Source of the DNA: Escherichia phage DK-13
DNA: 64,000 nucleotides
Reading direction: 5' to 3' (one strand)
Sequence record: MT611523.1
Under the pieces are notes generated by a model, which saw only the letters and a list, made by a program, of their open reading frames with translations, had not been told where the DNA came from and did no database searches. Below, in pieces: positions 1 to 64,000 of this stretch; positions within the stretch are counted from its first letter, which is position 1; each line of letters opens with the position of its first letter. Made by a program: the position numbers and the translations under genes.

Positions 1-260
1 TGTCAGGAATACCATCAGCGAAAAAATAAACCAATTGGTGCATTGTATTGCACGAAAATAATTTGGACTTGACCGCAATAAGTTCTTTCCAATGGTTTAA
101 TTCTTTGTTAAGAAGCTTATGAGCAAACGTAATTCTATCATCACTATCAACAAGAAAATAACCCAGGTATTGAATGTCGTCGCTCCAAAACACCCGGTAT
201 GCCTGTGCATTTGGATTTTTACAGCGAAGTTTTTTGATAACTAAATTTCTGTTAATCATT

Positions 261-554
261 TTATTCACCTGTAACCCATTGAACAATTTTGCTATTGTCA
301 AATGAAGCATCGCAATACAGAACATAGTTATACTGCATAACGTCACCAGAAGTCAATTTGTCAGATACTTCTTTAACCATATCAGGGCGGTCACGTTTAG
401 TTATGTTCATAATATCAGCATAAATCTGATGTTCAACATCAGTCTGGTCGGCAGTCATAGACCACTCACAAAGGTCTTTATCAAGTCCAGCAGTAACTGG
501 AGCTGTACCACATGATGCTACGGTAAGAATTGCCGCGATTAATAACTTTTTCAT
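261..554 (-). CDS. sp: Periplasmic lipoprotein, Spackle (Sp/61.3)-like superinfection exclusion protein
   Basis: 97 aa; N-terminal signal peptide with lipobox-like LTVASCG; size and position in the 61.x block downstream of gene 41 match T4 sp; preceded by an early promoter cassette. Confidence 0.45.
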   Translation of the reverse strand: MKKLLIAAILTVASCGTAPVTAGLDKDLCEWSMTADQTDVEHQIYADIMNITKRDRPDMVKEVSDKLTSGDVMQYNYVLYCDASFDNSKIVQWVTGE

Positions 555-555
555 T

Positions 556-615
556 TCAATCTCCTCAGTAGTTGATAGGGATAATATACAGCATTATCCC
601 TTTGTTGTACACTAT
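556..615 (-). promoter_or_regulatory. PeSL-like early promoter cassette (family A)
   Basis: Minus strand reads GTGTAC, then inverted repeat GGGATAAT/ATTATCCC enclosing a -10-like TATATT, then conserved leader ATCAACTACTGAGGAG before the ATG at 554. Confidence 0.5.
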
Positions 616-851
616 TTTAATGCATCTTCCAGATAAATTTTGCGGAATTTGCGTTTTGTCTGACGAATCTGACGCTTGGTAGGTTTCACAGGAAATTCGA
701 AGAACTCTACGTATTCTTGTTCATAATCATTGTGGCCGACTGAAAGAACTAGTTCCCAGCTGCTTACGGTGCGTTGGATAAACATATTATGCTTACCAAA
801 AGATTTATTCCAAAAAGAACTAGGGGTAGGTTTCATTAATGCGATATTCAT
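612..851 (-). CDS. Hypothetical protein (61.4-position small ORF)
   Basis: 79 aa ORF in tight array between sp-like and dmd-like genes; no recognisable motif. Confidence 0.45.
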   Translation of the reverse strand: MNIALMKPTPSSFWNKSFGKHNMFIQRTVSSWELVLSVGHNDYEQEYVEFFEFPVKPTKRQIRQTKRKFRKIYLEDALK

Positions 852-1055
852 TTAAATTTCCTCAATGCGGGCATCATATTCAAAAACTTTATTGTCATTA
901 ACAAAGGCTTTAACCAGCGCATTATTCACTTCTGCATACTGCACTGTAACCCATTCAATCATATTTTTGTCACTAACATCCAGCGCGGTTTCTTTGGTAA
1001 ACATATTACCGTTTTCAAACCAACCAATAAATACTACGTTCTCTAATTTATACAT
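852..1055 (-). CDS. dmd: Dmd-like protein (antitoxin against RnlA/LsoA-type RNase toxins)
   Basis: 67 aa; VVFIGWF...MFTKE...QYAEVNNALVKAF resembles T4 Dmd (61.5) as recalled from memory; located in the 61.x block near gene 41. Confidence 0.4.
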   Translation of the reverse strand: MYKLENVVFIGWFENGNMFTKETALDVSDKNMIEWVTVQYAEVNNALVKAFVNDNKVFEYDARIEEI

Positions 1056-1373
1056 TTAGATTTCCTCGCAGAAGGCCCAGGCAGCGTGATAAACTGTTGC
1101 GCCTTTAGTATCATTTAAACAAACCACGTCAACCGGTGCAATCACACGATAAAGACGGGGTTCTCCTCCATATGAGCGAGCTGCTCTTCCTGCATAGATA
1201 CGTGCCAAACCAATATCTTCAGTAAAAAACACACGCCCTAAATTTTTCTTACGCCCAACTTCTGACAGAACACCAGTTGCATCAGGAGGGCAAAGCATAT
1301 TTTGGATTCCAGCATTAGAGCTTGACCCATGATAATAAACTTTGTATTCTGCCTTGCAATCAATGGTTTTCAT
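1056..1373 (-). CDS. Hypothetical protein with YHGS motif
   Basis: 105 aa ORF immediately downstream of gene 41; contains VYYHGSSS, reminiscent of H-G-S NAD-binding motifs but too short to call. Confidence 0.45.
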   Translation of the reverse strand: MKTIDCKAEYKVYYHGSSSNAGIQNMLCPPDATGVLSEVGRKKNLGRVFFTEDIGLARIYAGRAARSYGGEPRLYRVIAPVDVVCLNDTKGATVYHAAWAFCEEI

Positions 1374-1412
1374 TTTATTCTCCAGTAGTTGATAGGGTCA
1401 TTATAACATAAG
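1374..1412 (-). promoter_or_regulatory. Early promoter / conserved leader (family A, partial)
   Basis: Minus strand TTATAATGACCCTATCAACTACTGGAG directly upstream of the ATG at 1373. Confidence 0.4.
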
Positions 1413-1436
1413 AAAAAGGGGCTGTAAGCCCCTTTT
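1413..1436 (-). terminator. Rho-independent terminator after gene 41
   Basis: Hairpin GGGGC-TGTAA-GCCCC flanked by A-run and T-run, immediately 3' of the gene 41 stop. Confidence 0.6.
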
Positions 1437-1444
1437 AAAATATT

Positions 1445-2884
1445 TTAAAATTTCATTTGAGCAGCAAGGTCGTCCAGGTCGCTCCTGTTGACCCTGGTTT
1501 GTCGATTCATTTCAGCCTGGCGATTCATCTCACCGGTGGCTTCTTTAACTGTAGGGCCTTGTTTAGGAGCCGAATCATCATCAACCTCATACCAGCGCTG
1601 ATTACCTTTCTTAACACCCATCTTGAATTTATTATAGTAGTTCTTATCACCATAACGAGACTTAAGCTGTTTGATTAACTGCAGCCCCATTTGAGCGAAT
1701 TCTTCGGTCTCAACAACACCCAACATAAAGTCAGCTGTATGAGCAATACCAAAGGATTCTGCGATGTCAGCCATATCAATCTCAGCTGCAACGTTCGCGC
1801 CCCTGGTTGTCTGCGCTGCAGTCCACAGGACCACATTTTTCTCGACTGCCAGACCACGAAGTTCTTCTGCAACCATCTTAATCAGACCGTAACTATTTTC
1901 GGTAAACGTTTTCAGTCTTGAGCTTGCACAGATTGCCAGGTAGTCAACAATAATCACATCTGGTACAAACCCTTGCTTCAGCTTGTACTCGTTCAGTAAT
2001 GCACGGAAGGTGTCCGCATGAGCACCGCCAGTTGGATATTGTTTTATCTTCAGAGTCCCAAGAGTCCCGGAAGCACGCCATTTTTCCATCTTAGCTTTAT
2101 ATTCCGCCCATGACACATGACCTTCATCAATATCATCCAGAGATACATCCAGCAAGTTGGCATCAATACGTTTGGCACATACTTCTTCAGCCATTTCCAT
2201 GCTTATATAAAGCACATTATGACCAGTCTGAAGATAGTCAGCGGCTAACGAACAAAGTCCAAGGGATTTGCCGACGTTCGTCCCGGCCAGTAAAACGTTC
2301 TCTGTACCGTACTCAACCCCACCCTTTGTGATTTTATTCAGGATGTTAATACGGAACGGAACCTTCTTCGATTTGTTCAGATAAGTCTGGAATCGAGCTT
2401 CGTAATCGTTTAACCAGTCATGGCCCAGAGCGGAGTCAAAACAGATAGACAATGCATCGCGCATGATGTCGGGGATAGCACCAATATCCGGGATTCGTTT
2501 ATCACGTTTATCTTTAGGAAGTTCGGCATTACTCTGGATTTCGATAATCCTGGATGTGGCATTGAACATCGCAGACTTCTGTACATACTTCTCGGTTTCT
2601 TTAACCAACCAGTCCTGGTCTTCTGGAGTATCGGCCAGGACTCCTAAGAGTTTCTTTGTGCCTTCATATTCGACTTCAGAAAGGTCAGAACTGTCGAGCG
2701 CGATATCAAGTGCAGTCTTAGTTGGTACCGCTTGATATTCTTTTACGTGTTCGTTAATCGTATTAAAAAGGGTCTTTGCAGGACCCTTTTCAAAATATGT
2801 GTTATTCAGATATGGCCAGACTTTAACAAAATATTCCTTGTTAAAGAGTAGCTGGGATAAAATAGTTTCTACCACTTCCACCAC
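1445..2884 (-). CDS. 41: gp41 replicative DNA helicase (DnaB-like primase-helicase)
   Basis: 479 aa; DnaB-family helicase-like sequence; size and synteny with 40 and uvsX as in T4. Confidence 0.93.
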   Translation of the reverse strand: MVEVVETILSQLLFNKEYFVKVWPYLNNTYFEKGPAKTLFNTINEHVKEYQAVPTKTALDIALDSSDLSEVEYEGTKKLLGVLADTPEDQDWLVKETEKYVQKSAMFNATSRIIEIQSNAELPKDKRDKRIPDIGAIPDIMRDALSICFDSALGHDWLNDYEARFQTYLNKSKKVPFRINILNKITKGGVEYGTENVLLAGTNVGKSLGLCSLAADYLQTGHNVLYISMEMAEEVCAKRIDANLLDVSLDDIDEGHVSWAEYKAKMEKWRASGTLGTLKIKQYPTGGAHADTFRALLNEYKLKQGFVPDVIIVDYLAICASSRLKTFTENSYGLIKMVAEELRGLAVEKNVVLWTAAQTTRGANVAAEIDMADIAESFGIAHTADFMLGVVETEEFAQMGLQLIKQLKSRYGDKNYYNKFKMGVKKGNQRWYEVDDDSAPKQGPTVKEATGEMNRQAEMNRQTRVNRSDLDDLAAQMKF

Positions 2885-3213
2885 CTCTTTTTCATTTTAA
2901 TCTTATCAATTTCATCTTGTATTTGCATTGTAACACACTTTTCTACATGCACAGCAAGCTCCGCTTTGCGGTCTTCGGAAGGGGTACCGAAATCAACTGA
3001 AACTTTTCCAGATGGTTCAATTTTAATTCCGGTTACGTACACAATGTGACTGGACCCATCAGGGAGTGATAACAGAATTTCCTGTCGTACAGTTCCCATG
3101 GATTGCCGGATAATCTCCAAACTTTTTTCGTAGTAAGGTACAGAAGGAGCCTTAGCTCCCTCCGCATCTTTCTCGAAATTATCTAAATCAGATAAATCGA
3201 TATCATTCATCAA
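2869..3213 (-). CDS. 40: gp40 head vertex assembly chaperone
   Basis: 114 aa ORF between uvsX and 41 with overlapping stop/start, matching T4 synteny and size. Confidence 0.7.
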   Translation of the reverse strand: MMNDIDLSDLDNFEKDAEGAKAPSVPYYEKSLEIIRQSMGTVRQEILLSLPDGSSHIVYVTGIKIEPSGKVSVDFGTPSEDRKAELAVHVEKCVTMQIQDEIDKIKMKKRWWKW

Positions 3214-4381
3214 GGTCTTCCATCATATCTAAATCGTTTTCGATATCTGCAGCGGACGGTTTTGTCTTACCTTCAGGAGCAGAGTATTTTTCAACCTTGG
3301 AGGCAATAAGCGCATCAACTTCGGCATCAACAACAGCATTGCTATCGATTGCACCCAGTTGGTAATGGCGTTTGATTGCATCACGGAAAGGTTCGTGTTT
3401 AAACAGCGGCCCCCAGAATTCGGTGCAGTTAGTATCTTTTGCGCGCCATGATTTTTCTTCGCGGACCATTTCCCCGGTCTCAACATCAAGATATTCACGG
3501 TTATACCAACCAACTTTTGGTTTAACCACAAATCCGATTTCTATTGCCATATCAAGCAGGCCAGAATACGGGTCAATACCACCATCGAATTTTACATCAA
3601 TGAAGAATTTACTTTTCTCTTTGACCATACGAGATTTTTCGGCGTTCAGAACAAATTGGAAGCCTTCAAGTTCTTTACCAGTTTCTTTAATCTGACGTTT
3701 ACCGATAATGAATACAGTGTCCGCGGAATACATAACACCTGTGCCACCGGTCATAACGGTTTTACTGTACATCTCAATCGTCTCGATTGTATGGTTAACC
3801 GCGACACAAGGAATATCCTTGATACTAAAATAAGGGGTAACAATACGGAACAGAGATTTCAGGGATTTAGCACGAGTCATATCGCCAACGACTTTTTCGT
3901 TCATCGCATCTTCTGTTTCTTTTTTCGACGCCATGTTACCGATTGAGTCAATAAAGATAATGACTTTTTCACCACGCTCAATTGCTTCAAGCTGGTTAAC
4001 CATATCAACTTTCAATTGTTCAACCGACTGGATTGGTGTATGGATAACACGCTCCGGGTCTACTTTCATTGCACGAAGATATGCTTCTGTGATACCAAAT
4101 TCTGAATCATAGAACAAACAGATTGCGTCGGGGTATTTGTTCATATATGCAGAGACCATCGTTAAACCCATATTGGATTTAAAGTGTTTTGACGGACCAG
4201 CAAAAATAGTCAAACCTGACTGCATACCACCATCTAGTGCACCGCTGATTGCAATGTTCAGCATCGGGATTTTTGTACGAACTACATCTTTATCATTAAA
4301 GAACTTGGACTTGGTAAGAGTCGCAGTCATTTTGGATGTAGAAGCTTTAATCAAACGGGATTTCAAATCTGCAATAGACAT
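3203..4381 (-). CDS. uvsX: UvsX RecA-like recombinase
   Basis: 392 aa, RecA/Rad51-fold sequence; T4 UvsX size and position. Confidence 0.93.
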   Translation of the reverse strand: MSIADLKSRLIKASTSKMTATLTKSKFFNDKDVVRTKIPMLNIAISGALDGGMQSGLTIFAGPSKHFKSNMGLTMVSAYMNKYPDAICLFYDSEFGITEAYLRAMKVDPERVIHTPIQSVEQLKVDMVNQLEAIERGEKVIIFIDSIGNMASKKETEDAMNEKVVGDMTRAKSLKSLFRIVTPYFSIKDIPCVAVNHTIETIEMYSKTVMTGGTGVMYSADTVFIIGKRQIKETGKELEGFQFVLNAEKSRMVKEKSKFFIDVKFDGGIDPYSGLLDMAIEIGFVVKPKVGWYNREYLDVETGEMVREEKSWRAKDTNCTEFWGPLFKHEPFRDAIKRHYQLGAIDSNAVVDAEVDALIASKVEKYSAPEGKTKPSAADIENDLDMMEDLDE

Positions 4382-4460
4382 TCATTTTTTCCATAGGCAC
4401 CATTATATTTTTCTCACAGGTTTAAGATAGGATAATTATATCACTGTATTTTCAGAGCAA

Positions 4461-4589
4461 TTAACGATTGAATCCACGATTAATTGCACGTTCAACAATC
4501 TTCCGGGTCTGACGTTTGTCCCACCAGTACATAAAACCAATACCAAATGCAGACAACAGCCATAGGCTAATCAATAACATACCAATCAT
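4461..4589 (-). CDS. Small hydrophobic membrane peptide (42 aa)
   Basis: Hand-translated ORF MIGMLLISLWLLSAFGIGFMYWWDKRQTRKIVERAINRGFNR, below the 60 aa track cut-off, fills the gap between uvsX and the lipoprotein gene. Confidence 0.3.
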   Translation of the reverse strand: MIGMLLISLWLLSAFGIGFMYWWDKRQTRKIVERAINRGFNR

Positions 4590-4610
4590 AATATTCTTCT
4601 CGCAGTTTGT

Positions 4611-5114
4611 TTAGTTAATACCTTGGCGTGCTTTCTCTTTAGCTACACATTTATTAATATAGCTCAGACGGTTTTGAGCAGAACGCTGATACATATCGCG
4701 GTACTCATTAGCTTTTGGAGAACCCGTCTCTGCTGCCTGATAAGCTTCTGCGCGCATGATGTTTATCTGCATATTGATGTATGACATGCAGACCTGTGAA
4801 ATCTGGTTAACAGTATCCAGGTCATTTTGTCGCTTGGTTTCTGCTTCCAGCTTGGCAATGATTTCGTCATGCTTCGCAGCTTGCTCGCGTTTGTACTCAA
4901 TTTCTTGTTGAGCATATTTCGCGCAGTTGTTTCCACATTGATTGTTGTCGCGTTTGTAGATAAGTCCAGTACCACCTTTGAAATCAAAGGAACCATTATG
5001 CACCTGACGGTCTGCAGCAATTCGCGCTTTACCAATCTCGTTGGCATTAACAACATCACCCTGGTAAGCACAACCAGATAGCAGCATAACAGCTGCGATA
5101 GCTAACTTTTTCAT
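4611..5114 (-). CDS. Lipoprotein with coiled-coil region (occupies the T4 beta-gt/42 position)
   Basis: 167 aa; signal peptide MKKLAIAAVMLLSGC with lipobox; sits where T4 carries beta-gt and gene 42. Confidence 0.6.
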   Translation of the reverse strand: MKKLAIAAVMLLSGCAYQGDVVNANEIGKARIAADRQVHNGSFDFKGGTGLIYKRDNNQCGNNCAKYAQQEIEYKREQAAKHDEIIAKLEAETKRQNDLDTVNQISQVCMSYINMQINIMRAEAYQAAETGSPKANEYRDMYQRSAQNRLSYINKCVAKEKARQGIN

Positions 5115-5122
5115 TTTGCTTC

Positions 5123-5266
5123 CTAATTAAAACATTCATAGCGGGCTTGGAGCCCCAAAAATACCCAACCCAAAATTAAAGTTGGAATCATATGTGGAGT
5201 CATTATTGCCCAGTAGATTGACATACTAAAAAATGCAATCAGTACAATAATTGTAATTATCTTCAT
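5123..5266 (-). CDS. Small membrane protein (47 aa, imm.1-like position)
   Basis: Hand-translated MKIITIIVLIAFFSMSIYWAIMTPHMIPTLILGWVFLGLQARYECFN; its ATG overlaps the imm stop as ATGA. Confidence 0.35.
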   Translation of the reverse strand: MKIITIIVLIAFFSMSIYWAIMTPHMIPTLILGWVFLGLQARYECFN

Positions 5267-5505
5267 TTTGATTCCTTGATGATAATTACTTGTGCGTTTG
5301 ATTTACGTTCAGCAACGAGTGCCCAGATAAATGCAATAAACCATCCGACCATTGTCCAACCTAACAGAAGGTTAACAAAGAAGATTCCGCAATTACTTTT
5401 GGTACCACGCAGCAGCGCGATAATCCACGGCAGAAAATATGCCAGTGCAGCCAGGAAGAAAGAACCAGCCCCAAGAACAACAGTACCCGCAATTAATGTT
5501 TCCAT
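5263..5505 (-). CDS. imm: Imm superinfection immunity membrane protein
   Basis: 80 aa, two TM segments, YFLPWIIALLRG...NLLLGWTMVGWFIAFIWAL resembles the superinfection immunity family; directly upstream of gene 43 as in T4. Confidence 0.7.
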   Translation of the reverse strand: METLIAGTVVLGAGSFFLAALAYFLPWIIALLRGTKSNCGIFFVNLLLGWTMVGWFIAFIWALVAERKSNAQVIIIKESK

Positions 5506-5574
5506 TTTAATATCCTTAAGTTATTCATCAGTTGATGAGGTAATCATACGGCAATCCATTGCCGTTGTAAACAC

Positions 5575-8289
5575 TTAAAAGTCAAACATGTCAAAAAGAG
5601 TTGCTTTCTTTTCGTAATCAACCTTTGCAGCTTCAGAGAAACCTGTTAATGGCTTAACAAAAGTCTTCTGGAACAGTGTGTTGTAGTCCATCCACTGCAG
5701 AACCTGGTCACGGATTTCAATCGGGAGTTCAATCCCAGATGGCCATGCAATCACGGTTTCACCAAACGGGTTGCCGACTTTAAGAGGAAGTACATACACC
5801 TTTTCCCCTTCCATGATTTGCGGAACAGTCTTCAGACCTTTAGTTGCACGCATATAAGCAAGCACACCTTTGATATGAGCCGGGCACTTAAATCCAGGGA
5901 AACCACCTTCATTATATTTCTGGATGTTGTTAACCGATGATACACCTGCGATGGTCATGTAGTTAAGCTCATTAAATTCCTTATTGAATTCCTTGAAGTA
6001 TGTCTGCAGAGATTCTTCACCTTCTTGCAGCATGCGGCGGATACATTCTTTCAGAGCTTTCTGACATGCCTTTGGAGTACTCGACTTTTGAGTTTCCAGA
6101 CCCATAATTTTCAGTTTCGGAACAGCATAACGTGTGCCTTCCATATCGTACACGTTCAGCGCATAACGCTTCTTCGCCGTCCAGAATCCACCCACACCTT
6201 TAGAACCCAGCGGAGGACATGCAATCGCCTCACGGTCCATAAACATAAGGTGCTGTTTGTTGTTCATGTATTCAGCCAGCTCACGGAAAGCTTTATCGAT
6301 TGCCGGTTCCAGACGGTCTTTCGCAAACTTGTCCATGAAGTCAACCAGGTGGTTTGTATCACGGAATTTAGATTCGCCACCAACCTTTTTAATCAGGTTA
6401 TCACACTGGATATAAATGGAGTCAGTATCGCCATAGAACACATAAGTTTCGCCGCTTGTCCCACAAACACTATCGAAGTATTCGTTAACTTTACGCTCAA
6501 TCCACTGCAATGCAAGTTGTCCGAAAGATGTAATCGCGGTTGCATTTCGCAGGTCAAAGTAACGGAACCAGATATTGCCCAGAGCGCCATAACAGCTGTT
6601 GATAAGCAGCTTACGGTTAATCTGTGCGGTCATGCCTGCAACTTCTTCCATCTGCGCTTTATACAACATACCATTTAGGACTGTTTGATTCAGACCATGC
6701 AAGGTTGTTTTCATATTGTCATCAAAGTCATGACGATAATCAACTTCAGGTTCGGTTGTACCAGTTCCTGGATTGCGCAGAGCTTCCTTAATCAGTTCAC
6801 CATTACGTTGAGCCGCAAGCATATAGCCTTTGTGCTCTTTACGCTGATTAAACACCTTGGTGACTTCTGTCGGAATAATACCCGCAACATCTTTAAAATA
6901 CATCATACCATTTGGAGCACAACTAAATGTATCAGATGGACGGTCAGCAGTTCCGGCGATGTATTCATGCATTTGCGCAGGAGCAAATGAACCGGCAATC
7001 GTTTCTGGACTGATGTTAATCTGTCGGATAATGCTCGGATACAGAGATGTTAAGTCACAGCTCATTACATATTTGTACGCGTTCGGAATAGGTTCCTTAA
7101 CAAATGCACCAGGGAACGATTGACGAACATGCGATTTGGTTTCCGGAATGACTTTGTTTTGAGTCTTCAGGCTGTTAAAGATAATCGCATCCCAAGTTTT
7201 GATTGGGCTGAATACAGACTGAATCTGCATTTTTGCGTAATAACCCATTGACTGACTCAGGTTAATAAACTGCCGCTTACGGTCAATCTGCACAACACGA
7301 TAAACGTCGATGATGTTATAAGAAATATACCGCTGGTGATTTGATTCGCGCAGTTTAGAAATCGGGCCATCATACGGGAGTTTACCAACACCCAGTTCAG
7401 ATTCCGCAACATAATCCAACGAATAAGACGGTTGGTTTGTGAAGCTGAACTTTTTATACAGGTCCAGATAATCCAGAACAGAGATACCCAGAATCTGAAT
7501 GATTTCTTGTTCTTCACCAAAGCCATTGTTAATGACCTTAACTTTTGTACGACGATGTGGGCTCAGACGTTTTGCCGTAGCTTCACCAAATACATTTTTA
7601 AGGCGGTTGTAGATATATGGAATATCAAATTTCTCGATGTTCCAACCAGTTAACATAACCGGAGTTTTCTCGTTCCAGAATACCAAATACTGCTGGAGCA
7701 TTTCTTCTTCTGAATCGAAAGCCATATAAACAATTTTTTCCAGGATTTCTTCAGGGACTTCATCACCGCCGTCTTCCTGCAGCTTAGCAGCAATATCAAT
7801 AGACCATTGCTCCACAGTGGCGTATGGTGAGCCCAAAAGGTCAAAGACATAGAATTTATCGTCTACCGAATCATAGTGCGTCAGGGCATCAATAGGGTGA
7901 CGTGCTTCAGACGGTTCAGGGAACCCATCAGGAGATGTCACCTCGATATCGAAGTTAGCAACACGGATTTTACTTGAATCATATTTGATTTCGTGTGGGT
8001 AACGGTCGGACAAGTATGCGAGTTTAAAGTCATCCATACCCATAGCTTCGAGACCCATGTCATTCATTCGCTTCATCCACTGGGATGCATCACGCATGGA
8101 ATCGAATTCTTTTTTCACACAACCTTTATTATAGATGTCTGTATACTTTGCAGCCTGGCCTTCCCGGGCGTGCATAAACAAGCATGGGGCATAAGGGATT
8201 TCACGAACACGTTCATGACCATTCTTGTCAATATATCGTTCGAGTAGGTTGTCACCGATTTGTTCGATAGTTAAATAAAATTCTTGCAT
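5575..8289 (-). CDS. 43: gp43 DNA polymerase (family B)
   Basis: 904 aa; family-B polymerase-like sequence; T4 gp43 size and position; uninterrupted ORF. Confidence 0.96.
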   Translation of the reverse strand: MQEFYLTIEQIGDNLLERYIDKNGHERVREIPYAPCLFMHAREGQAAKYTDIYNKGCVKKEFDSMRDASQWMKRMNDMGLEAMGMDDFKLAYLSDRYPHEIKYDSSKIRVANFDIEVTSPDGFPEPSEARHPIDALTHYDSVDDKFYVFDLLGSPYATVEQWSIDIAAKLQEDGGDEVPEEILEKIVYMAFDSEEEMLQQYLVFWNEKTPVMLTGWNIEKFDIPYIYNRLKNVFGEATAKRLSPHRRTKVKVINNGFGEEQEIIQILGISVLDYLDLYKKFSFTNQPSYSLDYVAESELGVGKLPYDGPISKLRESNHQRYISYNIIDVYRVVQIDRKRQFINLSQSMGYYAKMQIQSVFSPIKTWDAIIFNSLKTQNKVIPETKSHVRQSFPGAFVKEPIPNAYKYVMSCDLTSLYPSIIRQINISPETIAGSFAPAQMHEYIAGTADRPSDTFSCAPNGMMYFKDVAGIIPTEVTKVFNQRKEHKGYMLAAQRNGELIKEALRNPGTGTTEPEVDYRHDFDDNMKTTLHGLNQTVLNGMLYKAQMEEVAGMTAQINRKLLINSCYGALGNIWFRYFDLRNATAITSFGQLALQWIERKVNEYFDSVCGTSGETYVFYGDTDSIYIQCDNLIKKVGGESKFRDTNHLVDFMDKFAKDRLEPAIDKAFRELAEYMNNKQHLMFMDREAIACPPLGSKGVGGFWTAKKRYALNVYDMEGTRYAVPKLKIMGLETQKSSTPKACQKALKECIRRMLQEGEESLQTYFKEFNKEFNELNYMTIAGVSSVNNIQKYNEGGFPGFKCPAHIKGVLAYMRATKGLKTVPQIMEGEKVYVLPLKVGNPFGETVIAWPSGIELPIEIRDQVLQWMDYNTLFQKTFVKPLTGFSEAAKVDYEKKATLFDMFDF

Positions 8290-8350
8290 TTGATTTCCTT
8301 TATAGTCGAGTGATTGACTTTTGTTTTATGACTTGACGCTATTATACTAC

Positions 8351-8372
8351 AAAAGGGACCGAAGTCCCTTTG
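8351..8372 (-). terminator. Hairpin terminator upstream of gene 43
   Basis: GGGAC-CGAA-GTCCC stem-loop flanked by A-run and T-run between the 75 aa ORF and gene 43. Confidence 0.5.
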
Positions 8373-8374
8373 CT

Positions 8375-8602
8375 TTAAATTTCTATTATACGACGTTCGA
8401 TAGTCGGATTACCATTTTCATCTTTAGTTCTAACCATAGCCTGGAAGACTCTCTGTCCAGGATGCAATAATTTATTGAGTTCCTTTTGAAATTCTATTTG
8501 AAGTTCTTCGGAAAGGTCAAAAATGGTTTGAGTTGGGGAAAGTCCATATATTTCTTTAAGGCGTTCACATGTTTCAATTTCATGCTTCATATCAATTACC
8601 AA
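8375..8602 (-). CDS. Hypothetical protein
   Basis: 75 aa ORF between regA and gene 43, overlapping the regA stop. Confidence 0.45.
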   Translation of the reverse strand: MVIDMKHEIETCERLKEIYGLSPTQTIFDLSEELQIEFQKELNKLLHPGQRVFQAMVRTKDENGNPTIERRIIEI

Positions 8603-8960
8603 TTGTATATTTGGCTACGAGCTTCCAGTCATCTTTTTGTTTGAATGAGATAACACGGAAGTTATTTGTTACTGCGAACAATTCATTATGCTCTTCTTCT
8701 TTGATAGCGATTAAGCCCCAGTCTTCGAGCAATTGGGCGATGGAATCACGGCGCTGATAGTCTTCGCCGTCAATATCCACCTGACGACCATCCATGCGCA
8801 GCATTTCTTTGAAGTGAACAATATAATAACGACCTTGCTTCTGGAGGATGTGGCAGCTCTGGTACAGCACACGGTCTTTATTATTTGCGATGCCCATACG
8901 GGTCAGAGTTTCTTTAACTTTCAGGAAGTCTTCAGGTTGCTTTAATGTAATTTCAATCAT
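8592..8960 (-). CDS. regA: RegA translational repressor of early genes
   Basis: 122 aa, near-colinear with T4 RegA (MIEITLK.PEDFLKVKETLTRMGIANNKD...). Confidence 0.93.
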   Translation of the reverse strand: MIEITLKQPEDFLKVKETLTRMGIANNKDRVLYQSCHILQKQGRYYIVHFKEMLRMDGRQVDIDGEDYQRRDSIAQLLEDWGLIAIKEEEHNELFAVTNNFRVISFKQKDDWKLVAKYTIGN

Positions 8961-8961
8961 T

Positions 8962-9540
8962 TTACCATTCCAATATTTGTTTTTTAATTTCTTTTTGTTC
9001 TTTCACATTACTGGTAACGGTCTTTAAGAATTCATCCGTCACCAGACCTTTTGTCTTTTTCAAAACATCTTTAAGACTACCTTTGACTTTCAATGTTTCC
9101 ATATACATCAAAGCATCATCTGCATTAATTGTATAATATTTCATTAAAAGCTTTAACACAAGCTGGACGCTGACTACATCCGGCTCAGCCTTCGCCCATT
9201 TACCATAACGCTTGCCTTGCGGAACCGCATGCAGCAAATAATTATAATGCTGTTGGTCTGTTAACCCGGAACCAATTAAGTTCATCACGTTCACCTGCAT
9301 GATGCAATCGACATGTTGGCTCAATGCGTTTTCTAACCAGAATTTATTGTAGTTTTCCGATTGAATCAGGTTCCGTGGTTTTTTACTAACGGTTATGTCA
9401 TTAAGAATCGCGAACAATTCATTTTCTGCTTTCTCTTTGTATGAATCGGACAATTCCTGAATTTTGTTAAAGTCGCGTGATTTCCACGCAACCTCATGTT
9501 CGTTTAATTGAACGTCATCATCAAAGAGACTTACAGCCAT
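8962..9540 (-). CDS. 62: gp62 clamp loader small subunit
   Basis: 192 aa ORF between regA and 44, overlapping the 44 stop; T4 synteny and size. Confidence 0.85.
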   Translation of the reverse strand: MAVSLFDDDVQLNEHEVAWKSRDFNKIQELSDSYKEKAENELFAILNDITVSKKPRNLIQSENYNKFWLENALSQHVDCIMQVNVMNLIGSGLTDQQHYNYLLHAVPQGKRYGKWAKAEPDVVSVQLVLKLLMKYYTINADDALMYMETLKVKGSLKDVLKKTKGLVTDEFLKTVTSNVKEQKEIKKQILEW

Positions 9541-10490
9541 TTCATTTCCCCAGCCAGTTGAGCAAACAGATAAGTCAAGTGAACTTCGGTATTGGCTGCA
9601 ATGCCATGATACTGATTATTCTCACCCACAATCTCATACATACGGATGATGCTTGCACCAGTCAGTTTGCCATACATTTCATCAGCCAGCTTTGCAATGA
9701 AGCTTGAATAATCATTTGCATGCTTAGGAGCCAGCCCACGGAGAACTTTAAAGTTACGGTCCTTAAGGGCATCAATCACATCATCAATTGGTGTGCGATT
9801 GTTTGTCACGATGCTCAGAATACCGGAATCGATAACACCTTTTGCAGAGTAACGGTCAAGCTCATTAATTGTCTTACGCAGGTCCGGGAAGTTATGCTTA
9901 ACCAGAGCAGCAACAACTTTCAGGTCTTCGATTTCAACGCCTTCGTTTTTACATATCGCGACTGCACGATGAATCATCTCTTTCATCATAGTAGTCTGGT
10001 CAGCTGGAGTTGCTTCACCAAACTTAATTACGCGGCAACGAGACTGCAACGGAGTGATGATACCATCGATATTGTTCGCGGTCATAATGATTGAACAGTT
10101 GCTCGAATAAGCTTCCATAAAGCTACGAAGGTGTCGTTGTGATTCAGCCAGACCCGCACGGTCAAACTCATCGATAACGATTACCTTACGGCGTCCTTCG
10201 ATTGATTTAGATGATGCAAAGCGAGTCAATTCATTACGCACAAAGTCAATTCGACAATCGGAGCCGTTAACAAACAGCATATCAGAATTCGTATCCGCAC
10301 ACATAGCTTTTGCAACTGTTGTCTTACCAGTACCAGGGGAACTACTGACCAGAATCAAGTTAGGAATCAAACCTTTTTTAACAATCGCCTCTAATGTTTC
10401 TTTATCATGAGCCGGAAGAATACACTCTGATAATGTACCTGGACGGTATTTTTGTTCCCACATGAATTCTTTGTCATTAACCGTTAACAT
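9531..10490 (-). CDS. 44: gp44 clamp loader ATPase (AAA+)
   Basis: 319 aa; Walker A SSSPGTGKTT; same length as T4 gp44. Confidence 0.95.
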   Translation of the reverse strand: MLTVNDKEFMWEQKYRPGTLSECILPAHDKETLEAIVKKGLIPNLILVSSSPGTGKTTVAKAMCADTNSDMLFVNGSDCRIDFVRNELTRFASSKSIEGRRKVIVIDEFDRAGLAESQRHLRSFMEAYSSNCSIIMTANNIDGIITPLQSRCRVIKFGEATPADQTTMMKEMIHRAVAICKNEGVEIEDLKVVAALVKHNFPDLRKTINELDRYSAKGVIDSGILSIVTNNRTPIDDVIDALKDRNFKVLRGLAPKHANDYSSFIAKLADEMYGKLTGASIIRMYEIVGENNQYHGIAANTEVHLTYLFAQLAGEMKWL

Positions 10491-10526
10491 ATATTTTCCT
10501 CATATTAGTTTCTACTTTGTACTCCA

Positions 10527-10542
10527 TGGGGCCGAAGCCCCA
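10527..10542 (-). promoter_or_regulatory. GC hairpin in 45-44 intergenic region
   Basis: TGGGGC-CGAA-GCCCCA stem-loop; on the minus strand it lacks a U-run, so it may be an RNA stability or translational element rather than a terminator. Confidence 0.35.
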
Positions 10543-10546
10543 TTTA

Positions 10547-11242
10547 TTAATCTTGGAATTCGTGGCTAGAACCTTGTTCCATTGCAATCACATAGCTTGC
10601 TTGTGTACCTTCAAACTTCGTAGCAAATTTATCGTCTTTCGCCCAAAGCATAACACGGTAATCAGCCGGAATCATTTTCATGTTCAGTTTGTTAATGATA
10701 AATTTAAACGCTGCATCACCTTCGTAATCGCCACACACCAGGGAATACAATGGACGCGCTAACTCTTTATCTTCGAGCTGATTATAACCATGGATAACAA
10801 TCTTACCGTCTTTGTTGGTGATTGCAAAAGTATCCAGTGACAAACCACCAGCCACACGCAGAAGTTGCTGCAGGTCACTACCTTTCAGGTCGAAGATAAC
10901 CTTAGCTACCGGGAAAGGAATCTTCTTAGCAGGGAACACGATAGTGCTCGGGTCAGCCGCTGGCCAGTGAATCGTTGAACGTTGGTCTTTGATAATGATA
11001 TTCGATGCATCTTCAGCCAGAGATACTTCGGCTTGGTCAGTTACCAGGCCCAGGATACTTAAGAAGCCGTTCAGGTCATAAATTGCAGCTTCAAAGTCGA
11101 TTGTATCATTGATTTCAGATTCACCATATGACGCTCCAGTCACAGAACGAGTCAGGATGGTATTACCTGGCTTAAGCATAATGCCAGAGTAAATGGAAGT
11201 GAAGTTTTTCAGAACTGCGATAGTGTCTTTAGAGAATTTCAT
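10547..11242 (-). CDS. 45: gp45 sliding clamp
   Basis: 231 aa; strong similarity to T4 gp45 (MKFSKDT...IYSGIMLKPG...NFIINKLNMKM). Confidence 0.95.
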   Translation of the reverse strand: MKFSKDTIAVLKNFTSIYSGIMLKPGNTILTRSVTGASYGESEINDTIDFEAAIYDLNGFLSILGLVTDQAEVSLAEDASNIIIKDQRSTIHWPAADPSTIVFPAKKIPFPVAKVIFDLKGSDLQQLLRVAGGLSLDTFAITNKDGKIVIHGYNQLEDKELARPLYSLVCGDYEGDAAFKFIINKLNMKMIPADYRVMLWAKDDKFATKFEGTQASYVIAMEQGSSHEFQD

Positions 11243-11272
11243 TTAATTACCTTTTATTCAAATCAAAATTAA

Positions 11273-11704
11273 TTAAGCAACAACTGCCATTTGTTTGCGG
11301 ATAGCTTCCGGAAGAGATTCAATATACTCTGGAAGTTGCGCAGCAATAATAGAACCAGCTTGGACCAGGTGGTCGTCGAAGTCAACACAGTAATCATCTT
11401 CGAGACGTTCGGAACCGTCACGGTCGATAACCAGTTTAGCACCAGCAGCCAGTGAATCGTTGTAGTGATTACGCATCAGTTCAATCCACTTATCAGATAC
11501 ATCAGTATCAATCACACCGTACAGCATGAATTTAATTTCTTGCGGCAGAGACTGCAGACGGGCAGCAGATGCTTCATCACATGCCAGGACCCAGGATTTG
11601 CGGATGCGGTTTTGGTTGTGTGGGTTGGCGTCGGTGCGGATGGTTTTAACTTGGATATCTTTAGCAGTTACGTTGTTCATAATATTCTCTCTATTCATTA
11701 TCAA
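11273..11704 (-). CDS. rpbA: RpbA RNA polymerase-binding protein
   Basis: 143 aa ORF immediately downstream of gene 45 as in T4; start codon uncertain. Confidence 0.6.
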   Translation of the reverse strand: MIMNRENIMNNVTAKDIQVKTIRTDANPHNQNRIRKSWVLACDEASAARLQSLPQEIKFMLYGVIDTDVSDKWIELMRNHYNDSLAAGAKLVIDRDGSERLEDDYCVDFDDHLVQAGSIIAAQLPEYIESLPEAIRKQMAVVA

Positions 11705-11896
11705 TTAATCAAAGTATTCATATGCAAACCAGGCATTGTGTCTGTTCGCGATTATTTTAACATATTCTTCACCGAAAGCGTTTTGTAAGTCACGTTCAGT
11801 AACAAGGTGTTCATCTTTCGAAAAGGTATTAACTAACACATATCGTTTAATTTCAGGGACAGCCAGTAAATGCTGCCCGGTTAAAAAATTGCTCAT
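11705..11896 (-). CDS. 45.2-like small protein
   Basis: ORF in the 45.2 position; internal start MSNFLT chosen to avoid overlap with the plus-strand HNH gene. Confidence 0.4.
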   Translation of the reverse strand: MSNFLTGQHLLAVPEIKRYVLVNTFSKDEHLVTERDLQNAFGEEYVKIIANRHNAWFAYEYFD

Positions 11897-11936
11897 AAAT
11901 AATATTATCCGTTGCAGTATCAAACAAGGGTCTGAT

Positions 11937-12653
11937 ATGAATTATAACATCATTTACCAAAAGCTTATTAGCAGAGCATTGAATCGCAAATTAACCACAT
12001 ACTCTGAAAGTCATCACATTATACCCCGTTGCATGGGTGGGGCAGACGACGCTTCAAATCTTGTTGATTTAACTCCCGAGGAACATTTCGTTTGTCATCA
12101 ACTGTTGGTCAAAATGCATCCAAATAATGCTTCTTTGGTCTATGCCGCGCGCATGATGACAGTTTCCTCACCAAACGCCGACAGAAGCAAAAACAAATTA
12201 TTTGGATGGCTTCGTCGTAAAAACTTGGAAGCTCAACAAAATAAAATTTTCTCCGATGAAACCAGAAAGAAAATGTCAGAATCCGCCAAATTAAAACCGA
12301 GAGTTGAATGTCCACACTGTGGAAAAACCGGTCTCGTTGGCAATATGAATCGTTGGCATTTTGATAACTGTTCCAAAGGTCCAAACAAGGTTGTTCATAC
12401 TATTCCAGAAAAACAAAAGCAAAAAATTTCAGTAGGATTAAAACAAGCTAAACATGAAATTTTAACTTGTGAATTTTGTGGTCTTGAAGGTAAAAAGTGT
12501 GTTATATCCACTCACCAACAATTCTGCAAATCCAATCCAAACCGGAAGAAAAAGGTGGACCCCAAAATTCAGTGTCCACATTGTAATGTAGTCGGTACGC
12601 CAGCCAATATGAAACGTTGGCATTTTGATAACTGCAAAATGAAGCCTCAATAA
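11937..12653 (+). CDS. Free-standing HNH homing endonuclease with three C-terminal zinc-finger repeats
   Basis: HNH motif SHHIIPRCMGG...SNLV.LTPEEHFVCH; repeats CPHCGKTGLVGNMNRWHFDNC, CEFCGLEGKKC, CPHCNVVGTPANMKRWHFDNC; opposite strand to flanking 45.2 and 46; AAGGG RBS before ATG 11937. Confidence 0.85.
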   Translation: MNYNIIYQKLISRALNRKLTTYSESHHIIPRCMGGADDASNLVDLTPEEHFVCHQLLVKMHPNNASLVYAARMMTVSSPNADRSKNKLFGWLRRKNLEAQQNKIFSDETRKKMSESAKLKPRVECPHCGKTGLVGNMNRWHFDNCSKGPNKVVHTIPEKQKQKISVGLKQAKHEILTCEFCGLEGKKCVISTHQQFCKSNPNRKKKVDPKIQCPHCNVVGTPANMKRWHFDNCKMKPQ

Positions 12654-12658
12654 GAGGC

Positions 12659-14341
12659 TCATTCCAGAACAGTAAATCGACCGACTTTTTTCATTTGAAG
12701 ATGCTGTCCATATGCTTCTGGGTCGTGTTCACGATGGCTAATGATAAACACGTTTTGACCTTCCAATTTATTAATAATTGCCTGGATAGCTTTGATGCCT
12801 TCGGCGTCAGTGGCTGAATCCATGACCTCATCCAGAATCAACGTACTAATTTGCACACCAGATACTTTCGCAGCAATATCACGCCATGTAAACAGCAATG
12901 CGATATCGATACGAGCTTTTTCACCCTGGCTAAATGATGCATAGCTGAAGTCTTCACGTCCACGAGATTTAATCGTTTCGTTGAACTCTTCATCTAACGT
13001 AAAACTATAATCAGCTTCCATAACTTTAAGATAAGCGTTTATCTGCTTATTAAAGATAGGAATATATTTCTTAATAATCGCGCCCTTAATACCAGAATCT
13101 TTCAACATATCCGTTAAGATACCACGTTGATATTTTTCCATCACAAGGTCGGATTTTTGTTTGACTATTTTATCAAGCTGGTCTTGAAGCATTTTAATGT
13201 CTGCTGCATGGTCAATAAATTCCGACTTAGCTTGCTCGATTAATGCTTTAACCTTTTTAGCTTTTTCGACAGTCTGGACTAAGGTTTGTTTCTTAGTTTG
13301 AATGTCTTGAGCTATTGTACGCTGGTTTTGTCTTGCCTTGGTATACGCATCAAATTGCTCTTGAACAGCATTCTGGCGAGCTTTATGCTTATCAGCTGAT
13401 GCATTACATTCTTCAATCTTTGACTCAATCCTGGCGACAATGGGGTCTCCTGGATGCAACTGACTGGCACAAGTCTGACAACAACCACCTTTCTCGTACA
13501 GACCAACAACCTTTCGGTAATCGTCTATCTTCGACTTAATCAGGAATGATTCCTGCTTTAACTTCGTGAGTTCATGCTCAGGGTCTTCTCCCAAGATTAT
13601 CTCGGTCAGTCTTGTTGTTGCTTCTTCGATAGTCGTCTTGATTCCACGTGCTTCTGTGGCAAGTTCATCATACATCGTTTGCAGCCGCAACAGATTATCA
13701 CCTGATAATTTTCTTTGACGGTCTTCGTTGTCCTGATAGATTTTAATCTGTTGAACAATACCATCATGCTGCACATCCATCACCTGGATTTGACTATTGA
13801 CTTCACGGATAAGAGATTTGTTCAGCTTATCCATATCGGCCAGTACAGAAACCTCTAAAAGGTCTTCGACGAGTTTTCTTCTTGCAGGAGTGGATAGGCC
13901 CATAAAAGGGGTATATCCAGCTGTGCCGAGTACGACAATCTGTTTGAAGCTTGCGTAGGACATTCCAATGAGCTGTTCAAATTCCGCTTGGAAGTCTTTA
14001 CTGCTGGCAGATTCATCAAGACGTTTACCGCCACAAGAGATTTCAAAAACATTGGGTTTTTGCCCGCGTTTGATATAGTATTCTTTTCCATCATATTCCA
14101 TCCACAATTCAACGAGCATATCTTTTTTGTTGCTCGAGTTAATCAACTGGCCTTTCTTTACATCACGGAAAGGCTTACCGAACATAGCAAAGGTAACCGC
14201 TTCAAGGAACGTAGATTTACCCGCACCATTCTTGCCGGTGACCAGAGTTTTTTGGACTTTATCCAGTTCAACAGTAATCGGTTGAGCACCAACCGACATA
14301 ATATTTTTATAGATAACTTTCTTAAGCTTAAAAGTCTTCAC
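12659..14341 (-). CDS. 46: gp46 recombination nuclease subunit (Rad50/SbcC-like)
   Basis: 560 aa; Walker A GKNGAGKST; coiled-coil middle; same size as T4 gp46. Confidence 0.95.
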   Translation of the reverse strand: MKTFKLKKVIYKNIMSVGAQPITVELDKVQKTLVTGKNGAGKSTFLEAVTFAMFGKPFRDVKKGQLINSSNKKDMLVELWMEYDGKEYYIKRGQKPNVFEISCGGKRLDESASSKDFQAEFEQLIGMSYASFKQIVVLGTAGYTPFMGLSTPARRKLVEDLLEVSVLADMDKLNKSLIREVNSQIQVMDVQHDGIVQQIKIYQDNEDRQRKLSGDNLLRLQTMYDELATEARGIKTTIEEATTRLTEIILGEDPEHELTKLKQESFLIKSKIDDYRKVVGLYEKGGCCQTCASQLHPGDPIVARIESKIEECNASADKHKARQNAVQEQFDAYTKARQNQRTIAQDIQTKKQTLVQTVEKAKKVKALIEQAKSEFIDHAADIKMLQDQLDKIVKQKSDLVMEKYQRGILTDMLKDSGIKGAIIKKYIPIFNKQINAYLKVMEADYSFTLDEEFNETIKSRGREDFSYASFSQGEKARIDIALLFTWRDIAAKVSGVQISTLILDEVMDSATDAEGIKAIQAIINKLEGQNVFIISHREHDPEAYGQHLQMKKVGRFTVLE

Positions 14342-14556
14342 AAAAGATTCCTTTTAATGTATCTTTTAGACCATTCTATCATATCATCATAATCTAAAAA
14401 GCATTCATCAAATTCAGCCATGTAAACCACTCCCTGCGCCGTTTTTGATGTGATATAAATTATTCCGACATATCTAGAATCTTCTTCGGTATAATCAATA
14501 TTTGCTACAAATTCATCATCAAGATTAAATTCAAAAGTCTTCATCATAATAAGCAT
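14338..14556 (-). CDS. Hypothetical protein (46.x)
   Basis: 72 aa ORF between 47 and 46 with overlapping stop/start. Confidence 0.45.
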   Translation of the reverse strand: MLIMMKTFEFNLDDEFVANIDYTEEDSRYVGIIYITSKTAQGVVYMAEFDECFLDYDDMIEWSKRYIKRNLL

Positions 14557-14794
14557 CCTTGATGCATGATTCAGCCATATGAATTAATGTCTCTGGAGTA
14601 TCATCTTCCATTACATTAAAGCTAAATTCCACGGCCCAATCGGTGACTACATAGACTTTGATAAGTTGACCAGTTTCCCGGTCAGTGATAGCTTCAAACC
14701 AATACTTAATAGTATTCGGTTGATTATCGTCGTCAACCACAGCACATTCGCGGATATGTTCAAGACCCGCTTCATTAAAATCATAAAGTCTCAC
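14531..14794 (-). CDS. Hypothetical protein (46.x)
   Basis: 87 aa acidic ORF between 47 and 46. Confidence 0.45.
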   Translation of the reverse strand: MRLYDFNEAGLEHIRECAVVDDDNQPNTIKYWFEAITDRETGQLIKVYVVTDWAVEFSFNVMEDDTPETLIHMAESCIKDAYYDEDF

Positions 14795-15810
14795 GGTTGC
14801 ACCTCAAGGTATAATTTGTTGGCCAATGCTTTGAGAGCTTTTGATTCTTTCTCATTGGCGTCAGGTAATGCATCGATATATTCTGCCATCATATCTGTTA
14901 AGCGTTTTATGTCTAACTCTTCATCAGAGTCTGATGTGTCAACACTGTTATCAACCTTATTGACAACACGCAATTCATGCACACGCTTTTCTAATTCAGA
15001 TTCGAACTTGGTCAGGTCTTTATCGACTTTTTCTACAATAACACGGACTGATAAGTCTTTGAAGTCGTCGTAGTTAATAGTTTCGTTTGGATAGAAAATC
15101 TTCCGATGCCAGGTGGTTTCATTCGGAATAAATTTCATCTCTTCGGTTTCGGTATCAAATTCCCAGAACCCGCGCGGGTCGTTCTCGTCACCTGCTGTTA
15201 ATGTCCATGGTGTCCCGATGTACTTAACGTTTGCAGCTTCTGAAATTGTGTGGAAGTGACCAGACCAAACTTGCTTGTACTTCTTAAGGAAATCAGGCTC
15301 AAGTCCGTGGGATTTCAATCCTTTATAGAAATAAAACCCGGTTAATTCCCAGTGACCGATGCAATATTCAGCCCCAGAAGTTTTGATATGTTGGTGAATG
15401 TCAGTTGCGTTCTCGTCACACATCCATGGAATCATATCAATCTGACAACCGTCAAAATCAACAGTCGTTGGCTTATCGTAGATTTTAACATGGTCATACT
15501 TATTCAGGAGTTCAGTGATAGCATTAGGATGAATCTTATTCTTCAGATTCATGTCATGGTTCCCGACTATCGTGTGCATAGTAATTCCTGCTTCACGAAG
15601 GAGTTCCATAATCTCACGGCTGAATTCCATCGTCTTATGCGTTACGGCCTTACGGACGTCAAAAATATCACCATATTGAATCCAGACTTTAATCCCATTC
15701 GCTTTGGAATATGCAATCGCCTGTAAAATACCATCGCGTTGAATGTTTTGAGCCCATGGGTCGTCAGCTTTGACACCTAAGTGCCAATCACCTAAATTTA
15801 AAATTTTCAT
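14791..15810 (-). CDS. 47: gp47 recombination nuclease subunit (Mre11/SbcD-like)
   Basis: Calcineurin-like phosphoesterase motifs (GDWHLG, GNHD); start taken at MKILNLGDWHLG, giving 339 aa as in T4. Confidence 0.93.
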   Translation of the reverse strand: MKILNLGDWHLGVKADDPWAQNIQRDGILQAIAYSKANGIKVWIQYGDIFDVRKAVTHKTMEFSREIMELLREAGITMHTIVGNHDMNLKNKIHPNAITELLNKYDHVKIYDKPTTVDFDGCQIDMIPWMCDENATDIHQHIKTSGAEYCIGHWELTGFYFYKGLKSHGLEPDFLKKYKQVWSGHFHTISEAANVKYIGTPWTLTAGDENDPRGFWEFDTETEEMKFIPNETTWHRKIFYPNETINYDDFKDLSVRVIVEKVDKDLTKFESELEKRVHELRVVNKVDNSVDTSDSDEELDIKRLTDMMAEYIDALPDANEKESKALKALANKLYLEVQP

Positions 15811-15993
15811 AAGCCAAGCGCCGTTATCGCAGTGCAAAATAAAATTATTGAAATGAACCCGTCAGGAGTGGAAAAGAATCCTATCCAACAAGCTCTTGTG
15901 AATGTGTAGAATGCCATGAATAGCACGACATATCCTAAAAATAATTCCATATACTCTCCTCAGTTGGTTCATTTTATCATCCCGAATATAAAG

Positions 15994-16018
15994 CAAAAAA
16001 GGAAGCACTAGGCTTCCT
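15994..16018 (-). terminator. Rho-independent terminator
   Basis: AGGAAGC-ACTAG-GCTTCCT hairpin followed on the minus strand by TTTTTT, at the stop of the small ORF 16008-16181. Confidence 0.5.
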
Positions 16019-16181
16019 TTCCAATTAATACACCATACAGAGGTTCATGAGAAGACCTGAACTTGATAGGCTTATAGGTAATAGTACCTTCATTTTCTGC
16101 TTTAATACGAGCAGCTTCAAATTGAAGAATCATCTCGTTTTTGTCAGATTTAATCTTATCAAAATCCGTCGAATTCGTCAT
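16008..16181 (-). CDS. Small hypothetical protein (57 aa)
   Basis: Hand-translated ORF MTNSTDFDKIKSDKNEMILQFEAARIKAENEG... with AAGAGG RBS, in the region where T4 carries alpha-gt. Confidence 0.35.
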   Translation of the reverse strand: MTNSTDFDKIKSDKNEMILQFEAARIKAENEGTITYKPIKFRSSHEPLYGVLIGKEA

Positions 16182-16239
16182 TCATATGACCTCTTAAAAA
16201 TCTGGATGTTCGTCGTTCATTAGCCACCTGTCCATGTTA

Positions 16240-16440
16240 TCATCGTTGCCACCATTTCTTAAGTTGATGAGAATCGACCCAAACCTTGGCTACAGGCTCA
16301 ATCTGAAAAATACCATCAGAATATTGGCCCATCATTTTGTATTCGGTTTCGGTTTGCTTGATACAGATATTACCGTATGAGCGAAGTCTGAAAGCGGCTC
16401 CAACAAGAAGCCGTTTAAAAGGTTTATTTACTAATGCCAT
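16240..16440 (-). CDS. Hypothetical protein
   Basis: 66 aa ORF in minus-strand array between 47 and 55. Confidence 0.4.
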   Translation of the reverse strand: MALVNKPFKRLLVGAAFRLRSYGNICIKQTETEYKMMGQYSDGIFQIEPVAKVWVDSHQLKKWWQR

Positions 16441-16735
16441 TTACGATTTCCCAAATTTGTTTGCGAGTAGAATCCCACATCAACTTAATCAGGTCTTCCG
16501 TAACTGGTTGGCGGTAAATTCCACGCAGTTTAACAAGAGCATATTTGTATGCTTCAAAATTGTTTTCCAGCACTGCCCCTTGAGCATGCTTATTCAGTCG
16601 TGCAATTTCACGAGCATTCTTTTTCAGAATCTTCGCTGCTTGACTGGTTGCTTCGAGTGCGTTCGCTTCTTCGAGACGTTCCTGTGCTTCTTCAATCTGC
16701 TTATCGGTCAGTTGAGAAATATCTGGAGCTTGCAT
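16424..16735 (-). CDS. Hypothetical protein
   Basis: 103 aa ORF in minus-strand array between 47 and 55. Confidence 0.45.
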   Translation of the reverse strand: MQAPDISQLTDKQIEEAQERLEEANALEATSQAAKILKKNAREIARLNKHAQGAVLENNFEAYKYALVKLRGIYRQPVTEDLIKLMWDSTRKQIWEIVNGISK

Positions 16736-16736
16736 A

Positions 16737-17006
16737 TTAATCCTTGGGAGTTAACTCAATTGTAAAATATAGATTAGCATTATCCACATGATAACGGTAA
16801 TCAACGTTATTGTCCGGAGAAGTAAATTCCAGATTCCGGACGTTTAAAGGGTCGATATCAATTGGAAGACCTTTTATGTCTCGCAGATAAAGTTTAATGA
16901 AATATGGGAGAGCCGTAAAGTCTTCCTCGATTTTATCTAAAAAATCGGTAATATCAAATTGATGTTCCATATAAAAAATCCAAATCACCCTCTTTATCTT
17001 TGGCAC
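16737..17006 (-). CDS. Hypothetical protein
   Basis: 89 aa ORF just downstream of gene 55; start uncertain, overlaps the 3' end of 55. Confidence 0.4.
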
Positions 17007-17511
17007 TCTTATCAGACCCTGGCGCTTTAACTAAGGAGGATTCGTACTGTGTCATTTTGTCATAGATGTCCTGGATAAATGTTTCATCAGCCAGAGCCAC
17101 CATATCGTCATCACGTGAATCATATACGTTATGGACGAAGTAGCTATATTTCTTTGCCATTTCTTTACGTTCTTTTTTGATACGCTGAACGAAAGCATTG
17201 AAGCAAGCCATTGTTATGTAAGCATGTGGATTATCGTATTTTGTTTCGTCGAAGTTGTGAAGACCTTTTATTGCGGCCTCAATACCGTCAGCAATCATTT
17301 CTTGCTTCCAGGATTGGGTATATCCGGAGAAGTTGAAACGTTTGCTAAGACCTTCGGCTATAAGCATAATCGCCAGACCAATAACATCGTTCTGGCGAAT
17401 AATTTTGTTCGGGTCGGTGTTCGCATTCAGCTTCTGTTTCCACTCCGAAATAGCTTTCAAAAGCTCTTTATTATTTACATAGTTATTCTTGGTTAATTTA
17501 ATTTCGTTCAT
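16954..17511 (-). CDS. 55: gp55 late-transcription sigma factor
   Basis: 185 aa; near-colinear with T4 gp55 (NYVNNKELL...[40 protein letters not shown]). Confidence 0.95.
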
Positions 17512-17559
17512 ATCGCCTCACTTAGTATATGAATATTATATCATCCTTTATACAAAGCA

Positions 17560-17826
17560 TTAGCGAAGTAAACAGTAAGCCTGAAAGACCTTCTCCATAA
17601 TTGCCTTAAATTCATGGATGTCAATATAAGGGATAACCTCGGCATCACTAATGAATTCCATCAAACGGTCATGCTCGTTGCGGTATTGTCCTTCATTCAA
17701 CATGCCGATATGGGACTCCCAAGAGCCATACCCTTCTACGTGTGGGAAGAATGTTATTTTCATGAATTCATCCACCCAAAACGTTCCCAGGTCCTGGATG
17801 GATATCATTGTATGATTGATGTGCAT
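17560..17826 (-). CDS. Hypothetical protein (55.x)
   Basis: 88 aa ORF in tight minus-strand array. Confidence 0.45.
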   Translation of the reverse strand: MHINHTMISIQDLGTFWVDEFMKITFFPHVEGYGSWESHIGMLNEGQYRNEHDRLMEFISDAEVIPYIDIHEFKAIMEKVFQAYCLLR

Positions 17827-18092
17827 CAGTACACCAATTGGGCAGCTTCTAAAACATCATCAAGCTTATCAAACTGGTCAATATAATCAATCCCACCAAC
17901 TTCATCTTTAGCATACAACCAATATTGGTGAAATTCATATTCAATAATAAAGTGGTCACCTTCAATCTGGAGAACGCCAGCATTATTAAATTGAACTGCA
18001 TAACCCGTAAAGCGAACATCATTCAGGAGTTCTTCTTTCATAGTAATCATTTCCAAGTTTTTATCGTAATTAGAGAGTTTTATTTTAATCAT
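17826..18092 (-). CDS. Hypothetical protein (55.x)
   Basis: 88 aa ORF in tight minus-strand array. Confidence 0.45.
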   Translation of the reverse strand: MIKIKLSNYDKNLEMITMKEELLNDVRFTGYAVQFNNAGVLQIEGDHFIIEYEFHQYWLYAKDEVGGIDYIDQFDKLDDVLEAAQLVY

Positions 18093-18348
18093 TTAAGTAG
18101 TCCAGGAATTCGTCTAATGTCATGCCTTCCGCCCAAGCTTCCCAAGCATCGATTTTAGTGTACTTGGTTTTAGTACACATAGGATAGATTTTGAATTCAT
18201 ATCCCATTGAAATGAAATAATTTAAAGTCCTTTGTAAATAGTAACCTTGACTAATTTTATGAGCTCGGCGAATTCCATTAGCATACGTATGTTTGTATGA
18301 TACTATTACCGCAACACCTTCAGGTAATTCAATAGCAGGACACATCAT
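18085..18348 (-). CDS. Hypothetical protein (55.x)
   Basis: 87 aa ORF in tight minus-strand array. Confidence 0.45.
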   Translation of the reverse strand: MMCPAIELPEGVAVIVSYKHTYANGIRRAHKISQGYYLQRTLNYFISMGYEFKIYPMCTKTKYTKIDAWEAWAEGMTLDEFLDYLND

Positions 18349-18671
18349 TTCGCACCCTTAACAATTTTCAGGTCAACAAAACCTTTCTTACGTTGGGAAT
18401 TCATACGCTTGATGGCTTTGTCAGAAACTTCTTTGTTTTCACGTGGAAGCGGCAGACCAAACGCTACTACATCAAATTCATTCAGGATATACTGAACAAG
18501 ACTTTCACGAATACGCGCTTTACCCATTGTCTGACCTTCTGCAATAATCAACTTCTGTACATCGCCTTCCCACTGGTCCAGAATCTCAGGGGTAACGAAA
18601 CCAGATTTCATCAGAGTGTTAACTTTAGCAAATGCGAAATTAGCGATGATGTTAGTGATAGATGCAGTCAT
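18345..18671 (-). CDS. Hypothetical protein (55.x)
   Basis: 108 aa ORF in tight minus-strand array. Confidence 0.45.
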   Translation of the reverse strand: MTASITNIIANFAFAKVNTLMKSGFVTPEILDQWEGDVQKLIIAEGQTMGKARIRESLVQYILNEFDVVAFGLPLPRENKEVSDKAIKRMNSQRKKGFVDLKIVKGAK

Positions 18672-18743
18672 GATATATTCCTCAGTCTCATTAAATTAAA
18701 ATTTTATTATCCTGGGGCCATTATACCATGACCCCGTTGGTTT

Positions 18744-18941
18744 TTACTGCGCTTTAGCGCCTTTCCAACCTTCATACATCATCGCGGCGGAAATTAATAT
18801 TGCTCCTGCACATTTTGAATAATAGAGATTCCAAAACCAGTTTAGAAAAACTTCATCATCAATACCTTGAGCTATCATATTTTCAAAGAACTGACGACGA
18901 GATTCAGCAATTCGCTGTGATAATTTAGATTGTGGATTCAT
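18744..18941 (-). CDS. Small membrane-anchored protein
   Basis: Internal start MNPQSKL with GAGG RBS chosen to resolve overlap with the upstream ORF; hydrophobic C-terminus. Confidence 0.4.
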   Translation of the reverse strand: MNPQSKLSQRIAESRRQFFENMIAQGIDDEVFLNWFWNLYYSKCAGAILISAAMMYEGWKGAKAQ

Positions 18942-18948
18942 ATTTTCC

Positions 18949-19242
18949 TCAGCTGTAACGATAACACTCGTTTGATTTACGTTTTGCAACACGATGAGAA
19001 GTATTATAATCCAAATCATCCTCAACGTATACATCTTTTTTCAACTGACGAACTTCTTTACGCAGTTGACGATTCATCTCATTCTTGACTTCTGAATCAA
19101 CGCCACGCATACGCTTCCATTTGTCTGAACGGAAGATATTTTCTTCAACTTGTTCTTGACTTACACCATCAGGCGCCTGACGACGCCCTGAATAATAAAA
19201 ATCTTTTACAGACAATTCTTTGCGACGAATAGTTTTACCCAT
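18949..19242 (-). CDS. Hypothetical basic protein
   Basis: 97 aa Lys/Arg-rich ORF. Confidence 0.45.
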   Translation of the reverse strand: MGKTIRRKELSVKDFYYSGRRQAPDGVSQEQVEENIFRSDKWKRMRGVDSEVKNEMNRQLRKEVRQLKKDVYVEDDLDYNTSHRVAKRKSNECYRYS

Positions 19243-19244
19243 AG

Positions 19245-19499
19245 TTACCTCAGCAGTTTGTATCCAATAAGATTTTTAATGTACTGGATATCTTTGACAT
19301 CCAAATCCAACTTAAGGTCTTTCAGACGGTCACCCAGGGTCAAAAAGGTTACATGTTTCCAATTCTTCACTGGGCAACAATAAGTCTTAGGACCATTTGC
19401 AATTTCAATATTCTTATCAGTGACGGTGAGAAAAATCAGGCGCTCATCATCCAGATTAAGGGTAATGATATTTTTCATTGAGTGTAATTTCAGGCTCAT
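19245..19499 (-). CDS. Hypothetical protein
   Basis: 84 aa ORF. Confidence 0.45.
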   Translation of the reverse strand: MSLKLHSMKNIITLNLDDERLIFLTVTDKNIEIANGPKTYCCPVKNWKHVTFLTLGDRLKDLKLDLDVKDIQYIKNLIGYKLLR

Positions 19500-19675
19500 A
19501 ATTTAATTTCCTTAGCTACTGAACAAAATACACCACGGTCACAAATCATTTTAATATTAAGGTCAATTATGGTATACCACACATCCAGGCTAGATATTTC
19601 AGTTACTAGAACAGCTTTGCCGTTGATTGAATAATACTGGTTGACTTTAATTTCTTTATCTTGGATAGTCATTAT

Positions 19676-19745
19676 GTTTTCCTCATCAGTAGTTGATGGG
19701 ATAATGATACATCATTCAAAGGGGCTTGTACACCCCTTTTTTAAT
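19676..19745 (-). promoter_or_regulatory. PeSL-like early promoter cassette (family A) with stem-loop
   Basis: Hairpin AGGGG-CTTGTACA-CCCCT containing a -35-like TGTACA, short inverted repeat AATGAT/ATCATT, conserved leader ATCAACTACTGA..GAGG. Confidence 0.5.
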
Positions 19746-20058
19746 CTTCAATTAAGTCCTGGTCATACCCCAGGGATATCAGTTTTGTTTTAAAGGCAGG
19801 AATATTGGTCATTTTTTCATCATTGACAAAAATCACCGGGTAACGAATGTTAAGGGTAGGATATCCAGCACGCTTAGCCAGAGACACGATTAAAGGCCTG
19901 TCATAAGCGATTTCAGAGCCTTGTTTGTTAAGGACTGAATAGAATGTATAAGGAAGGTTTAAGGAGCCCAGAAGGCTCCTGACGTGCATACAACCAGGGC
20001 ATCGACCGACTTCTTCGGGGATACCATAGATTTCAATCTTAGTCGAGTTTTGGCCCAC
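19741..20058 (-). CDS. nrdH: NrdH-like glutaredoxin/thioredoxin-fold redoxin
   Basis: 105 aa; CPGC redox motif; adjacent to nrdG/nrdD as in T4. Confidence 0.6.
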   Translation of the reverse strand: MGQNSTKIEIYGIPEEVGRCPGCMHVRSLLGSLNLPYTFYSVLNKQGSEIAYDRPLIVSLAKRAGYPTLNIRYPVIFVNDEKMTNIPAFKTKLISLGYDQDLIED

Positions 20059-20338
20059 AGGAAATCACTCCTTGGTAGTTCCAGGTTTTAATAACTTCTT
20101 CATCGCTGGCAGTTGCGTACGGGACATAAACCTGTACAAGAAAACCCGTGTCATCGAAAGAGAAATAAACCGTCGGTTTGATTCCGTGAATCTCTGATAG
20201 AGCATAGATGTCTTTAAGGTCTTCTTCCTTATCGACAAAGAATTCCGGGTTCAGGTCGCAGTCATGGAAGTACCATTCATCGCCGAACTTGTCCCATGCG
20301 GTCCAATTAATAGTTACATATTCTTCAAAACGTTTCAT
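20039..20338 (-). CDS. Hypothetical protein
   Basis: 99 aa ORF between nrdG and nrdH. Confidence 0.45.
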   Translation of the reverse strand: MKRFEEYVTINWTAWDKFGDEWYFHDCDLNPEFFVDKEEDLKDIYALSEIHGIKPTVYFSFDDTGFLVQVYVPYATASDEEVIKTWNYQGVISCGPKLD

Positions 20339-20574
20339 TCTTTCACCTTCATCATTTTAGCAATAACACTATGGACAGCCTGGATTCGTTTGTCGAACTC
20401 AGACCCTTCAAGACCCTTTTCAGTACTCAGGGCACCAATCATCACAAACAGCAATCCAAATGGGATAACCAGGATTAAAAGGCACACAATAAACAGAACA
20501 AATGTAATATTGGCCAGAATATCTGCTGCAGCATTACGAAATTTATACATATTTACCCTTAATTGATTAACCAA
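20335..20574 (-). CDS. Small membrane protein
   Basis: 79 aa with a long hydrophobic segment. Confidence 0.45.
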   Translation of the reverse strand: MVNQLRVNMYKFRNAAADILANITFVLFIVCLLILVIPFGLLFVMIGALSTEKGLEGSEFDKRIQAVHSVIAKMMKVKE

Positions 20575-20664
20575 GCATTGATAAGCACTAAACTATACTG
20601 CGAATAAAATTCTGGACCAAAATGAAAAATCATATCATTTATAGTATCCATAATATAATTAAAT

Positions 20665-21135
20665 TTAATCATGTTTCCACACCCCATTGGTATTTGACCA
20701 AAGTCGCTGATTATCTGACCCTCGCCACAGTTTTTTGGTCGGAAGATTTTTCTCATACTTCCCATCAATAATAACATCAACATATTTAAGCATTTCTAGT
20801 TGTTTAATATCTTCAAACTTATATCCTGTCCACAGCCAAATGTTTTTATTGGGATAAAGATTTTTAATAGTTTGAACCACAGAGTGAATAACATCTCGGT
20901 TATCAGGATAGAGAGGGTCTCCTCCAGTTATAGTTAATCCTTCTATATAATCATTATTCAAACATTCAATTAATTGTTCTAGTGTTTCACCAGTGAATGG
21001 AACACCATTTCTAGCATTCCATGTTGATTTATTATAACACCCTTCGCATTTATGCAAACAACCTGTAACGAAAAGAACGACCCTACATCCAGGGCCATTC
21101 ACAAAATCGCAAGGATAAAATCTATCATAATTCAT
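20665..21135 (-). CDS. nrdG: NrdG anaerobic ribonucleotide reductase activating protein (radical SAM)
   Basis: 156 aa; Cys cluster CLHKCEGC; same size as T4 NrdG; overlaps the nrdD stop. Confidence 0.9.
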   Translation of the reverse strand: MNYDRFYPCDFVNGPGCRVVLFVTGCLHKCEGCYNKSTWNARNGVPFTGETLEQLIECLNNDYIEGLTITGGDPLYPDNRDVIHSVVQTIKNLYPNKNIWLWTGYKFEDIKQLEMLKYVDVIIDGKYEKNLPTKKLWRGSDNQRLWSNTNGVWKHD

Positions 21136-22949
21136 TGGTGTTTAACCCTATGCATGATTTCTTTATTTTTGCCGAGATTAAATCCGCGTTCGTTCGGATT
21201 TCCCAAATAGCCGCATGTTCTTCTTATTGTGTTCATCTTTTTAGGGTCAGTTTCTCCACAAATAGAACAAACAAATCCGTTTTCAGTAGGAGTCATTTCA
21301 TGGGTACTTCCACATGTAAAACATTTATCCACTGGCATATTAACACCAAAATAATCTAAATGCTGTGCAGCATAATCCCATACAGCCTCAAGACCTTTTA
21401 GGTTATTTTTCATATCAGGAAGTTCAACATAAGAAATGTGACCGCCTGTCGCAATGAAATGATATGGGGCTTCACGAGAAATCTTTTCAAACGGGGTAAT
21501 ATTTTTTTCTACTGAAACATGGAAACTGTTAGTGTACCAGCCTTTATCGGTAACATCTTTTACACTTCCATATTTTTCGGTATCAAGTTTACAGAAGCGA
21601 TAGCACAGGTTTTCAGCAGGAGTAGAATACAAACTAAAAGCAAATCCGGTTCTTTCAGTCCACTGCTTAAGACGAGCATTCATTTTAGTCAAAATTTCTT
21701 GCCCAATATCACGACCGGCAAGAATATTCAATTCGTGAATACCGATGTATCCTAGGGACACTGAACTTCTACCGTTTTTAAATAACTCAATTATATCATC
21801 ATCAGGTTTAAGACGAACCCCGAATGCACCTTCTTGGTAAAGAATAGGAGCAACAGTCGCTTTAACTCCTTTTAAGGAACTAATTCTACACATCAAAGCT
21901 TCAAAACATAAATCCATTCGCTCATTGAACAATTCAGTAAATTTCTGTTCATTGAACTGTGTTCCAATATAAGAATCTAACGCAATACGAGGAAGATTCA
22001 GTGTTACAACACCAAGATTATTACGTCCATCAAGAATTTCATTACCAGTCGAATCTTTCCATACGCCCAAGAAACTACGGCAACCCATTGGAGAAACAGG
22101 AATAGATGAACCGGTGATAGCTTTATTGTTCTTAGCCGAAATGATGTCAGGATACATTCTTTTGCTTGCACACTCTAGAGCAAGCTGCTTAATATCATAG
22201 TTCGGGTCGTCTTTATAAAGATTAACACCTTCTTCAACAAACATAACAAGCTTAGGGAAAATAGGAGTTATCCCATCGCGACCGAGACCTTTAATACGAT
22301 TTTTCAGAATTGCTTTCTGAATCATTCGTTCGGTCCAGTCAGTTCCGGTACCAAATGTAATTGTTACAAAAGGCGTTTGTCCGTTTGAACTAAAGAGAGT
22401 ATTTACTTCATATTCATAAGCTTGGAATGCATCATATACGTCTTTTTCTGTTTTAGATTGAGCATAATTCAACGCATCAGTGATTTGCCATTTTTCCGCG
22501 TCCTCAATATGTTTCGCATAGGTACGTTTAACATAAGGAGAAAGTACTTTATCTACATTCGCAAAAGTCGTTCCGCCATATTGATGGGAAGCAACCTGCG
22601 CAGTAATTTGTGCCATAATTGCAGTAGCAACACTGATTGATTTAGGAGTTTCAATCTGTGCATTACCGAGCTTAAACCCGTTCTCAAGCATTCCTTTTAA
22701 ATCTACTAAACAGCAATTAGTAAATGGAAGAGCAGGGGAATAATCAATATCATGGAAATGAATAATTCCGCTTTCATGTGCTTTCATAATAAAAGACGCG
22801 ACCATATTTTTGGCAATGTGTTTAGATACAATACCAGCCATAAGGTCACGTTGAGTTGGAAAAACACGAGAATCTTTATTAGCATTCTCGTTTAAAAGGT
22901 CTTTATTAGTTTTATGAATCAATCCTTCAATTTCGTTTTCAATTGTCAT
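21132..22949 (-). CDS. nrdD: NrdD anaerobic ribonucleoside-triphosphate reductase
   Basis: 605 aa; C-terminal glycyl-radical motif RTCGYLG and Zn-ribbon cysteines; single uninterrupted ORF. Confidence 0.95.
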   Translation of the reverse strand: MTIENEIEGLIHKTNKDLLNENANKDSRVFPTQRDLMAGIVSKHIAKNMVASFIMKAHESGIIHFHDIDYSPALPFTNCCLVDLKGMLENGFKLGNAQIETPKSISVATAIMAQITAQVASHQYGGTTFANVDKVLSPYVKRTYAKHIEDAEKWQITDALNYAQSKTEKDVYDAFQAYEYEVNTLFSSNGQTPFVTITFGTGTDWTERMIQKAILKNRIKGLGRDGITPIFPKLVMFVEEGVNLYKDDPNYDIKQLALECASKRMYPDIISAKNNKAITGSSIPVSPMGCRSFLGVWKDSTGNEILDGRNNLGVVTLNLPRIALDSYIGTQFNEQKFTELFNERMDLCFEALMCRISSLKGVKATVAPILYQEGAFGVRLKPDDDIIELFKNGRSSVSLGYIGIHELNILAGRDIGQEILTKMNARLKQWTERTGFAFSLYSTPAENLCYRFCKLDTEKYGSVKDVTDKGWYTNSFHVSVEKNITPFEKISREAPYHFIATGGHISYVELPDMKNNLKGLEAVWDYAAQHLDYFGVNMPVDKCFTCGSTHEMTPTENGFVCSICGETDPKKMNTIRRTCGYLGNPNERGFNLGKNKEIMHRVKHQ

Positions 22950-23419
22950 TTTAAACTCTTTCTAAGCTGCTTCTTAAATGAAGCCATTAATTGTGTTTTT
23001 GTGTCAGATTCATTATAAGTCATACCGTTCAAAAGCATTTCCCGAATCATTTCTTCTTTCCCCAGACGACCGAACTCTTTGGCTTTGTCTGTTACAAAAT
23101 TGGGGTGAATATTGTTTTCGGTATAATCAGATTTCAGATAGACAAGCAAACTCTCCAACCATTCCAGGTAGTCAACATTGCGACCTTTCAGACCCGAACG
23201 GCTGAACTTATGCTTCATTTGCCCTTCTGTTCCATTGCACAGATTGCATAGTAACCCGCGAACCTTACCAGCTTTTGGCCCGTTCAATTCGTGGTCATGG
23301 TCAAGATGGTTGGCCTGAACATCGGAGTCCAAATCACGGTGGCAAATTGGACACTTACCAGCTTGTGCATCATAAAGTTTTTGTTTTTCTTCTTTGTATA
23401 ATTTGCCAGTCAACAACAT
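22946..23419 (-). CDS. 49: gp49 endonuclease VII (Holliday junction resolvase)
   Basis: 157 aa; CPICHRDLD...HLDHDHELNG...LLCNLCN zinc/HNH-like motifs typical of T4 EndoVII; same length. Confidence 0.9.
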   Translation of the reverse strand: MLLTGKLYKEEKQKLYDAQAGKCPICHRDLDSDVQANHLDHDHELNGPKAGKVRGLLCNLCNGTEGQMKHKFSRSGLKGRNVDYLEWLESLLVYLKSDYTENNIHPNFVTDKAKEFGRLGKEEMIREMLLNGMTYNESDTKTQLMASFKKQLRKSLK

Positions 23420-23454
23420 AATAAACCCTTACCATTATTAGATAAGGGTATTTA

Positions 23455-23640
23455 TTATTTTTCAAATGTGCTATAGAACGAACGATGCAACCGTTTAAAT
23501 TGACGAATCATCTTTTTGGTAGGACGAGTATACAATCCCACACAGGTGGCCATAAACTGGTCAGTAGGACTTCCTTTAATAAGAAGTTTCCAGACCTTGT
23601 CACCGTTTAACTTTTCGGTATAGACTAATTTAGTTTTCAT
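23455..23640 (-). CDS. Hypothetical protein
   Basis: 61 aa basic ORF. Confidence 0.4.
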   Translation of the reverse strand: MKTKLVYTEKLNGDKVWKLLIKGSPTDQFMATCVGLYTRPTKKMIRQFKRLHRSFYSTFEK

Positions 23641-23939
23641 ACAGCCTCAAATTCATTATCATCGTTAGTCCAAAAACACCAGAATGCAGATTTGGTGCCT
23701 TCATACATTTCTTTGGTGTATTCATATACCTTACCATTGAACTCAATAGCAGTCACACCAATGATTTCAGGATTGCCCCAGGGAGAAATCTCCACCTTCA
23801 AGATTTTAACTTTTGCACCTTCACAGAGCTTACCAGATTCAAAACCGCGATTTCCGTTTAATTCAGGCCAGTCAACATAATGGTCAACGGTTTCTTCAGT
23901 AATACGAACAGTTTTACCTTCAAATTCAAATAAATTCAT
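23637..23939 (-). CDS. Hypothetical protein
   Basis: 100 aa ORF. Confidence 0.45.
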   Translation of the reverse strand: MNLFEFEGKTVRITEETVDHYVDWPELNGNRGFESGKLCEGAKVKILKVEISPWGNPEIIGVTAIEFNGKVYEYTKEMYEGTKSAFWCFWTNDDNEFEAV

Positions 23940-24112
23940 CAGAATGCCTCATCAGAAAAGCGGAGTTGAGCTTCAAGCCAATGAATGTAGTCAGCTGCAG
24001 CAAAAATTAAAGCAGATTCTTCATCGGGTAACTTATGAGAATCTGACAATTCGTAAAGTGAATGCTCAATCAGACGGCCTTTGTGACGGCCAACTTCAAT
24101 TTTGGTACTCAT
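23939..24112 (-). CDS. Small hypothetical protein (57 aa)
   Basis: Hand-translated ORF MSTKIEVGRHKGRLIEHSLYELSDSHKLPDEES...; stop overlaps the start of the downstream gene. Confidence 0.3.
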   Translation of the reverse strand: MSTKIEVGRHKGRLIEHSLYELSDSHKLPDEESALIFAAADYIHWLEAQLRFSDEAF

Positions 24113-24228
24113 ATCCAAACTCCATATCGATTAACTCATTGTTTGAAGGTTCATTATAATCTATTTCGGAATCGTTGTAAACAGGTTCCTCTGGCTCGAC
24201 AGTTTCAAATCTACATACAAACCAAGGT

Positions 24229-24999
24229 TTATTCATTATTCTTTTTCCTAGCATCAGAAGCAGCTTTTCTTCTAGTTCTAGTCCTTTCTAAATCAGCAGC
24301 AATCAAATTAGCTATATTAGTAACCGGATTACCAAATTCATCATAAGTAATATATTTCCAAGCATATCCAAATGTATGATTTCTCTCATTAAGCAGGCAC
24401 CTTTTAATAGCGCTGCCTGCTTTATAAATTGAAAGAAATTTAGCTGCATCTGGTAAATAATCAAAAGTTTCTACCAATTCACCTGAACTTAAATCAAATG
24501 CACCAAAAAGCTCAATAGTGTATTTACTCCTATCAAGACTGGCTTTAGCTTCATGCTTTAAGTGGTTTATTTCTTTTAGAATTTTAAGGTCTAATTGTCC
24601 TGGTATTTTATCTATCTGTACACCCATTCTAGATAAAGCATACCCCATTTTATAGTTTCCTGATTTGGCCAACCAATAGTGAGCCATAATATGGCTTTCT
24701 ATACTTAGATTTACAAGATTCCATTTAGACGTTTTAAATTCAGGAAATAAGGATTTAGGTAATATATGGTGAGACTCGGTTTTACCTTTTATTAAAGGCC
24801 CGGAAGACTCTATTAAAGAGAAATAGTTTTCAGCAAATTGCCAATAAGGCAATTTGCTTTTAAGAAGTTCTTTAATTTCGTCTAAGGTTTTAGTAGGCTT
24901 AACGGTCACTCCAATAGCTTGATACTTCAAAATCAGGCTCGCCGTCGTCCCAGTACCAGGGACCCACCGGATGCCAATCGCCATGCTTATCTTCTTCAT
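24229..24999 (-). CDS. Free-standing HNH homing endonuclease with C-terminal DNA-binding module
   Basis: HNH motif ESHHILPKSLF...WNLVNLSIESHIMAHYWL; C-terminal region resembles homing-endonuclease DNA-binding modules; inserted between 49 and nrdC; start uncertain. Confidence 0.7.
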   Translation of the reverse strand: MKKISMAIGIRWVPGTGTTASLILKYQAIGVTVKPTKTLDEIKELLKSKLPYWQFAENYFSLIESSGPLIKGKTESHHILPKSLFPEFKTSKWNLVNLSIESHIMAHYWLAKSGNYKMGYALSRMGVQIDKIPGQLDLKILKEINHLKHEAKASLDRSKYTIELFGAFDLSSGELVETFDYLPDAAKFLSIYKAGSAIKRCLLNERNHTFGYAWKYITYDEFGNPVTNIANLIAADLERTRTRRKAASDARKKNNE

Positions 25000-25207
25000 A
25001 TTCTATAGATTCAAGCCCAACGTATTGCCATTGGACTTCATAAGCAGTGCCCCCGATTACAACAGTGTTCTCACCATACGGGTTAGCCACAGCAAAGTCA
25101 ATACCTTCTTCCTTTGCCAGGGCTACCATGTATTCATAGAGTTTATATTCCAGGTCGTCTTCGTTGCCGTCACCCAGATAAATTGTTTGTCCGTCTAATT
25201 CACTCAT
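24899..25207 (-). CDS. Hypothetical acidic protein
   Basis: 102 aa, Asp/Glu/Trp-rich; 3' end overlaps the HNH ORF. Confidence 0.4.
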   Translation of the reverse strand: MSELDGQTIYLGDGNEDDLEYKLYEYMVALAKEEGIDFAVANPYGENTVVIGGTAYEVQWQYVGLESIEYEEDKHGDWHPVGPWYWDDGEPDFEVSSYWSDR

Positions 25208-25393
25208 AATTCCACCATAAATTCGTCAATCATTTAAAGTTCCAGAATGAAGCACCGACCAGAAATAAAGGCCAACAAATCATAGACGTCAGCCACCAAC
25301 AAAAATCACCTGCACCGAAATCATCTAATTTAGCTAGGGTCTTAGCATAACCAATACCGATGATAAGATACAAAATACCCAACAATAATTCAA

Positions 25394-25657
25394 TCATTTA
25401 AAATATTCTCGCAGTTGGTCAAAGCCACCAATATGACTTCCATCAGGGGCAAATACTTGCGGCATGGTCAAACCAATTTGGGATTCGCGACCAAGCGCAA
25501 CCAGGAGTTGAGCAATCTTCTCATCATCAAACACACCTTTTTCCGGCATAACATTGATGAACTCGTAAGGTTGTTTTTTAACGTCAAGTAAACGTTTTGC
25601 ATTGTCGCAGAAAACGCAACGATGAATGTTTGAATCGTAACCATATACTTTAAACAT
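25394..25657 (-). CDS. nrdC: NrdC thioredoxin
   Basis: 87 aa; near-colinear with T4 thioredoxin ([22 protein letters not shown]...[26 protein letters not shown]). Confidence 0.92.
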
Positions 25658-25895
25658 CTTGAATTCCTAATACTTGTTTGAATACTTCAGAGCGGTCGAG
25701 CTCTGTTCCGGTTTCTTTAAGATGTGCATTTCTGATATCATGCACTTCAGTAAGGATATTATTATACGAACGAGTTAAAGCAGATTTCAATACCGAATAA
25801 CTATCCGGAAATTTACCATGTTCTTTATAATAGGCCAGAGTTAATTCACGGACCACCCTTTCAGCGGTCTCAACATATTCTTTACGCTTTGCCAT
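25650..25895 (-). CDS. Hypothetical protein (nrdC.x)
   Basis: 81 aa ORF. Confidence 0.45.
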
Positions 25896-26208
25896 TATCT
25901 ACAATCTCATTATAAGCGGTATGGGCTGCTATTACAATACGCTCTTCTGGCGGTAAGTTTGTATTTGGCTGGTTCAATAAAGCCGAATTGGCGCAGATTT
26001 TAAAAACAGTAATGTCATAATCAATTGAAGCTTGAATATTACGATGGATGGAATCTATACTAACTGTTGTACCGCAATCTTCAACGTATTGGAGACATAT
26101 TCGGGTCGTTAATTCCTGAAGTTCTTTAAACAAGCCTTTCATCTCATCAGTCTCAATGATATTTTGACTTTTAAATGGGTTTAAATTATTCATTTTCTTC
26201 TCGCTCAA
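25882..26208 (-). CDS. Hypothetical protein (nrdC.x)
   Basis: 108 aa ORF. Confidence 0.45.
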
Positions 26209-26524
26209 ATCGGTGTTTACAATGTCTGCATTTATAACGAAGATTACTAGTCTGCCAATGGACTAACTGGACCTGCTCAGTTCCACATTCTGGACAGTTT
26301 GGAATACGCTTAGAAGCACGTTCACGGCGTCGAACCATAGTCATTACCATATCCCAATCAGTAACCTGACTATAATCGTCACAGCCATGAATCTTTCCCA
26401 ACTGCACAAGGTCAGCACCCTCAGCGTTTTCAATAAATTTTAAAAGACCTTTATTAACCCCCGCAGCGGGGGTCCATTCTGGAAATGCAGTTTCTGCAAT
26501 ATCTTCAGCTAAACGTTGTTTCAT
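26186..26524 (-). CDS. Zinc-ribbon protein
   Basis: 112 aa; C-terminal CPECG...CRHCKH four-Cys ribbon. Confidence 0.45.
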   Translation of the reverse strand: MKQRLAEDIAETAFPEWTPAAGVNKGLLKFIENAEGADLVQLGKIHGCDDYSQVTDWDMVMTMVRRRERASKRIPNCPECGTEQVQLVHWQTSNLRYKCRHCKHRFEREENE

Positions 26525-27510
26525 TTCAGCAGCTCCAGAGCCTGTTCCAGTTTATCCAGACGATTAGTTGATTCTTCCCAAAGTCGCTTGGCTTTGGTAT
26601 AGTCTTCAGTTGCCTTTTTATTAACAGCAAGAGCTTTATTATACGCCATTTCCAGAGCAACAATTTCAGGCGCTTTTTGTTCCACTGGCTCATTATTCAG
26701 ATTATCAATCAGGTCTTCAAGGGTGGTTTCTTGTGGTGCATTCATAATTTCCTCACTTTTCTTTTTATAAATTTCTGCAACAGTTGGTTGTTTTGCACAT
26801 TTAACTTCATGCAATGTCGTCACAATTTTCCAACCTTTCCAACCATGAGTACTGGTGATAGGGTCTACTTTAATTTTTTCAACAGTACGCATATAGTTAA
26901 GGGCACACTGCAGCTGATGAGTAAGAACGCATGCAACGTCAAGATACTTTTTGACATTTTCTGGAGTAGCCACTGGTGTAAAGAACTCATACTTAACTGT
27001 AATAATTACCTGGTTTTCACCAGACTCTTTAACATTTATCATGTGCCCAGCCAGATGGGAGATAGTGCGATAATCGCCACCCATCAATTTTGTCGCTGAT
27101 TTGATGATAGACATTTTGTTATCTCTGAATTCACGAGCCCAACAATTTGCGAATTCAGAAGCAGTATAGCCTTGTTTATCAAGATAGTATTTTTCAACAT
27201 CGCCAAACCAATGATATCCAATTGTACCTTTACCACGTCTGGATTCAACACCAAACTTGTTAAGAATGTCTTTATTAACCAGGTATGCCAGGACTCGGGA
27301 ACTTTTAAAAGTTTTCTTGATATCATCGTTACCAGCACGACTCGCAATAGTTGCAATGTCTTTCTTGAAGCGGCCAGATGCAACAATCGTCGAGTCAATC
27401 TGATTTAACCAATAATTGATAATTAAAAGGATAGCCGATTCGCCTATCAATGGTTTTACTTTTGTGTCGATAGTTGCGTTAAAGGCCTGGATATATTCGT
27501 TACGTGTCAT
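26521..27510 (-). CDS. Hypothetical protein with C-terminal coiled coil
   Basis: 329 aa; heptad-rich C-terminus ending LDKLEQALELLK. Confidence 0.5.
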   Translation of the reverse strand: MTRNEYIQAFNATIDTKVKPLIGESAILLIINYWLNQIDSTIVASGRFKKDIATIASRAGNDDIKKTFKSSRVLAYLVNKDILNKFGVESRRGKGTIGYHWFGDVEKYYLDKQGYTASEFANCWAREFRDNKMSIIKSATKLMGGDYRTISHLAGHMINVKESGENQVIITVKYEFFTPVATPENVKKYLDVACVLTHQLQCALNYMRTVEKIKVDPITSTHGWKGWKIVTTLHEVKCAKQPTVAEIYKKKSEEIMNAPQETTLEDLIDNLNNEPVEQKAPEIVALEMAYNKALAVNKKATEDYTKAKRLWEESTNRLDKLEQALELLK

Positions 27511-27568
27511 AGTGTTCTCCTCATAAAGTAGGAATTCATTATACTCCCTCCATCCTTGGAAGTAAACA

Positions 27569-28468
27569 TTATTTTAATGCTTTGATTGCAGCTTGCAATT
27601 TATTGCGTTGTTTTTCCATGTTCTTGATGCGATTCAGAACATCCTGGATACCCTTTTTCTCATCTTCAATCAGACCATTTAAACGGTTGACTGATTCCTG
27701 GATAGCATCAGCATGATGTTTCTCAATAGGCTTCATTGACGGGTTAAAGCTAGCCGATTGGTCTTTCCATTGGTACATATTTTTAACGCCCAGCGGTGAA
27801 ATAGGCTGTGTTTTATATTGTCCTGCAAATGCTGGACCATATTCTGCAGTAGGGATACGTTCTGCCATTTCTGGTTCCTTTTTCTCTTGATAAGGAGCAT
27901 AAGACAAAAGATATTCCTTTGTCAGTTTAATATCGATAGTTACGGTTTTAAGGAATTTTTCCGTTTGGTGGATATAATTGGTATCTTCATCAAACGTGTA
28001 CGATTCAACAGCATGGCGCATATAAAGCAGCGCAATACCCATAACCTCTTTAAAGTTATGACAAAGAGCAACATCGCCCTTGGTGGTTGGTTTGAACTTA
28101 ATCTGTACACCATCATTCTTGATATTGATAATCAAGTTGTCAGAGTTAAAATTATAGTTCTTGATGTTAACCGGAGCTTTACGAATACGAAATCCGCCGG
28201 CCAGAATTTCCTTGATACTCTTACGAACCGTGGCACCAAACAAAAACGCTGGGCGGCGGCAGTAATCATTCAGAGAGTTAATTCTTACAATACGTTGACC
28301 ATACCCCTGGGTAGCAGAACCTGATTTGATTTTGCCAAAGTTAACCAAAGAATTCATTGCGATAAGACGAGTCACACGACCGTCATGTGGTTCATAACTA
28401 CTAGCATATTCAGCGCGAGTTTTAATTTTCATATCATAGTCCAAATAATTTTTCATAGAATTTAGCAA
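27569..28468 (-). CDS. Hypothetical protein with C-terminal coiled coil
   Basis: 299 aa; C-terminus ending KLQAAIKALK. Confidence 0.5.
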   Translation of the reverse strand: MLNSMKNYLDYDMKIKTRAEYASSYEPHDGRVTRLIAMNSLVNFGKIKSGSATQGYGQRIVRINSLNDYCRRPAFLFGATVRKSIKEILAGGFRIRKAPVNIKNYNFNSDNLIINIKNDGVQIKFKPTTKGDVALCHNFKEVMGIALLYMRHAVESYTFDEDTNYIHQTEKFLKTVTIDIKLTKEYLLSYAPYQEKKEPEMAERIPTAEYGPAFAGQYKTQPISPLGVKNMYQWKDQSASFNPSMKPIEKHHADAIQESVNRLNGLIEDEKKGIQDVLNRIKNMEKQRNKLQAAIKALK

Positions 28469-28649
28469 TAGGCCAAAACACCATCATAATTGCCCAAACA
28501 AACCAAAGCAGAGGCCATACTAGTGTAATGAATACTGCGTCATAGCTTGATTCAATTTCGATTGGATTCCAATCACCCGATTTATGAATGATAATGGTCG
28601 TTATGAATCCTAGCACAAAATAAAGGAGAATAAAACCTACTATTTCCAT
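28434..28649 (-). CDS. Small membrane protein
   Basis: 71 aa, two hydrophobic helices. Confidence 0.45.
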   Translation of the reverse strand: MEIVGFILLYFVLGFITTIIIHKSGDWNPIEIESSYDAVFITLVWPLLWFVWAIMMVFWPIAKFYEKLFGL

Positions 28650-28733
28650 ATTAACCTACAATATTTGAGAATATCAGCCACAGAATACCTGTGGCAACGA
28701 TTACATAACCAAGAACAGCAAGCCATTCCATTA

Positions 28734-29579
28734 TTAATCCTTAAGCAATTCAATGACGTTCATCAGTTTCTGACGTTCAGCTTTCGCTGCACTGTTCAAC
28801 CCTGACAGGCGGAAAATTTCATCATCTTGTTGCTGGATGGTGATGTTAAGTTCTTCAATCTGTTTAGTGAAAAGCTCAATTTGCTCTGAATATTTTTCAT
28901 TGCTTCGCACTGGAACAGGTTCCATTTTAGGAGCTTGTTCTGAAGGACTGACTTCAACTTGGTCTTTAATTTGACATAATTTAATACGCTGGACGCCTCC
29001 AGTTTTAACATCATAAAAGGTAAGAACACCATGGCATTCCAGTACAGACAACGCCAAACGAAGATGGAATTTCCAGTTTTCGTATTGACATCCACTAAAA
29101 GAAGAAATACTGTATTCACCTTCATTTTGACCTTTAATAACATTAAATAGTTTATAATCTAAAGAATTATTGGTTTTAAAGGTCATTTGTTTATCTTGAC
29201 CACTTGCAAGACGCGCGCCAAGCGCCAGTAAACGACGTTGGTTCTTCCAAAGGTCTTTGACCACTTCATCAAATGTCATGGTGCTAATCGCACGACCATA
29301 AAGGTCATAGCCTTTGTTATAATTTTTAAGTAGAATTTTAGCATTAGCACGAGACAACATACCTGAACGATGAAGAGATTTCATGACTCGGTCTTCTAAT
29401 GTAAGCAATCCTGTTGTTTTATTAAAGATTTTAGTGAATTCAGCAGAATTAGTACAAACATTGAACTTATCCCACATCATATATAGAACCTTTAAAACCA
29501 CATCTTTAGTACTTGGAATACTGTTAAATTTAACAACTTTTTTAACTTCAGAACGAATTTCATTAATTGCTTGCGACAT
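28734..29579 (-). CDS. Hypothetical protein with C-terminal coiled coil
   Basis: 281 aa; C-terminus ending KLMNVIELLKD. Confidence 0.5.
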   Translation of the reverse strand: MSQAINEIRSEVKKVVKFNSIPSTKDVVLKVLYMMWDKFNVCTNSAEFTKIFNKTTGLLTLEDRVMKSLHRSGMLSRANAKILLKNYNKGYDLYGRAISTMTFDEVVKDLWKNQRRLLALGARLASGQDKQMTFKTNNSLDYKLFNVIKGQNEGEYSISSFSGCQYENWKFHLRLALSVLECHGVLTFYDVKTGGVQRIKLCQIKDQVEVSPSEQAPKMEPVPVRSNEKYSEQIELFTKQIEELNITIQQQDDEIFRLSGLNSAAKAERQKLMNVIELLKD

Positions 29580-29642
29580 AATAATTTCCTCAATAGATTA
29601 ATCAAAGGTCAGAACCATTATACCATCCTTGGTATAAAGCGT

Positions 29643-30167
29643 TTATGCGAGAACCGTCTTTAAACGCTCTTCAAACTTCTGAAGGAGTACCTGGCGCTCT
29701 GCTCTTTGTTTGGTATAGGTTTCAATACGCTCTGAAGTGAGATTGTATTGTTCATTAACTGATTCCCGCATGAATTCAGGAATCTCTTTACATGCTTTGA
29801 TTTCATTGAACTTATCAAGCACCGCTTGTTGTTCAGCAATCAGACCATCATAATATTGGATATCTGATTTGATGTTTTGTACATCAGATTCAGTAGGCAT
29901 ATTTTTCTTCGCTCTTGCCGCTTGATATTCTGCATTAGTCTCTCTTGACCAGAACAAAGAGCGGTTTTTGTTGGTGTTTTTATACACATCAACAATACCA
30001 ACTGAATCAACAGTCGCAATCCAGTTCCAGGCGTTTTTATAAGTCTGACCACCTGATACTGTAATCTCACCCGCACAAGCAACATCATTAAAGAACTTAC
30101 TTTGTGCTTCTGATTTAAAATTACCATTATTGTAATTAATCAGATTAAAGATTGATTTGGCTTCCAT
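29643..30167 (-). CDS. Hypothetical protein
   Basis: 174 aa ORF preceded by a family-B promoter cassette. Confidence 0.5.
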   Translation of the reverse strand: MEAKSIFNLINYNNGNFKSEAQSKFFNDVACAGEITVSGGQTYKNAWNWIATVDSVGIVDVYKNTNKNRSLFWSRETNAEYQAARAKKNMPTESDVQNIKSDIQYYDGLIAEQQAVLDKFNEIKACKEIPEFMRESVNEQYNLTSERIETYTKQRAERQVLLQKFEERLKTVLA

Positions 30168-30235
30168 TTTATTCTCCAGTATTTGGTAACTCAGTATGGG
30201 AACATTATACGTCTATCCCCATACTATGTACACAT
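30168..30235 (-). promoter_or_regulatory. PeSL-like early promoter cassette (family B)
   Basis: Minus strand GTGTACAT...TATAATGTTCCCATACTGAGTTACCAAATACTGGAGAATAAA then ATG. Confidence 0.45.
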
Positions 30236-30538
30236 TTAATTAAAAGTTCTTTCAGTATTTTCACCGCTGAACCAGACGCTCTTAACGGCTTGCTGGGCGC
30301 GATGGAGCTGCTCTGCCATATAAACACCAAGGGCCTCAGCTTTACGTGCCCTGTGAGCTTCTGCGGCGACTATTTGCAACTTATCCATCATGATAAGAGC
30401 TTTACATTTCTCCTTCAGAGCATATCGCTTCTTCTCTTCTGGGGTTTTGACCATTCCTCTTAACTTGTGCATTTTCAACTTAAAATGGTCAGCAGATTTC
30501 AGACATGCCTCAATCATGTCAAGTTCATACTTTTTCAT
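30236..30538 (-). CDS. Hypothetical protein
   Basis: 100 aa basic ORF. Confidence 0.45.
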   Translation of the reverse strand: MKKYELDMIEACLKSADHFKLKMHKLRGMVKTPEEKKRYALKEKCKALIMMDKLQIVAAEAHRARKAEALGVYMAEQLHRAQQAVKSVWFSGENTERTFN

Positions 30539-30544
30539 AATTCC

Positions 30545-30751
30545 TCACTTGCGACGACGTTTTGGTAATGGTTTAGGGAAGAACATTGCTTTACCTGCAG
30601 GGGTCAAAGTCACACGCAAAGCATTACCAATACCAAGGGATGCTTTAACCAGACCTTTGGCTTTTAACTCACCAAATGCTTGACGTTGTTCAGGGTCACG
30701 AGTGTTAACCATCAGACCTTTTTCACCAGCAGCTTTGATTAATTCTAACAT
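30545..30751 (-). CDS. Small basic protein
   Basis: 68 aa, C-terminal KPLPKRRRK tail. Confidence 0.45.
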   Translation of the reverse strand: MLELIKAAGEKGLMVNTRDPEQRQAFGELKAKGLVKASLGIGNALRVTLTPAGKAMFFPKPLPKRRRK

Positions 30752-30830
30752 TTTATTCTCCGTTTGTTTATTTGGTAACTCAGTATGGAATCATTATGCC
30801 TCATGACCATCTGGTTGTACACATATACTA
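30752..30830 (-). promoter_or_regulatory. PeSL-like early promoter cassette (family B)
   Basis: Minus strand GTGTACA-N18-CATAATGATTCCATACTGAGTTACCAAATAAACAAACGGAGAATAAA then ATG; shares the intergenic region with the divergent plus-strand collagen-like gene. Confidence 0.45.
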
Positions 30831-30868
30831 AATAAAAATACTTAATAAAACCATAAAGGAGAAAGTTT

Positions 30869-31615
30869 ATGATTTTATCCGGAAGAACTGTTGATGAACT
30901 CAATGAAAAAGTCCAGGCTGCCTTGGCTGATAATTGGTATTTGTTTGGTTCTACTATGGTGTTGCCGAATACCCCTACAGATAGCAAAGAGCGTTTTTTC
31001 CAAACTATGTCCAGCTCGGAAACTCAGATACCGGGTCCGCCTGGTCCCAAAGGAGAACCGGGTGTACCCGGACCAAAAGGAGACCCAGGTGGGGATGGAA
31101 AATCTTCTTATCAGATATGGCTTGACTTGGGAAATACAGGAACTGTTGATGATTTTTTAACTGATACAGCAGGAAAGAGGGAAAAATCCGAGGTGTTTTG
31201 GAGTGGTATAAACGTTCTATTAACTAATGGTACGACTTCAAACATAATTAGTGTTTTAAAGGGGATTCCACCGACTGCAGGGACTCTATCTCCGTTTTTT
31301 AGAACCACTGATGATAAGTTGTGGCCATATAACCAAGACAGAAGCCTAATGTTTAAACTCAACCTTATTGGTAATTTTGCAGGAGCCTCGCAAGCTCGAA
31401 GTATAACATTAAATTTCGTTGGAACCAACGGAAACACTTATATACAGAATCGTCCGGAAAATGCTACAGATATTTTGTCTTTTACAACGTTCTTTAGCAT
31501 TGATAAAGATGGGGCAATGGCAACCAATGGTACAGCTATAACTGTTATGCCAAATGGCGGCAACTTTACAATAACCTCCGCATTGTTAGTAGCCGAACAA
31601 ACAGTGACTTCATAA
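30869..31615 (+). CDS. Collagen-like repeat fibre protein (Gly-X-Y repeats plus globular C-terminal domain)
   Basis: 248 aa; GPPGPKGEPGVPGPKGDPGGDG followed by SSYQIWLDLGNTGTVDDFL (post-collagen fibre motif); strong RBS AAGGAGAAAGTTT-ATG; only plus-strand gene in a 59 kb minus-strand block. Confidence 0.7.
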   Translation: MILSGRTVDELNEKVQAALADNWYLFGSTMVLPNTPTDSKERFFQTMSSSETQIPGPPGPKGEPGVPGPKGDPGGDGKSSYQIWLDLGNTGTVDDFLTDTAGKREKSEVFWSGINVLLTNGTTSNIISVLKGIPPTAGTLSPFFRTTDDKLWPYNQDRSLMFKLNLIGNFAGASQARSITLNFVGTNGNTYIQNRPENATDILSFTTFFSIDKDGAMATNGTAITVMPNGGNFTITSALLVAEQTVTS

Positions 31616-31640
31616 ACAAAAAAGGGCCATCCGGCCCTTA
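31615..31640 (-). terminator. Hairpin terminator at convergent gene ends
   Basis: AGGGCC-ATCC-GGCCCT stem-loop; U-run follows on the minus strand; lies directly 3' of the plus-strand collagen-like gene stop as well. Confidence 0.55.
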
Positions 31641-31880
31641 GATTGCACTCCAAAAATTATGGAATCTTATAGTATTGATAGCCCAGTTAACAAACCTGCG
31701 AGTTTGTTTGGGAGTTGGTTTGCATATGTACTTATTGTTGATTCGTCTGCCAGTTTCCCGACAGACTGCTTCGAGATACCAGCGCCGACCTTTATTAGGT
31801 CTTCCGTATGATAAGAAGACCTTCATTTCTTCATTAACGATAATAGGAATTGTGGTTGTCAAGGTATACCTCTTCAACAA
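31638..31880 (-). CDS. Hypothetical basic protein
   Basis: 80 aa ORF; overlaps the 3' end of the NTase gene. Confidence 0.4.
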   Translation of the reverse strand: MLKRYTLTTTIPIIVNEEMKVFLSYGRPNKGRRWYLEAVCRETGRRINNKYICKPTPKQTRRFVNWAINTIRFHNFWSAI

Positions 31881-32844
31881 ACTTGTCCCAGAACTTCATG
31901 TCTACCTTATCAGGCATACCATTCTTAGCAGCCTGGATGGCCAGAACTTCAACTAAATCGACAGTATCTTCAAGAAGTTCTTGAACTTCTTTAAATGGTA
32001 ATTCACCAGCTTTAATCAGCTTAATGATAGAGGCTTCACGCAATGGGAATACCAAGTCACCTGTTTGGTAGATTTCCATCAATTGATACCCTGCACGATA
32101 AGCATGGCTCAGTGCTTTCCAATCAATACCTTCGTTAGCTTCTGCTTTACGAGCACGTTCACCATATTCGGCGTCGAGTTTATTCAGAGATTGCTTGAGC
32201 TCGATTAATGACAGAGTAGTTTGGTATTTACGACCGAGGACAGTATAGAACGTTTGAGGACCTGTTTTCTCATGGTTATGAAATACCCATTCGCAGAACT
32301 CGTTTTCAGGGAGTCTGTGTTTGATATCTTCTACCTTAGTACGTCGTTGCTTAGCGGAACCATCTTCTTGATAGTCAACCCATTGTTCAGGAATCTGGTT
32401 AACAATTTCCAATACACCACGCAGTGCAGCCAATCGAGAACCTTTAACACCATATTTGGAAGCTTGCTTACGGACGTACCCCAAATAGGCTTTCATGTTA
32501 GTTGTATAGAACCGTGAACGGTTGTCCTGAATAAACTTCCATACATCTGGTAAATCGGATTTGACTACCAGGTCAGCCGGGGTGTGAATCATATCCAGAG
32601 CAACGGTTTCGCCATCGGCCGCCAGTTTAAAGAAATATTTCAGACTATAAAGTTCATGGTCAACATCATCTTTTGTATTTTTGGTGGCCGTGTTATTCGT
32701 GTTCAGGTTGGTATGGTTCATCGCCGTCCCAAGTAGAATATCACGAGGATGCGGAACAAAGATTTCTTTAAAATCGACATCAGATTCTGGGGTACTTGTT
32801 CCATAAAGGTGGCTACCGAAGTAGCCTTTCATAACTGTTCTCAT
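31834..32844 (-). CDS. Predicted nucleotidyltransferase (Pol-beta superfamily)
   Basis: GSHLYGTSTPESDVDF matches the G[SG]-x9-13-DxD NTase signature with a downstream acidic residue (VALDMIH); start taken at MRTVMKGYFG, overlapping the upstream stop as ATGA. Confidence 0.55.
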   Translation of the reverse strand: MRTVMKGYFGSHLYGTSTPESDVDFKEIFVPHPRDILLGTAMNHTNLNTNNTATKNTKDDVDHELYSLKYFFKLAADGETVALDMIHTPADLVVKSDLPDVWKFIQDNRSRFYTTNMKAYLGYVRKQASKYGVKGSRLAALRGVLEIVNQIPEQWVDYQEDGSAKQRRTKVEDIKHRLPENEFCEWVFHNHEKTGPQTFYTVLGRKYQTTLSLIELKQSLNKLDAEYGERARKAEANEGIDWKALSHAYRAGYQLMEIYQTGDLVFPLREASIIKLIKAGELPFKEVQELLEDTVDLVEVLAIQAAKNGMPDKVDMKFWDKFVEEVYLDNHNSYYR

Positions 32845-33293
32845 TTTTTGTCCTCGAAGTGGATTACAGGACACATCTTAGATTTACGAGCTTTAATGTA
32901 TTGAATAACGATGTTTTCTTTAGTTTCCTTTCCTTCACGTTTGGCTAGAATACGTTGCCATTCCTTTTCTTCTTTACGTAAATCATACCATGCGTGTAAA
33001 TTCATCGCACCTAATGCCAAACCAATGGATAGTGCAATAATAAGAGCTATTGCAACCAACCCTAAAACAAACCCTAGACTCAACAGAACAGGAGTACTTA
33101 ATACAAAGAAATTCTCTAATACACCAACGCCTGCAACAGTTAATCCGAAAAGCGTACCACCTGCAACAACAGCACAAGCAAAACAAGCCCAAACCATTTT
33201 CCAGAAATAAGCACATAGAGAGTGCGGTCGAGAATGACTGTCATAAAAACGGTCATGTAATTTAACGTGCCAAGAGTTTGCATTGATAATCAT
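32841..33293 (-). CDS. Membrane protein
   Basis: 150 aa; two to three hydrophobic helices, basic C-terminus. Confidence 0.5.
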   Translation of the reverse strand: MIINANSWHVKLHDRFYDSHSRPHSLCAYFWKMVWACFACAVVAGGTLFGLTVAGVGVLENFFVLSTPVLLSLGFVLGLVAIALIIALSIGLALGAMNLHAWYDLRKEEKEWQRILAKREGKETKENIVIQYIKARKSKMCPVIHFEDKK

Positions 33294-33303
33294 AATATTT
33301 TCC

Positions 33304-33864
33304 TTAAGAGTTCATAGTTGGGATAACAGAGTTCAGATAAGAGACTAAAACTTTTAGCTCGTCCTTAGTAAATACCACTTCATTAAAACCATCGTGTACT
33401 TGGGTAATACATAGTTGGTCACGACCGCCATGTTGAACAACAGCCAGTTCAGTATTATAATTCAATTCTTCTTCGTCGCCATCAAAGGTTTCACTGGAGC
33501 GAATCAGCGCATCTTGACCTGGTACTTTCCATTCAACTTCTGGCTTGCATTCTTCCTGGAAGAGTTTGAAAATACAATCAAAGAATTTATCAGAATCGCT
33601 AATGCTTAAGCATTCTGTATCGGTTTCAATATTAAACCCATCTTCATTTTTATAAACTTTGACCCATAAATCATAATTGATATCAAACGATGCACTATGA
33701 CGTCCACCAAGATAATCCTGTTTATCTAAAACCTTTAAATCATAAAGCGGTTTAATATCTTGGATAGTCAGTACGATTTTATCGTCTTCTTGACAAAGTT
33801 CAATTGCATTATTAACTACTTCAGCGGTCAGTTCGCCAAACAATTCAGTTGTTTCAATAATCAT
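33304..33864 (-). CDS. Hypothetical acidic protein
   Basis: 186 aa ORF. Confidence 0.5.
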   Translation of the reverse strand: MIIETTELFGELTAEVVNNAIELCQEDDKIVLTIQDIKPLYDLKVLDKQDYLGGRHSASFDINYDLWVKVYKNEDGFNIETDTECLSISDSDKFFDCIFKLFQEECKPEVEWKVPGQDALIRSSETFDGDEEELNYNTELAVVQHGGRDQLCITQVHDGFNEVVFTKDELKVLVSYLNSVIPTMNS

Positions 33865-33874
33865 TTTCTGTTCC

Positions 33875-34165
33875 TCAACGGTTATGTTTTAAAATACTAT
33901 AAAGTGCTTCTACTTGGCTTGCATCCAGGTAAATAACATCATCATCTTGCTCAATGGAAATCCCACCGGTATTTCCTTTAACAAAATTACATTCGCATAC
34001 TTCAACTGGGCGGTATACGTCACCAACTGGATGCTCAGGCTCCAGAACAATCACACCATTTTCAGAATTACCACTTGGGTCATATAACATTACAGTTTCC
34101 TCGCTAACCATGAAAAGAATAAACCAATTAAAACAGGCCCTACAGCCATTGTTAACCAAGCCCAA
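33875..34165 (-). CDS. Hypothetical protein
   Basis: 96 aa ORF. Confidence 0.4.
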   Translation of the reverse strand: MGLVNNGCRACFNWFILFMVSEETVMLYDPSGNSENGVIVLEPEHPVGDVYRPVEVCECNFVKGNTGGISIEQDDDVIYLDASQVEALYSILKHNR

Positions 34166-34181
34166 GGTTCAAGATAGTAAA

Positions 34182-34439
34182 TCATCTCATGCTCCTGTGC
34201 CAGCAATTTCGTGGCTCACGTTTAAAAATTTTGTCGTGCATTGATTGACAACCAACACAATATATCACACCTTTAATCGCTTGTCTCCGCGCTTCAGGAA
34301 TTTTTTCGTCGCAGTCAAAACAGAATTCAGCAGACTCCCTTTCAACTGCAACTTGTGCTCTCGCATGGGTGATAGCGGCTTGGACAACCGCTTCCATCTC
34401 TAACTGTTCAGCACCATCTTTTGCAAATCCAACAGCCAT
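34182..34439 (-). CDS. DksA/TraR-family C4 zinc-finger protein
   Basis: 85 aa; CFDCDEKIPEARRQAIKGVIYCVGCQ matches the TraR/DksA C-terminal zinc finger. Confidence 0.5.
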   Translation of the reverse strand: MAVGFAKDGAEQLEMEAVVQAAITHARAQVAVERESAEFCFDCDEKIPEARRQAIKGVIYCVGCQSMHDKIFKREPRNCWHRSMR

Positions 34440-34621
34440 TATTCTTTCAACTCATTCAGATAAGCAATTAATTCTTCTTTAGAACTATTCAAATCACGCT
34501 TGCACTGCTCTATTCCAGAATATGAATAACCTTCACAATATTCAACAGCCAGGTCATTAGCAGCATTTTCAATATGCCATGCGAGTTTAATAATTTTTTC
34601 AATTTGTTCAGTAGTTAACAT
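34439..34621 (-). CDS. Hypothetical protein
   Basis: 60 aa ORF; start overlaps upstream stop. Confidence 0.4.
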   Translation of the reverse strand: MLTTEQIEKIIKLAWHIENAANDLAVEYCEGYSYSGIEQCKRDLNSSKEELIAYLNELKE

Positions 34622-34625
34622 AATG

Positions 34626-34862
34626 TCACCAGTATTTGTTAATGGTAGAAATTAATTCTTGGACTTGAGTGGTCTTCAGCTTGCACCCACAACCCTTTAA
34701 GGTGTCTTTAAGGAGCCATGGTTCCTTGAGCTCATCCTTTTCCAGGCGGATTCTATATCCGCGGTAATCAGCAAATATGCTTCCGTCATCAAATATCTTA
34801 ATTTCAAGAATATGATTATTGGTTTCATATTCCAATGAAACCATGGTATTTGTAAGTTTCAT
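34626..34862 (-). CDS. Hypothetical protein
   Basis: 78 aa ORF. Confidence 0.4.
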   Translation of the reverse strand: MKLTNTMVSLEYETNNHILEIKIFDDGSIFADYRGYRIRLEKDELKEPWLLKDTLKGCGCKLKTTQVQELISTINKYW

Positions 34863-35065
34863 TATTCCACCACATATGATAATGAGAAAATTGCTGATGA
34901 AAGATGGGTAGCATCTTCTTCACACAGTTCAAATGGAGCTTTCTGTAAGAGTTCAACCACTTCTTCATCAGTGGCACTGTCCATAAAGATTGCATAATTA
35001 TTAAGATAGATAACAACCTCATCACCAGTATTAACTGCATCAATCTTGATATTTTTAATTCTCAT
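34862..35065 (-). CDS. Hypothetical protein
   Basis: 67 aa ORF preceded by a family-A promoter cassette. Confidence 0.45.
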   Translation of the reverse strand: MRIKNIKIDAVNTGDEVVIYLNNYAIFMDSATDEEVVELLQKAPFELCEEDATHLSSAIFSLSYVVE

Positions 35066-35130
35066 TGTGTTCTCCTCAGTAGTTGATGGGATAATAGTAC
35101 ACCCTTTTTATGGTGATGTAAACCCCCTAA
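35066..35130 (-). promoter_or_regulatory. Early promoter cassette (family A)
   Basis: Minus strand GTTTAC-N18-TACTAT then conserved leader TATCCCATCAACTACTGAGGAG then ATG. Confidence 0.5.
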
Positions 35131-35132
35131 AT

Positions 35133-35160
35133 GAAAAAAGGTCCACCCGAAGGCAGACCT
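35133..35160 (-). terminator. Rho-independent terminator
   Basis: GGTC...GACC hairpin followed on the minus strand by TTTTTT, just 3' of the gene ending at 35167. Confidence 0.5.
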
Positions 35161-35166
35161 TTTGAA

Positions 35167-35550
35167 TTACTCTAGTGTTAACAGATACTTAGTCTGAAAG
35201 AAAACTCCAACGATATCGTCCAGAGTCGATTGAATAGCCTTGGGTACAACTTTATAGACTCTTTCCGAGCTTTTAATCATTTCATCTAAAAACAAAATTG
35301 TATCTTTCGGCAAGTCCGAGGCGGACGGTAATGCAGCTTTGTATTGTTTCCCGCTGTAACCTAACCATTGCTCACTGAACTGGTCGAGTGGACCTTGGAT
35401 TTCTGTGAAGTAGAAATCATAAGCTTTATGGCGGGCGTAACTTTTGGTTTCAAGATGGGCGGACTTAAAATAAGCCAAAGAGACTAACAACCACCCAATA
35501 TATGAATCCACCTCAGACCCACGACCCGTTACGAAATCATCAAATTTCAT
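35167..35550 (-). CDS. Hypothetical protein
   Basis: 127 aa ORF. Confidence 0.5.
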   Translation of the reverse strand: MKFDDFVTGRGSEVDSYIGWLLVSLAYFKSAHLETKSYARHKAYDFYFTEIQGPLDQFSEQWLGYSGKQYKAALPSASDLPKDTILFLDEMIKSSERVYKVVPKAIQSTLDDIVGVFFQTKYLLTLE

Positions 35551-35833
35551 CTTCCAATTTTACCTTCATTAATTTAGCGTACTCTCTCGCCGCAGCTTTA
35601 CCATCGCTTTTGCAGGTAATTTCAGTTTCGCATTGGCTTTTGTTGTTCCATTCAGTCTTGATAAACGCCCAGAACTGTTCGGATTGGTGCACGCTTGGTT
35701 CTTTGAATTGCGAATAAATCTTCATCGCACTATCTGCATATTGGGTAAACTTCCCATCTGTTGCAGAGGACAGATTTGGACCTAAACAGCCCAGGATTAT
35801 TAGACTTAATGAAAGTCCTCGAATAAGGTCCAT
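35540..35833 (-). CDS. Secreted/periplasmic protein
   Basis: 97 aa; signal peptide MDLIRGLSLSLIILGCLGPNLSSA. Confidence 0.5.
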   Translation of the reverse strand: MDLIRGLSLSLIILGCLGPNLSSATDGKFTQYADSAMKIYSQFKEPSVHQSEQFWAFIKTEWNNKSQCETEITCKSDGKAAAREYAKLMKVKLEDEI

Positions 35834-35905
35834 AAGGACTCCTATTGTTGGTCATGATTACGCTTTGCAGCCTTAACATAGCGGAATACTAGTTAGTAAC
35901 TGTAT

Positions 35906-36181
35906 TTATAATCTTTTAAAATTAAAGCAGTACTCTGAAAATAAACTTGCAAAATTACGTTCGACCCAGACCCGTTGTTTTGGGCTGGTAATCGTTGACA
36001 AATAGTACGCTTGTTGCAGGCTTATTCCGTTTTTATTCGGGCACTCTTTGTTGAACGAGTGATAGGTACTTGCAACGATTTCGACTTCGCGCTCATACCT
36101 TTCCTGGTCCTGTTGCATAGGAACAAAAACCAAAACCAGGAATATCAAAATAGAGATATACGTCCAAACCTTGTATACCAT
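35906..36181 (-). CDS. Membrane-anchored protein
   Basis: 91 aa; N-terminal hydrophobic helix. Confidence 0.45.
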   Translation of the reverse strand: MVYKVWTYISILIFLVLVFVPMQQDQERYEREVEIVASTYHSFNKECPNKNGISLQQAYYLSTITSPKQRVWVERNFASLFSEYCFNFKRL

Positions 36182-36188
36182 GCGAACC

Positions 36189-36761
36189 TCAGCTTGTTAA
36201 TTCGAGCCAATGTTTTCTGCACAAAGATACGTACGATTCATTCCCACCGACCAATACTTGCTCGCCGTCCTTTACAGCAGCACCGTCGATTACTCGAGCG
36301 GTCATGGTTGCTTTCCGGCCGCAATGACAGACGCCCTTTAATTCAACCAGTTTATCCGAAATAGCCAGAAGTCTGGCCGAACCGGGAAATAATTGACCCC
36401 GAAAATCTGTTCTTAACCCGTAACACATAACGGGAATATTGTAATTATCAACCACTTGAGCTAACTGGTCAATTTGCTCTGGTAACAAAAATTGAGCTTC
36501 ATCGACCAGGACACAATGGATATCCTTTTGAGACTCGGCCCATTTATAGAATTCAAACAGGTTCATGTCGGCCGTTACCAGGTTTGCTTCCTGGCTAATA
36601 CCGATGCGTGATTTAATTTCGCCTTCCGAGTCCCGATTATCAATAACAGGTTTTAGCAAAAGCACACTCATTCCACGCTCTTTATAGGAATAAGCTGCAG
36701 TCAGCAATGAAGCTGTTTTGCCTGCATTCATTGCTGCGTAATGATAAATTAAACTCGCCAT
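36189..36761 (-). CDS. tk: Thymidine kinase
   Basis: 190 aa; P-loop AAMNAGKTASLL and C-terminal Cys zinc ribbon; T4 Tk-like. Confidence 0.9.
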   Translation of the reverse strand: MASLIYHYAAMNAGKTASLLTAAYSYKERGMSVLLLKPVIDNRDSEGEIKSRIGISQEANLVTADMNLFEFYKWAESQKDIHCVLVDEAQFLLPEQIDQLAQVVDNYNIPVMCYGLRTDFRGQLFPGSARLLAISDKLVELKGVCHCGRKATMTARVIDGAAVKDGEQVLVGGNESYVSLCRKHWLELTS

Positions 36762-36770
36762 ATCACCTTC

Positions 36771-36956
36771 TTAAAGCGTATTCACATAAGCTATTAATTC
36801 GTTTTCTTTCGCATCAAATCGATTGGCAAATTCTTCCTGATGTTCGGCATCTATTGGACCGTATTCATCATAAAAGGCGTTTGCTTCTGTATGCTCATCC
36901 AAAAGCTCATGGATAAGCTCAAATAATCTACTTTTCTGACTAATGCTTAAACTCAT
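36771..36956 (-). CDS. Hypothetical protein (tk.x)
   Basis: 61 aa acidic ORF. Confidence 0.4.
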   Translation of the reverse strand: MSLSISQKSRLFELIHELLDEHTEANAFYDEYGPIDAEHQEEFANRFDAKENELIAYVNTL

Positions 36957-37159
36957 TTCGGTTCCCCATATCGCACAAATTTAGGATGTTCGCAATAACC
37001 AGAATGAAAACCTTCACCCTTATGATTAGAACATCCTTTATTAGAACAGTACCACCAGTAATCAAATTCACATTCCATTTCATCGTTGCACAAAGCTGCG
37101 ATTACTGGCCATTCACATTTTTCACATTTGGCCGTTTTAAGAATTCGGGCTTGGCTCAT
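36953..37159 (-). CDS. Cys-rich small protein (tk.x)
   Basis: 68 aa with multiple CxxC-like motifs. Confidence 0.45.
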   Translation of the reverse strand: MSQARILKTAKCEKCEWPVIAALCNDEMECEFDYWWYCSNKGCSNHKGEGFHSGYCEHPKFVRYGEPK

Positions 37160-37332
37160 AATTCAATTCCGTCCATAGCCAAAATTCTTTTTCGTTGGGC
37201 CTTGAGAGCCTCGGCAGCTTGGTCATAATCTTCTTTACTGCCGTGGGGTTGTAAAGCTGCCACCTTTTTAGCTAAATGAATAAGCTTATCTAAGTTTTCA
37301 ACAATACGTTCTTGTTCTTCATTCAGGCTCAT
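37156..37332 (-). CDS. Small hypothetical protein (58 aa)
   Basis: Hand-translated ORF MSLNEEQERIVENLDKLIHLAKKVAALQPHGSKEDYDQAAEALKAQRKRILAMDGIEL; stop overlaps the next start; coordinates approximate. Confidence 0.3.
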   Translation of the reverse strand: MSLNEEQERIVENLDKLIHLAKKVAALQPHGSKEDYDQAAEALKAQRKRILAMDGIEL

Positions 37333-37783
37333 AATCCACCACTATCAAATCAATGTCAGGGGTAAAAATATCAATTAACATAGAGACCTTTTCCCAATCT
37401 CCACCTGCAATACCACATCCAATCCGTGGGATATAAACCACTGGTCGGAATAGTGTTCCTTCACTCAGGACTCGATTTAATTCTACCATACAATTTACTA
37501 AAGCATGATAATCAAGATTTGGTCCTGGTTCATATTGGGTGTAAAGATTAAAGCAAGTTGACGGACCTCGGGAATATTTGAAAACAATAGACATATCGCC
37601 TAGTTTTCCTCTGTAACCATAGTCGGTTGAGGTTTTGTCTATTTCTAAAATCCTTGGATAAGCCTTCGCCAACTGACCAGCTACTCCTGAACCCATTGTA
37701 TGGAAGCAATTGCAACCATGTGCAATGTTTTTACCACTAAGAAAGAGGGCGACGATATCGCCCTTAATATACTGGGTAATCAT
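37319..37783 (-). CDS. Macro-domain-like protein (putative ADP-ribose binding/processing)
   Basis: 154 aa; GDIVAL...NIAHGCNCFHTMGSGVAGQL and IPRIGCGIAGGDWEKV align to the two glycine-rich ADP-ribose-binding loops of macro domains. Confidence 0.5.
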   Translation of the reverse strand: MITQYIKGDIVALFLSGKNIAHGCNCFHTMGSGVAGQLAKAYPRILEIDKTSTDYGYRGKLGDMSIVFKYSRGPSTCFNLYTQYEPGPNLDYHALVNCMVELNRVLSEGTLFRPVVYIPRIGCGIAGGDWEKVSMLIDIFTPDIDLIVVDYEPE

Positions 37784-38139
37784 TTAGAGTTCAACCCTCT
37801 ATTATATGAATCCACTAACCTGTCAACCATACTGGTGCAGGCCGCCTTATATTTTGCACTTGAAAGAATGCAATCCATTTCAAATAATTTCTTTTCATAT
37901 TTGTTGGATAATACATTCTTTTTCAAAAGTGTATGTTCAACATCATTTTGGCCATCTTTATATGCCGCGGTGAGCTTGGCGCTGAACTGGATTACACAAT
38001 CCACATTGCTTGGTGCGCAATAATCTTTAGCCGTCCTCGTTGCATATTCTATGATGCTGTTGTTGTCATCGCTCTGTACTGAAGCTATTCCTCCCATGCT
38101 GAATACTAACCCTATGGCTAAAGTGATAACTCTTACCAT
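37780..38139 (-). CDS. Secreted/periplasmic protein
   Basis: 119 aa; signal peptide MVRVITLAIGLVFSMGGIASV; several Cys. Confidence 0.5.
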   Translation of the reverse strand: MVRVITLAIGLVFSMGGIASVQSDDNNSIIEYATRTAKDYCAPSNVDCVIQFSAKLTAAYKDGQNDVEHTLLKKNVLSNKYEKKLFEMDCILSSAKYKAACTSMVDRLVDSYNRGLNSK

Positions 38140-38141
38140 TT

Positions 38142-38684
38142 TTAATCCACCGTTTTTAATAGGCCTCGTGATTTTAAGTAGTTAGCTTTTTCTAGGACCT
38201 GTGAAGCATACGTATTACCAGCTTTCACATTCCATCCTGCGTTATATGATGATAGTGTTTTCCTTATATCCCCCTTATGAATATTCAACCAGTATGAAAG
38301 CTCAATGTAAGCCCAGCGTGCACTGTTCTCTCTCTTGCTTATCATCTTGATTATTTCTTTATCTGTCATTGTCCACCCAACCTGTTTCACGCGTTCGCGC
38401 ACGGTTGGAAGATAATTTTGGAATATACCATATGCATGATGCTTATCTTTATTTAATCCAGTATTAATCCCAGCAGAACTCTCCTGCCAGGTTAAACCAG
38501 CCATGATATATCCCAAACCATTATGTTGGTGCGGATTTTCTTTGTACTTACCATTTTTCTGGAACTGTTCTCCAAACGCATAAGCATATTGGAGGTTTTC
38601 CATTTGTTCATTACTGAAAGTAGGCTCTACGCTATGGGCAGACATACTAACTGTCAATAGTAAGGTGGCGATTACTTTTTTCAT
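38142..38684 (-). CDS. Secreted lytic-transglycosylase-like protein
   Basis: 180 aa; signal peptide MKKVIATLLLTVSMSAHS; WQESSAGI...AYGIFQ and SSYNAGWN resemble the SLT motifs ES...GLMQ and YN.G. Confidence 0.45.
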   Translation of the reverse strand: MKKVIATLLLTVSMSAHSVEPTFSNEQMENLQYAYAFGEQFQKNGKYKENPHQHNGLGYIMAGLTWQESSAGINTGLNKDKHHAYGIFQNYLPTVRERVKQVGWTMTDKEIIKMISKRENSARWAYIELSYWLNIHKGDIRKTLSSYNAGWNVKAGNTYASQVLEKANYLKSRGLLKTVD

Positions 38685-38694
38685 GAATTCCCCA

Positions 38695-39153
38695 TTAGAT
38701 ATAAATCACTTTTGTGCTAATTTTTCCTTCCAGACGATTAGAGTTAACAAACGCCATACGACAACACATGGTCGGAGACTTCCCAGGAATAGCGGGGTTA
38801 ACTGTCATTCCTAACCACAGGTTCTTGTCCGTGATTTCCAGACGAAGTGGACGGTAGTTCACATTCGGGTCAATTTGTGCTTCAACTTCCGGGAGTGGTT
38901 TCATCTCCAAGAATTCAACGATTTCTTTTACATGTGGTGTGATTTTTCCAAACAAGTCAAAAACATATTGTTCATCAATTTCACGTTGGATTGCACGGTC
39001 CAACAGGTGTGGACTGTACTTAATGAAGAATGCCTCAAGGCCTGCTTCTTTACAAGCCTTGTTGATAGCATTATTAATTTTGAGGAACTCCGTTTCAAAA
39101 ATGCGACGAAGTTTATTGCGGCGAATGTAAACACTTGAATCGATAGTAGTCAT
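38695..39153 (-). CDS. regB: RegB sequence-specific endoribonuclease
   Basis: Start at MTTIDSS gives 152 aa; strongly similar to T4 RegB (IRRNKLRR.FE.EF..INN...YS.HLLDRAIQREIDE.YVF.LF...CRMA..NS.RL.GK). Confidence 0.85.
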   Translation of the reverse strand: MTTIDSSVYIRRNKLRRIFETEFLKINNAINKACKEAGLEAFFIKYSPHLLDRAIQREIDEQYVFDLFGKITPHVKEIVEFLEMKPLPEVEAQIDPNVNYRPLRLEITDKNLWLGMTVNPAIPGKSPTMCCRMAFVNSNRLEGKISTKVIYI

Positions 39154-39209
39154 GATTATCTCCTTTTGTTTGATGGGATAATCATAACTCATTTCAATCT
39201 GCTTGTACA

Positions 39210-39789
<580 letters not shown>

Positions 39790-39793
<4 letters not shown>

Positions 39794-40008
39794 TTTACTT
39801 CCTCATCAGATGCAGTATCATATTCTACCAAACGAAGGCCATCATATCCACCACGAACAGAGATATATGTGCTCGGATAAACAATTTCTTTACCGTTCCA
39901 TTGGCCGCCGTCCCAACATTCCATAAAGTCTTGTTCGCCTTGTCCCTGGAACCAATCAACAAACATCTTCAGAGCTTCATCAGAGCCTTCAATTGTCAAT
40001 TTAGACAT
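39790..40008 (-). CDS. Hypothetical protein
   Basis: 72 aa ORF. Confidence 0.45.
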
Positions 40009-40297
40009 ATTTTTTCCAATCAGAAATCATATGAATCTCTTGGTCATAAGTCAAGAGACTACGAGTAATAATACCCTTACAAGGCCCAGAAATAAATTCC
40101 AGAGTAAAGTAAGGAACCTGTTTCATTAATCGGATGCTTGGCGCATGACATCTAAAACGAGAGCCCTTAAAGGGCCCTGTCATGAATACATATTCTAATG
40201 GATAGAAATAAGCATATTCGAAATTTGTAGTAAGGTCCTCTCTTCGGACCTTACGTGAGAAATAGCAGAACTCAAAAAGTTCTTCATCAGTCATCAT
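40001..40297 (-). CDS. Hypothetical protein
   Basis: 98 aa ORF. Confidence 0.45.
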   Translation of the reverse strand: MMTDEELFEFCYFSRKVRREDLTTNFEYAYFYPLEYVFMTGPFKGSRFRCHAPSIRLMKQVPYFTLEFISGPCKGIITRSLLTYDQEIHMISDWKKYV

Positions 40298-40821
40298 TGC
40301 ATTCCTATCACAAAGAACAGTGGCAGAGGTTTAGAACCTTGGCACATAAATTTATTCATCATTGTCTGATAAGCTTCATAGAACTTATCCATCGCTGGTA
40401 GGCGAATAGGCTCTTCAATAATAATCAATAATCGGGTAACAGACAGTCCACGATATTTGTGAAAATGATCTTCATCTAAAAATGAACGAACAGTATCATA
40501 TACAACAAAACCAGGTCGTTCAACATTAAGATGTGGCTGTGCTTTAGAAACCCGCTTTATTATATCACAGATTTCTCGTGAGCGATGCGAAGAACTCGAC
40601 ATAACAATTACATCATTACCCTTAGAAACCCAATCCGCAGCAAATTGTGCAATGGCACTTGTTTTACCTGTTTGCCTTCCGCCGTCAAGTCTAAGAGTAC
40701 CAAACTCTTGCATTCTTGAAGCGGGTTCATACCAGGTGTATTGGTCTGAATCTAAGCGTTCAATGGCGCGTTCAGCGAAGGCGTGCATTAAGGTTAGATA
40801 AATGGGAGTTAAAAATTTCAT
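40294..40821 (-). CDS. P-loop NTPase-like protein
   Basis: 175 aa; Walker A-like GGRQTGKTS. Confidence 0.5.
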   Translation of the reverse strand: MKFLTPIYLTLMHAFAERAIERLDSDQYTWYEPASRMQEFGTLRLDGGRQTGKTSAIAQFAADWVSKGNDVIVMSSSSHRSREICDIIKRVSKAQPHLNVERPGFVVYDTVRSFLDEDHFHKYRGLSVTRLLIIIEEPIRLPAMDKFYEAYQTMMNKFMCQGSKPLPLFFVIGMQ

Positions 40822-40981
40822 AGTTGCCTCTTAGTTGTGGGGCCGTTCCTTGGCACATAATTCATCCGTGTATCCGTATGTAAACCCTTTACCGCACTTG
40901 GGCTCGACCTTATTACAGGTAGGGAAAGGTCCATCACTCAGAGGACGCAACGTTCATGAGGAGAGGGTCGGCTTGCCTTTA

Positions 40982-41290
40982 TTAGAAAGAACCAGAGCCT
41001 TTAATTGTGTTCTGGCGACCTTTATTTTCTAATTCAGAATGGTCGATTTCGTATGCTTGTGCTACACCAAAGGCCTTTTTAACTTTAGCTAAAGAACCTT
41101 TAGATGTAACAATATTAAAAGTATTACCTTTGGTAAAATCAACCAAATCAACCAAATCAACTTGTACACCCTGTTTACCGAGGCTTGCGACAATAGCATC
41201 AACATATTGTTGGTCTAAAGTACCTTGGACTCCAATTTGGAATGCTTTAGGGGCTTTGGCTTCTGTGATAAATTCTTGATAAGTTTTCAT
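40982..41290 (-). CDS. Internal protein (capsid-targeted, IP family)
   Basis: N-terminus MKTYQEFITEA matches the T4 internal-protein capsid targeting sequence; start taken at that Met. Confidence 0.6.
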   Translation of the reverse strand: MKTYQEFITEAKAPKAFQIGVQGTLDQQYVDAIVASLGKQGVQVDLVDLVDFTKGNTFNIVTSKGSLAKVKKAFGVAQAYEIDHSELENKGRQNTIKGSGSF

Positions 41291-41338
41291 TTTATATTCC
41301 ATTGTTTGGCTGATAAAATCATTATACAACCTTTTTAG

Positions 41339-41755
41339 TTAAGCGTACACAGCTTTCCCATAGTATTTGTACCAAGCAGGCTTTTGAGAAATTTTCTCAT
41401 TCAGTCTGGCTTGACTGATTTCAATTGACCAGATTGATGGTTGATAATCATTCTTCCATTCATCAGGAATATCAGTTAAATCTTGGGTAGAAATATCTTT
41501 TATGTTAAACCCTCGCTTTAAACATTCCGCAATAAGTTCTTGATGCCGGTTTTTAAGGAACAAAAGCTTATCATAAAAGAAGGTGACATGACCAGTCCCT
41601 AAAAGGAAAGATGATGGGATTTTAAAGTCAGAAACCTTTTTACCATTTTGCACATGCTTACGAACAGCACCAAACACGCGAGGAAGCTCACGATATTCAG
41701 CCATAAGGTGTTGGTCAGCAAGTTCAGATACCAGGGTCAAATTAATGCGAGTCAT
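41339..41755 (-). CDS. denV: DenV endonuclease V (pyrimidine dimer DNA glycosylase)
   Basis: 138 aa; near-identical to T4 endo V over most of its length ([35 protein letters not shown]...). Confidence 0.95.
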
Positions 41756-41812
41756 GTTTGTTCTCCGTAGTTGATAGGGTCATTATAACCCTATCGTTTG
41801 GAGATGTACATC
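41756..41812 (-). promoter_or_regulatory. PeSL-like early promoter cassette (family A) with stem-loop
   Basis: Inverted repeat GATAGGGT/ACCCTATC enclosing TATAAT, then leader CAACTACGGAG before the denV ATG. Confidence 0.5.
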
Positions 41813-42080
41813 ATTTCTTAGAGTATTGACCCATAAGTTTAGCGATATCACCCAATTTCTGATTAAACAAATAATCCACTTCTTTGCCAGATTTATCTAC
41901 AATTTGCCACTGGCCATTTCCTTTGTTACCAAAGGTCCAATCACCAACTTTAAATGAAGTTCCATTAACTTTTTTAATAGAAGTAAACTCAAAGCCTTCT
42001 TTCTTAGCTAAAAATGCCATGCGGCTTTCATCTGATTCATTTAATACAGATTCAGCCAAAAATTCTTGATACGTTTTCAT
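41811..42080 (-). CDS. Internal protein (capsid-targeted, ipII/ipIII position)
   Basis: 89 aa; N-terminus MKTYQEFLAES; located between e and denV as ipII/ipIII in T4. Confidence 0.65.
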   Translation of the reverse strand: MKTYQEFLAESVLNESDESRMAFLAKKEGFEFTSIKKVNGTSFKVGDWTFGNKGNGQWQIVDKSGKEVDYLFNQKLGDIAKLMGQYSKK

Positions 42081-42088
42081 ATTTTACC

Positions 42089-42580
42089 TTATTTGTATGC
42101 GTCAAAAGTTCCGGTGCGGAAAGTTTCAATAACTCGTTTAGCCCGGTTCGGAGTCTGGACTTTATACCATCTTGAGTCTGCCAGTTCCTTGGCAGCCGCT
42201 TCCCATGATTTAGCCTTCAGCAATCGCATACCCTTAGGAAAACCAGCAACACCAGCAACACCCATCTGGAATACCATATTAATGAGTGCACAACGACGAA
42301 CTTCATCAAGTACATCATAAACAGGTTTTAAGACAGGATGCCTCAAGATTCCGGCTTTAGCTTTTTCGACCGAACGGTTAAACAATGTTTCAGCTTCGTG
42401 CTGGGTTATGCGACCATTACAGACGCGACCCATGAGCTTATCGAGCTCAGCACGAGCAACATCTTTTGATGGGTTCTTAGTTATCAGTTGCCCAATACCA
42501 ATGGTCCAAAAACCTTCGGTATCTTTATACAAATCTAACTTACAACCTTCATCTATGCGTAACATTTCGAATATATTCAT
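42089..42580 (-). CDS. e: Lysozyme (endolysin, gene e)
   Basis: 163 aa; strongly similar to T4 lysozyme ([12 protein letters not shown]...YKDTEG..TIGIG...[17 protein letters not shown]). Confidence 0.96.
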
Positions 42581-42583
42581 AAT

Positions 42584-42601
42584 ACCCCCTTATATAGGGG
42601 T
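42584..42601 (-). promoter_or_regulatory. Translation-initiation hairpin upstream of gene e
   Basis: CCCC...GGGG stem-loop sequestering the AAGGGGG RBS immediately upstream of the e ATG, comparable to the known T4 e regulatory hairpin. Confidence 0.45.
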
Positions 42602-42606
42602 ATTTA

Positions 42607-43068
42607 TTATCCGAAAATTTGAGTCATTACCTTGTACATCGATTTGCCCATCACATACTGCCATTGACTCGGTTTAATCAGAGCAAATGCATCGAACTCT
42701 GGAACCGAACTACCATCCGGGAAGGTATGATAGGCAGAGCATTTACTATGTCTGAACTGCTCATGCTCGACCGGAACCGTGTACAGAAACAGGTGAAGAT
42801 TTTTGTTATCTGAATAACGGAATTCACCCAGGTCCTTTAAGAATGCTGGGTCATATTGGGTAAACCCGGTTTCTTCTTCGGTTTCACGGATAGCAGCTTC
42901 AATCGGGGATTCACCAGCTTCAACATGACCCTTAGGGATGTCCCATTTGTGTGCAGGCATACCTGGTTTACGAGAACCAGTCACACGACCCATGAATAAC
43001 TCTTTATCTTCAGTCATGAAAATAATACCAGCAGATAATTCTTTCACCTTGTTTTTCTTACTCATCAT
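42607..43068 (-). CDS. nudE: NudE Nudix hydrolase
   Basis: Nudix box GHVEAGESPIEAAIRETEEETGF; start at MMSKKNK gives about 153 aa; adjacent to e as T4 e.1. Confidence 0.8.
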   Translation of the reverse strand: MMSKKNKVKELSAGIIFMTEDKELFMGRVTGSRKPGMPAHKWDIPKGHVEAGESPIEAAIRETEEETGFTQYDPAFLKDLGEFRYSDNKNLHLFLYTVPVEHEQFRHSKCSAYHTFPDGSSVPEFDAFALIKPSQWQYVMGKSMYKVMTQIFG

Positions 43069-43294
43069 CGCGTTCCCAAGATTTTTTAAAGATTTCAGCC
43101 ATAATAATTTCGATGCGTGTTTCTGTTGAAGGCGATTCACTATCAGAAGTTTGAACTCTGTATTCAGAAATCGGGCAGAACAAGTCCAGGTCAATTTCTA
43201 AATCATCTTTGATTTCAATTTCGGGTGTACCTGTATCATAGGAATACAGATAAGAATCACATGACTCAGATTTAATATAAATTGCAATACTCAT
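43058..43294 (-). CDS. Hypothetical acidic protein
   Basis: 78 aa ORF. Confidence 0.45.
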   Translation of the reverse strand: MSIAIYIKSESCDSYLYSYDTGTPEIEIKDDLEIDLDLFCPISEYRVQTSDSESPSTETRIEIIMAEIFKKSWERDDE

Positions 43295-43875
43295 TTACGG
43301 CATTCCTCAATAAAAGAATTTAATGTATTTTTCTTAGCGATATCGTCGTATACCTTTTTAACTTTAGAAATACGAAAAGGTACTTCAATAGCCATAGTCC
43401 ATAAAAATGATGCAATAAGACCTAAGATAGCGGCAGAAATCGCTGAAGCGAATACACAAATAGGCAGGTCGTTATCTGTTGTCAGGAAAAACCCTAGGAG
43501 TGGGAAAAATAATATCCCCATCCAAACATAGAACCTAGAACTCACTAATTTGTCATATTCATCACTCCAGGTACGAAATCCATATTTCTTACTATAAGAA
43601 ATTAATGGGTCGGGTGTCTGTTCTTTGAGTGGTTCCGGTTGATACCCATTAACAATATATCCCATTTTATATTCCTTAATTAAAAGCTCTTTCACATGAC
43701 GATTACATCGCGACCAATCAACGTTTTCAACCTTGATTCCTTCATCACCATCATCAAGGTCCGCCCAATATCTTTTGGTAATCATAAATTCGTCTCTTGA
43801 GACAATAATTCCGGCATTTTCTGGGCGACGGATGAAGTTTACATCAACACCCATACAACCAGGTTCATACAGCAT
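43291..43875 (-). CDS. Membrane protein
   Basis: 194 aa; two TM helices; C-terminus ...NSFIEECRK. Confidence 0.5.
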   Translation of the reverse strand: MLYEPGCMGVDVNFIRRPENAGIIVSRDEFMITKRYWADLDDGDEGIKVENVDWSRCNRHVKELLIKEYKMGYIVNGYQPEPLKEQTPDPLISYSKKYGFRTWSDEYDKLVSSRFYVWMGILFFPLLGFFLTTDNDLPICVFASAISAAILGLIASFLWTMAIEVPFRISKVKKVYDDIAKKNTLNSFIEECRK

Positions 43876-44561
43876 TACCAGCCCTCCATAGGGAATTCCA
43901 GATAAACTTGAGCATTAACGCGGATTTCGTTTGTAATCTTTTTAACACGGTCAGTGTTACGAGATACACGACCAAACCAACGCCAACCGTTACTTACTGC
44001 GCGAGAACCTGTATGCCATGTCTGCCAATCAAACTGGAGCAACGTGCGGTCAGGAGCATCCCACTTGGTTAATTCATTGGACTCAATTTTTTCCAGAACT
44101 TCTTTATGCCACTGGCGATAGATAAGTTCGCCTTCAGGAATCTGACTAAATTGCGCAGTTCCGGTTGCAAAATAAGTAGGACACACATCAGCGTTAACAA
44201 GACCAAGAATATGTTCAGAATGGTAACGAGGATTATCATAATCAGGTTGCCCTGCGGTAATAAAGTGTTGACCAACCGGAATATCCGGGCGTGGTACATC
44301 ATCATGGTGATAACCTGGGATAGCGGGGTACCAACCAGGCATCAGCATATGAACCCGAGAATCAAATACAACCTGGTCGGTGTTCCAATCATCCGGCAGA
44401 CTCATGATAAAGCTACGAGTAATAGGGCCACCATTGTCAAAAGCGAAAGCCAATGAGCTGTTAAAGAACATAGTTTCGTTTTTGATTTTATCATTAGAAA
44501 TTTTACCAGCGAAACTGCCTACTGCATGAGCTTGAGAATTAAAAGTTTTTGGACCGTTCAT
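43875..44561 (-). CDS. Hypothetical protein
   Basis: 228 aa Trp/Pro-rich ORF. Confidence 0.5.
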   Translation of the reverse strand: MNGPKTFNSQAHAVGSFAGKISNDKIKNETMFFNSSLAFAFDNGGPITRSFIMSLPDDWNTDQVVFDSRVHMLMPGWYPAIPGYHHDDVPRPDIPVGQHFITAGQPDYDNPRYHSEHILGLVNADVCPTYFATGTAQFSQIPEGELIYRQWHKEVLEKIESNELTKWDAPDRTLLQFDWQTWHTGSRAVSNGWRWFGRVSRNTDRVKKITNEIRVNAQVYLEFPMEGW

Positions 44562-44620
44562 AATATTTTCCTCATTGATTGTGGGACCATTGTGTCATAG
44601 CCCCACTTGGATGTACACAA

Positions 44621-45580
44621 TTATTTTTCGAAAGGGCGAATTAAATGCTGGTTAGCTTTGAAACGTTTAACATAGTCTTCGTGACCCAGGGTGTTATACA
44701 TATTAACCACTTCCTGGTAATGTTCCCAGGCATACTCACGGAACCATCCAGAAGTAATGGAGGTGCAGACTTTTTCCAGCGCAATATGGAAGCTCACGGA
44801 TGGAGAGATATTGAACTCATTGGGAACCTGCGAACGCTCCAGAGCAAGTACACATGCTTCTTCATAAACCCCTGCCAGTTTAATAATCTCAGGGAGTGCT
44901 TCAAATTTTTCACGCGAGGTCATAACTTCTGAATCATCTTTCATATAGAACTTATATGCAGGCTTATCAGCAAGCGCCACGGCCTCGTGGATGGAGTCAT
45001 GGTCAAGGGTATAGATTGTATCATTAAAGAAAGTTTTCTTGCCCACGTCTAGTTTAGGGTGACTATATGACAATGTTTCTGCCTGGCGCTGCAGCATGAT
45101 TTTATGCAGTTCGTCATTAAGAACAACACCCTTATTGCGAAGGTAATTAATATGACTCATAGTCTTCAGGAAGAATGGATTGTTCTTCAGGTAACGATGA
45201 GACAATTTAATTGCCAGACAAATATCAGGAGTCGCCCAATAGAAACCTGTAAGACGGTCTTTCTTAATATGATTTTCAGCGTATTTCAAGAGACGATAAC
45301 TTGAGGTAAAATCTTCCTCTTGCAACTCATCAGTCAGCTCACGAACGCTTGTCAGCGCGCGGACAATGTACGCTTCAAAATAGGTTTCTTTACCATTGTG
45401 CATACATTTAAAAGCTTGGACATCAGGGTTATCCACAGGAACATGAGCACCGAACATACGTGCTTTAAAGTGGTTCCAGGAGCCCTGGTCAGCGATAAAG
45501 TCCCAATCAGAGTTTTCAATTTTCTGACTTTCAATCAGACCAGAGTTATGTAATGCACGAGAACCAATAACTAACATCAT
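44621..45580 (-). CDS. Hypothetical protein
   Basis: 319 aa ORF preceded by a family-A promoter cassette. Confidence 0.5.
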   Translation of the reverse strand: MMLVIGSRALHNSGLIESQKIENSDWDFIADQGSWNHFKARMFGAHVPVDNPDVQAFKCMHNGKETYFEAYIVRALTSVRELTDELQEEDFTSSYRLLKYAENHIKKDRLTGFYWATPDICLAIKLSHRYLKNNPFFLKTMSHINYLRNKGVVLNDELHKIMLQRQAETLSYSHPKLDVGKKTFFNDTIYTLDHDSIHEAVALADKPAYKFYMKDDSEVMTSREKFEALPEIIKLAGVYEEACVLALERSQVPNEFNISPSVSFHIALEKVCTSITSGWFREYAWEHYQEVVNMYNTLGHEDYVKRFKANQHLIRPFEK

Positions 45581-45655
45581 AATATTTTCCTCATTAGTTG
45601 ACGAGATAATGATACTACGTTTCTTTAGACTTGTATACTAAATCTTGTACATAAT
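45581..45655 (-). promoter_or_regulatory. Early promoter cassette (family A variant)
   Basis: Minus strand TGTACA...GTAGTATCATTATCTCGTCAACTAATGAGGAAAAT then ATG. Confidence 0.4.
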
Positions 45656-45681
45656 TTTCTTATCACATCCTTGTGATTAAA

Positions 45682-45909
45682 TTATTTTCCTAACGAAATA
45701 CGAGTAGGTTTTTTGCCAAAATATTCTTCATAAGAACCATCTAAACGACCCGCTTTAGACCGACAGTATGAATCGTACTTTTTGTAATAAGTCATCTCAG
45801 TATTATAACGCGGGTGTCTATCAGCCATAATAATACTTAATGGCCAACCTTTGGCATAATCGCGAAGACCATTTATTTTACTAATGTATCTTTTCTTTAA
45901 TTTTAGCAT
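45682..45909 (-). CDS. Hypothetical basic protein
   Basis: 75 aa ORF. Confidence 0.45.
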   Translation of the reverse strand: MLKLKKRYISKINGLRDYAKGWPLSIIMADRHPRYNTEMTYYKKYDSYCRSKAGRLDGSYEEYFGKKPTRISLGK

Positions 45910-46127
45910 GAGCTCGGGTACCAGATTTTACCGTCGGCGCGGGCAACGAAGGTACGACCAGCTTCTTCGCCGTAACAAGAGCTATTCAGCCAATCTTCAA
46001 GACGAACTTCACCGTCATAATCATCTAGCTCAACACCAAAATCCTGAGCAGAAGCCATATCTTTTACTTTCTTATACAGGGCAGCCAGTTCAAGAGCAGC
46101 TTTTTCTAATTCGTTAATATCAGTCAT
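45903..46127 (-). CDS. Small protein, WVSSSxEC-tail family (divergent member)
   Basis: 74 aa, ends GKIWYPSSC; last of four tandem paralogs. Confidence 0.5.
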   Translation of the reverse strand: MTDINELEKAALELAALYKKVKDMASAQDFGVELDDYDGEVRLEDWLNSSCYGEEAGRTFVARADGKIWYPSSC

Positions 46128-46136
46128 TTTTATTCC

Positions 46137-46349
46137 TTAGCATTCGTAAGAGGAGGACACCCAAGAGGTACCACTAATTGTAATACAACCATTATAAAGC
46201 GTAATATGTCGTTCTAGGTCACGAACACCATCAATGTAGATATCAGCTTCTTCGCGTTCTTCTTTACAAATCTGGATAACGTTTTCAATAGCTGCCGCGG
46301 CAGTACGGATTGCACAATCTAATTCACGAGACATATAATTCCTTAACAT
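46137..46349 (-). CDS. Small protein, WVSSSxEC-tail family
   Basis: 70 aa, ends GTSWVSSSYEC. Confidence 0.5.
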   Translation of the reverse strand: MLRNYMSRELDCAIRTAAAAIENVIQICKEEREEADIYIDGVRDLERHITLYNGCITISGTSWVSSSYEC

Positions 46350-46624
46350 TCAGAAGAGGAGGACACCCAACCGCCATTTTCCAGGTCAGTTGTATAGTCA
46401 TGAGTGTTAACAATAGCCCATTCAGGATGGCCATATTCTTCCCAATGGGCAAGGTCAGCTTTCAAGGCACCAAGAGAATAATAGTCACCGCCCATACCGC
46501 GAGCAGGGTATATATTAAAATGAGTCTCATATTTGTTTGCAATTTCCTCGGCACGCCGAATAGCTTTATGGATGTCATTTACTGCGTTAGCCAGTTCTTT
46601 ATTTTTACGGTAATCATTCACCAT
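46343..46624 (-). CDS. Small protein, WVSSSxEC-tail family
   Basis: 93 aa, ends ENGGWVSSSSEC. Confidence 0.5.
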   Translation of the reverse strand: MVNDYRKNKELANAVNDIHKAIRRAEEIANKYETHFNIYPARGMGGDYYSLGALKADLAHWEEYGHPEWAIVNTHDYTTDLENGGWVSSSSEC

Positions 46625-46633
46625 AACGTTTCC

Positions 46634-46924
46634 TTAGCACATTGCCGAAGAGGAGACCCAAGCACCAACTGTAACGACACCGTTTTCAACTTCACCGCCG
46701 TTGTTTTCAATTTCATCTTTAAACCACTGGGAGCATTCATAACCGACAGGATAATATGTACGGCCTGAACCATAATCACCGGTACCGAATTGGATACCAT
46801 ATTCATCTGCGATTTCTTCGCAGTGTTTTTCAATTTCAGAGGTCTTATTTAGAAGAGAATAGATGGCTTTTTCTGCAGATTTCTCATCATAATACTTGGG
46901 GATAGCAATTTCAATTTTATTCAT
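46634..46924 (-). CDS. Small protein, WVSSSxEC-tail family
   Basis: 96 aa, ends VGAWVSSSAMC; shares YY..G and ENGG motifs with 46343-46624. Confidence 0.5.
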   Translation of the reverse strand: MNKIEIAIPKYYDEKSAEKAIYSLLNKTSEIEKHCEEIADEYGIQFGTGDYGSGRTYYPVGYECSQWFKDEIENNGGEVENGVVTVGAWVSSSAMC

Positions 46925-47274
46925 GATTTACATTCCTTAATAAAGGTTTCAAGGTCATTACGTTTTGTTTTGTCTAGGAACTTATTATACTCAGCCATTG
47001 CCGAAGCATATCTCTTACGGCTAGGAGCATTCACTGCATTTGTGTGACAGATATCATAAACAACCGGGATAAAATAAGCCACAACAGCCGGAGCAATTAT
47101 CATAAAGAAGCCCATCTCAATAGGCATGACTCCCTCGATTGCAGCCATAACCGTGGTCATTACCAGACCAACCAAACCACCGAGCATACCGGTGACAATT
47201 CCCAATAATAAATTGCCGCCAATATCATATTCAGCCAATTGATAAACATGTGATGCAAGACTAGGCCGTTCCAT
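46921..47274 (-). CDS. Membrane protein
   Basis: Start at MERPSLAS (AAGGAGG RBS); two TM helices; C-terminus ETFIKECKS. Confidence 0.5.
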   Translation of the reverse strand: MERPSLASHVYQLAEYDIGGNLLLGIVTGMLGGLVGLVMTTVMAAIEGVMPIEMGFFMIIAPAVVAYFIPVVYDICHTNAVNAPSRKRYASAMAEYNKFLDKTKRNDLETFIKECKS

Positions 47275-47620
47275 TACGAACCTCCTTAATAAATTCTTCG
47301 GCACATTTAATTTTGTGCTCTTCTTGTAGGGAAACACATTTTTGTTCCCACGCTTTAACTCGCCCACGATAACCTTTATTCATATGATTTTGATGCCACA
47401 CGTTTATCAATATCATGCTCAGGACTGTAATAAAAGGTGCTGCAATTATTAGTGACCAGGCGACTCCAACACTGATAATATCCATATCCCCACAAACCAC
47501 CATCATTATAACCCCAACAATGCACATGGACAAAGCTCCAAATGGAGGCATAAGGTCTTTATCAATCTTGTCTGCGTATACAAATTTTTCTGGTTTACTT
47601 GGCAGATATAACGTTCGCAT
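47261..47620 (-). CDS. Membrane protein
   Basis: Start at MRTLYLPSK; two TM helices; C-terminus EEFIKEVRNGTA. Confidence 0.45.
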   Translation of the reverse strand: MRTLYLPSKPEKFVYADKIDKDLMPPFGALSMCIVGVIMMVVCGDMDIISVGVAWSLIIAAPFITVLSMILINVWHQNHMNKGYRGRVKAWEQKCVSLQEEHKIKCAEEFIKEVRNGTA

Positions 47621-48167
47621 TTTGAACCCCTTTAGCATATTCACGACATTCAGCAATAAAACGATTAAGCTTACGTTTCCGTTTACGACCCTCTAATGTA
47701 TACTCAGCCGCCAAATCAAGAAGCTCATCTTTATCATAATTTTTAATATCAGTATAAGTTGGGCGGCGGTCAACCATTCCAAAGTGGTCACCATTTTCCA
47801 ACATCAAATAACACACCAAATGGTCATCATCGTCCGCATTAATAAGCTGCTTATAATCACTTGGTTCATTTAACGCATACACAGAATAACTCAGCCCAGC
47901 GAATTCCACTCGTTGAATACCCAGATTTACGTCAATAATTTCCAAGGCATCTGCAAAAGAAAGGTCTTCAGCTAAAGCAAAAATAAAAGGCAATTTGGTA
48001 GTATCGCCGCGACTTGTTGTTCTTCTTAAGAAATCATTGGAATAGCCCAAGTCGCGGCGGATTCTATAAAGAACTGTGTTAGTTTCAGTGGCAAGACCAC
48101 TACCGCCAAACCATTCCACATTTGATAAAAGATTATCATATAAAGTCATAATTTTCTCCTCTCCCAA
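47595..48167 (-). CDS. Hypothetical protein
   Basis: 190 aa; C-terminus contains NRFIAECREYAKG. Confidence 0.5.
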   Translation of the reverse strand: MGEEKIMTLYDNLLSNVEWFGGSGLATETNTVLYRIRRDLGYSNDFLRRTTSRGDTTKLPFIFALAEDLSFADALEIIDVNLGIQRVEFAGLSYSVYALNEPSDYKQLINADDDDHLVCYLMLENGDHFGMVDRRPTYTDIKNYDKDELLDLAAEYTLEGRKRKRKLNRFIAECREYAKGVQNANVISAK

Positions 48168-48191
48168 TTAGGGGGCTTTGCCCCCTTTATC

Positions 48192-48785
48192 TTACTTAAG
48201 TGAATTAATGTATTCTTCAATGTCAGCGGACGTGGTATCCACACCAACCTGTGGGCCTTTGAAGGTTTCAACACGCATCAGAGTGTCTTCAATATCAATC
48301 TTAGTCAATGCAGCGATTTCAACAACATCATCTGCAGTCGCAATACCCAGGGCAGATACCTTACGGGTTTCGCGGATGTATTCCAGTTTAACAGCTAGTT
48401 CCTGACGAGAATCATCCAACTCTTTAACTTTCAATTTAATTTCATTACGCATTTCAACATAATCATCTGCCTTCTTACGAAGTTGTTTAGCAGTACGACG
48501 ATACAGGAGACCCAGTTTAGCATGGACCTGGACATCCGCACCATCAGCAATCAGTTTGCGGATTTCACGCTCTTTTGAAGCGGCGAGTTGGTCTTTTTCA
48601 TTCGCTAACTCACGGATGCGTTTTTCTTCATTAACCGACTTAACGTGGGCGGTCTGGAGCTCAGTAATCTTGTCAATCAGGGTAGACGCTGCTTGAGTAT
48701 ATTGGTCTTCAATAGACAGATTTTTTGTCATTGCAGTACCCAGTTTGGAGCGGATGAATTCAACAAGTTTCTTTAAAGTATTCAT
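48192..48785 (-). CDS. Coiled-coil protein (possibly PspA/IM30-like)
   Basis: 197 aa, almost entirely heptad-rich, charged; resemblance to PspA is tentative. Confidence 0.45.
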
Positions 48786-48862
48786 GGTATTTCCTTCAGT
48801 TGGTTAATATTTTATTATCCAATGTTTTATTGTGTAACTCAGTATGGAATCATTATGCCTTA
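48786..48862 (-). promoter_or_regulatory. PeSL-like early promoter cassette (family B) with stem-loop
   Basis: Hairpin GGGGG-TATACAAG-CCCCC, then CATAATGATTCCATACTGAGTTACAC leader. Confidence 0.45.
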
Positions 48863-48892
48863 AAGCAGGGGGCTTGTATACCCCCTTTTGAA

Positions 48893-49336
48893 TTAAATTT
48901 CAAATTCTTTGCGGAAGTTGGAAGCATAAGACTGAACTGATGCTTTGTTGAATCCAAACTCACGCACAATCATATCAATAACAGCTCTGCGAGCAGCACC
49001 ATTAGACATATTAACAGTTTTGAACATATCATAGCATAAATCTTTGTTGCTCATACCGGAGCGTTTAGGTGCCTTACGTTCAGCTTTTGGTTCAGTCTTA
49101 GGAGTAGGTTTAACTTCTGGTTTAACCTGTCCATCATTCAGACCTTTAAAAATTTTACCTGCCAGAGTTGCCAGTTTAGCAGCTTCGCCACGAGTGATAC
49201 CAAATACTGCCGGGTTAAATGAAATACCTTCAGCTGTCAGACGTTTGAAGAACATACGTGCGGCGGATTGTGCTTCAGCTTCAGAAGAGTTGTTTAATGC
49301 CAGTTTAATGTACTTAACCAGTTTTGAAGTTTTCAT
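48893..49336 (-). CDS. Hypothetical protein with conserved C-terminal domain (paralog A)
   Basis: 147 aa; C-terminal NGAARRAVIDMIVREFGFNKASVQSYASNFRKEF shared with 49789-50214. Confidence 0.5.
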   Translation of the reverse strand: MKTSKLVKYIKLALNNSSEAEAQSAARMFFKRLTAEGISFNPAVFGITRGEAAKLATLAGKIFKGLNDGQVKPEVKPTPKTEPKAERKAPKRSGMSNKDLCYDMFKTVNMSNGAARRAVIDMIVREFGFNKASVQSYASNFRKEFEI

Positions 49337-49409
49337 TTTATTATCCCGTTTGTTTATTTGGTAACTCAGTATGGAATCATTATGTCTTAGTTAAATTCCA
49401 AAGTACACA
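49337..49409 (-). promoter_or_regulatory. PeSL-like early promoter cassette (family B)
   Basis: Minus strand ...CATAATGATTCCATACTGAGTTACCAAATAAACAAACGGGATAATAAA then ATG. Confidence 0.45.
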
Positions 49410-49706
49410 TTAATTTTCAGAAGTTGGGAAATAAACTTCAAAGTCATACATGTTTACTACCGCAGACGCGATTGCCTGGTACTGCATACCTAAGAAAGTT
49501 TTCTTATTCTTGCGCCACAAGTTAACCATTTCTGTTTTGATGCATGCCAGGGAATAGTTGGATGCAGGATACTGTTTGATGATTGCAACAACTTCTTCAG
49601 AAGCAGTTTCACACAATTCATTCAGTTGAGCTTCAATTTTAGCAGAAATGATTGCTTTGTTTTCTTCTTGAGCTTGGGTAGCGTGCCATGCAGGTGCGTT
49701 AAACAT
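49410..49706 (-). CDS. Hypothetical protein
   Basis: 98 aa ORF. Confidence 0.45.
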   Translation of the reverse strand: MFNAPAWHATQAQEENKAIISAKIEAQLNELCETASEEVVAIIKQYPASNYSLACIKTEMVNLWRKNKKTFLGMQYQAIASAVVNMYDFEVYFPTSEN

Positions 49707-49788
49707 TTTATTCTCCAGTGTTTTATTTGGTAACTCAGTATGGGATAATTATACACTATCCCACCTGGAAGTAAAACACTTTTCTCAA
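49707..49788 (-). promoter_or_regulatory. PeSL-like early promoter cassette (family B)
   Basis: Minus strand ...TATAATTATCCCATACTGAGTTACCAAATAAAACACTGGAGAATAAA then ATG. Confidence 0.45.
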
Positions 49789-50214
49789 TTATTTTTGAGC
49801 TTTGCGGAAGTTGGAAGCATAAGACTGAACAACAGTCTTTTTGATATCATGGGTGTTAACCAGAACATCAATCAGGGCGCGGCGAGCTGCACCATCTGCC
49901 ATATCAATTTCTGCAAATGCCTGGAAGCAAATGTCGCGGGCGTTACCAGATTTAGACTGGATTTTTTCTTCTTTAACTTCTTCAATTGGGAATTCAATCA
50001 TTTCAGCTTGGATTAATTCAATGATAGATTCTTTTGACTGTTTGGTGTTTACCTTCAGTTCAGAATTAAGGGACTTGGCGATGGCAACAATCTGGGTTGA
50101 AGTCAGATGAATAAGTGCATCTTCACGAATGCAGATTTCACATACTTCGTCAGCAACCATTTTGTTGGTGATGCGGGTAACAGAGAATGCAGAGGTCAGG
50201 GTCAGAAAGTTCAT
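49789..50214 (-). CDS. Hypothetical protein with conserved C-terminal domain (paralog B)
   Basis: Start at MNFLTLTS; C-terminal DGAARRALIDVLVNTHDIKKTVVQSYASNFRKAQK. Confidence 0.5.
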   Translation of the reverse strand: MNFLTLTSAFSVTRITNKMVADEVCEICIREDALIHLTSTQIVAIAKSLNSELKVNTKQSKESIIELIQAEMIEFPIEEVKEEKIQSKSGNARDICFQAFAEIDMADGAARRALIDVLVNTHDIKKTVVQSYASNFRKAQK

Positions 50215-50295
50215 TTTATTTCTCCAAAGTTTTGTTTGATTCAGTGTGTAACTCAGTATGGAATCATTATGCATCCAGTCAATTCGGATGTACAC
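50215..50295 (-). promoter_or_regulatory. PeSL-like early promoter cassette (family B)
   Basis: Minus strand GTGTAC-N18-CATAATGATTCCATACTGAGTTACAC... Confidence 0.45.
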
Positions 50296-50331
50296 TACTT
50301 TTTGAAGAAAATTTCAAATTTATTCGGGGTA

Positions 50332-50354
50332 TAAAAAAGCCCGCATTGCGGGCT
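50332..50354 (-). terminator. Rho-independent terminator
   Basis: AGCCCGC-ATT-GCGGGCT hairpin followed on the minus strand by TTTTTT. Confidence 0.6.
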
Positions 50355-50355
50355 G

Positions 50356-50910
50356 TTAGTTCTTATAAAAGCGGAACGGATTTATATGAAAGGCGAGCAT
50401 AGCCTTAGGGATTGGTCGGGACAGAAGACTCTTGAGCTTCCAGCCACAATAAACGCGCAGATAAAAGGTGATTCCACCGACCTTGAGATAAGGAACAGAA
50501 GCAAAAACACCCCAGGCATTATCCGTCCACATAAAGAGCCATCCGTGATGAGCTTTATCCGGGGAGCCGGATTCAACATCAGGATTACCTTTATAATGGA
50601 ATTCTGAATTGCAATCACGACCGAGCTTGTGGTAAGCAAAATTGTATGCTTTGTTTCGCCAGAGCCAAGCCACTCGTTGGAAGTAAACACCTAACGGCCA
50701 TTTTCGGATTTTTGACCAACGCTCGATATGACCCCGGTCGCCATCAATCGGATTATCATAAGTCATCATCCAATCAAACCCGAACGGAAGTTTACCAGTC
50801 TTTTTATTATGGAACGGAACTACAAATGGAGCCAGGATAACGGCCAGAATCATGGAGATAAAATCCAGTGGAACTAACAGAATCCAACTCAAATATTTTA
50901 ACAGTTTCAT
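50356..50910 (-). CDS. Membrane-anchored protein (possible late gene)
   Basis: Start at MKLLKYLSW; N-terminal TM helix; Trp-rich; preceded by a TATAAATC late-promoter-like motif. Confidence 0.5.
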   Translation of the reverse strand: MKLLKYLSWILLVPLDFISMILAVILAPFVVPFHNKKTGKLPFGFDWMMTYDNPIDGDRGHIERWSKIRKWPLGVYFQRVAWLWRNKAYNFAYHKLGRDCNSEFHYKGNPDVESGSPDKAHHGWLFMWTDNAWGVFASVPYLKVGGITFYLRVYCGWKLKSLLSRPIPKAMLAFHINPFRFYKN

Positions 50911-50938
50911 ACGTTTCTCTTTAGTTGATTTATAAAAA

Positions 50939-50962
50939 AGCCCCAACCTTTCGGAAGGGGCT
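50939..50962 (-). terminator. Rho-independent terminator
   Basis: GC-rich hairpin GCCCC...GGGGC followed on the minus strand by a T-run, downstream of the gene ending at 51000. Confidence 0.55.
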
Positions 50963-50999
50963 ATACCTTGTCGGGGTTCCACCTGCAAGGCAAGTGTTC

Positions 51000-51383
51000 T
51001 TATCCGCGAGCGAATGCCATTGCAGCGCGTTCGTTGGCACGGTCAGTGATGTTCAAGAATTTATCACGAGCGATTTCGATTGGAGCACCAACCCAGTCAG
51101 CAGCACCATTACCTGGAGACTGTTTAGGGCGAACCATATAAGTTGAAACTTTGGAACCGGCTAGTTTGGCACCTGGTGCCGCGGCATTTTTAACGTCTTT
51201 AGCTTTGATGCCAAACCCAGTTACGATACCCCAAGAAACACCATTAACGGGTTTCTTGAACATAACACGGTCACCAATTGAAACACCGGCTTTTTCTGGA
51301 GCCACTAAAGAAAATTTGCCAGCTTCAGTCAGTACGGATTCGGTGATGGTATTGCGATTTAAAAATTCTGCATATGTAAGCAT
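51000..51383 (-). CDS. Internal-protein-like late protein (degenerate capsid targeting sequence)
   Basis: 127 aa; N-terminus MLTYAEFLN resembles the IP targeting sequence; exact late-promoter consensus 31 nt upstream; Ala/Gly-rich, locally GC-rich. Confidence 0.5.
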   Translation of the reverse strand: MLTYAEFLNRNTITESVLTEAGKFSLVAPEKAGVSIGDRVMFKKPVNGVSWGIVTGFGIKAKDVKNAAAPGAKLAGSKVSTYMVRPKQSPGNGAADWVGAPIEIARDKFLNITDRANERAAMAFARG

Positions 51384-51414
51384 TTTGTTTTTCCATTATT
51401 AGGGTTGTTGTTAA

Positions 51415-51422
51415 TATTTATA
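51415..51422 (-). promoter_or_regulatory. Late promoter (TATAAATA)
   Basis: Exact T4 late-promoter octamer TATAAATA on the minus strand, about 31 nt upstream of the ATG at 51383. Confidence 0.5.
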
Positions 51423-51620
51423 TTCCATAGTACCGGATGCACCATCCGCTCGGATTTCTCATACTACCGGGCGCACCGCCCGCTCTGGAAAAACTCCGTA
51501 AAAGGGTGCGCCGTTTCTGCTGTGATATAAGGGGACATCAACAAATCGTAAAGATTTATTAATGTCAGTCCTTAAACAGGGAACATCAGTCCGACGACTT
51601 ACCGGTAGCGACCCGGTTTC
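51423..51620 (-). ncRNA. Putative structured small RNA region (tandem hairpin repeats)
   Basis: GC-rich non-coding stretch next to the tRNAs; two about 34 nt direct repeats each forming a hairpin (CGGATG-CAC-CATCCG and CGGGCG-CAC-CGCCCG) with compensatory AT to GC changes; no convincing ORF. Confidence 0.3.
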
Positions 51621-51860
51621 TCATTCAATTGTAATAGCTAATTTGACTTTAACAACCTTATAATTGGAATCAAGGTCATTGAATTCCATAAAATTTGTTG
51701 CTAGTCTGCGAGTCGGGAAACTTAGATATTTATTATGTTCAGGTGGAGCAGTTAATGCAAACCATGGGACTTGTTTATCATTTTCGTCAAACTCATCAAA
51801 GCTATAAACCAGCTCGTTGCTGGTTATATCCATAACTGCATATGATTCACTAATAACCAT
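51621..51860 (-). CDS. Hypothetical protein
   Basis: Start at MVISESY to avoid overlap with tRNA-Arg; acidic. Confidence 0.4.
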   Translation of the reverse strand: MVISESYAVMDITSNELVYSFDEFDENDKQVPWFALTAPPEHNKYLSFPTRRLATNFMEFNDLDSNYKVVKVKLAITIE

Positions 51861-51875
51861 AATATCCTCAGTAAT

Positions 51876-51952
51876 TGGTCGGGGTGGTGGGATTCTAACC
51901 CACAACCTACGGTTTAGAAGACCGTTGCTCTATACAATTGAGCTACACCCCG
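51876..51952 (-). tRNA. tRNA-Arg (anticodon TCT)
   Basis: Hand-folded cloverleaf: acceptor CGGGGTG/CACCCCG, D stem GCTC/GAGC, anticodon stem ACGGT/ACCGT with loop CTTCTAA, T stem GTGGG/CCCAC, encoded CCA. Confidence 0.85.
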
Positions 51953-52028
51953 GGTGGCCCCATCCGGACTTGAACCGGAAACCTGCCAGTTATGAGCCGG
52001 ATGCTCTAACCAATTGAGCTACAGGGCC
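51953..52028 (-). tRNA. tRNA-Ile2-like (anticodon CAT; AUA-decoding after lysidine modification, or Met)
   Basis: Hand-folded cloverleaf: acceptor GGCCCTG/TGGGGCC, anticodon loop CTCATAA, T arm TCCGG-TTCAAGT-CCGGA; overall resembles E. coli tRNA-Ile2; abuts tRNA-Arg. Confidence 0.8.
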
Positions 52029-52033
52029 TAAAA

Positions 52034-52309
52034 TTAAATTACAAATCCAGCGGGAGCATTATCATCTTTAACCATATGCTGAATTGTATGATAAGTCATT
52101 TCTTCTGGTGCAACCAGATAAGCCGCCGTATTAACCAACGGGATTAATTTGACTTTATTGAATGTTGAACAACCAATTGACATAAAGGTTTCGCCTGTTG
52201 GATGCTGAATTTCTCCAAATTGACACTCGTACGAGATAGAGCAACGTTTGGTAGTGGTTGTCTTTGTTTTAGGGTCATAAAAAGCTAATTTTAATACTAA
52301 CATAAACAC
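52034..52309 (-). CDS. Hypothetical protein
   Basis: 91 aa ORF immediately upstream of the tRNAs. Confidence 0.4.
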   Translation of the reverse strand: MFMLVLKLAFYDPKTKTTTTKRCSISYECQFGEIQHPTGETFMSIGCSTFNKVKLIPLVNTAAYLVAPEEMTYHTIQHMVKDDNAPAGFVI

Positions 52310-52424
52310 CTCAAGTAAAATTAAGTAAAGTAAGTTTGATTAATAGCACATGCTATTATGAAAGATTCTTTGAGGGAAGAACCTTTGGTAATAGAGGGTA
52401 CTTATTAATAATAACGTGTTTTTG

Positions 52425-52907
52425 TTAAAGCATATCAAGCCCTTTAACAGATGGGATTCGGATTTCTTCTTCGATTATATATAGCTTAACATAAGAAATT
52501 ACACGCATGAAATCGCCATCATATTCGCAAGCCATACCAAGGAGCTCAGTAAGGGCTTCATTCAGGTAGTATGCTTCTTCATCATCATTCAGCAAGGCTT
52601 CCAAATCTGCAATACCAAGAACTTTATCCAAAAATTCATAAGTCAACTGGCCAGATTTTACGCCAGATGCAATGTGGGCGATAACCAAGTGTTTAACCAC
52701 ATCCCATTCTGAATTACCACATTTATTGCGGTTGTTACAATGCGAACCATGGAAAAGTTCCAGGATATATTTGTACTGTTGGATTTCTTGTTCTTCTACG
52801 CCAAATACCGTTTGGGTTTTATAGTTGTCACCATCATTTTCCCAGGTTTCAATTTCAATCACATAACCTTTAGGGATGGTCTGTCCAAATTTGATATTCA
52901 TTCGCAT
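52425..52907 (-). CDS. Hypothetical protein
   Basis: 160 aa ORF. Confidence 0.5.
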   Translation of the reverse strand: MRMNIKFGQTIPKGYVIEIETWENDGDNYKTQTVFGVEEQEIQQYKYILELFHGSHCNNRNKCGNSEWDVVKHLVIAHIASGVKSGQLTYEFLDKVLGIADLEALLNDDEEAYYLNEALTELLGMACEYDGDFMRVISYVKLYIIEEEIRIPSVKGLDML

Positions 52908-53287
52908 GTTCCTGCATCAACAATAGTATGTGTATTGGCATTGACAATCTGCCACCAGTCAAAACGGTTGGAACCATAACAAGGCTTCTTCTCGTTTTCT
53001 TTAATTATATCACGCAGTTCATCTTCAGTTGCAGCCTTCGCGATAAGGTCATCATAACCGCCACGAGGATAATAGCTATCACCAGCAAAGAGCAAAAAGT
53101 TTGTTTTGATATTCTTGAATTCTTCAAGAGTAATAACTGTTCCACCAGGTTGAACAATATCTACATAACTATATCCTAATTTCTGTGCTTCATTTACCGC
53201 TTCGAGCAGGGTGTCGTGTGCCCACCCAATTTGGCAATCTGGTTTTTCAGATGGATTTGCCTGATAATCCGCATACACTTTATACAT
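52898..53287 (-). CDS. Hypothetical protein
   Basis: Start at MYKVYADY to avoid overlap with the upstream ORF. Confidence 0.45.
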   Translation of the reverse strand: MYKVYADYQANPSEKPDCQIGWAHDTLLEAVNEAQKLGYSYVDIVQPGGTVITLEEFKNIKTNFLLFAGDSYYPRGGYDDLIAKAATEDELRDIIKENEKKPCYGSNRFDWWQIVNANTHTIVDAGTCE

Positions 53288-53288
53288 T

Positions 53289-53546
53289 TTACTCACCTTT
53301 AGAGATTTTATCCATAACGAAAGAGATTGAACCAATTAAAAATGCAACTACTAAAGAGATTATATTCTCAGAAGTTGAAAGCATATTCAACATAAAGCCA
53401 GCAAACATGCTAAAACCAAAAGCGGTAACAGCAACAAGGGCAGTAACATTTCTAATTAATTCGCAACGTTTCATTTTATTCTCCTCACTTTTTGATAGGT
53501 CTAGGTTATGATATACTAGACCAGTAACTGTTTTATTCAGCACCAA
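53289..53546 (-). CDS. Small membrane protein
   Basis: 85 aa, two hydrophobic helices. Confidence 0.45.
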   Translation of the reverse strand: MVLNKTVTGLVYHNLDLSKSEENKMKRCELIRNVTALVAVTAFGFSMFAGFMLNMLSTSENIISLVVAFLIGSISFVMDKISKGE

Positions 53547-53754
53547 CGGCTTTCAAAAGTTTTTTAAGGTTGACAATACCACGGGCAGAGAAAGTAACCT
53601 TACCACCTGTTTCAGATACAGAACCTGTAAGTTTTGCCAATTTATCATTTGGTAACTTTTTAAAATCCTTCAGTGTACCATCAAAAGTTTTAGATTGAAT
53701 CGGCAATTCGTCATGCATTTTAGCTTCGTTAATAAATTCTTGATACGTTTTCAT
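53533..53754 (-). CDS. Internal protein (capsid-targeted), array member 5
   Basis: 73 aa; N-terminus MKTYQEFINEA; own family-A promoter cassette upstream. Confidence 0.6.
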   Translation of the reverse strand: MKTYQEFINEAKMHDELPIQSKTFDGTLKDFKKLPNDKLAKLTGSVSETGGKVTFSARGIVNLKKLLKAVGAE

Positions 53755-53811
53755 TTTTTGACCCTCAGTAGTTGATGGGATAATTATACGCTATCCCATT
53801 TAAAAGTACAC
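53755..53811 (-). promoter_or_regulatory. PeSL-like early promoter cassette (family A) with stem-loop
   Basis: Minus strand GTGTAC-N17-TATAAT inside inverted repeat GGGATA/TATCCC, then leader ATCAACTACTGAGGG. Confidence 0.5.
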
Positions 53812-54066
53812 TTATTTTTTAGGGATACGATAGTAACGCATCTCAACATCTTTCTGCTTGTACCACTTTTTGATAAGGTCTTCAGAACCGCTAATAGTAA
53901 CGATGTCATAACGACCATCATGCGATACTTCAGCACTTAACTGCATGAAATTGTCCAGTGAACGACGGAATTCCTCATTGGAAAAACTGCCACGCGGCGA
54001 ACCAACATAAGCAAACTCAACTTTTGCATTTGCAGATTCAGTAATAAATTCTTGATAAGTTTTCAT
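53812..54066 (-). CDS. Internal protein (capsid-targeted), array member 4
   Basis: Start at MKTYQEFITES; own family-A promoter cassette upstream. Confidence 0.6.
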   Translation of the reverse strand: MKTYQEFITESANAKVEFAYVGSPRGSFSNEEFRRSLDNFMQLSAEVSHDGRYDIVTISGSEDLIKKWYKQKDVEMRYYRIPKK

Positions 54067-54122
54067 GTAGTCTCCAGTAGTTGATGAGATAATCATACTA
54101 CAGTTATCCCATCGCGTATACT
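54067..54122 (-). promoter_or_regulatory. PeSL-like early promoter cassette (family A)
   Basis: Minus strand ...GGGATAACTGTAGTATGATTATCTCATCAACTACTGGAG then ATG. Confidence 0.45.
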
Positions 54123-54365
54123 TTATTTTAAGTCTTCCAGACGTTTTTTCATCTTGGTGCCGTTCTTAGCAATTTCACCCGCGTCTGAACAAAGAGCAAG
54201 GAGAGCTTTAACTTTACCCTGGTCGCCTTTAAAAGATGATGCATCTACAGAATCGGCAAGTTCTTTGATACGTGCAAACAGGCGCTCTGCTTCAGCAAGG
54301 GCTTGACCAAGTTTAACTTCCATGCCATGGGAAGATTCTGTTATAAATGTTTGATAAGTTTTCAT
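54123..54365 (-). CDS. Internal protein (capsid-targeted), array member 3
   Basis: 80 aa; N-terminus MKTYQTFITES. Confidence 0.6.
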   Translation of the reverse strand: MKTYQTFITESSHGMEVKLGQALAEAERLFARIKELADSVDASSFKGDQGKVKALLALCSDAGEIAKNGTKMKKRLEDLK

Positions 54366-54373
54366 TTGAAGCC

Positions 54374-54646
54374 TTATTTAAGATAAATTGCATATTTTTT
54401 ATAACCAGCTGTCTCATGACGGAGACCCTTGTCATTGGCAAAACGCTCAATGTTATTAATTTGGTTCTGGTCAAGTTCTGAAATGTCAAACGCGAAAAAG
54501 TTGCGTTTGTTACCAATTGTTATATGGTCAGTCAAGTCAATGCTATACAGGTGATTGATATTGTCAATCATAGATTTGACTGCTTTACTAATTTTTACTT
54601 CTTCATTCAGTTGTGACTCGTTGAAAAATTCATTGAAAGTTTTCAT
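54374..54646 (-). CDS. Internal protein (capsid-targeted), array member 2
   Basis: 90 aa; N-terminus MKTFNEFFNES. Confidence 0.55.
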   Translation of the reverse strand: MKTFNEFFNESQLNEEVKISKAVKSMIDNINHLYSIDLTDHITIGNKRNFFAFDISELDQNQINNIERFANDKGLRHETAGYKKYAIYLK

Positions 54647-54654
54647 AAGAAACC

Positions 54655-54987
54655 TTATTTATAAAGTTTTGCCAGTTCTTTACGTCCACGAGCAGACATA
54701 ATAAATTGTTCATCGCCAATTTTAAAATATGCCATACCACCGTCAACAGCGATACCAATTTCTTTAGTACCTTCTTTGCCTTTCCACTTGCCACCAGATT
54801 TCAGGACAGCTTCAACTGCAGCTTTGGAATATTTGGACGTTTGAAAACGTTCATTACCAATCTGAAAGAAAACACCATCTGCATTTTTGGTTAAACCAAA
54901 TTTCAGAGAGCCTTCACTATCATCAATTGATTTAGTCTCATTGATGGCGGATTCAGCTAAAAACTCGTTGTAAGTCTTGATGTTCAT
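54655..54987 (-). CDS. Internal protein (capsid-targeted), array member 1 (ipI position)
   Basis: 110 aa; N-terminus MNIKTYNEFLAES; immediately downstream of acb1/57B, where T4 carries ipI. Confidence 0.55.
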   Translation of the reverse strand: MNIKTYNEFLAESAINETKSIDDSEGSLKFGLTKNADGVFFQIGNERFQTSKYSKAAVEAVLKSGGKWKGKEGTKEIGIAVDGGMAYFKIGDEQFIMSARGRKELAKLYK

Positions 54988-54999
54988 TTTAACTCCGTT

Positions 55000-55027
55000 T
55001 GTTCGTTAGTGTAGGTGCATAATACTG
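55000..55027 (-). promoter_or_regulatory. Perfect 11-bp-stem hairpin between acb1 and the IP array
   Basis: GTGTAGGTGCA-GTATTAT-GCACCTACAC on the minus strand; no U-run after it, so probably an RNA processing or stability element rather than a terminator. Confidence 0.4.
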
Positions 55028-55047
55028 CACCTACACTCATTTGTATA

Positions 55048-55738
<691 letters not shown>

Positions 55739-55739
<1 letters not shown>

Positions 55740-56416
55740 TATATTACCTTATTAATTTTATCAAAAAGTTCTTCGAGTGTGCCATCGTTTTTAATAACAA
55801 TGTCACTAGCTAGTGGTGGAAGTCCAGCTTCCGTAATGTGTGTATCAGTAGAATGATTTGCTTCATCGCGTTCTACAAAGATTATTGTAGCACCCATCGC
55901 CCGAAGCGAATCAAGTTCGTTCTTTTGACGAACATCTGGGACAACGTAATATTTATATCCAGAATAGAGGTTGTCAAGATAATCGCACGCAAAAGTTTTA
56001 ATCCAAAACATGCTGTCGAACTCTGTACAAACGATGTCAGTTCCAAGGGTCTGCATGAAACGTCTAACTGTCCAGGGCTCAACATTATTTAGTGTGTGAA
56101 ATTCAATGATTTTACGAACCATATCTGGATTCGGAAGGTCAAGATTGTATTGTTGTTTCAACCATTCAAGAGCATCAACCAGAAGAATATAAGCTTCGGT
56201 GTTGTTCATTATCAAGGTTTTTTCACGGTCATAACCTTGTCCATCAAAATTTTCCAGGGTCAAATTGTGTGGCAGGTCTTGACGAATCCACGCTTTATAA
56301 AGCGCTTCTTTAATCGGACCTGCAAGCTGCCACTTTGTTCCGTTTTGACTAATAACATAATCAGCAGTCGTATCTTTACCACTGCGTTTTTTACCCACAA
56401 TCGCAATTAATTTCAT
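55739..56416 (-). CDS. 1: gp1 deoxynucleoside monophosphate kinase
   Basis: 225 aa; P-loop GKKRSGKDT; T4 gene 1 position between 57A and 3. Confidence 0.88.
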
Positions 56417-57012
56417 ACGTTTCTCATAGATGGATGCATTGACTTAGACCTGATTTCCTGTTGCATTGCTGCATTACTATCAATCTGTGGTCTACCTTCT
56501 ATTATTATACCATCAATTTCTACAGCAAAAGACTTAAAATTAAAAGTTGCTGTTGCAATGATAGCCGGGTCAGAATCTTCTTTATACGAATACTGAATCT
56601 CTGACAGGTCGGACGGCCATGCTCCATAGTAATGGATTGACATGACAATTTTGTCCTTGTTGTTATCTAAGATATGAAGCGTGACCGCTTCGGGGCGACC
56701 CTTCGGATGCCATGCTTTTGATTCGTGTGTGATGTAGTTGTTGAGCGAGAGCATCCATTTATAGATATCAAGCCATGCTCTTAAGTCTTTGTCACACAGA
56801 AAGTTAACAATCAGCGGGTCGAATTCTATTGTACTACCAGGAAGACTGGAGCGATTTATGCCTTGTGTTCCGCCAGGAACATCCGTCACAGGAATGTGAA
56901 CTCCTGGGAGGGTAACGTCTTGAACGTTGAGTTTAAAGGTCTGTGTGAGGTTTGAATCGCTCACCTCTAATATAAAGTTAGTCGTGTTAGTTTGATTATA
57001 TAAACCTGACAT
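56413..57012 (-). CDS. 3: gp3 tail tube terminator / sheath stabiliser
   Basis: Start at MSGLYNQ; position between 1 and 2 as in T4. Confidence 0.6.
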   Translation of the reverse strand: MSGLYNQTNTTNFILEVSDSNLTQTFKLNVQDVTLPGVHIPVTDVPGGTQGINRSSLPGSTIEFDPLIVNFLCDKDLRAWLDIYKWMLSLNNYITHESKAWHPKGRPEAVTLHILDNNKDKIVMSIHYYGAWPSDLSEIQYSYKEDSDPAIIATATFNFKSFAVEIDGIIIEGRPQIDSNAAMQQEIRSKSMHPSMRNV

Positions 57013-57097
57013 AGTGCACCTTGTTTGCTTTAAAACAATCAGTGTTATAATGGTTCTAGACCTTTTGTCCTTACCAATAACACTGACCGATAATAGA

Positions 57098-57931
57098 TTA
57101 TGAATTTCTCCATACTTTCTGGGAAGAGAATCTTTTGCCTTTCGACATAAATTGTTGCAACGGAAGCATAACAACGTTTGCCCAGTCGCTGGGCTTGATT
57201 TCAGTGATAGTACCTTTTATATTGCCAGGTATATATGCTTTAATCATCTGGTCAGCCCCTTTAAATCCCTTCACCTTTGACCAATCAATCTTCAGATGAG
57301 TCTTGTTCGTAATCGTAGGAGTATTAGCATATTGCTTAAGAAGTTCCTCAAGGAACTCTTGACGTGCCTTCGGTGGAATATAGTGCAAGTTCAAACCATA
57401 CATCAAATTGTGCTTACCTAGCCCAAGATAAATGATTAACGGATATTTGTCCCAGTACGGAAGAGTATCCTTATGCTTTGCATCATAGATATAAGCATAA
57501 ATCTTACCCGGTTGAGGTTTAGCCGTTACGTGGCCGCGAACTGATTTCTTAATTGTCTCTGCGAACCATCTGGCGGATTTGGTGTTGCTTGCAGCGCCTT
57601 CGTTAGCAATCTTATCTCTTATGCTCTTTCTAAAGCTATTCACCATTATCAGCTGACGTTCAGCCTTCGTAAGTTTACCGGCAGGTTTCTTTTTGAGCTT
57701 GGATACTTTATAAGCAGTCTGAATTCTCGAATGATATCTTGACATGCTTTTGGTAAAGGTCGAATAGTTGATTCCTTTCTCTTCAGCAAACTTCTTCGAG
57801 GTCATTCCCTTTTCTTTTGCTGTATAAAATTCAACCCCTATTTCAACCCATTGTTGTTCTGATTTACTGGGTTTCGGACCTGGTTTATCTGCAGATTCAT
57901 TGATAAATGTAAAAATACTCATCCTTTCCAT
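57098..57931 (-). CDS. 2: gp2 DNA end-protector protein
   Basis: 277 aa (T4 gp2 is 274 aa); basic; position between 3 and 4. Confidence 0.7.
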
Positions 57932-58647
57932 CCTTCTATAAAATTAATCAAATCATTTTTTAAATAGTATGGTAAGGTTTCTGTATAGCCATCGACCATA
58001 ATATCTTTATTCAAATAACCTCTGTCTTTTATATATAAAACAGATATTGCGGATTCTAACATTTTGGCTTGTGCACCCAGTTCAAATTCTCGATAATATA
58101 ATTTGGAACTAATGCATTTGGAAAAATGATTTTGCTGCCACAATCTAAAATCATGATTGGAAGTTATACCATACTTTAAAGCAGTTCCGCCTGGATATTC
58201 TATTTTATTAACATAAACAATAGCAGGTTTCTTTGCGTTAAATCCTTTGTGACAACAGTTTGGACATCCTTTGTTTTTTGTTGTAAAGTTGTTTAGATTT
58301 GTAATCCAACTGGTTGAACATGTAGAACACTTTATATAGGCTTTTGATTTTGTAAAAGTTGAATATGTGGTATCCCATTTATCAAAACTATACAATGGAT
58401 TCACGGAATTTATTCTTGTGATTGCATCTAATTCAGATATTAATTTGCTTTCACCATAAGAACGTTTTAAATTACAATTAGAACACCAACTTTTTGTTTT
58501 TAACTTATGCTTTAAAACAGTTGCTTTGTATTTGCATGTTTCTTCACATATAAAGCACTTTACAAATATCAAAGTTTTTGATTTATTAAAATCGCCTTGT
58601 CCCACTATCTCGCCATTTGTGATGTTAAAATCTGAACAATCGTACAT
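57919..58647 (-). CDS. Zinc-finger protein with GIY-YIG/T5orf172-like nuclease module (putative mobile endonuclease)
   Basis: 242 aa; two Cys clusters; [24 protein letters not shown]...R resembles the GIY-(10-11)-YIG pattern; markedly AT-rich coding DNA; inserted between genes 2 and 4. Confidence 0.5.
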
Positions 58648-59099
58648 TATAAACCCTTATATCCCATTTTTCTAAGCGCATCTTCAGTAATCAATCTAAA
58701 CTGGATGCCCATTTTATCGGCTACGGCCTGCGCTGCTTTCCACTTATCCTTGTTAACGGCCCAAGTGTACATTTCGTTCATAAACCTCTTCTTACTTGCG
58801 GCGGTCGTATTGACTGGTTTTGCCGGCGGCCTTGTTTCCTTTTTGGGTTTGACCTCAAAGAAAAACTGTTGTCCATTTGAGAATTTCACCCACATATCCA
58901 TGTAATATCTGCGTTTTTTACCATCCGCATTACTGAAATATGGAATAATTACGGTCTCAGAGCCCCATTGTATCACATCTGGATGATTATCTAACCAATT
59001 AAATACAAATTTTTCCCAATTTGACCTGTATGTGATTTTCTTCCAGTCTCCTTTGTACTTGGCAACGTTTTTTGGCTGCCACTTCCCGGAGTATGCCAT
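58647..59099 (-). CDS. 4: gp4 head completion protein
   Basis: 150 aa (same as T4 gp4); divergent from gene 53 with late promoter upstream. Confidence 0.7.
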   Translation of the reverse strand: MAYSGKWQPKNVAKYKGDWKKITYRSNWEKFVFNWLDNHPDVIQWGSETVIIPYFSNADGKKRRYYMDMWVKFSNGQQFFFEVKPKKETRPPAKPVNTTAASKKRFMNEMYTWAVNKDKWKAAQAVADKMGIQFRLITEDALRKMGYKGL

Positions 59100-59127
59100 A
59101 TAGCCTCCTAATAAATATTGATATACT

Positions 59128-59139
59128 TATTTATAAATG
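59128..59139. promoter_or_regulatory. Overlapping divergent late promoters for genes 4 and 53
   Basis: Minus-strand exact TATAAATA (59128-59135) upstream of gene 4; plus-strand TATAAATG (59132-59139) upstream of gene 53 RBS GGAGG. Confidence 0.5.
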
Positions 59140-59147
59140 GAGGCTTT

Positions 59148-59750
59148 ATGCTTTTTTCATTTTTTAACCCAATTGATTATGATGCTAAAACAATCAGAAA
59201 AAACTCGGCATCATTAACGAAAGAAGACGTCTTAAGCATCCCAATGACTGACATCTTCAGAAACTATCGTGCCTATTTTGATAAGGTTGCGGTTAATTAT
59301 ACACCGAAAACATATTACATCGCTGGAGCTCCAAGACCTGAAGAACTTGCATATCAGCTCTATGGTAATACTCAACTCTATTGGGTTCTCCTTATGCTTA
59401 ATGATATCTATGACCCGTATTATGGTTGGATATGTTCACAAGAATCATCGTATCAGGCATCAATTCAACGCTATTCGAATATAGGTGGTAATCAGGTTCT
59501 TTATCATGTAAATGAAGATGGTGAAAAATTCTGGAATCTTGTTTCTTATCCTGATAATCCGTACACCTGGTATGATAAAGGTGATAAGAATAAATTGTAC
59601 CCACAATATGAAGGTCCATTAGCTGCAGTAGATATCTATGAAGATGCTATTCGTAAAAATGAATATAAACGAGAAATAAAGATAATCGACCCTAATGATA
59701 TCGAATCATTTATTTCGGCATTAATCCGTGAGATGGAGAAGTCATTATGA
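59148..59750 (+). CDS. 53: gp53 baseplate wedge protein
   Basis: Start at MLFSFFNPIDYD; strongly similar to T4 gp53 (IPMTDIFRNY...TYYI.G.PRPEELA...LYWVLLM.ND.YDPYYGW). Confidence 0.9.
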   Translation: MLFSFFNPIDYDAKTIRKNSASLTKEDVLSIPMTDIFRNYRAYFDKVAVNYTPKTYYIAGAPRPEELAYQLYGNTQLYWVLLMLNDIYDPYYGWICSQESSYQASIQRYSNIGGNQVLYHVNEDGEKFWNLVSYPDNPYTWYDKGDKNKLYPQYEGPLAAVDIYEDAIRKNEYKREIKIIDPNDIESFISALIREMEKSL

Positions 59751-61489
59751 TTAATATGTCAGATAATGTAAGTTGGTTCGTCGGTGTTGTCGAAGACCGA
59801 ATGGACCCACTTCAACAAGGTCGAGTCCGTGTCCGTGTATGGGGTATGCATCCATATGAGAAATCGCAAGGACCTGTAAAAGGTATCAGAACTGAAGACC
59901 TGCCATGGATGTCTGTACTGATGCCAACATCATCTGCATCAGTTTCTGGTATTCAAACTGCAATGACCGGTATGGTGCCAGGGACTCAGGTATATGGTCA
60001 CTTTTTAGACAAGTGGAAACTCAACGGACTTGTTATTGGTACGTATGGTTCAACCTCAAGACAAAAAGCAAATCCCAACGAAGGCTTCTCTGACCCCACA
60101 GGACAATATCCACTTTATGTAGGTAATGATGCTGCTGCGCTCAACCGAGGCGGTGAGGTCGGTTACGATGCAACTTCGAACGTAATTCAGGATGCAAACA
60201 CCGATGTAGGTATTAACCCTGATGGCCTTGATTTGAGTCAAGTTAAGCCAGATGATAATCCTAATTTCACAATTGAAAATATGCTTCACCGTGATGAAGG
60301 TCTTCGTTTGAAAGTATATTGGGACACCGAAGGTTATCCTACTATAGGTATAGGACACTTAATTGCACCACAACCTATTAGAGATATGAATCAGATAAAC
60401 AAAATATTATCTAATCAAATAGGCCGTGAAGTTAAAGGTAACCCTGGTGCAATATCAATGGACGAGGCTTCTAAGTTATTCCAGGAAGACCTTAAAAAAG
60501 TTCAAAACGATATAGGCCGGCATAGTGTTGTAGGCCCGGTTTACAATAAAGAAAACCGTTCGAGACAAATGGCTCTTGAAAACATGGCTTTCCAAATGGG
60601 ATTGGGTGGATTGGCTAAATTCCGTGGAATGCTTAGCGCAATGTTAGTAGGTGATTATAAAAAAGCATTTGAGGAAGCTCGTAATTCAGTATGGTTTAAC
60701 CAAACTAAAGGCCGTGCATCAAGGGTGTCAATGATTATCCTCACAGGTAACATGGAATCATATGGTATTATGGCCCCTAAAGAAAGGTCATTTAAAGGGC
60801 GTTCATATAGGATGATTCAAACCTTTGTAGCCCCTGCAAATTCTGACCCAGCCGACCCGTGGACTCCAGAAGATACGAGGATTCTGTTTAAAGAGCCAGA
60901 ATCCAGTTACAAGGGCGAATATCCTTATGTGCAGACAATGCAAACTGAAGGCGGTCATATTCAGGAATTCGATAATACCCCTGGACAAGAACGTTATCGA
61001 CTGATTCACCCGACCGGTTCCTACGAGGAAGTTGCACCAGATGGTCGTAAGACTTCGAAGACGGTAGCTGATGGTTATTATATGACCCAGGGTGATTCGA
61101 GTACTTATGTTGGTGGTAATAATAAAGTCAACGTTGGTGGTGATGAAACCTATTACAATATGGCTAATGTTCGACGTCAGACCGATGGAAACGAAAGCAT
61201 TCATATTCGTGGGAATGAAACCAAAACCATTGAAGGTGACGGTACAATTATTGTCAAAGGTAATGTAAGTATTCTGGTCGAAGGTAATGCTGAAATAACT
61301 GTTAAAGGTGACGCAAAAACTCTTGTCGAAGGTAACCATGATTATACGGTAAATGGTAATGTCAAATGGTCCGTTAATGGAAACGTTGATATGACCGTGG
61401 CTGGCAATTGGTCCGAAACAATGTCAACAATGAGTTCTATTGCATCTGGTCAATATACTATTGATGGTTCGAGGATTGACATTGGCTAA
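59747..61489 (+). CDS. 5: gp5 baseplate hub and tail lysozyme (cell-puncturing device)
   Basis: 580 aa; central lysozyme domain (GLRLKVYWDTEGYPTIGIGHLI) and C-terminal VxGxxxxx beta-helix repeats. Confidence 0.95.
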   Translation: MINMSDNVSWFVGVVEDRMDPLQQGRVRVRVWGMHPYEKSQGPVKGIRTEDLPWMSVLMPTSSASVSGIQTAMTGMVPGTQVYGHFLDKWKLNGLVIGTYGSTSRQKANPNEGFSDPTGQYPLYVGNDAAALNRGGEVGYDATSNVIQDANTDVGINPDGLDLSQVKPDDNPNFTIENMLHRDEGLRLKVYWDTEGYPTIGIGHLIAPQPIRDMNQINKILSNQIGREVKGNPGAISMDEASKLFQEDLKKVQNDIGRHSVVGPVYNKENRSRQMALENMAFQMGLGGLAKFRGMLSAMLVGDYKKAFEEARNSVWFNQTKGRASRVSMIILTGNMESYGIMAPKERSFKGRSYRMIQTFVAPANSDPADPWTPEDTRILFKEPESSYKGEYPYVQTMQTEGGHIQEFDNTPGQERYRLIHPTGSYEEVAPDGRKTSKTVADGYYMTQGDSSTYVGGNNKVNVGGDETYYNMANVRRQTDGNESIHIRGNETKTIEGDGTIIVKGNVSILVEGNAEITVKGDAKTLVEGNHDYTVNGNVKWSVNGNVDMTVAGNWSETMSTMSSIASGQYTIDGSRIDIG

Positions 61490-61499
61490 TATACTTCCA

Positions 61500-62021
61500 A
61501 TGAGCACTGACCTAGGAGACTCCATGGAAGGAGACTCAATCGATGTTACGTTTACGGCTCAATTAGAAACAAACGAAACATTAGTCGAAATAAATATAAC
61601 TGAATATGAGGCCACCCCTGGCGTTAATGTTGAGGAGAATCATCTTTATGGTGTTTATGAATCCGTGTTCGGATTCGCAGATGATGCACTTAAATATCGG
61701 CTTAATGATGAATTCAAAACTGCCGGTTCATGGGAAGACCTTCCTACCGATAAGAGTACTCAATTGTATCTCTGGAGGGCCCCAGCGAGCCTCCAGAAGG
61801 TCTTTTCATACACGGTAACCCTAACCTATGACTTTCAAGAAGAGAGCTCTGGTGGAGACACAGGGAGCTCTGGTGGCAGTAATAGCCGTGCAGGTAATGA
61901 GACCGACCCACCTCCTGCTCCAGTAAGAAAAACAATGACAAAAGTTTACACAAAAACTATCGTTGGTAACTGGTCAAGATGGGCAGATAAATTGCGTTCA
62001 TACGTATACGCGAGGGATTAA
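61500..62021 (+). CDS. gp5.1-like protein
   Basis: Start at MSTDLGDS just after the gp5 stop; position between 5 and 5.4. Confidence 0.55.
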
Positions 62022-62314
62022 TGGCTGGATTAAGTTTTAATCAATGTGTTACAGCAGGTCACGAAGCATGGCCACCGACTGTAATTAATGCAACTCAAGG
62101 TAAAGTATTCACCGGCGGAATTCCGGTGTTAGTTGCCGGAGACCCTATTACCGAGCATACCGAAATTAAAAAACCATATGAAACTCACGGTGGAGTAACA
62201 CAACCGCGCACATCAAAAGTATTTGTTACCGGTAAGAAAGCTGTTCAAATGGCAGACCCGATTTCATGTGGTGATACTGTGGCTCAAGCCTCATCAAAAG
62301 TCTTTATAAAATAG
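62021..62314 (+). CDS. 5.4: gp5.4 PAAR-repeat tail spike tip
   Basis: 97 aa (same as T4 gp5.4); immediately upstream of gene 6. Confidence 0.8.
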
Positions 62315-62322
62315 GAAATAAA

Positions 62323-64000
62323 ATGGCTACTCCTACGAATTACCAATTAACAAGAACCGTTAACGCTATCCCAAAAGTATTTGTGGGAGCTACGTTTGAA
62401 GAAATTAAAAAGAACATCATCGACTGGTTATCAAGCCAGGATGAATTTAAGGATTATGATTTCGTCGGTTCGCGAATGAATATCCTGATTGATATGCTTG
62501 CATACAATACATTGTATATGCAACAGTTTGCTAACACGGCAGTTTACGAATCATTTATCGGAACTGCAAATCTAAGGTCTTCGGTTGTTCAGGCTGCACA
62601 GGATAATGGTTATCTTCCATCTTCACGTTCGGCCGCAAAGACTTCGGTTATGTTGACATGTTCTCATGCTCTGCAACCATCGAATATTGAAATCCCACGA
62701 GGAACTAAATTCCTGGCATATGCTCGTGATACATCAGCTGACCCTTATGTTTTTGTTACCACGGAAAACGTTATCGCGGTTAAAGACATTAACAACCAAT
62801 ACCTTCCGATTGTATCTCTAGCCCAGGGCCGTATTATTCGTACAGAACTTTTATATGACCCGAAACAACCTATTCTTATTCGCGACCCGGATATCGACCG
62901 CAAAGAAGTTAAGTTATATGTGAACGGTGTTGAGTGGGTTGACTGGACGAACAAATCAATGGTCCATGCTGGTTCGACTTCCACCATATTTTATATGCGT
63001 GAAACAATCGATGGCTATACTGAATTTTTCTTCGGTGAAGGTGAATCCACCAAATCTGTAGCCGGCGGCGTTATGGAAGCCAACTATATTGGCGGTCTCA
63101 AACCTGTGCAAGATTCGACAATTGTTATTGAATATCTTCGTACCTCAGGGGCAGATGCAAACGGTGCAATTGATTTCAGTTATGCTGATACTTTGTCCTA
63201 TATAACAGTGGATAAAATTACTGAAAACTACAACGACGACCCTGATTATGTCGGTGCTGATGGTGGTGGTGACCCGGAAGATATCGAACGAATCCGTGAA
63301 CTGGCTGTTGTTAAACGTGAAGCACAGATGCGTGCTGTCACCGGGACGGATTATGATACCTTCGTATCCGAAAGATTTGGCTCAATCGTGCAAGCCGTAC
63401 AGACGTTTACAGACGCAAATAAACCTGGGTATGCGTTTATATCAGTTAAGCCTAAATCGGGCTTGTATCTCACCGCAGTGCAGCGTGAGGACATCCAGAA
63501 CTACCTTAGCGAGTTCAACGTATCAACAATTACACCCTCGGTAATTTCTCCGGATTATTTGTTCCTTAAACATAATATCAAAGTATCTTATGCGCTGAAC
63601 AAATTACAAGAATCTGAACAATGGTTGCAAGCACAAATCATTAATCAGATTGACCGTTATTATATCGATGAAGTTGAAATCTTTAACAGAAGTTTTGCTA
63701 AGTCAAAAATGCTTACGTATGTGGATAATACTGACCATAGTATTCTTGGTTCATCTGCAACCATTTCGATGGTGCGTGAAGTCCTGAACTTCTTTAAGAC
63801 TCCAGAATCCGGCATTAAATACTATAACCAGTATGGCAACCGTTCAGTCGAATCAAGTGAATTTGAATTTGTTCCGACCACAGGTGAAGCCTATAACGTT
63901 CGCATTGTTGCAACTGATAAAGATTCTCGTGGTGATGGTAAAATGGTAATTGGTCCATTCCGTCCAGGCGATGTTATTGAAAATGTAAACATCCAGCCTT
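62323..64000 (+). CDS. 6: gp6 baseplate wedge protein (partial, runs off window end)
   Basis: ATG at 62323 with AGGAAA RBS; translation MATPTNYQLTRTVNAIPKVFVGATFEEIKKNIIDWL... matches the T4 gp6 N-terminus; absent from the ORF track because no stop occurs in the window. Confidence 0.85.
   Translation, partial: MATPTNYQLTRTVNAIPKVFVGATFEEIKKNIIDWLSSQDEFKDYDFVGSRMNILIDMLAYNTLYMQQFANTAVYESFIGTANLRSSVVQAAQDNGYLPSSRSAAKTSVMLTCSHALQPSNIEIPRGTKFLAYARDTSADPYVFVTTENVIAVKDINNQYLPIVSLAQGRIIRTELLYDPKQPILIRDPDIDRKEVKLYVNGVEWVDWTNKSMVHAGSTSTIFYMRETIDGYTEFFFGEGESTKSVAGGVMEANYIGGLKPVQDSTIVIEYLRTSGADANGAIDFSYADTLSYITVDKITENYNDDPDYVGADGGGDPEDIERIRELAVVKREAQMRAVTGTDYDTFVSERFGSIVQAVQTFTDANKPGYAFISVKPKSGLYLTAVQREDIQNYLSEFNVSTITPSVISPDYLFLKHNIKVSYALNKLQESEQWLQAQIINQIDRYYIDEVEIFNRSFAKSKMLTYVDNTDHSILGSSATISMVREVLNFFKTPESGIKYYNQYGNRSVESSEFEFVPTTGEAYNVRIVATDKDSRGDGKMVIGPFRPGDVIENVNIQP

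Follow-up and report, generated by a model that had tools for sequence, protein, structure and literature searches.

Positions 30,168 to 30,830 of the 64,000-nt window (the whole stretch of phage DK-13 DNA that was analysed) contain two predicted early promoter cassettes on the minus strand, one upstream of nrdC.8 and the other upstream of an RB69-ORF102c-like ORF and nrdC.9. DK-13 is a T4-like phage of the VR7 group, Gaprivervirus. Similar cassettes recur throughout the early region of the window, and most fall into two groups according to the sequence of the leader that separates the promoter from the start codon.

Probable early promoter cassettes in the DK-13 window

We searched the window for the two leader sequences, allowing up to three mismatches. 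The family A leader, ATCAACTACTGAGGAG, has 10 matches where 0.41 are expected, and every match is on the minus strand. The family B leader, GATTCCATACTGAGTTACCAAATAAA, has four matches where none is expected. A search of the window for repeats recovered all six B copies as a single repeat family (D4; 30186, 30775, 48834, 49361, 49730 and 50248), and grouped eight A copies as another (D1). Lastly, a profile HMM trained on the cassette copies and applied with a cut-off of at least 18 bits identified exactly 20 promoters, all on the minus strand, with the next matches scoring below 9 bits. Each of the 20 is directly upstream of an ORF, on the coding strand. One degenerate copy (53529), likewise on the minus strand, is found in addition to these 20. 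The cassettes are listed in the table.

A preliminary description of this DNA had listed 14 cassette positions. All 14 bear the motifs attributed to them, far above chance: each position is the base immediately upstream of a start codon, and every one matches a cassette. The census adds promoters of imm (5572), nrdC.4 (27567), regB (39210) and ip7 (41350), an ORF134c-like promoter (44618), an internal protein (IP) promoter (55048) and the degenerate copy (53529).

Predicted early promoter cassettes of the DK-13 window (ATG, position of the start codon; SD, Shine-Dalgarno sequence; dG in kcal/mol)
Coordinates	Strand	Leader	Gene or unit driven	ATG	Promoter elements (+1 predicted)	Other features
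552..612	-	A	sp (spackle)	554	-35 612-606; -10 TATATT 588-583; +1 A 576	Hairpin GGGATAAT/ATTATCCC encloses or overlaps -10; z=-3.75
1371..1429	-	A	RB69-ORF040c-like ORF + dmd	1373	-35 GCTTACA	-35 in loop of GGGGC/GCCCC, then T-run, terminator-like; 3' end GGAGAATAAAATG (RegB/S1 consensus)
5503..5572	-	A-like, ATCAACTGATGA	imm			CGGCAAT/ATTGCCG hairpin within spacer
19670..19733	-	A	55.6	19672		-35 in GGGG/CCCC hairpin; top HMM score, 35 bits
27508..27567	-	neither A nor B	nrdC.4			Orthologue of T4 nrdC.4 promoter
30165..30233	-	B	nrdC.8	30167	-35 30233-30227; -10 TATAAT 30209-30204; +1 A 30197	12-bp hairpin 30226-30215/30203-30192 around -10, dG -18.0, z=-3.96; 3' end GGAGAATAAAATG
30749..30822	-	B	RB69-ORF102c-like ORF + nrdC.9	30751	-35 30822-30816; -10 CATAAT 30798-30793; +1 A 30786	3' end GGAGAATAAAATG
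35063..35123	-	A, exact match	mobD.5	35065		Terminator-like hairpin + T-run immediately upstream
39151..39210	-	A-like	regB			In read-through RNA, -10/discriminator predicted to pair with GGAGATAATCAT (SD + start)
41288..41350	-		Internal protein (ip7-like)			Recombination junction 41261-41293, within SD/start/capsid-targeting-sequence repeat
41753..41810	-	A	denV	41755		Two-part hairpin, TCTCC...GGAGA and GATAGGGT/ACCCTATC; -10 in loop, SD paired; dG -18.9, z=-7.5; indel breakpoint at -35 edge
44559..44618	-		RB69-ORF132c-like ORF			8-bp hairpin enclosing -10
45578..45638	-	A variant	JS98-ORF122c-like ORF	45580		
48783..48881	-	B	e.6 (T4 e.6 orthologue)	48785		-35 in GGGGG/CCCCC hairpin
49334..49408	-	B	147-aa ORF	49336		TGGAAT/ATTCCA arms flank -10
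49704..49777	-	B	98-aa ORF	49706		Hairpin TGGGATA/TATCCCA plus TTCCAG/CTGGAG, SD paired; z=-3.55
50212..50295	-	B	141-aa ORF	50214		Canonical terminator 50354-50338 immediately upstream
53472..53529	-	ATCAAAAAGTGAGGAGAATAAAATG	trna.4-like gene			Degenerate 'half' cassette; hairpin GGTCTAG/CTAGACC, -10-like loop, without good -35
53752..53811	-	A	Internal protein	53754		
54064..54121	-	A	Internal protein	54066		Hairpin GATGGGATAA/TTATCTCATC, one G.U pair
54985..55048	-		Head of internal protein gene array			11-bp hairpin GTGTAGGTGCA/TGCACCTACAC around -10; dG -21.5, z=-5.75

A cassette begins with an A-rich tract and GTGTACA at -35; after 17 bp of spacer comes a TATAAT-like hexamer at -10, and then, in order, a discriminator rich in C, an A as the predicted +1, the leader, GGAG and ATG. 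Across the 20 promoters, conservation amounts to 7.8 bits at the -35, 7.1 bits at the -10 and 5.9 bits from -6 to -1, and an A/T-rich, UP-like tract (consensus aaaaaa at -44 to -39) contributes 3.2 bits. The first 20 transcribed nucleotides carry 10.5 bits over all 20 copies, rising to 18.9 bits within family A and 26.2 bits within family B. The -35 is GTGTAC, GTTTAC, GTATAC, GCTTAC or ATGTAC in 19 of the 20 promoters, and GTTTTAC in the B copy at 49730; the -10 is TATAAT, CATAAT, TATGAT, TATCAT, TATATT, TATTAT, TACTAT or CACAAT. The spacer is 17 bp long in 18 of 20 promoters and 16 bp in the other two. With the degenerate copy included, the predicted +1 is an A in 18 of 21 copies; among these A residues are positions 576, 1393, 5536, 19697, 30197, 30786, 35087, 39174, 41775, 44582, 48845, 49372, 49741, 50259, 53776, 54085 and 55012.

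The two leaders that had been taken to define separate families are real, but they are better seen as two variants attached to a single promoter architecture. Family A copies have the GTGTAC or GTTTAC previously ascribed to them at -35, but some have GCTTAC, ATGTAC or GTATAC, and the leader proposed for this family is found at the A positions, but three copies deviate from it at three positions. The similarity between copies extends well beyond the σ70 hexamers. A generic σ70 scan found 64 sites where 48 are expected and gave the cassettes scores of merely 9 to 10 out of 12, and hence does not discriminate them. We conclude that the cassettes are defined by a T4-type consensus, not the E. coli consensus.

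Host σ70 RNA polymerase would bind the A-rich tract, the GTGTACA at -35 and the TATAAT-like hexamer at -10, and transcription would start at the A just after the C-rich discriminator. The resulting leader of 19 to 60 nt would present a strong Shine-Dalgarno sequence, GGAG or GAGG, 5 to 9 nt ahead of the ATG; GGAG takes this role in 13 of the 20. Leaders of primary transcripts fold at ~0 kcal/mol, and are thus essentially unstructured. We propose that, with an unstructured leader and a strong Shine-Dalgarno sequence, the first ORF would be efficiently translated immediately after infection. Promoter activity, start sites, RegB cleavage and hairpin function are predicted throughout.

Relation to T4 early promoters, RegB/S1 sites and PeSLs

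The cassettes had been thought to bracket exactly those genes that differ from T4. This is not the case, since 11 of the 20 drive T4 orthologues: sp, imm, 55.6, nrdC.4, nrdC.8, mobD.5, regB, denV, e.6 and two T-even-type IP genes. In T4 itself, promoter-like sequences precede nrdC.4, nrdC.8, mobD.5, regB, denV, e.6, trna.4 and the IP genes; we take these to be the experimentally mapped early promoters. Promoters are found at orthologous nrdC.4, nrdC.8, mobD.5, regB, denV, e.6 and IP genes in both phages. The T4 homologous promoters at the same genes bear the leader CTATCAACTAC(TGAGGAG). At its trna.4, T4 has an identical family A leader, CTATCAACTACTGAGGAGAATAAAATG, and leaders related to it are present at nrdC.8, nrdC.10, denV and e.8 of T4.

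The promoters of the two phages share a GTTTAC-type -35, a 17-bp spacer, a TATAAT-like -10, an A-rich upstream tract and conserved positions beyond the hexamers, the last of these in keeping with the "additional regions of consensus" described for T4 early promoters (PMC2988021). They differ in that the -35 is mostly GTGTAC in DK-13 and GTTTAC in T4, and in that most T4 early promoters have an extended -10 (TGn; T4 copies read TGGTAYTAT), whereas T at -15 and G at -14 occur in only 2 of the 20 DK-13 copies. The CCC discriminator of DK-13 is as reported for RB69-type promoters, which have C at -3 to -1 (PMC1524935). We found no paper describing the promoters of VR7-group phages.

Leader A occurs in 716 phage records, T4 trna.4 among them. 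To judge from this distribution and from its presence at the T4 trna.4, denV and nrdC.8 promoters, family A is a pan-T4-group early leader. Leader B, a further difference from T4, is found in only 38 phage records (a number that includes GenBank/RefSeq duplicates and two Morganella hits), almost all of them from Gaprivervirus, with 6 to 11 places per genome; by the same measure, family B is a variant specific to Gaprivervirus. When IMG/VR was scanned with a 14-nt pattern from the B leader, most matches were isolated chance occurrences in contigs of unrelated origin, and GenBank phage records were used instead; several copies of the pattern were found together only in VR-like genomes.

The phage encodes an orthologue of regB. 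The strong consensus for RegB/S1 cleavage of T4 early mRNAs is GG*AGRAYARAA (PMC3014915). GGAGRAYARAA has six matches in the window where 0.45 are expected, and five of the six are at cassette 3' ends (1383-1373, 30177-30167, 30761-30751, 49716-49706 and 53484-53474, with cleavage predicted between the second G and the A of GGAG), so that both cassettes in positions 30,168 to 30,830 carry one. The Shine-Dalgarno region GGAGAATAAAA found in many copies thus corresponds to the published strong RegB/S1 site, and is a candidate target for cleavage. Compared with the T4 sites, the five cassette ends match exactly and are predicted targets; the remaining cassettes depart from the 11-nt consensus.

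The preliminary description had also likened the cassettes to promoter early stem-loop elements (PeSLs), which consist of an AT-rich tract, a σ70-type promoter, a stem-loop mostly between the -35 and -10 or overlapping the -10, a Shine-Dalgarno sequence and an ATG (PMC2839356; PMC4122927). This published anatomy is present in the DK-13 early promoter and leader units. The PeSLs of RB49/phi1, PST/T4 and nt-1/KVP40 are the same composite intergenic unit, with a stem-loop of variable position; as in DK-13, they form tandem arrays with single ORFs, and indels are located at or between copies. A few DK-13 copies have stems made of a G-run and a C-run, as in RB49. Most DK-13 stems, by contrast, are AT-richer, enclose the -10 and are not followed by a T-run, and are therefore unlike intrinsic terminators.

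The elements flanking IP genes in T-even phages, in the account that Arbiol 2010 gives of Repoila 1994 (PMC2839356), are likewise based on early promoters and have AT-rich stems. In DK-13, elements of this kind, built on early promoters and bearing AT-rich stems, lie between the IP genes at 41.0-42.1 kb and 53.5-55.0 kb. All across the early region, however, genes other than those for IPs are driven by the same types of cassette as well. Taken together, these comparisons indicate that the DK-13 cassettes are probably T4-type early promoters fused to standardised translation-initiation leaders, that is, PeSL-like regulatory cassettes. The combination of early promoter, leader and ribosome-binding site is a design already known in T4-family phages, and is ordinary biology for the group.

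Cassettes in the gain and loss of small genes

PeSLs have been proposed to drive modular gene shuffling, and the preliminary description extended this idea to DK-13. Comparison of flanking gene content across relatives did reveal swaps at cassette boundaries, with hybrid cassettes at two sites. At the first site, the unit 49383..49704 is precisely absent from TH40, TH41 and TH55, which instead have a hybrid cassette in which the promoter of the B copy at 49730 is fused to the leader of the B copy at 49361, with 50 nt of junction homology. At the second (53499..53730), six relatives have the IP promoter joined directly to trna.4, with an overlap of 31-47 nt, and the intervening IP gene, at 53533-53754 in DK-13, is absent. 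A third site (45593..45578) has matching junction homology of 16-31 nt, and there relatives carry an extra ORF between two cassette copies. As read from these genome alignments, the hybrid cassettes show that crossovers inside the shared leader have occurred. The longest junction homologies, 31-50 nt, are all at cassettes or the adjoining IP start region.

Variation is also seen at the upstream edge of the cassettes. Eight indel events end 0-14 nt from a -35. In the cassette at 30749..30822, homology with six of seven relatives breaks off exactly at the -35 G (30822), and in VR7 an extra restriction-endonuclease-like ORF is inserted at the -35 edge of the promoter at 44559..44618. The leader of the e.6 cassette is a fusion, and at this site each of the six TH relatives has one more ORF unit, of 340 bp. 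Where relatives differ in their IP genes, the body of the gene has been replaced, from the conserved N-terminal start that encodes MKTYQEFI as far as the next cassette. Overall, genes that end just upstream of a -35 are more often variable than others (8/19 vs 15/99; OR 4.1, p=0.012).

We propose that the same 30-60 bp, recurring many times in one orientation, act as homology patches; as the hybrid cassettes show, crossovers within these patches have added or removed single units of a cassette and its ORF, and the -35 edge is probably also a preferred boundary for gene replacement. The main alternative is that the cassettes are ordinary early promoters, similar to each other as a result of common descent and shared constraints for strong transcription and translation, with no special role in shuffling; an indel of a whole gene has to end in intergenic DNA, and this alone would explain why indels coincide with cassettes. 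Of the 49 indel events relative to the other genomes, 14 touch a cassette, and under a uniform null breakpoints are enriched in cassettes (p=6e-7). With gene junctions alone as the null, this enrichment is lost: cassettes hold 15 of the 65 breakpoints at junctions vs 16.8% expected (p=0.12), or vs 25% expected when junctions are weighted by intergenic length (p=0.69). In this respect the cassettes, in this data set, differ from PeSLs. Moreover, cassette-driven genes are no more variable than other genes (4/20, p=1.0), and most of the 52 indel events are at junctions without cassettes. These observations make the alternative a serious contender. Nonetheless, we lean against it, since it does not anticipate the hybrid cassettes in relatives, the long homologies at cassette junctions, the events ending so close to a -35, or the variability of the genes just upstream. 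We conclude that a few cassettes served as crossover points in the gain and loss of small genes. The wider claim that cassettes drive modular shuffling holds for some indels, whose crossovers are inside shared cassette sequence, but as a general rule it is weakly supported given the lack of enrichment under the junction null.

Hairpins around the -10 and the nature of the cassettes

In about half of the cassettes, the spacer, which is not itself transcribed from the cassette, can pair with the 5' end of the RNA that starts there, and hence the -10 sits in the loop of a hairpin. The inverted repeat around the -10 that had been described for family A is confined to roughly half of the copies; the hairpin is absent or insignificant in the other half of the 20 promoters, and about a third have no convincing stem. 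Shuffling of the spacer gave a mean z of -2.08 for the 20 promoters, with p<0.05 for eight of them. In a swap control with 25 cassette classes from nine genomes, each spacer paired with its own transcript 3.6 kcal/mol better than with swapped partners (Wilcoxon p=8e-5). The sense strand folds better than the antisense strand (p=0.016; p=0.007 for the hairpin classes alone). T4 promoters have the same feature (mean z=-2.6; 7/14 with p<0.05). A GC-rich stem covers the -35 in three copies, and two copies have a terminator immediately upstream. At the gathering threshold, the only Rfam matches in the window are two tRNAs, neither of them at a cassette.

For a hairpin to form with the -10 in its loop, transcription would have to come through the cassette from a promoter further upstream, and we propose that the hairpin would thereby insulate each unit from its neighbours. 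The read-through hairpin would also pair the Shine-Dalgarno sequence in roughly one cassette in four: such pairing is predicted in ~5 of 20 read-through folds (denV, regB, nrdC.4 and the B copies at 49730 and 50248), and not for the others. Insulation might operate by masking of the ribosome-binding site, by stopping or pausing of polymerase, or by protection of the upstream 3' end after RegB cleavage; the GC-rich hairpins over the -35, with their T-runs, resemble terminators. There is a precedent in the control of T4 e, soc, 49 and I-TevI, where the proximal promoter is inside a helix that only longer, upstream-initiated transcripts form. The Shine-Dalgarno sequences of T4 denV, regB and nrdC.8 (and mobD.5) are predicted to be paired in read-through RNA, as at DK-13 denV, regB and nrdC.4. 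However, the proximal promoters of e, soc, 49 and I-TevI are late promoters, such that the helix delays expression, whereas those of DK-13 are early, and in most DK-13 copies the helix misses the Shine-Dalgarno sequence. We suggest only tentatively, and with some doubt, that the hairpin has been selected as an RNA-level insulator and serves the early genes of the T4 group in general.

It is also conceivable, although we consider it unlikely, that the hairpins have no function, and arose through templated (quasi-palindrome) mutation or simply because TATAAT-like sequences are partly self-complementary. Evidence from sequence variation fits such an origin. Covariation of the stem-loops, a check named in the preliminary description, is seen when the arms of different copies are compared, but comparison of orthologues yielded a single double compensatory change. 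Close relatives differ at paired and at unpaired positions to a similar extent (36/218 vs 43/250, p=0.90), and single changes in the arms break pairs about as often as they preserve them (17 vs 18). One pair of the hairpin at 44559..44618 appears as T-A, T.G and C-G across relatives. The restriction of significant hairpins to about half of the cassettes also fits. On the other hand, arms of 8-14 bp reach well past the -10 hexamer, an arm is specifically complementary to its partner in the same cassette, folding is biased to the sense strand, and the feature recurs with different arm sequences at orthologous T4 promoters and, according to the literature, in RB49/phi1 PeSLs (PMC2839356), all of which argue for function.

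Alternatively, the inverted repeats could work as DNA, either as operators for a dimeric phage regulator that shuts off early promoters or as cruciform targets of a recombination nuclease. Their centre coincides with the -10, so that a bound repressor would obstruct polymerase; the mechanism by which early promoters are shut off is not fully understood (PMC3014915), and it has been speculated that PeSL stems are bound by a recombination protein (Arbiol 2010; PMC2839356). We nevertheless regard this as improbable. The arms differ from cassette to cassette yet stay complementary, and their register relative to the -10 shifts (pair sums of -22 vs -18), which fits base pairing and not a common protein site; this variation in arm sequence and register led us to reject the operator or repressor-site reading. 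In addition, tolerance of G.U pairs and better folding of the sense strand would not be expected of a symmetric DNA structure or protein site.

Finally, the many copies, their sharp upstream boundaries at the -35 and the occurrence of one B-leader variant (TTAACAAA) at different loci in different relatives might suggest that the cassettes are themselves a mobile element, MITE-like or homing-site-like, spreading between intergenic regions; we rejected this as very improbable, since orientation, promoter spacing and context (a fixed distance directly before an ORF) are all constant, there are no terminal inverted repeats, target duplications or Rfam matches to the cassettes, and the presence of type A at orthologous positions from T4 to DK-13 fits vertical descent with occasional recombination.

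Regarded as early promoter and leader units, the cassettes show at a glance where the early transcription units of this phage group lie, with 20 promoters, predicted starts and likely RegB targets. T4-like promoter cassettes have been crossover sites in individual cases, but in the present comparison they are not hotter than other gene junctions, a result that tempers the popular idea of cassette-driven shuffling. More striking is the placement of genes that are new or have been replaced: they end immediately ahead of a promoter, where the unit that follows would still be expressed undisturbed. The hairpin around the -10, which is conserved and biased to the sense strand, can be tested as a candidate RNA-level insulator between early genes. 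If it does act in this way, expression of a small early ORF would depend almost wholly on the promoter of that ORF, and the promoter-inside-hairpin logic of e, soc, 49 and I-TevI would extend to the whole class of early promoters in phages from T4 to Gaprivervirus.

Cassettes, their leaders and their relation to T4 early promoters

The preliminary description gave 14 coordinates for two families of repeated cassettes (early promoter, leader and Shine-Dalgarno (SD) sequence before an ATG), and all 14 lie one base upstream of a start codon with a cassette before the start. A repeat search of the window, independent of leader matching, returned groups of eight family A and six family B copies. 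Allowing three mismatches, we found 10 matches to the family A leader (0.41 expected) and four to the family B leader (0 expected), all on the minus strand. A profile HMM made from an alignment of the copies identified exactly 20 promoters, again all on the minus strand, at 18-35 bits, with the next best matches below 9 bits; a 21st copy, at 53529, is degenerate, with hairpin and leader but without a -35. Alignment on the -10 gives a 17-bp spacer for 18 copies and a 16-bp spacer for two, and A occurs 7 nt downstream of the -10 in 18 of 21 copies, the degenerate one included. Information content is 7.8 bits for the -35, 7.1 for the -10, 5.9 for positions -6 to -1 and 10.5 for the first 20 transcribed nt, and leaders within a family reach 18.9 bits (A) or 26.2 bits (B). 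Hence, the copies are far more alike than unrelated sigma-70 promoters, rather than no more similar than these, the outcome that had been named as counting against the cassettes. A generic sigma-70 scan of the window gave 64 sites, little more than the 48 of shuffles, and did not single them out.

T4 has comparable cassettes at the same genes, including trna.4 (GTTTACATAGGGTTTTAGCTGTGATACTATTACCCTATCAACTACTGAGGAGAATAAAATG). Leaders of the form CTATCAACTAC... occur at T4 nrdC.8, nrdC.10, e.8 and denV, and T4 promoters orthologous in position to window cassettes are found also at nrdC.4, mobD.5, regB, e.6 and the internal protein (IP) genes. The 37-nt family A consensus matches 716 phage records, from T4-like phages of Escherichia, Klebsiella, Shigella and Yersinia, with T4 trna.4 among the matches; the family B leader is found in only 38 records, nearly all Gaprivervirus, at 6-11 sites per genome. 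We conclude that the family A leader is ancestral to the T4 group and the family B leader genus-specific. The families are leader variants of one architecture, with CCCAT(CAACT)ACTGAG and the 3' end GGAGAATAAAATG common to both. T4 early promoters have consensus additional to the -35, TGn, -10 and UP elements (Hinton 2010, PMC2988021), and RB69-type promoters prefer C at -3 to -1 (Nolan 2006, PMC1524935). The window cassettes fit both statements, although only 2 of 20 copies have the TGn extension of T4 early promoters.

In T4 early mRNAs, strong RegB/S1 cleavage sites have the consensus GG*AGRAYARAA (Uzan and Miller 2010, PMC3014915), and the recurrent cassette end GGAGAATAAAATG (repeat families D5, D7 and D10) agrees with it. 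Exact matches to this consensus number six in the window (0.45 expected), and five are cassette ends, including both (30167 and 30751) in the region 30168-30830, which holds the nrdC.8 and 30822 cassettes (cassettes are named by gene driven or by a coordinate). The SD sequence is GGAG in 13 of 20 copies, and the window encodes a regB orthologue. From these sequences we infer that the leaders would suit strong early translation, then inactivation by RegB.

Stems in and around the promoters

The -10 had been placed inside a short inverted repeat. That repeat is real and exceeds an accident of TATAAT symmetry, but about half of the cassettes have no significant -10 hairpin, and some have other stems instead. 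We folded spacer, -10 and leader as RNA and compared them with 500 shuffles in which only the spacer was shuffled; mean z was -2.08 for the 20 window promoters (p < 0.05 in eight) and -2.6 for T4 promoters (p < 0.05 in 7 of 14). From the predicted +1, the same leaders fold at about 0 kcal/mol, and the SD sequence lies inside the predicted helix in T4 denV, regB, nrdC.8 and mobD.5. Stem-loop covariation, a proposed check, was borne out in 100 distinct cassette variants (25 classes) from the window, T4 and seven relatives (VR7 and the unannotated Gaprivervirus genomes TH22, TH40, TH41, TH44, TH55 and TH57): a spacer pairs 3.6 kcal/mol better with its own downstream segment than with those of other classes (Wilcoxon p = 8e-5), which is covariation between cassette copies. 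There are limits to this evidence: in close relatives, columns that pair vary as much as columns that do not (36/218 and 43/250), and single changes in hairpins are about evenly divided between pair-breaking (17) and pair-keeping (18). Folding is stronger for the sense strand than for the antisense strand, by a mean of -1.3 kcal/mol (p = 0.016), or -2.2 kcal/mol for the 14 hairpin classes (p = 0.007), and one pair of the 44618 promoter occurs among relatives as T-A, T.G and C-G. Given this bias and these variants, we regard a structure formed by read-through RNA as more likely than a feature of the DNA or a protein-binding site.

Stem positions also vary in promoter-early stem-loops (PeSLs), published T4-type intergenic units (Arbiol et al., PMC2839356), and the spread among window cassettes is exactly as described for them. 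In anatomy, the proposed match to PeSLs stands, and the cassettes are T4-type early promoter/leader units. At the 48881 cassette, the stem over the -35 (GGGGG/CCCCC, 48867-48886) scores as a plus-strand terminator because the cassette's upstream A-tract is a T-run on that strand; the 1429 and 19733 stems look similar by eye. The -35 stems could stop antisense transcription, besides or in place of sense read-through.

Stems, repeats and genes of the window
Feature	Position (strand)	Detail
-10 hairpin arms	denV cassette	GATAGGGT/ACCCTATC
-10 hairpin arms	IP cassette 53811	ATGGGATA/TATCCCAT
-10 hairpin arms	nrdC.8 cassette (in 30168-30830)	AGTATGGGGA/TTCCCATACT
-10 hairpin arms	cassette 55048	GTGTAGGTGCA/TGCACCTACAC
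-10 hairpin arms	cassette 49408	TGGAAT/ATTCCA
GC-rich stem over -35, with T-run	cassettes 1429, 19733, 48881	
Stem inside spacer	cassette 5572	
Terminator just upstream of cassette	50354-50338	
Conserved IP-type gene start (D3)	41234-41293, 42024-42083, 53698-53757, 54010-54069, 54309-54368, 54590-54649	MKT(Y/F)QEF...
31-nt exact repeat	48907-48937, 49800-49830	ORF 3' ends (...VQSYASNFRK)
33-nt repeat (D11)	46112-46164, 46338-46370, 46629-46661	boundaries of three small tandem ORFs
238-aa ORF	11937-12653 (+)	HNH-like motif (weak Pfam match)
156-aa and 605-aa ORFs	20665-22949 (-)	2.4-kb block missing in VR7 and TH44
248-aa ORF	30869-31615 (+)	Phage_tail_NK domain (Sf6-type tail needle knob), E=2.6e-32
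regB orthologue	38695-39153	
tRNA genes	51879-52028 (-)	two only
242-aa ORF	57919-58647 (-)	cysteine-rich; weak treble-clef zinc finger match, DUF4379

Gene gain and loss at cassettes

Chaining the window to the seven relatives revealed 52 distinct events, each an indel or a replacement, of which the early region holds 49. In fourteen, an end falls in a cassette; for eight of these it lies 0-14 nt on the upstream side of a -35 (618, 1436, 30822 (twice), 41810, 44628, 53825 and 54129), and for the others in the shared leader or SD. Two of the events are textbook examples. TH40, TH41 and TH55 lack the unit 49383..49704, a 98-aa ORF with a B cassette on either side, and have instead a hybrid cassette in which the B49730 promoter is joined to the B49361 leader, the overlap being 50 nt. 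None of the six TH phages has the IP gene 53499..53730; in them, trna.4 is fused to the IP promoter. Relatives differ at a third site, 45593..45578, by an additional ORF flanked by two copies of the 45638 cassette. The upstream edge of the 1429 cassette is, in relatives, the exact insertion point of a module of B cassette and ORF.

Relative to a uniform null, cassettes hold more breakpoints than expected (15/81 against 3.9%, p = 6e-7), but relative to a gene-junction null they do not, whether by count (15/65 against 16.8%, p = 0.12) or by intergenic length (15/65 against 25%, p = 0.69). Cassette-driven genes are no more variable than other genes (4/20), whereas genes ending just upstream of a cassette are (8/19 against 15/99, OR 4.1, p = 0.012). 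Thus, crossovers sometimes use the cassettes as substrate, and gene replacement favours the -35 edge as its boundary; that cassettes drive modular gene shuffling in general, as had been suggested for elements of this type, is not demonstrated in this comparison.

Nor do cassettes bracket exactly the genes that differ from T4, as had been claimed: sp, imm, 55.6, nrdC.4, nrdC.8, mobD.5, regB, denV and e.6 are cassette-driven T4 orthologues, alongside cassette-driven non-T4 ORFs. Comparison of flanking gene content showed that the unit at 30168-30830, nrdC.9 (a T4 gene, DUF7203) and an RB69-ORF102c-like ORF, is present in all seven relatives; immediately upstream of the 30822 cassette lies the segment that varies. 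The early region also holds, on the opposite strand, the 248-aa ORF, which is bounded exactly by the -35 of that cassette on one side and by the next minus-strand gene on the other. Its sequence includes a collagen-like G-x-y stretch. Six of the seven relatives lack the ORF, TH40 being the one that has it; only 8 of 645 records matching the surrounding 4-kb query region cover at least 80% of that region.

Other exchanges were seen at repeats. Six genes share an N-terminus typical of T-even internal proteins, and in relatives replacement affects the gene body, from the conserved start up to the following cassette; one junction (41261-41293) falls within the start itself. The 31-nt repeat is shared by two otherwise diverged paralogous ORFs, each copy just upstream of a family B cassette, and homology with TH57 breaks at 49830; this repeat suggests gene conversion or recombination in coding 3' ends too. 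A B-leader variant, GTTAACAAATAAA in place of GTTACCAAATAAA, is found in three TH relatives and at three separate cassette loci, which hints at exchange among cassette copies or among phages. The D11 repeat, where relatives have one unit more (212-258 bp, 25-nt junction overlap), is a second indel-associated repeat system, independent of promoters.

Gene content and place among T4-type phages

The 29-33 kb region matches Escherichia phage vB_EcoM_RZ at 97% and other VR7-group members (Tevenvirinae, Gaprivervirus) at 91-95%. With VR7 annotation transferred, the window holds the T4 early/middle region, nearly all on the minus strand: sp/dmd/41 to 43, 45, 46, 47, 55, 49, nrdC, mobD, rI, tk, vs, regB, denV, e, and the tRNA and internal-protein loci. 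The T4 counterpart of the tRNA region has eight tRNAs and two small RNAs, and relatives have indels of 318-728 bp here. Judged by sequence and position, the 156-aa and 605-aa ORFs look like nrdG and nrdD, respectively. The 242-aa ORF is missing in all six TH relatives (726-770 bp indel), and further single-gene indels occur in relatives at 57101 and 59099-59131. The 238-aa ORF, a 773-bp insertion between 45.2 and 46 found in none of the seven relatives, carries a zinc-ribbon-like motif, CPHCG...NM(N/K)RWHFDNC, twice (30-nt repeats at 12341 and 12605), and is probably a free-standing homing endonuclease.

We found no paper on promoters of the VR7 group; hence, the cassettes are a new, VR7-group member of an already known kind, the T4-type early promoter/leader that answers the PeSL description. 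Slightly beyond the literature consulted are the genus-specific B leader, the quantitative evidence for a hairpin enclosing the -10 (covariation, occurrence in T4 as well, sense bias), the RegB consensus at cassette ends and the breakpoint result under a gene-junction null.

Follow-up and report, generated by a model that had tools for sequence, protein, structure and literature searches.

Repair of PrrC-cut tRNA(Lys) in T4-infected cells is the textbook case of a virus mending RNA damage inflicted by its host, in which the anticodon nuclease PrrC is countered by the T4 pathway of Pnkp (PseT) and RNA ligase 1 (Rnl1). Another family associated with RNA repair, RlaP, was reportedly named by Burroughs and Aravind after the linkage of its genes to RNA ligase genes. 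In a later survey of the Aravind group, RlaP was predicted to act ahead of ligation and to restore nucleotides that nucleases such as RloC have taken out (PMC7824862). RloC excises the wobble nucleotide, and its discoverers reasoned that this could defeat repair by T4 Pnkp and Rnl1 (PMC2610378). Whether phages can also answer such nucleotide-removing nucleases is a question that has been standing since 2008.

The RlaP proteins of Pseudomonas fluorescens (PfRlaP) and P. aeruginosa (PaRlaP) have been characterised in a bioRxiv preprint of 30 December 2025, which is not peer reviewed (PMC12776372). Of E. coli RNA, DNA and protein, only the RNA is labelled by the two enzymes; a 3'-OH is required, to which one or two NMPs (or dNMPs) are added from any NTP, and Mn2+ is preferred (PMC12776372). 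On a nicked-tRNA mimic they favour the 3' end of the 5' half, and the aminoacylation of a tRNA(Asp) that lacks one anticodon-loop nucleotide is partly restored by RlaP (PMC12776372). Untemplated addition gives the correct nucleotide in a fraction of the molecules only, a weakness that the authors acknowledge (PMC12776372). Three aspartates are strictly conserved in the family, and in the crystal structure of PfRlaP the last helix packs back on the nucleotidyltransferase domain (PMC12776372). In a similarity network of the family, the assayed Pseudomonas enzymes belong to cluster 1a and NrdC.11 of phage T4 to cluster 5 (PMC12776372).

NrdC.11, which occurs in roughly 1,500 of 50,697 phage records, is the obvious candidate for a phage answer to RloC. 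Here, we describe its orthologue in Escherichia phage DK-13 (MT611523.1), as it is found in a stretch of 64,000 nucleotides that is referred to as the window. Earlier work has already described the gene and its family, the role predicted for it and the biochemistry of related bacterial enzymes, and the window holds no new kind of element. The initial annotation of this DNA, which had read the gene as encoding a Pol-beta-superfamily nucleotidyltransferase, can be sharpened to 'RlaP-family RNA 3'-end nucleotidyltransferase'.

The nrdC.11 gene of phage DK-13

The gene and the elements around it are the following:

31622 to 31639, minus strand: terminator-like hairpin GGGCCGGATGGCCC with a T run, a consensus match only
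31638 to 31826, minus strand: DUF7279 gene for a 62-aa basic protein, 3' of nrdC.11 in the same apparent transcription unit
31834 to 32844, minus strand: NrdC.11 orthologue CDS, RlaP-family (PF10127) Pol-beta nucleotidyltransferase, 336 aa
32841 to 33293, minus strand: upstream membrane-protein gene (150 aa, PHROG 944), apparently translationally coupled; same position in phages Bp7 and vB_EcoM_RZ (RZ)
32851 to 32855, minus strand: putative ribosome-binding site GAGGA, 6 nt 5' of the ATG, read from the sequence

The reading frame 31834-32844 is a real gene, with an ATG at 32844-32842, 336 codons, a TAA at 31836-31834 and the GAGGA element in front of it. In the mechanical list of open reading frames the same frame begins earlier, with a GTG at 32874. 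We prefer the ATG at 32844 because of the GAGGA at 32855-32851 and the ATGA overlap with the upstream TGA, and all orthologues of the DK-13 protein have the N-terminus MRTVMKGY/MKTVMK in common. The bases shared by this ATG and the TGA (32843-32841) of the membrane-protein gene form a junction that, as read from the letters, is typical of translational coupling between the membrane-protein gene and nrdC.11. On the other side, the DUF7279 protein is recognized by Pfam PF23945 (32.4 bits, cut-off 24.5) and PHROG 8921 (E = 5.6e-34). A promoter and terminator scan of the DNA gave counts no higher than those of shuffled sequence; only the two hairpins that flank the leftward unit were used from it, as a weak hint of the limits of the unit. 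One of these, the 31622-31639 hairpin, stands between the unit and a convergent plus-strand gene and is a weak indication that the leftward unit may be closed there. The GC content of the nrdC.11 region (0.37-0.43 throughout) is unremarkable for the window. Two tRNA genes are present in the 64 kb.

The protein is 100% identical to a deposited protein of Escherichia phage DK-13. Its identity to T4 NrdC.11, which is annotated 'nucleotidyltransferase' in RefSeq (NC_000866.4), amounts to 81.8% across all 336 aa. PHROG 388, also named 'nucleotidyltransferase', matches residues 1-335 (E = 3.8e-132), and at the DNA level the gene is 90-98% identical to its counterpart in many T4-like coliphages. The gene order nrdC ... 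nrdC.x ... nrdC.11 - membrane protein - mobD.1 ... rI - tk - vs - regB is shared with Bp7 (Dhakavirus) and RZ (Gaprivervirus), so that the gene had rightly been placed in the nrdC-tk hyperplastic region. Judged by these comparisons, the source is a T4-like phage of the Gaprivervirus type and the gene is the orthologue of nrdC.11. In T4 the gene occupies the same site, between mobD.1-like and membrane-protein genes and the nrdC.x genes, and its product falls into the same Pfam and PHROG families. The two genomes differ downstream: in T4 and Bp7, nrdC.11 is directly followed by nrdC.10, which encodes a P-loop NTPase-like protein, whereas the DK-13 window is without nrdC.10 and has in its place the DUF7279 gene and the convergent plus-strand gene, the product of which contains a collagen-like repeat and a tail-needle-knob domain. 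nrdC.10 was considered as an obligate partner of NrdC.11 and was rejected, since it is missing from both the DK-13 window and RZ.

By tblastn, nrdC.11 is present in 1,515 of the 50,697 phage records, almost all of them T4-like phages of enterobacteria, Klebsiella, Aeromonas, Acinetobacter and Vibrio. Many database records mislabel the protein 'thioredoxin'; its proper name is 'RlaP-family nucleotidyltransferase'. The dN/dS ratio against relatives is 0.04-0.08, and the protein is therefore under strong purifying selection. The gene is dispensable in the laboratory: the stretch nrdC.11-mobD.3 can be deleted from T4 (PMC9825161), and one T4 record keeps just the last ~35 codons of nrdC.11.

Family, active site and fold

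Within the protein, four segments are of importance for its classification:

32770 to 32817, minus strand: nucleotidyltransferase signature GSHLYGTSTPESDVDF, residues 10-25, with G10-S11 and then D22-x-D24
32593 to 32667, minus strand: segment DVDHELYSLKYFFKLAADGETVALD with a candidate for the third catalytic carboxylate; D62 on predicted beta strand 61-67, D60 and D84 near-invariant
32149 to 32445, minus strand: clade-specific insert of ~95 residues (~134-232), extra relative to the Pfam RlaP model
31837 to 32208, minus strand: C-terminal helical domain, residues ~213-336, with the motif DWKALSHAYR at 32095-32124

The protein scores above the cut-off of Pfam PF10127 ('RlaP, RNA repair pathway DNA polymerase beta family'), reaching 47.6 bits where 23 are required (E = 2.3e-12). 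The best stretch runs over residues 8-133 (model positions 25-141); a C-terminal stretch, residues 233-294 (model positions 139-199), is weak alone (12.7 bits). Five cellular members of the NrdC.11 clade reach 36-56 bits on the same model. The proposed membership in the Pol-beta superfamily is borne out by this match, by PHROG 388, by the conserved motifs and by the fold matches described below, and DK-13 NrdC.11 is almost certainly a member of the RlaP family. This also qualifies the earlier view that the sequence does not reveal the substrate: RlaP is a named family, bacterial members of which work on RNA 3'-OH ends (PMC12776372), and modification of tRNA or RNA ends was indeed among the options that the initial annotation had listed.

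A profile-free search returned 3,243 cluster representatives at E <= 0.001, of which 150, being 34-82% identical to DK-13 NrdC.11, make up the alignment used for conservation. Residues G10, G15, S21, D22, D24, Y131, H247, R250 and P267 are invariant in all 150 relatives, and S11 is kept in 148; the pattern G[SG]-spacer-DxD first noticed in the N-terminal signature is not a chance resemblance. The later acidic residue is present as well and the acidic triad is not lost on alignment. D60 is found in 145 of the 150 sequences, position 62 has D in 142 and E in 7, position 84 has D in 142 and E in 4, and each of the three is acidic (D or E) in at least 146. The third metal ligand is most likely D62 rather than D60 or D84, because D62 lies on the predicted strand 61-67. 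The Pol-beta active site of this RlaP-family protein is intact, conserved and under selection.

An AlphaFold2 model built on the 150-sequence alignment (pLDDT 94.4, pTM 0.84) has an alpha/beta N-terminal domain and a helical C-terminal domain that ends in a long helix (316-335). Its top Foldseek matches in the PDB are almost all Pol-beta nucleotidyltransferases, none of them at E <= 0.001, and its matches in BFVD are other phage 'nucleotidyltransferases', so the predicted fold does not fall outside the Pol-beta superfamily. Residues 1 to ~95 are modelled as the catalytic alpha/beta core, consisting of strand 2-9, the GS helix, strand 23-30 that starts from D22-x-D24, and strand 61-67 with D62. 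The remainder of the protein had been read as a roughly 250-aa helical domain. Helices are indeed predicted there, but the region is not plainly helical: in the model a beta-rich module (strands 154-208) comes first and a helical bundle follows. The DWKALSHAYR motif of the C-terminal domain, which includes the invariant H247 and R250, is the strongest conserved motif of the family and is accompanied by several conserved basic residues, as expected for a cleft that would bind NTP and nucleic acid.

The insert is defined against the family model, because PF10127 aligns to residues 8-133 and then to 233-294. It is common to all 150 clade representatives, with 66-109 residues between R137 and Y227, and contains in the model two helices, five short strands (residues 154-208) and the start of a long helix. 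It is the one clade-specific feature of NrdC.11. The insert might be a tRNA-recognition module that selects broken anticodon loops or the nucleotide to be restored, which would make NrdC.11 a dedicated counter to wobble-excising nucleases (RloC) and the missing third enzyme of T4 tRNA repair; we regard this as quite unlikely. If true, a sloppy enzyme of untemplated tailing would become a dedicated anti-RloC measure. A variant in which NrdC.11 acts outside repair and makes short oligonucleotides that blunt HalB/HalA-type defence is still less likely.

The fold as such is shared by enzymes with other substrates. The solved structures closest to the model are HalB (9dbh/9dbj) and the kanamycin nucleotidyltransferase/ANT(4') (1kny, 6nlt). 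D21 and D23 of HalB correspond to D22 and D24 of NrdC.11, as a DxD near the N-terminus of a Pol-beta core with a helical domain after it. However, the identity of HalB and ANT(4') to NrdC.11 is 10-15%, with no match at the level of sequence, and HalB synthesizes oligo-dA and ANT(4') modifies aminoglycosides, both without an RNA-repair gene context. Since HalB is the top structural match, NrdC.11 could be thought of as a signalling or anti-signalling enzyme that makes short oligonucleotides (oligo-dA) or depletes nucleotide pools against host defence, for example as a HalB mimic that keeps the HalA channel of the Hailong system closed. The HalB match is confined to the generic nucleotidyltransferase core (144 residues, 13% identity), and nothing relevant, neither HalB nor any other chain, was returned from the PDB chains when the protein itself or a profile of the 150 sequences was used as query. 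Bacterial RlaP did not extend DNA and stopped after one or two additions (PMC12776372), and the neighbours of the clade are RNA-repair genes (see below). We consider a signalling role very improbable, and membership of NrdC.11 in the Hailong HalB family was rejected for want of sequence homology. Among the PADLOC models, which include CD-NTases and candidate systems, the best match was PDC-S09 (E = 0.0039, 15.5 bits), a trivial one confined to residues 9-25; a known anti-phage defence nucleotidyltransferase was rejected on the ground that the match covers this 17-residue motif only.

Pol-beta nucleotidyltransferases may also neutralise a host factor by nucleotidylating a protein or a small molecule, in the manner of the MNT/MntA antitoxins that AMPylate HEPN toxins or of the aminoglycoside nucleotidyltransferases. 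The fold of NrdC.11 would allow this, but the NCBIfam model of MntA (NF047752) gave 15.5 bits where 60 are needed and matched no more than an 18-residue motif, and it was the RlaP model that was passed instead. No HEPN toxin gene adjoins nrdC.11, and E. coli proteins are not labelled by the bacterial RlaPs (PMC12776372). Such a role is accordingly held to be highly unlikely. The type VII antitoxins (MntA/MNT) were rejected as a class for NrdC.11 on the score far below the cut-off, the lack of an adjoining HEPN gene and the length of the protein, which is 336 aa against ~100-140 aa.

Gene neighbourhoods of the NrdC.11 clade

Because the characterised Pseudomonas enzymes are distant from the DK-13 protein, the neighbourhoods of the NrdC.11 clade itself were examined. 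A scan of one genome per prokaryotic species gave a cellular set of 80 loci that encode full-length relatives with 33-51% identity; neighbouring open reading frames were clustered, named by Pfam and then counted by tblastn. An RNA-repair gene is found within ~5.5 kb at 17 of the 80 bacterial and archaeal loci: RtcB at 9, Hen1 at 7, a bacterial Pnkp kinase-phosphatase-ligase at 6, a T4-type Pnkp at 4, an Rnl1-type ligase at 2 and Ro60/TROVE at 2. The number of 17 is a lower bound, because only 48 of the 80 loci are flanked by 3 kb or more on each side; at the other 63 loci no RNA-repair neighbour was seen within ~5.5 kb. At 16 of the 17 loci the strand of the nucleotidyltransferase gene is shared by one or more RNA-repair genes, several of which abut it, with gaps of -24 to +6 nt. 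The genes for RtcB, Pnkp, Hen1, Rnl1 and Ro60 are each typically present in about one copy per genome, among thousands of genes, and we estimate that an RNA-repair neighbour would be expected by chance at well under 1% of the loci. In cellular genomes, the NrdC.11 clade is linked to genes for the repair of RNA breaks. At two loci (L009 and L083) the nucleotidyltransferase, an Rnl1-type ligase and a T4-type Pnkp occur together, which is the complete T4 repair kit plus an RlaP enzyme. The clustering of neighbours had also pointed to additional nucleotidyltransferase paralogues, 18 in all, next to the cellular genes. These were rejected after place-by-place tblastn, and they represent split or overlapping reading frames of one gene, since no locus holds two copies.

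Among 80 viral loci, an RtcB, Rnl1 or Pnkp-like gene was found within 6 kb at only four, all of them outside the T4-like group. In T4-like phages nrdC.11 is not adjacent to pseT or rnlA. Genes for Pnkp, Rnl1, RtcB, Hen1 and Ro60 were sought in the 64-kb window and none was found; RZ, the closest RefSeq relative, encodes a Pnkp (76% identical to that of T4) and RNA ligase 1 at ~85 kb from nrdC.11. The numbers of phage records with NrdC.11 and with Pnkp nearly coincide per host genus (286 and 286 for Klebsiella, 83 and 83 for Shigella, 56 and 56 for Enterobacter); since both genes are simply commonplace among T4-like phages, this agreement was given no weight.

This separation of nrdC.11 from ligase and kinase in DK-13 would be consistent with a function on RNA ends other than broken anticodon loops, such as the repair or remodelling of tRNA 3' CCA/acceptor ends after damage by exonucleases or toxins, or a 3' tailing of mRNA or small RNA that alters its stability. 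T4-like phages carry tRNAs of their own, the window has two tRNA genes, and the bacterial RlaPs label many E. coli RNAs, including rRNA-sized and full-length tRNA bands, with any NTP (PMC12776372). On the nicked-tRNA mimic, however, the internal break is preferred to the acceptor end (PMC12776372), and the genomic partners of the clade are the break-sealing RtcB, Pnkp and Rnl1 together with Hen1, not CCA-adding or degradosome genes. We judge a role on other RNA ends to be unlikely. This alternative, like the signalling and the protein- or small-molecule-modifying ones, fits the fold of NrdC.11; the family, the published substrate tests and the gene neighbourhoods fit all three less well.

Proposed activity and comparison with known systems

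The explanation that we favour, and hold to be reasonably probable as a whole, is that NrdC.11 is an RlaP-family enzyme that adds nucleotides to RNA 3'-OH ends and has a role in tRNA repair. Two divalent metal ions, probably Mn2+, would be held by D22 and D24 together with a further carboxylate, most likely that of D62; the metals would activate the 3'-OH of a broken RNA for attack on an NTP, and one or two nucleotides would be added without a template. In the helical domain, conserved residues that are basic or aromatic (K243, H247, R250, K278 and others) may line the cleft for NTP and RNA. By analogy with the Pseudomonas RlaPs, it is quite probable that the phage enzyme adds nucleotides to RNA 3' ends. 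The substrates in the infected cell would be the 5' halves that arise when host anticodon nucleases of the RloC type break the anticodon loop of a tRNA and then trim it. With the missing nucleotide or nucleotides put back, phage Pnkp and RNA ligase 1 could reseal a functional tRNA, since the addition would leave a 3'-OH end, as is needed by Rnl1, a 5'-phosphate ligase, after end-healing by Pnkp. For this specific anti-RloC role in tRNA repair, likewise drawn from analogy, we put the chances at close to even and not above. The points that speak against a tRNA-repair role are the lack of local linkage in T4-like genomes, the low fidelity of untemplated addition, the dispensability in the laboratory and the clade insert.

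The Pseudomonas RlaPs share with NrdC.11 the Pfam family, the arrangement of an N-terminal nucleotidyltransferase domain and a C-terminal helical domain, and the conserved aspartates, and for the clade of NrdC.11, too, there is linkage in cellular genomes to RNA-repair genes, RtcB among them. Unlike them, NrdC.11 belongs to cluster 5 and not 1a, is encoded by phages and does not form an operon with a ligase gene in the T4-like group. Its clade has the insert of ~95 residues, which is defined relative to the Pfam model. Because of the different cluster and the insert, the specificity of NrdC.11 may differ from that of the assayed enzymes. The T4 tRNA repair pathway is the pathway that NrdC.11 is proposed to extend. 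In its classical form, Pnkp and Rnl1 heal and seal a clean break, for which no addition of nucleotides is needed, whereas NrdC.11 would act where nucleotides have been removed. RZ encodes both Pnkp and Rnl1 in addition to NrdC.11, and L009 and L083 carry homologues of all three.

Naming and dispensability of nrdC.11

Orthologues of NrdC.11, the T4 counterpart of the nucleotidyltransferase studied here, carry the name 'thioredoxin' in many GenBank and UniRef entries, while single records are instead named 'HNH homing endonuclease' or 'ArsR family regulator'. The 'thioredoxin' label was apparently copied across from the gene name nrdC.11. These names are annotation errors, since a Pfam profile search of the nucleotidyltransferase of the window returned no match to a thioredoxin family.

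In one record of Escherichia phage T4 (OL964745.1, 159,752 bp) only residues ~302-336 of nrdC.11 are left, which fits a genome-reduction study that lists nrdC.11-mobD.3 among the deletable T4 blocks (PMC9825161). From this remnant and the deletable block it follows that nrdC.11 is non-essential on laboratory hosts.

RNA-repair genes around cellular relatives

Among the cellular loci with full-length relatives of the NrdC.11 clade, two contain a compact cluster in which the genes for the NrdC.11-type nucleotidyltransferase, for a T4-type Pnkp and for an RNA ligase of the Rnl1 type all lie on one strand. These are L009 (80-3731), attributed to a MAG of Bathyarchaeota, and L083 (1135-3999), attributed to an unclassified bacterial MAG. 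Both contigs, at 4-6 kb, are short and may be of viral origin; their clusters would serve well as a source of a self-contained repair module with three enzymes. At two further loci, L010 (100-2538) and L034 (1672-9143), Ro60/TROVE genes lie near or directly upstream of the nucleotidyltransferase gene, and in L034 Ro60 and RtcB are found upstream and Hen1 downstream of it, each on the strand of the nucleotidyltransferase gene. The gene order of L010 and L034 suggests that the NrdC.11 clade belongs to larger composite RNA-repair islands.

Gene neighborhood in the window

The following features of the window accompany the nucleotidyltransferase gene (31834-32844, minus strand):

33304-33864, minus strand, MobD.1 / y05I-like protein gene (Pfam T4_y05I_N and T4_y05I_C)
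31638-31826, minus strand, 62-aa basic ORF (Pfam DUF7279, PHROG 8921)
30869-31615, plus strand, 248-aa collagen-like and knob protein gene (ORF, Pfam and PHROG matches, gene-order comparison)
51876-52028, minus strand, tRNA-Arg(TCT) and tRNA-Met(CAT) (tRNA gene search of the window)

The MobD.1 / y05I-like gene, whose Pfam match is labeled 'putative transcription factor', is the second gene upstream of the nucleotidyltransferase gene, and the two appear to share one leftward transcription unit, delimited by hairpins at 35136-35163 and 31622-31639. The 62-aa ORF follows immediately downstream of the nucleotidyltransferase gene and precedes the terminator hairpin; it matches DUF7279 with 32.4 bits (cut-off 24.5) and PHROG 8921 with E = 5.6e-34, and in the close relative vB_EcoM_RZ the RefSeq record has no annotated CDS at this position. 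The two tRNA genes, directly side by side, are the only ones that the search found in the whole window.

The 248-aa protein is encoded in the opposite orientation to the neighboring nucleotidyltransferase gene. In it a collagen-like Gly-X-Y stretch, GPPGPKGEPGVPGPKGDPGGDG, precedes a tail-needle-knob domain of the Sf6 type (PF16532, E = 2.6e-32; PHROG 1030 also matched). Its gene is preceded by a strong AAGGAG ribosome-binding site, and no exact copy of the late promoter TATAAATA was found upstream. T4 and the T4-like phage Bp7 have nrdC.10 in the place that the knob protein gene takes in the window. For a knob protein of structural type, a position amid early accessory genes is odd.

What the first reader, a model, noticed from the sequence alone, without database searches (positions are those of the whole stretch)
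34182..34439. DksA/TraR-type zinc-finger protein
The 85 aa protein ends with the C4 zinc finger of the DksA/TraR family (CFDCDEKIPEARRQAIKGVIYCVGCQ). These proteins bind the RNA polymerase secondary channel, so a phage copy could redirect host transcription or stringent-response signalling early in infection.
Basis: inference. Interest (0 to 1): 0.4.

Follow-up and report, generated by a model that had tools for sequence, protein, structure and literature searches.

The report
Phage YbiI/TraR-type zinc-finger protein gene
This is a real, well-conserved small gene of a T4-type E. coli/Shigella phage that encodes a DksA/TraR-family zinc-finger protein; the same protein is already in public phage records under that name, and it probably binds the host RNA polymerase, but that has never been tested for this subtype.

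Summary
Window 34182..34439, on the minus strand, is an 85-aa ORF. It passes the Pfam DksA/TraR zinc-finger model (36.5 bits against a cutoff of 24.9) and has the family's CxxC-x17-CxxC spacing. The window is a Gaprivervirus, a T4-type phage like SP18 and VR7. The protein is 100% identical to SP18 gp103 and about 98% identical to proteins already annotated as 'TraR family C-4 type zinc finger protein' or dksA, so the finding is already known at annotation level.

I can add four points. First, it belongs to the YbiI subfamily (closest solved structure E. coli YbiI, 2KGO), not TraR proper. Second, the TraR/DksA tip motif DxxDxA is absent; the invariant N-terminus MAVGFAKDGAEQ stands in its place. 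The rim-helix and Si3 contact motif IPEARR is intact. Third, the finger is followed by a C-terminal helix and an invariant tail, FKRxPRNCWHRSMR, which is a variant of the bacterial YbiI tail NRRGSKDSQLR. Both ends are held constant through many synonymous changes. Fourth, the gene lies in a tightly packed operon behind a conserved early-type promoter.

Binding in the RNA polymerase secondary channel is the best-supported mechanism but remains an inference, at about 0.55. Interest is low to moderate.

The parts
34182..34439 (-). Complete CDS (85 aa plus TGA) of the YbiI-subfamily DksA/TraR C4 zinc-finger protein
   Evidence: ORF list and sequence; Pfam, PHROG and NCBIfam hits; 100% identical to SP18 gp103 and 97.6% to the annotated TraR/DksA proteins of UPEC07 and EAWsc9
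34404..34439 (-). Codons 1-12, the invariant N-terminal motif MAVGFAKDGAEQ. This would be the secondary-channel tip if the protein binds RNAP. It has the YbiI-type signature, not DxxDxA.
   Evidence: No non-synonymous and 4-8 synonymous codon differences against 121Q, F48 and Entb_45; shared with bacterial YbiI-type proteins; not aligned to the TraR-type profile
34245..34322 (-). Codons 40-65, the CxxC-x17-CxxC zinc knuckles. They contain I47-P-E-A-R51-R52 (34284..34301), equivalent to TraR I44-P-E-A-R48-R49.
   Evidence: Alignments; the roles of TraR P45, E46, R48 and R49 are from PMC9239242 and PMC6970531
34185..34229 (-). Codons 71-85, the invariant C-terminal tail IFKRxPRNCWHRSMR. It is a clade-specific variant of the YbiI tail ..NRRGSKDSQLR and is absent from TraR.
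   Evidence: 0-1 non-synonymous against 4-9 synonymous codon differences. It is still invariant in 121Q, where no downstream ORF overlaps it. Intermediates P0067 and P0104 exist.
35094..35122 (-). Probable early (sigma70, T4-early-like) promoter of the operon: GTTTACA, 17 nt, TACTAT
   Evidence: Promoter scan and sequence. The -35, -10 and Shine-Dalgarno blocks are conserved in T4 (rI.-1/mobD.5 intergenic region), UPEC07 and Klebsiella phage F48, while the spacers differ.
35136..35163 (-). Hairpin terminator that ends the upstream rI / rI.-1 unit, immediately before the promoter
   Evidence: 12-bp stem followed by a T run; conserved in T4 and UPEC07
34439..34621 (-). Upstream 60-aa ORF (DUF7438, mobD.3 homologue). 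Its stop overlaps the zinc-finger start codon (TAATG).
34090..34185 (-). Downstream 31-aa hydrophobic ORF (phrog_12165). Its ATG overlaps the zinc-finger stop codon (ATGA), which suggests translational coupling.
31622..31639 (-). Next terminator-like hairpin downstream on the minus strand, the probable end of the transcription unit
   Evidence: no other minus-strand terminator-like site lies between 35094 and 31639

Best explanation
The gene encodes a small zinc-binding protein of the DksA/TraR superfamily, in the YbiI subfamily. It is made early in infection by a T4-type (Gaprivervirus) phage, as part of a densely packed operon of small accessory genes between rI and nrdC.11. Most likely it works like TraR. 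The zinc globular domain would dock on the beta-prime rim helices at the mouth of the RNA polymerase secondary channel through the conserved IPEARR motif. The acidic N-terminal helix (residues 8-29) would reach down the channel, with the invariant tip MAVGFAKDGAEQ near the active site. The C-terminal helix and basic tail would lie against the beta lobe/Si1 side. [quoted passage not shown] What is shown: gene reality, family, fold, conserved residues, purifying selection and operon layout. What is inferred: RNAP binding, the effect on promoters and the timing of expression.
For: Family: Pfam PF01258 above its gathering score; phrog_54; the best NCBIfam model is the YbiI-type PRK11019. Closest solved chains are YbiI 2KGO (1e-9) and TraR in RNAP complexes 5W1S and 6N57 (5e-5). 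The AF2 model (pLDDT 72.6) has helix 8-29, zinc knuckles and helix 62-71, and it superposes on RNAP-bound TraR with TMt 0.68-0.70 and rmsd 2.5-2.9 A. The hhalign match to a TraR-type profile is 99.7%, covering residues 12-75 against TraR 9-72. IPEARR is identical to TraR 44-49, whose P45, E46, R48 and R49 are needed for RNAP binding or Si3 contact. All five phage TraR homologues tested so far bound RNAP and complemented a dksA null (PMC9239242). YbiI was reported to rescue dksA auxotrophy at high expression (PMC2613031). Selection: dN/dS is about 0.07 and both termini are invariant through synonymous change. Expression: a conserved early-type promoter, with no MotA box, late promoter or terminator between it and the gene. 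KP27 has an annotated sigma70-consensus promoter directly upstream of its copy.
Against: The DxxDxA tip motif is not present. The sequence is F5-A-K-D8-G-A10, and in relatives the single acidic residue slides between positions 8 and 9. The profile alignment does not extend into the first 11 residues. PMC9239242 notes that C4 zinc-finger homologues lacking this motif (RSP0166, SMc00049) do not act like DksA. The protein scores below the curated cutoffs of the TraR equivalog (31 against 108 bits), the TraR subfamily TIGR02419 (52.9 against 59.7) and the YbiI equivalog (77 against 96). It has a 15-residue invariant tail with no counterpart in TraR and no known function. No YbiI-type protein has published biochemistry. 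T4-type phages already remodel RNAP heavily (established knowledge), so the need for such a factor is not obvious, and T4 has no copy in the syntenic region. The AF2 confidence is only moderate, and low at both termini.
Confidence: 0.55

Rival explanations
1. YbiI-type proteins, including this phage clade, form a functionally separate branch. They keep the TraR/DksA scaffold, but their invariant G-F/W...D tip and basic C-terminal tail give a different activity. They might bind RNAP and then block catalysis or elongation rather than tune initiation. Alternatively, the tail might recruit or bind a different host or phage partner.
For: The N-terminal and C-terminal signatures separate cleanly from TraR-type proteins across 150 representatives. 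Both termini are the most constrained parts of the protein. The tail persists as the canonical YNRRGSKDSQLR in other T4-like phages, KP27 and AbTZA1. The TraR homologue of phage VP882 acts in complex with a partner protein, QisA (bioRxiv 10.64898/2026.07.27.740977), so partner-dependent action has a precedent.
Against: The rim-helix contact motif and overall fold are retained, and YbiI is reported to rescue dksA auxotrophy. No conserved neighbouring gene that could be a partner was found across phage genera or in bacteria.
Confidence: 0.25
2. The protein uses its DksA-like RNAP binding mainly to manage conflicts between transcription and the very rapid phage DNA replication, rather than to shut down host rRNA synthesis.
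For: DksA has such a role in E. coli (established knowledge; review PMC13296718 listed). In KP27 and phiR1-RT the homologue sits beside the primase (gp61) and dCTPase (gp56) replication genes.
Against: In this window and in AbTZA1 the gene sits by rI and mobD, not by replication genes. There is no direct evidence.
Confidence: 0.1
3. It is a generic zinc-ribbon protein, binding nucleic acid or purely structural, unrelated to RNA polymerase. Alternatively it is a decaying passenger gene.
For: Sub-threshold Pfam hits to other zinc-binding domains (ArfGap, DZR). The gene is truncated in Mosigvirus ST0 and JS09 and frameshifted in phiR1-RT, so it is dispensable in some lineages.
Against: Those Pfam hits are far below threshold. 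The specific TraR/YbiI similarity spans the helix, the finger and the C-helix. Strong purifying selection argues against decay in this lineage.
Confidence: 0.07

Closest known systems
E. coli YbiI (b0803; NMR structure 2KGO; NCBIfam PRK11019/NF008243)
   Same: It is the best hit in PDB and NCBIfam. It shares the N-terminal signature (MASGWANDDAV against MAVGFAKDGAE), the Cys spacing, the IP[EQ]ARR motif and a length of 85-88 aa. Both have a basic C-terminal tail ending in R.
   Different: Identity is only 35-39%. The tail is RNCWHRSMR instead of NRRGSKDSQLR. The score is below the equivalog cutoff (77 against 96 bits). YbiI is a chromosomal gene dependent on sigmaS and next to fiu-ybiX, whereas this is an early gene of a virulent phage. 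The function of YbiI itself is unknown.
F-plasmid TraR (73 aa; PDB 5W1S, 6N57/6N58)
   Same: Same fold (TM about 0.7), same CxxC-x17-CxxC spacing and an identical IPEARR motif. An acidic N-terminal helix of similar length leads into the finger. It is also encoded by a mobile element.
   Different: 25-27% identity. There is no DxxDxA tip. The phage protein has 2-3 extra N-terminal residues and about 12-15 extra C-terminal residues. It scores 31 bits against a 108-bit cutoff on the TraR equivalog.
Phage TraR homologues with tested function: lambda Orf73, P2 Orf82, VHML Orf8, VP882 Orf61, X. bovienii Gp34 (PMC9239242)
   Same: They are small phage-encoded C4 zinc-finger proteins of the same superfamily, expressed from early operons among small ORFs. 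Lambda Orf73 even ends in ..RGSK, which resembles the YbiI tail.
   Different: All of them are from temperate phages and are TraR-type, with both Asp residues of DxxDxA (P2: DNVDFI; lambda: DIIDSA). This one is from a virulent T4-type phage and is YbiI-type.
DksA (151 aa)
   Same: Same zinc-finger Pfam family. A possible D-x-A-x-Q match exists between residues 8-12 and DksA D74-R-A76-A-Q78; this comes from my own inspection and recalled DksA sequence and was not tested.
   Different: There is no two-helix coiled coil and no ppGpp-site residues. The protein scores 13.9 bits against a 105-bit cutoff on the DksA model.

Membership tests
DksA/TraR C4 zinc-finger superfamily (Pfam PF01258) | Score above the Pfam gathering threshold | tested here: met
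   36.5 bits against 24.9, E 4.9e-9
DksA/TraR C4 zinc-finger superfamily (Pfam PF01258) | CxxC-x17-CxxC zinc-binding motif | tested here: met
   C40, C43, C61 and C64 have the same spacing as TraR and YbiI and are invariant in 58 full-length relatives
DksA/TraR C4 zinc-finger superfamily (Pfam PF01258) | Fold: a long helix leading into a zinc globular domain, followed by a C-terminal helix | tested here: met
   AF2 model with H8-29, knuckles and H62-71. Foldseek gives TraR 6n57_M TMt 0.68 and 5w1s_M TMt 0.70. Model confidence is moderate (pLDDT 72.6).
TraR-type regulators (F TraR, lambda Orf73; NCBIfam NF010268 / TIGR02419) | N-terminal DxxDxA motif that reaches the RNAP active-site region | tested here: not met
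   The sequence is F5-A-K-D8-G-A10. The first Asp is absent in any register. hhalign does not align residues 1-11 to the TraR-type profile.
TraR-type regulators (F TraR, lambda Orf73; NCBIfam NF010268 / TIGR02419) | Residues equivalent to TraR R48 (rim helices) and R49 (beta-prime Si3), within P45-E46-A-R-R | tested here: met
   P48-E49-A50-R51-R52. R51 and R52 are invariant across the family.
TraR-type regulators (F TraR, lambda Orf73; NCBIfam NF010268 / TIGR02419) | C-terminal helix that contacts beta Si1 | tested here: inconclusive
   A helix at 62-71 is predicted and aligned to TraR 59-72. Its sequence differs, and a 15-residue tail follows. The contact itself cannot be tested here.
TraR-type regulators (F TraR, lambda Orf73; NCBIfam NF010268 / TIGR02419) | Score above the curated NCBIfam cutoffs | tested here: not met
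   NF010268 31.1 against 108 bits; TIGR02419 52.9 against 59.7 bits
TraR-type regulators (F TraR, lambda Orf73; NCBIfam NF010268 / TIGR02419) | Direct binding to RNAP and ppGpp-independent regulation of initiation | not testable with these tools
   This needs biochemistry, or at least a complex structure prediction.
YbiI subfamily (NCBIfam NF008243 / PRK11019) | N-terminal signature M-A-x-G-[FW]-[AT]-x-D-G-A-[VE]-Q | tested here: met
   MAVGFAKDGAEQ, compared with 100 or more representatives
YbiI subfamily (NCBIfam NF008243 / PRK11019) | C-terminal tail ..[YI]NRRGSKDSQLR | tested here: not met
   The tail is PRNCWHRSMR. Only R77 and the terminal S-[QM]-[LM]-R pattern are shared. The intermediate P0067 has ..HNRKVWHRSMR.
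YbiI subfamily (NCBIfam NF008243 / PRK11019) | Score above the equivalog cutoff | tested here: not met
   77 against 96 bits. It is nevertheless the best-scoring model, and YbiI is the best PDB hit.
DksA proper (NCBIfam NF033459) | Two-helix coiled coil, ppGpp-binding residues, about 150 aa | tested here: not met
   85 aa with a single N-terminal helix; 13.9 against 105 bits

The most novel reading that the evidence does not exclude
YbiI-type proteins may be a distinct and so far uncharacterised class of secondary-channel (or other) factor. They are abundant in Proteobacteria and have been taken up repeatedly by virulent T4-type and jumbo phages. Their invariant aromatic and acidic N-terminal tip and conserved basic C-terminal tail would act differently from TraR and DksA. 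The phage-specific tail RNCWHRSMR might adapt the factor to phage-modified RNA polymerase or to a phage partner.
Probability: 0.2. Interest if true: 0.55.

Novelty: already known. Interest (0 to 1): 0.25.

Why it matters
If the protein binds RNA polymerase, it would show that virulent T4-type phages add a ppGpp-independent TraR-like switch to their known tools for taking over host transcription. So far only homologues from temperate phages have been tested. It would also give the first function for the large YbiI branch of the family. As it stands, the finding is a correct but routine annotation. The same protein is already deposited and named, and dksA/traR zinc fingers were noted in T4-like phages as early as 2006 (PMC1524935).

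Tried and rejected
1. Literature searches for YbiI returned mostly ytterbium(II) chemistry. The biology hits say only 'unknown function', sigmaS-dependent, and rescue of dksA auxotrophy as data not shown.

2. Searches for functional work on T4-like or Straboviridae DksA/TraR proteins found only annotation-level mentions.

3. I looked for a conserved partner gene. The neighbours differ between Gaprivervirus, Marfavirus F48, Kanagawavirus Entb_45, jumbo phage 121Q, Slopekvirus KP27 and Acinetobacter phage AbTZA1. Two bacterial YbiI loci also have unrelated neighbours, so the fiu-ybiX link is specific to E. coli.

4. I asked whether the tail is conserved only because the downstream ORF overlaps it. 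I rejected this: 121Q has no overlapping ORF, and the tail shows synonymous-only change.

5. I asked whether the 54-aa 'phrog_25948' proteins show that the tail works on its own. I rejected this as evidence. In Mosigvirus ST0, DNA homology of about 95% starts abruptly at codon 58 and runs into the downstream genes. This is a recent recombination remnant.

6. The T4 syntenic region (nrdC.4 to vs.1) has no homologue even at E up to 10, and the window has no paralogue.

7. No MotA-box or late-promoter motif lies between the early-type promoter and the gene.

8. Sequence alone could not fix the register of the tip relative to TraR. Offsets of 2 and 3 are both defensible.

Full report
OBSERVATION. 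Window 34182..34439 holds an ATG-to-TGA ORF of 85 aa on the minus strand. Its sequence is MAVGFAKDGAEQLEMEAVVQAAITHARAQVAVERESAEFCFDCDEKIPEARRQAIKGVIYCVGCQSMHDKIFKREPRNCWHRSMR. The protein passes the Pfam DksA/TraR zinc-finger model (PF01258, 36.5 bits against a gathering score of 24.9) and hits phrog_54 'DksA-like zinc-finger protein' at 1e-20. One correction is needed: the protein does not end with the finger, because 20 more residues follow.

WHERE IT IS. The window is a Gaprivervirus, a T4-type phage of E. coli and Shigella in the SP18/VR7 group (Straboviridae, Tevenvirinae). It is 93-95% identical in DNA to UPEC07, SP18, EAWsc9 and others. The protein is 100% identical to SP18 gp103 and 97.6% identical to proteins annotated 'TraR family C-4 type zinc finger protein' (UPEC07) and 'dksA: DksA C4-type domain-containing protein' (EAWsc9). 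The gene lies in the variable early region tk - rI - rI.-1 - mobD.x - nrdC.11. T4 has no homologue in the syntenic 12 kb, even at E up to 10.

OPERON AND EXPRESSION. Just downstream of the rI.-1 homologue there is a 12-bp hairpin terminator (35163..35136, minus strand). It is followed by GTTTACA-17 nt-TACTAT (35122..35094), a GAGGAG Shine-Dalgarno sequence and the mobD.5 homologue. The hairpin, -35, -10 and Shine-Dalgarno blocks are conserved in T4, UPEC07 and Klebsiella phage F48, while the spacers between them diverge. This is the footprint expected of a real early promoter.

Four tightly packed ORFs follow on the minus strand. The zinc-finger start overlaps the stop of the upstream DUF7438 gene (TAATG). 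Its stop overlaps the ATG of a 31-aa hydrophobic ORF (ATGA). No MotA box, late promoter or terminator-like site intervenes before 31639. Early expression is therefore likely, but it is an inference.

IS IT A REAL, SELECTED GENE? Yes. dN/dS is 0.075 against UPEC07. Against the 121Q, F48 and Entb_45 copies (66-77% amino-acid identity), synonymous sites are saturated. Selection is uneven along the protein.
- Residues 1-12 show 4-8 synonymous and 0 non-synonymous codon differences.
- Residues 71-85 show 4-9 synonymous and 0-1 non-synonymous differences.
- The middle of the helix, and even the inter-cysteine loop, change freely.

In 121Q no downstream ORF overlaps the tail, so the constraint acts on this protein.

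WHICH FAMILY, PRECISELY. The best curated model is the YbiI type (NCBIfam PRK11019, 77 bits), ahead of the TraR subfamily (52.9) and the TraR equivalog (31.1). All three are below their cutoffs. The best solved relative is E. coli YbiI (2KGO, 1e-9), followed by TraR bound to RNAP (5W1S and 6N57, about 5e-5).

An exhaustive search of 1.84 billion cluster representatives gave 427 hits at E up to 1e-3. Among the best 150, two signatures separate cleanly.
- YbiI-type proteins begin M-A-x-G-[FW]-A-x-D-G-A-[VE]-Q and usually end ..YNRRGSKDSQLR. They are 86-91 aa long and are mostly bacterial chromosomal genes.
- TraR-type proteins begin M-x-D-x-x-D-x-A, are 68-76 aa long and have no tail.

The window protein has the YbiI-type N-terminus and a derived tail..FKRxPRNCWHRSMR. 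That whole clade collapses to a single 50%-identity cluster (P0041). Intermediates exist, such as P0067 with ..HNRKVWHRSMR. Other T4-like phages (Klebsiella KP27, Acinetobacter AbTZA1) carry the canonical YbiI tail.

Across public phage records, tblastn finds 710 genomes with a relative. About 166 of them are at 60% identity or more. They span several Tevenvirinae genera, Marfavirus and the jumbo Asteriusvirus 121Q. The gene sits in different loci: beside rI and mobD here and in AbTZA1, and beside primase and dCTPase in KP27 and phiR1-RT. Its neighbours are not conserved. It therefore moves as a single-gene cassette.

STRUCTURE. AlphaFold2 with a 58-sequence alignment gives a moderate model (pLDDT 72.6). 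The first 7 residues have low confidence. A helix spans 8-29, followed by the zinc knuckles, a short helix at 49-54 and a helix at 62-71. The tail has low confidence, with a turn of helix at 80-83. Foldseek places the model on RNAP-bound TraR (6n57_M, TMt 0.68, rmsd 2.9 A over 69 columns; 5w1s_M, TMt 0.70, rmsd 2.5 A) and on YbiI.

HOW IT PROBABLY WORKS. Cryo-EM and mutagenesis divide TraR into three parts. The N-helix (residues 2-27) runs from the active site out through the secondary channel. The zinc globular domain sits on the beta-prime rim helices and Si3. The C-helix contacts the beta lobe/Si1. The critical residues are D3, D6 and A8 (the DxxDxA motif), P45, E46, R48 and R49 (PMC6970531, PMC9239242).

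The phage protein keeps I-P-E-A-R-R exactly (residues 47-52). It has an acidic N-helix of matching length: D8 to C40 is 32 residues, against 31 for D6 to C37 in TraR. It also has a C-helix that hhalign aligns to TraR 59-72 (99.7%). All five phage TraR homologues tested bound RNAP and complemented a dksA null. YbiI is said to do the latter at high expression, as data not shown. On this basis I think docking in the secondary channel and ppGpp-independent reprogramming of initiation is the most likely mechanism (about 0.55).

The main reservation is the tip. DxxDxA is absent (F5-A-K-D8-G-A10). The single acidic residue slides between positions 8 and 9 in relatives. The profile alignment stops at residue 12. 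The authors of PMC9239242 link loss of this motif to loss of DksA-like function in other zinc-finger homologues. The invariant Gly-aromatic tip and the invariant basic tail are the most constrained parts of the protein, and neither has a counterpart in TraR. What they do is unknown. A distinct YbiI-type activity is the main rival explanation (about 0.25).

NOVELTY AND VERDICT. The gene, its family name and the general idea that phage TraR homologues retarget host RNAP are all already public. This includes Pfam-level notes on T4-like phages from 2006. The finding is therefore correct but ordinary. The modest added value is threefold. The protein is placed in the YbiI subfamily. The canonical tip motif is shown to be missing. 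Two strongly selected terminal motifs are identified that would be the obvious targets for mutagenesis.

Noticed in passing
window 30869..31615 (+): A 248-aa ORF on the opposite strand to all surrounding early genes. It has a collagen-like G-x-y stretch (residues 56-77) and an Sf6-type tail-needle-knob domain (PF16532, 2.6e-32; phrog_1030, 2.8e-67). This is an unusual module for a T4-type phage.
   Followed up: partly
L007 (Escherichia phage ST0, Mosigvirus) 2459..2626; also JS09 (H59): Only the 3' third of the zinc-finger gene survives, from codon V58. It is fused in frame to an unrelated 5' part whose start resembles the DUF7189 protein. DNA homology to the window (about 95%) begins abruptly inside the gene and continues into the downstream genes. 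These remnants make up phrog_25948.
   Followed up: yes
L010 (Yersinia phage phiR1-RT) 1501..1753: The homologue matches in two tblastn pieces in different frames, and the record annotates only a 43-aa ORF (g033). This is either a frameshifted pseudogene or a sequencing error.
   Followed up: no
window 34090..34185 (-): A 31-aa hydrophobic ORF (MIYYLEPWAWLTMAVGPVLIGLFFSWLARKL, phrog_12165) whose ATG overlaps the zinc-finger stop codon (ATGA). It is conserved in ST0 and annotated in UPEC07. It is a probable small membrane peptide of unknown role.
   Followed up: partly
window 35060..35175 (-), compared with T4 58715..58830: The terminator hairpin, GGTTTAC -35, TAcTAT -10 and GAGGAGAA Shine-Dalgarno blocks are conserved between this phage, T4 (rI.-1/mobD.5 intergenic region) and Klebsiella phage F48, despite divergent spacers.
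   Followed up: partly
L001 (UPEC07), L014 (T4 RefSeq): Public records contain name-propagation errors. Small mobD.x ORFs are labelled 'molybdopterin-guanine dinucleotide biosynthesis protein MobD'. In UPEC07 the mobD.1 homologue is labelled 'thymidine kinase', and the homologues of rI.-1 and the small ORF between rI and tk are labelled 'endoribonuclease'.
   Followed up: no
window 33304..33864 (-): The mobD.1 homologue matches the Pfam families T4_y05I_N and T4_y05I_C ('putative transcription factor'). A second possible transcription-related protein is therefore encoded in the same early operon, three genes downstream of the zinc finger.
   Followed up: no
L004 (phage lambda) 893..1114 (-): Lambda orf73, the experimentally studied TraR homologue, is not annotated as a CDS in RefSeq NC_001416. 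Its C-terminus (..KQRGSK) resembles the start of the YbiI tail (..NRRGSK..).
   Followed up: no
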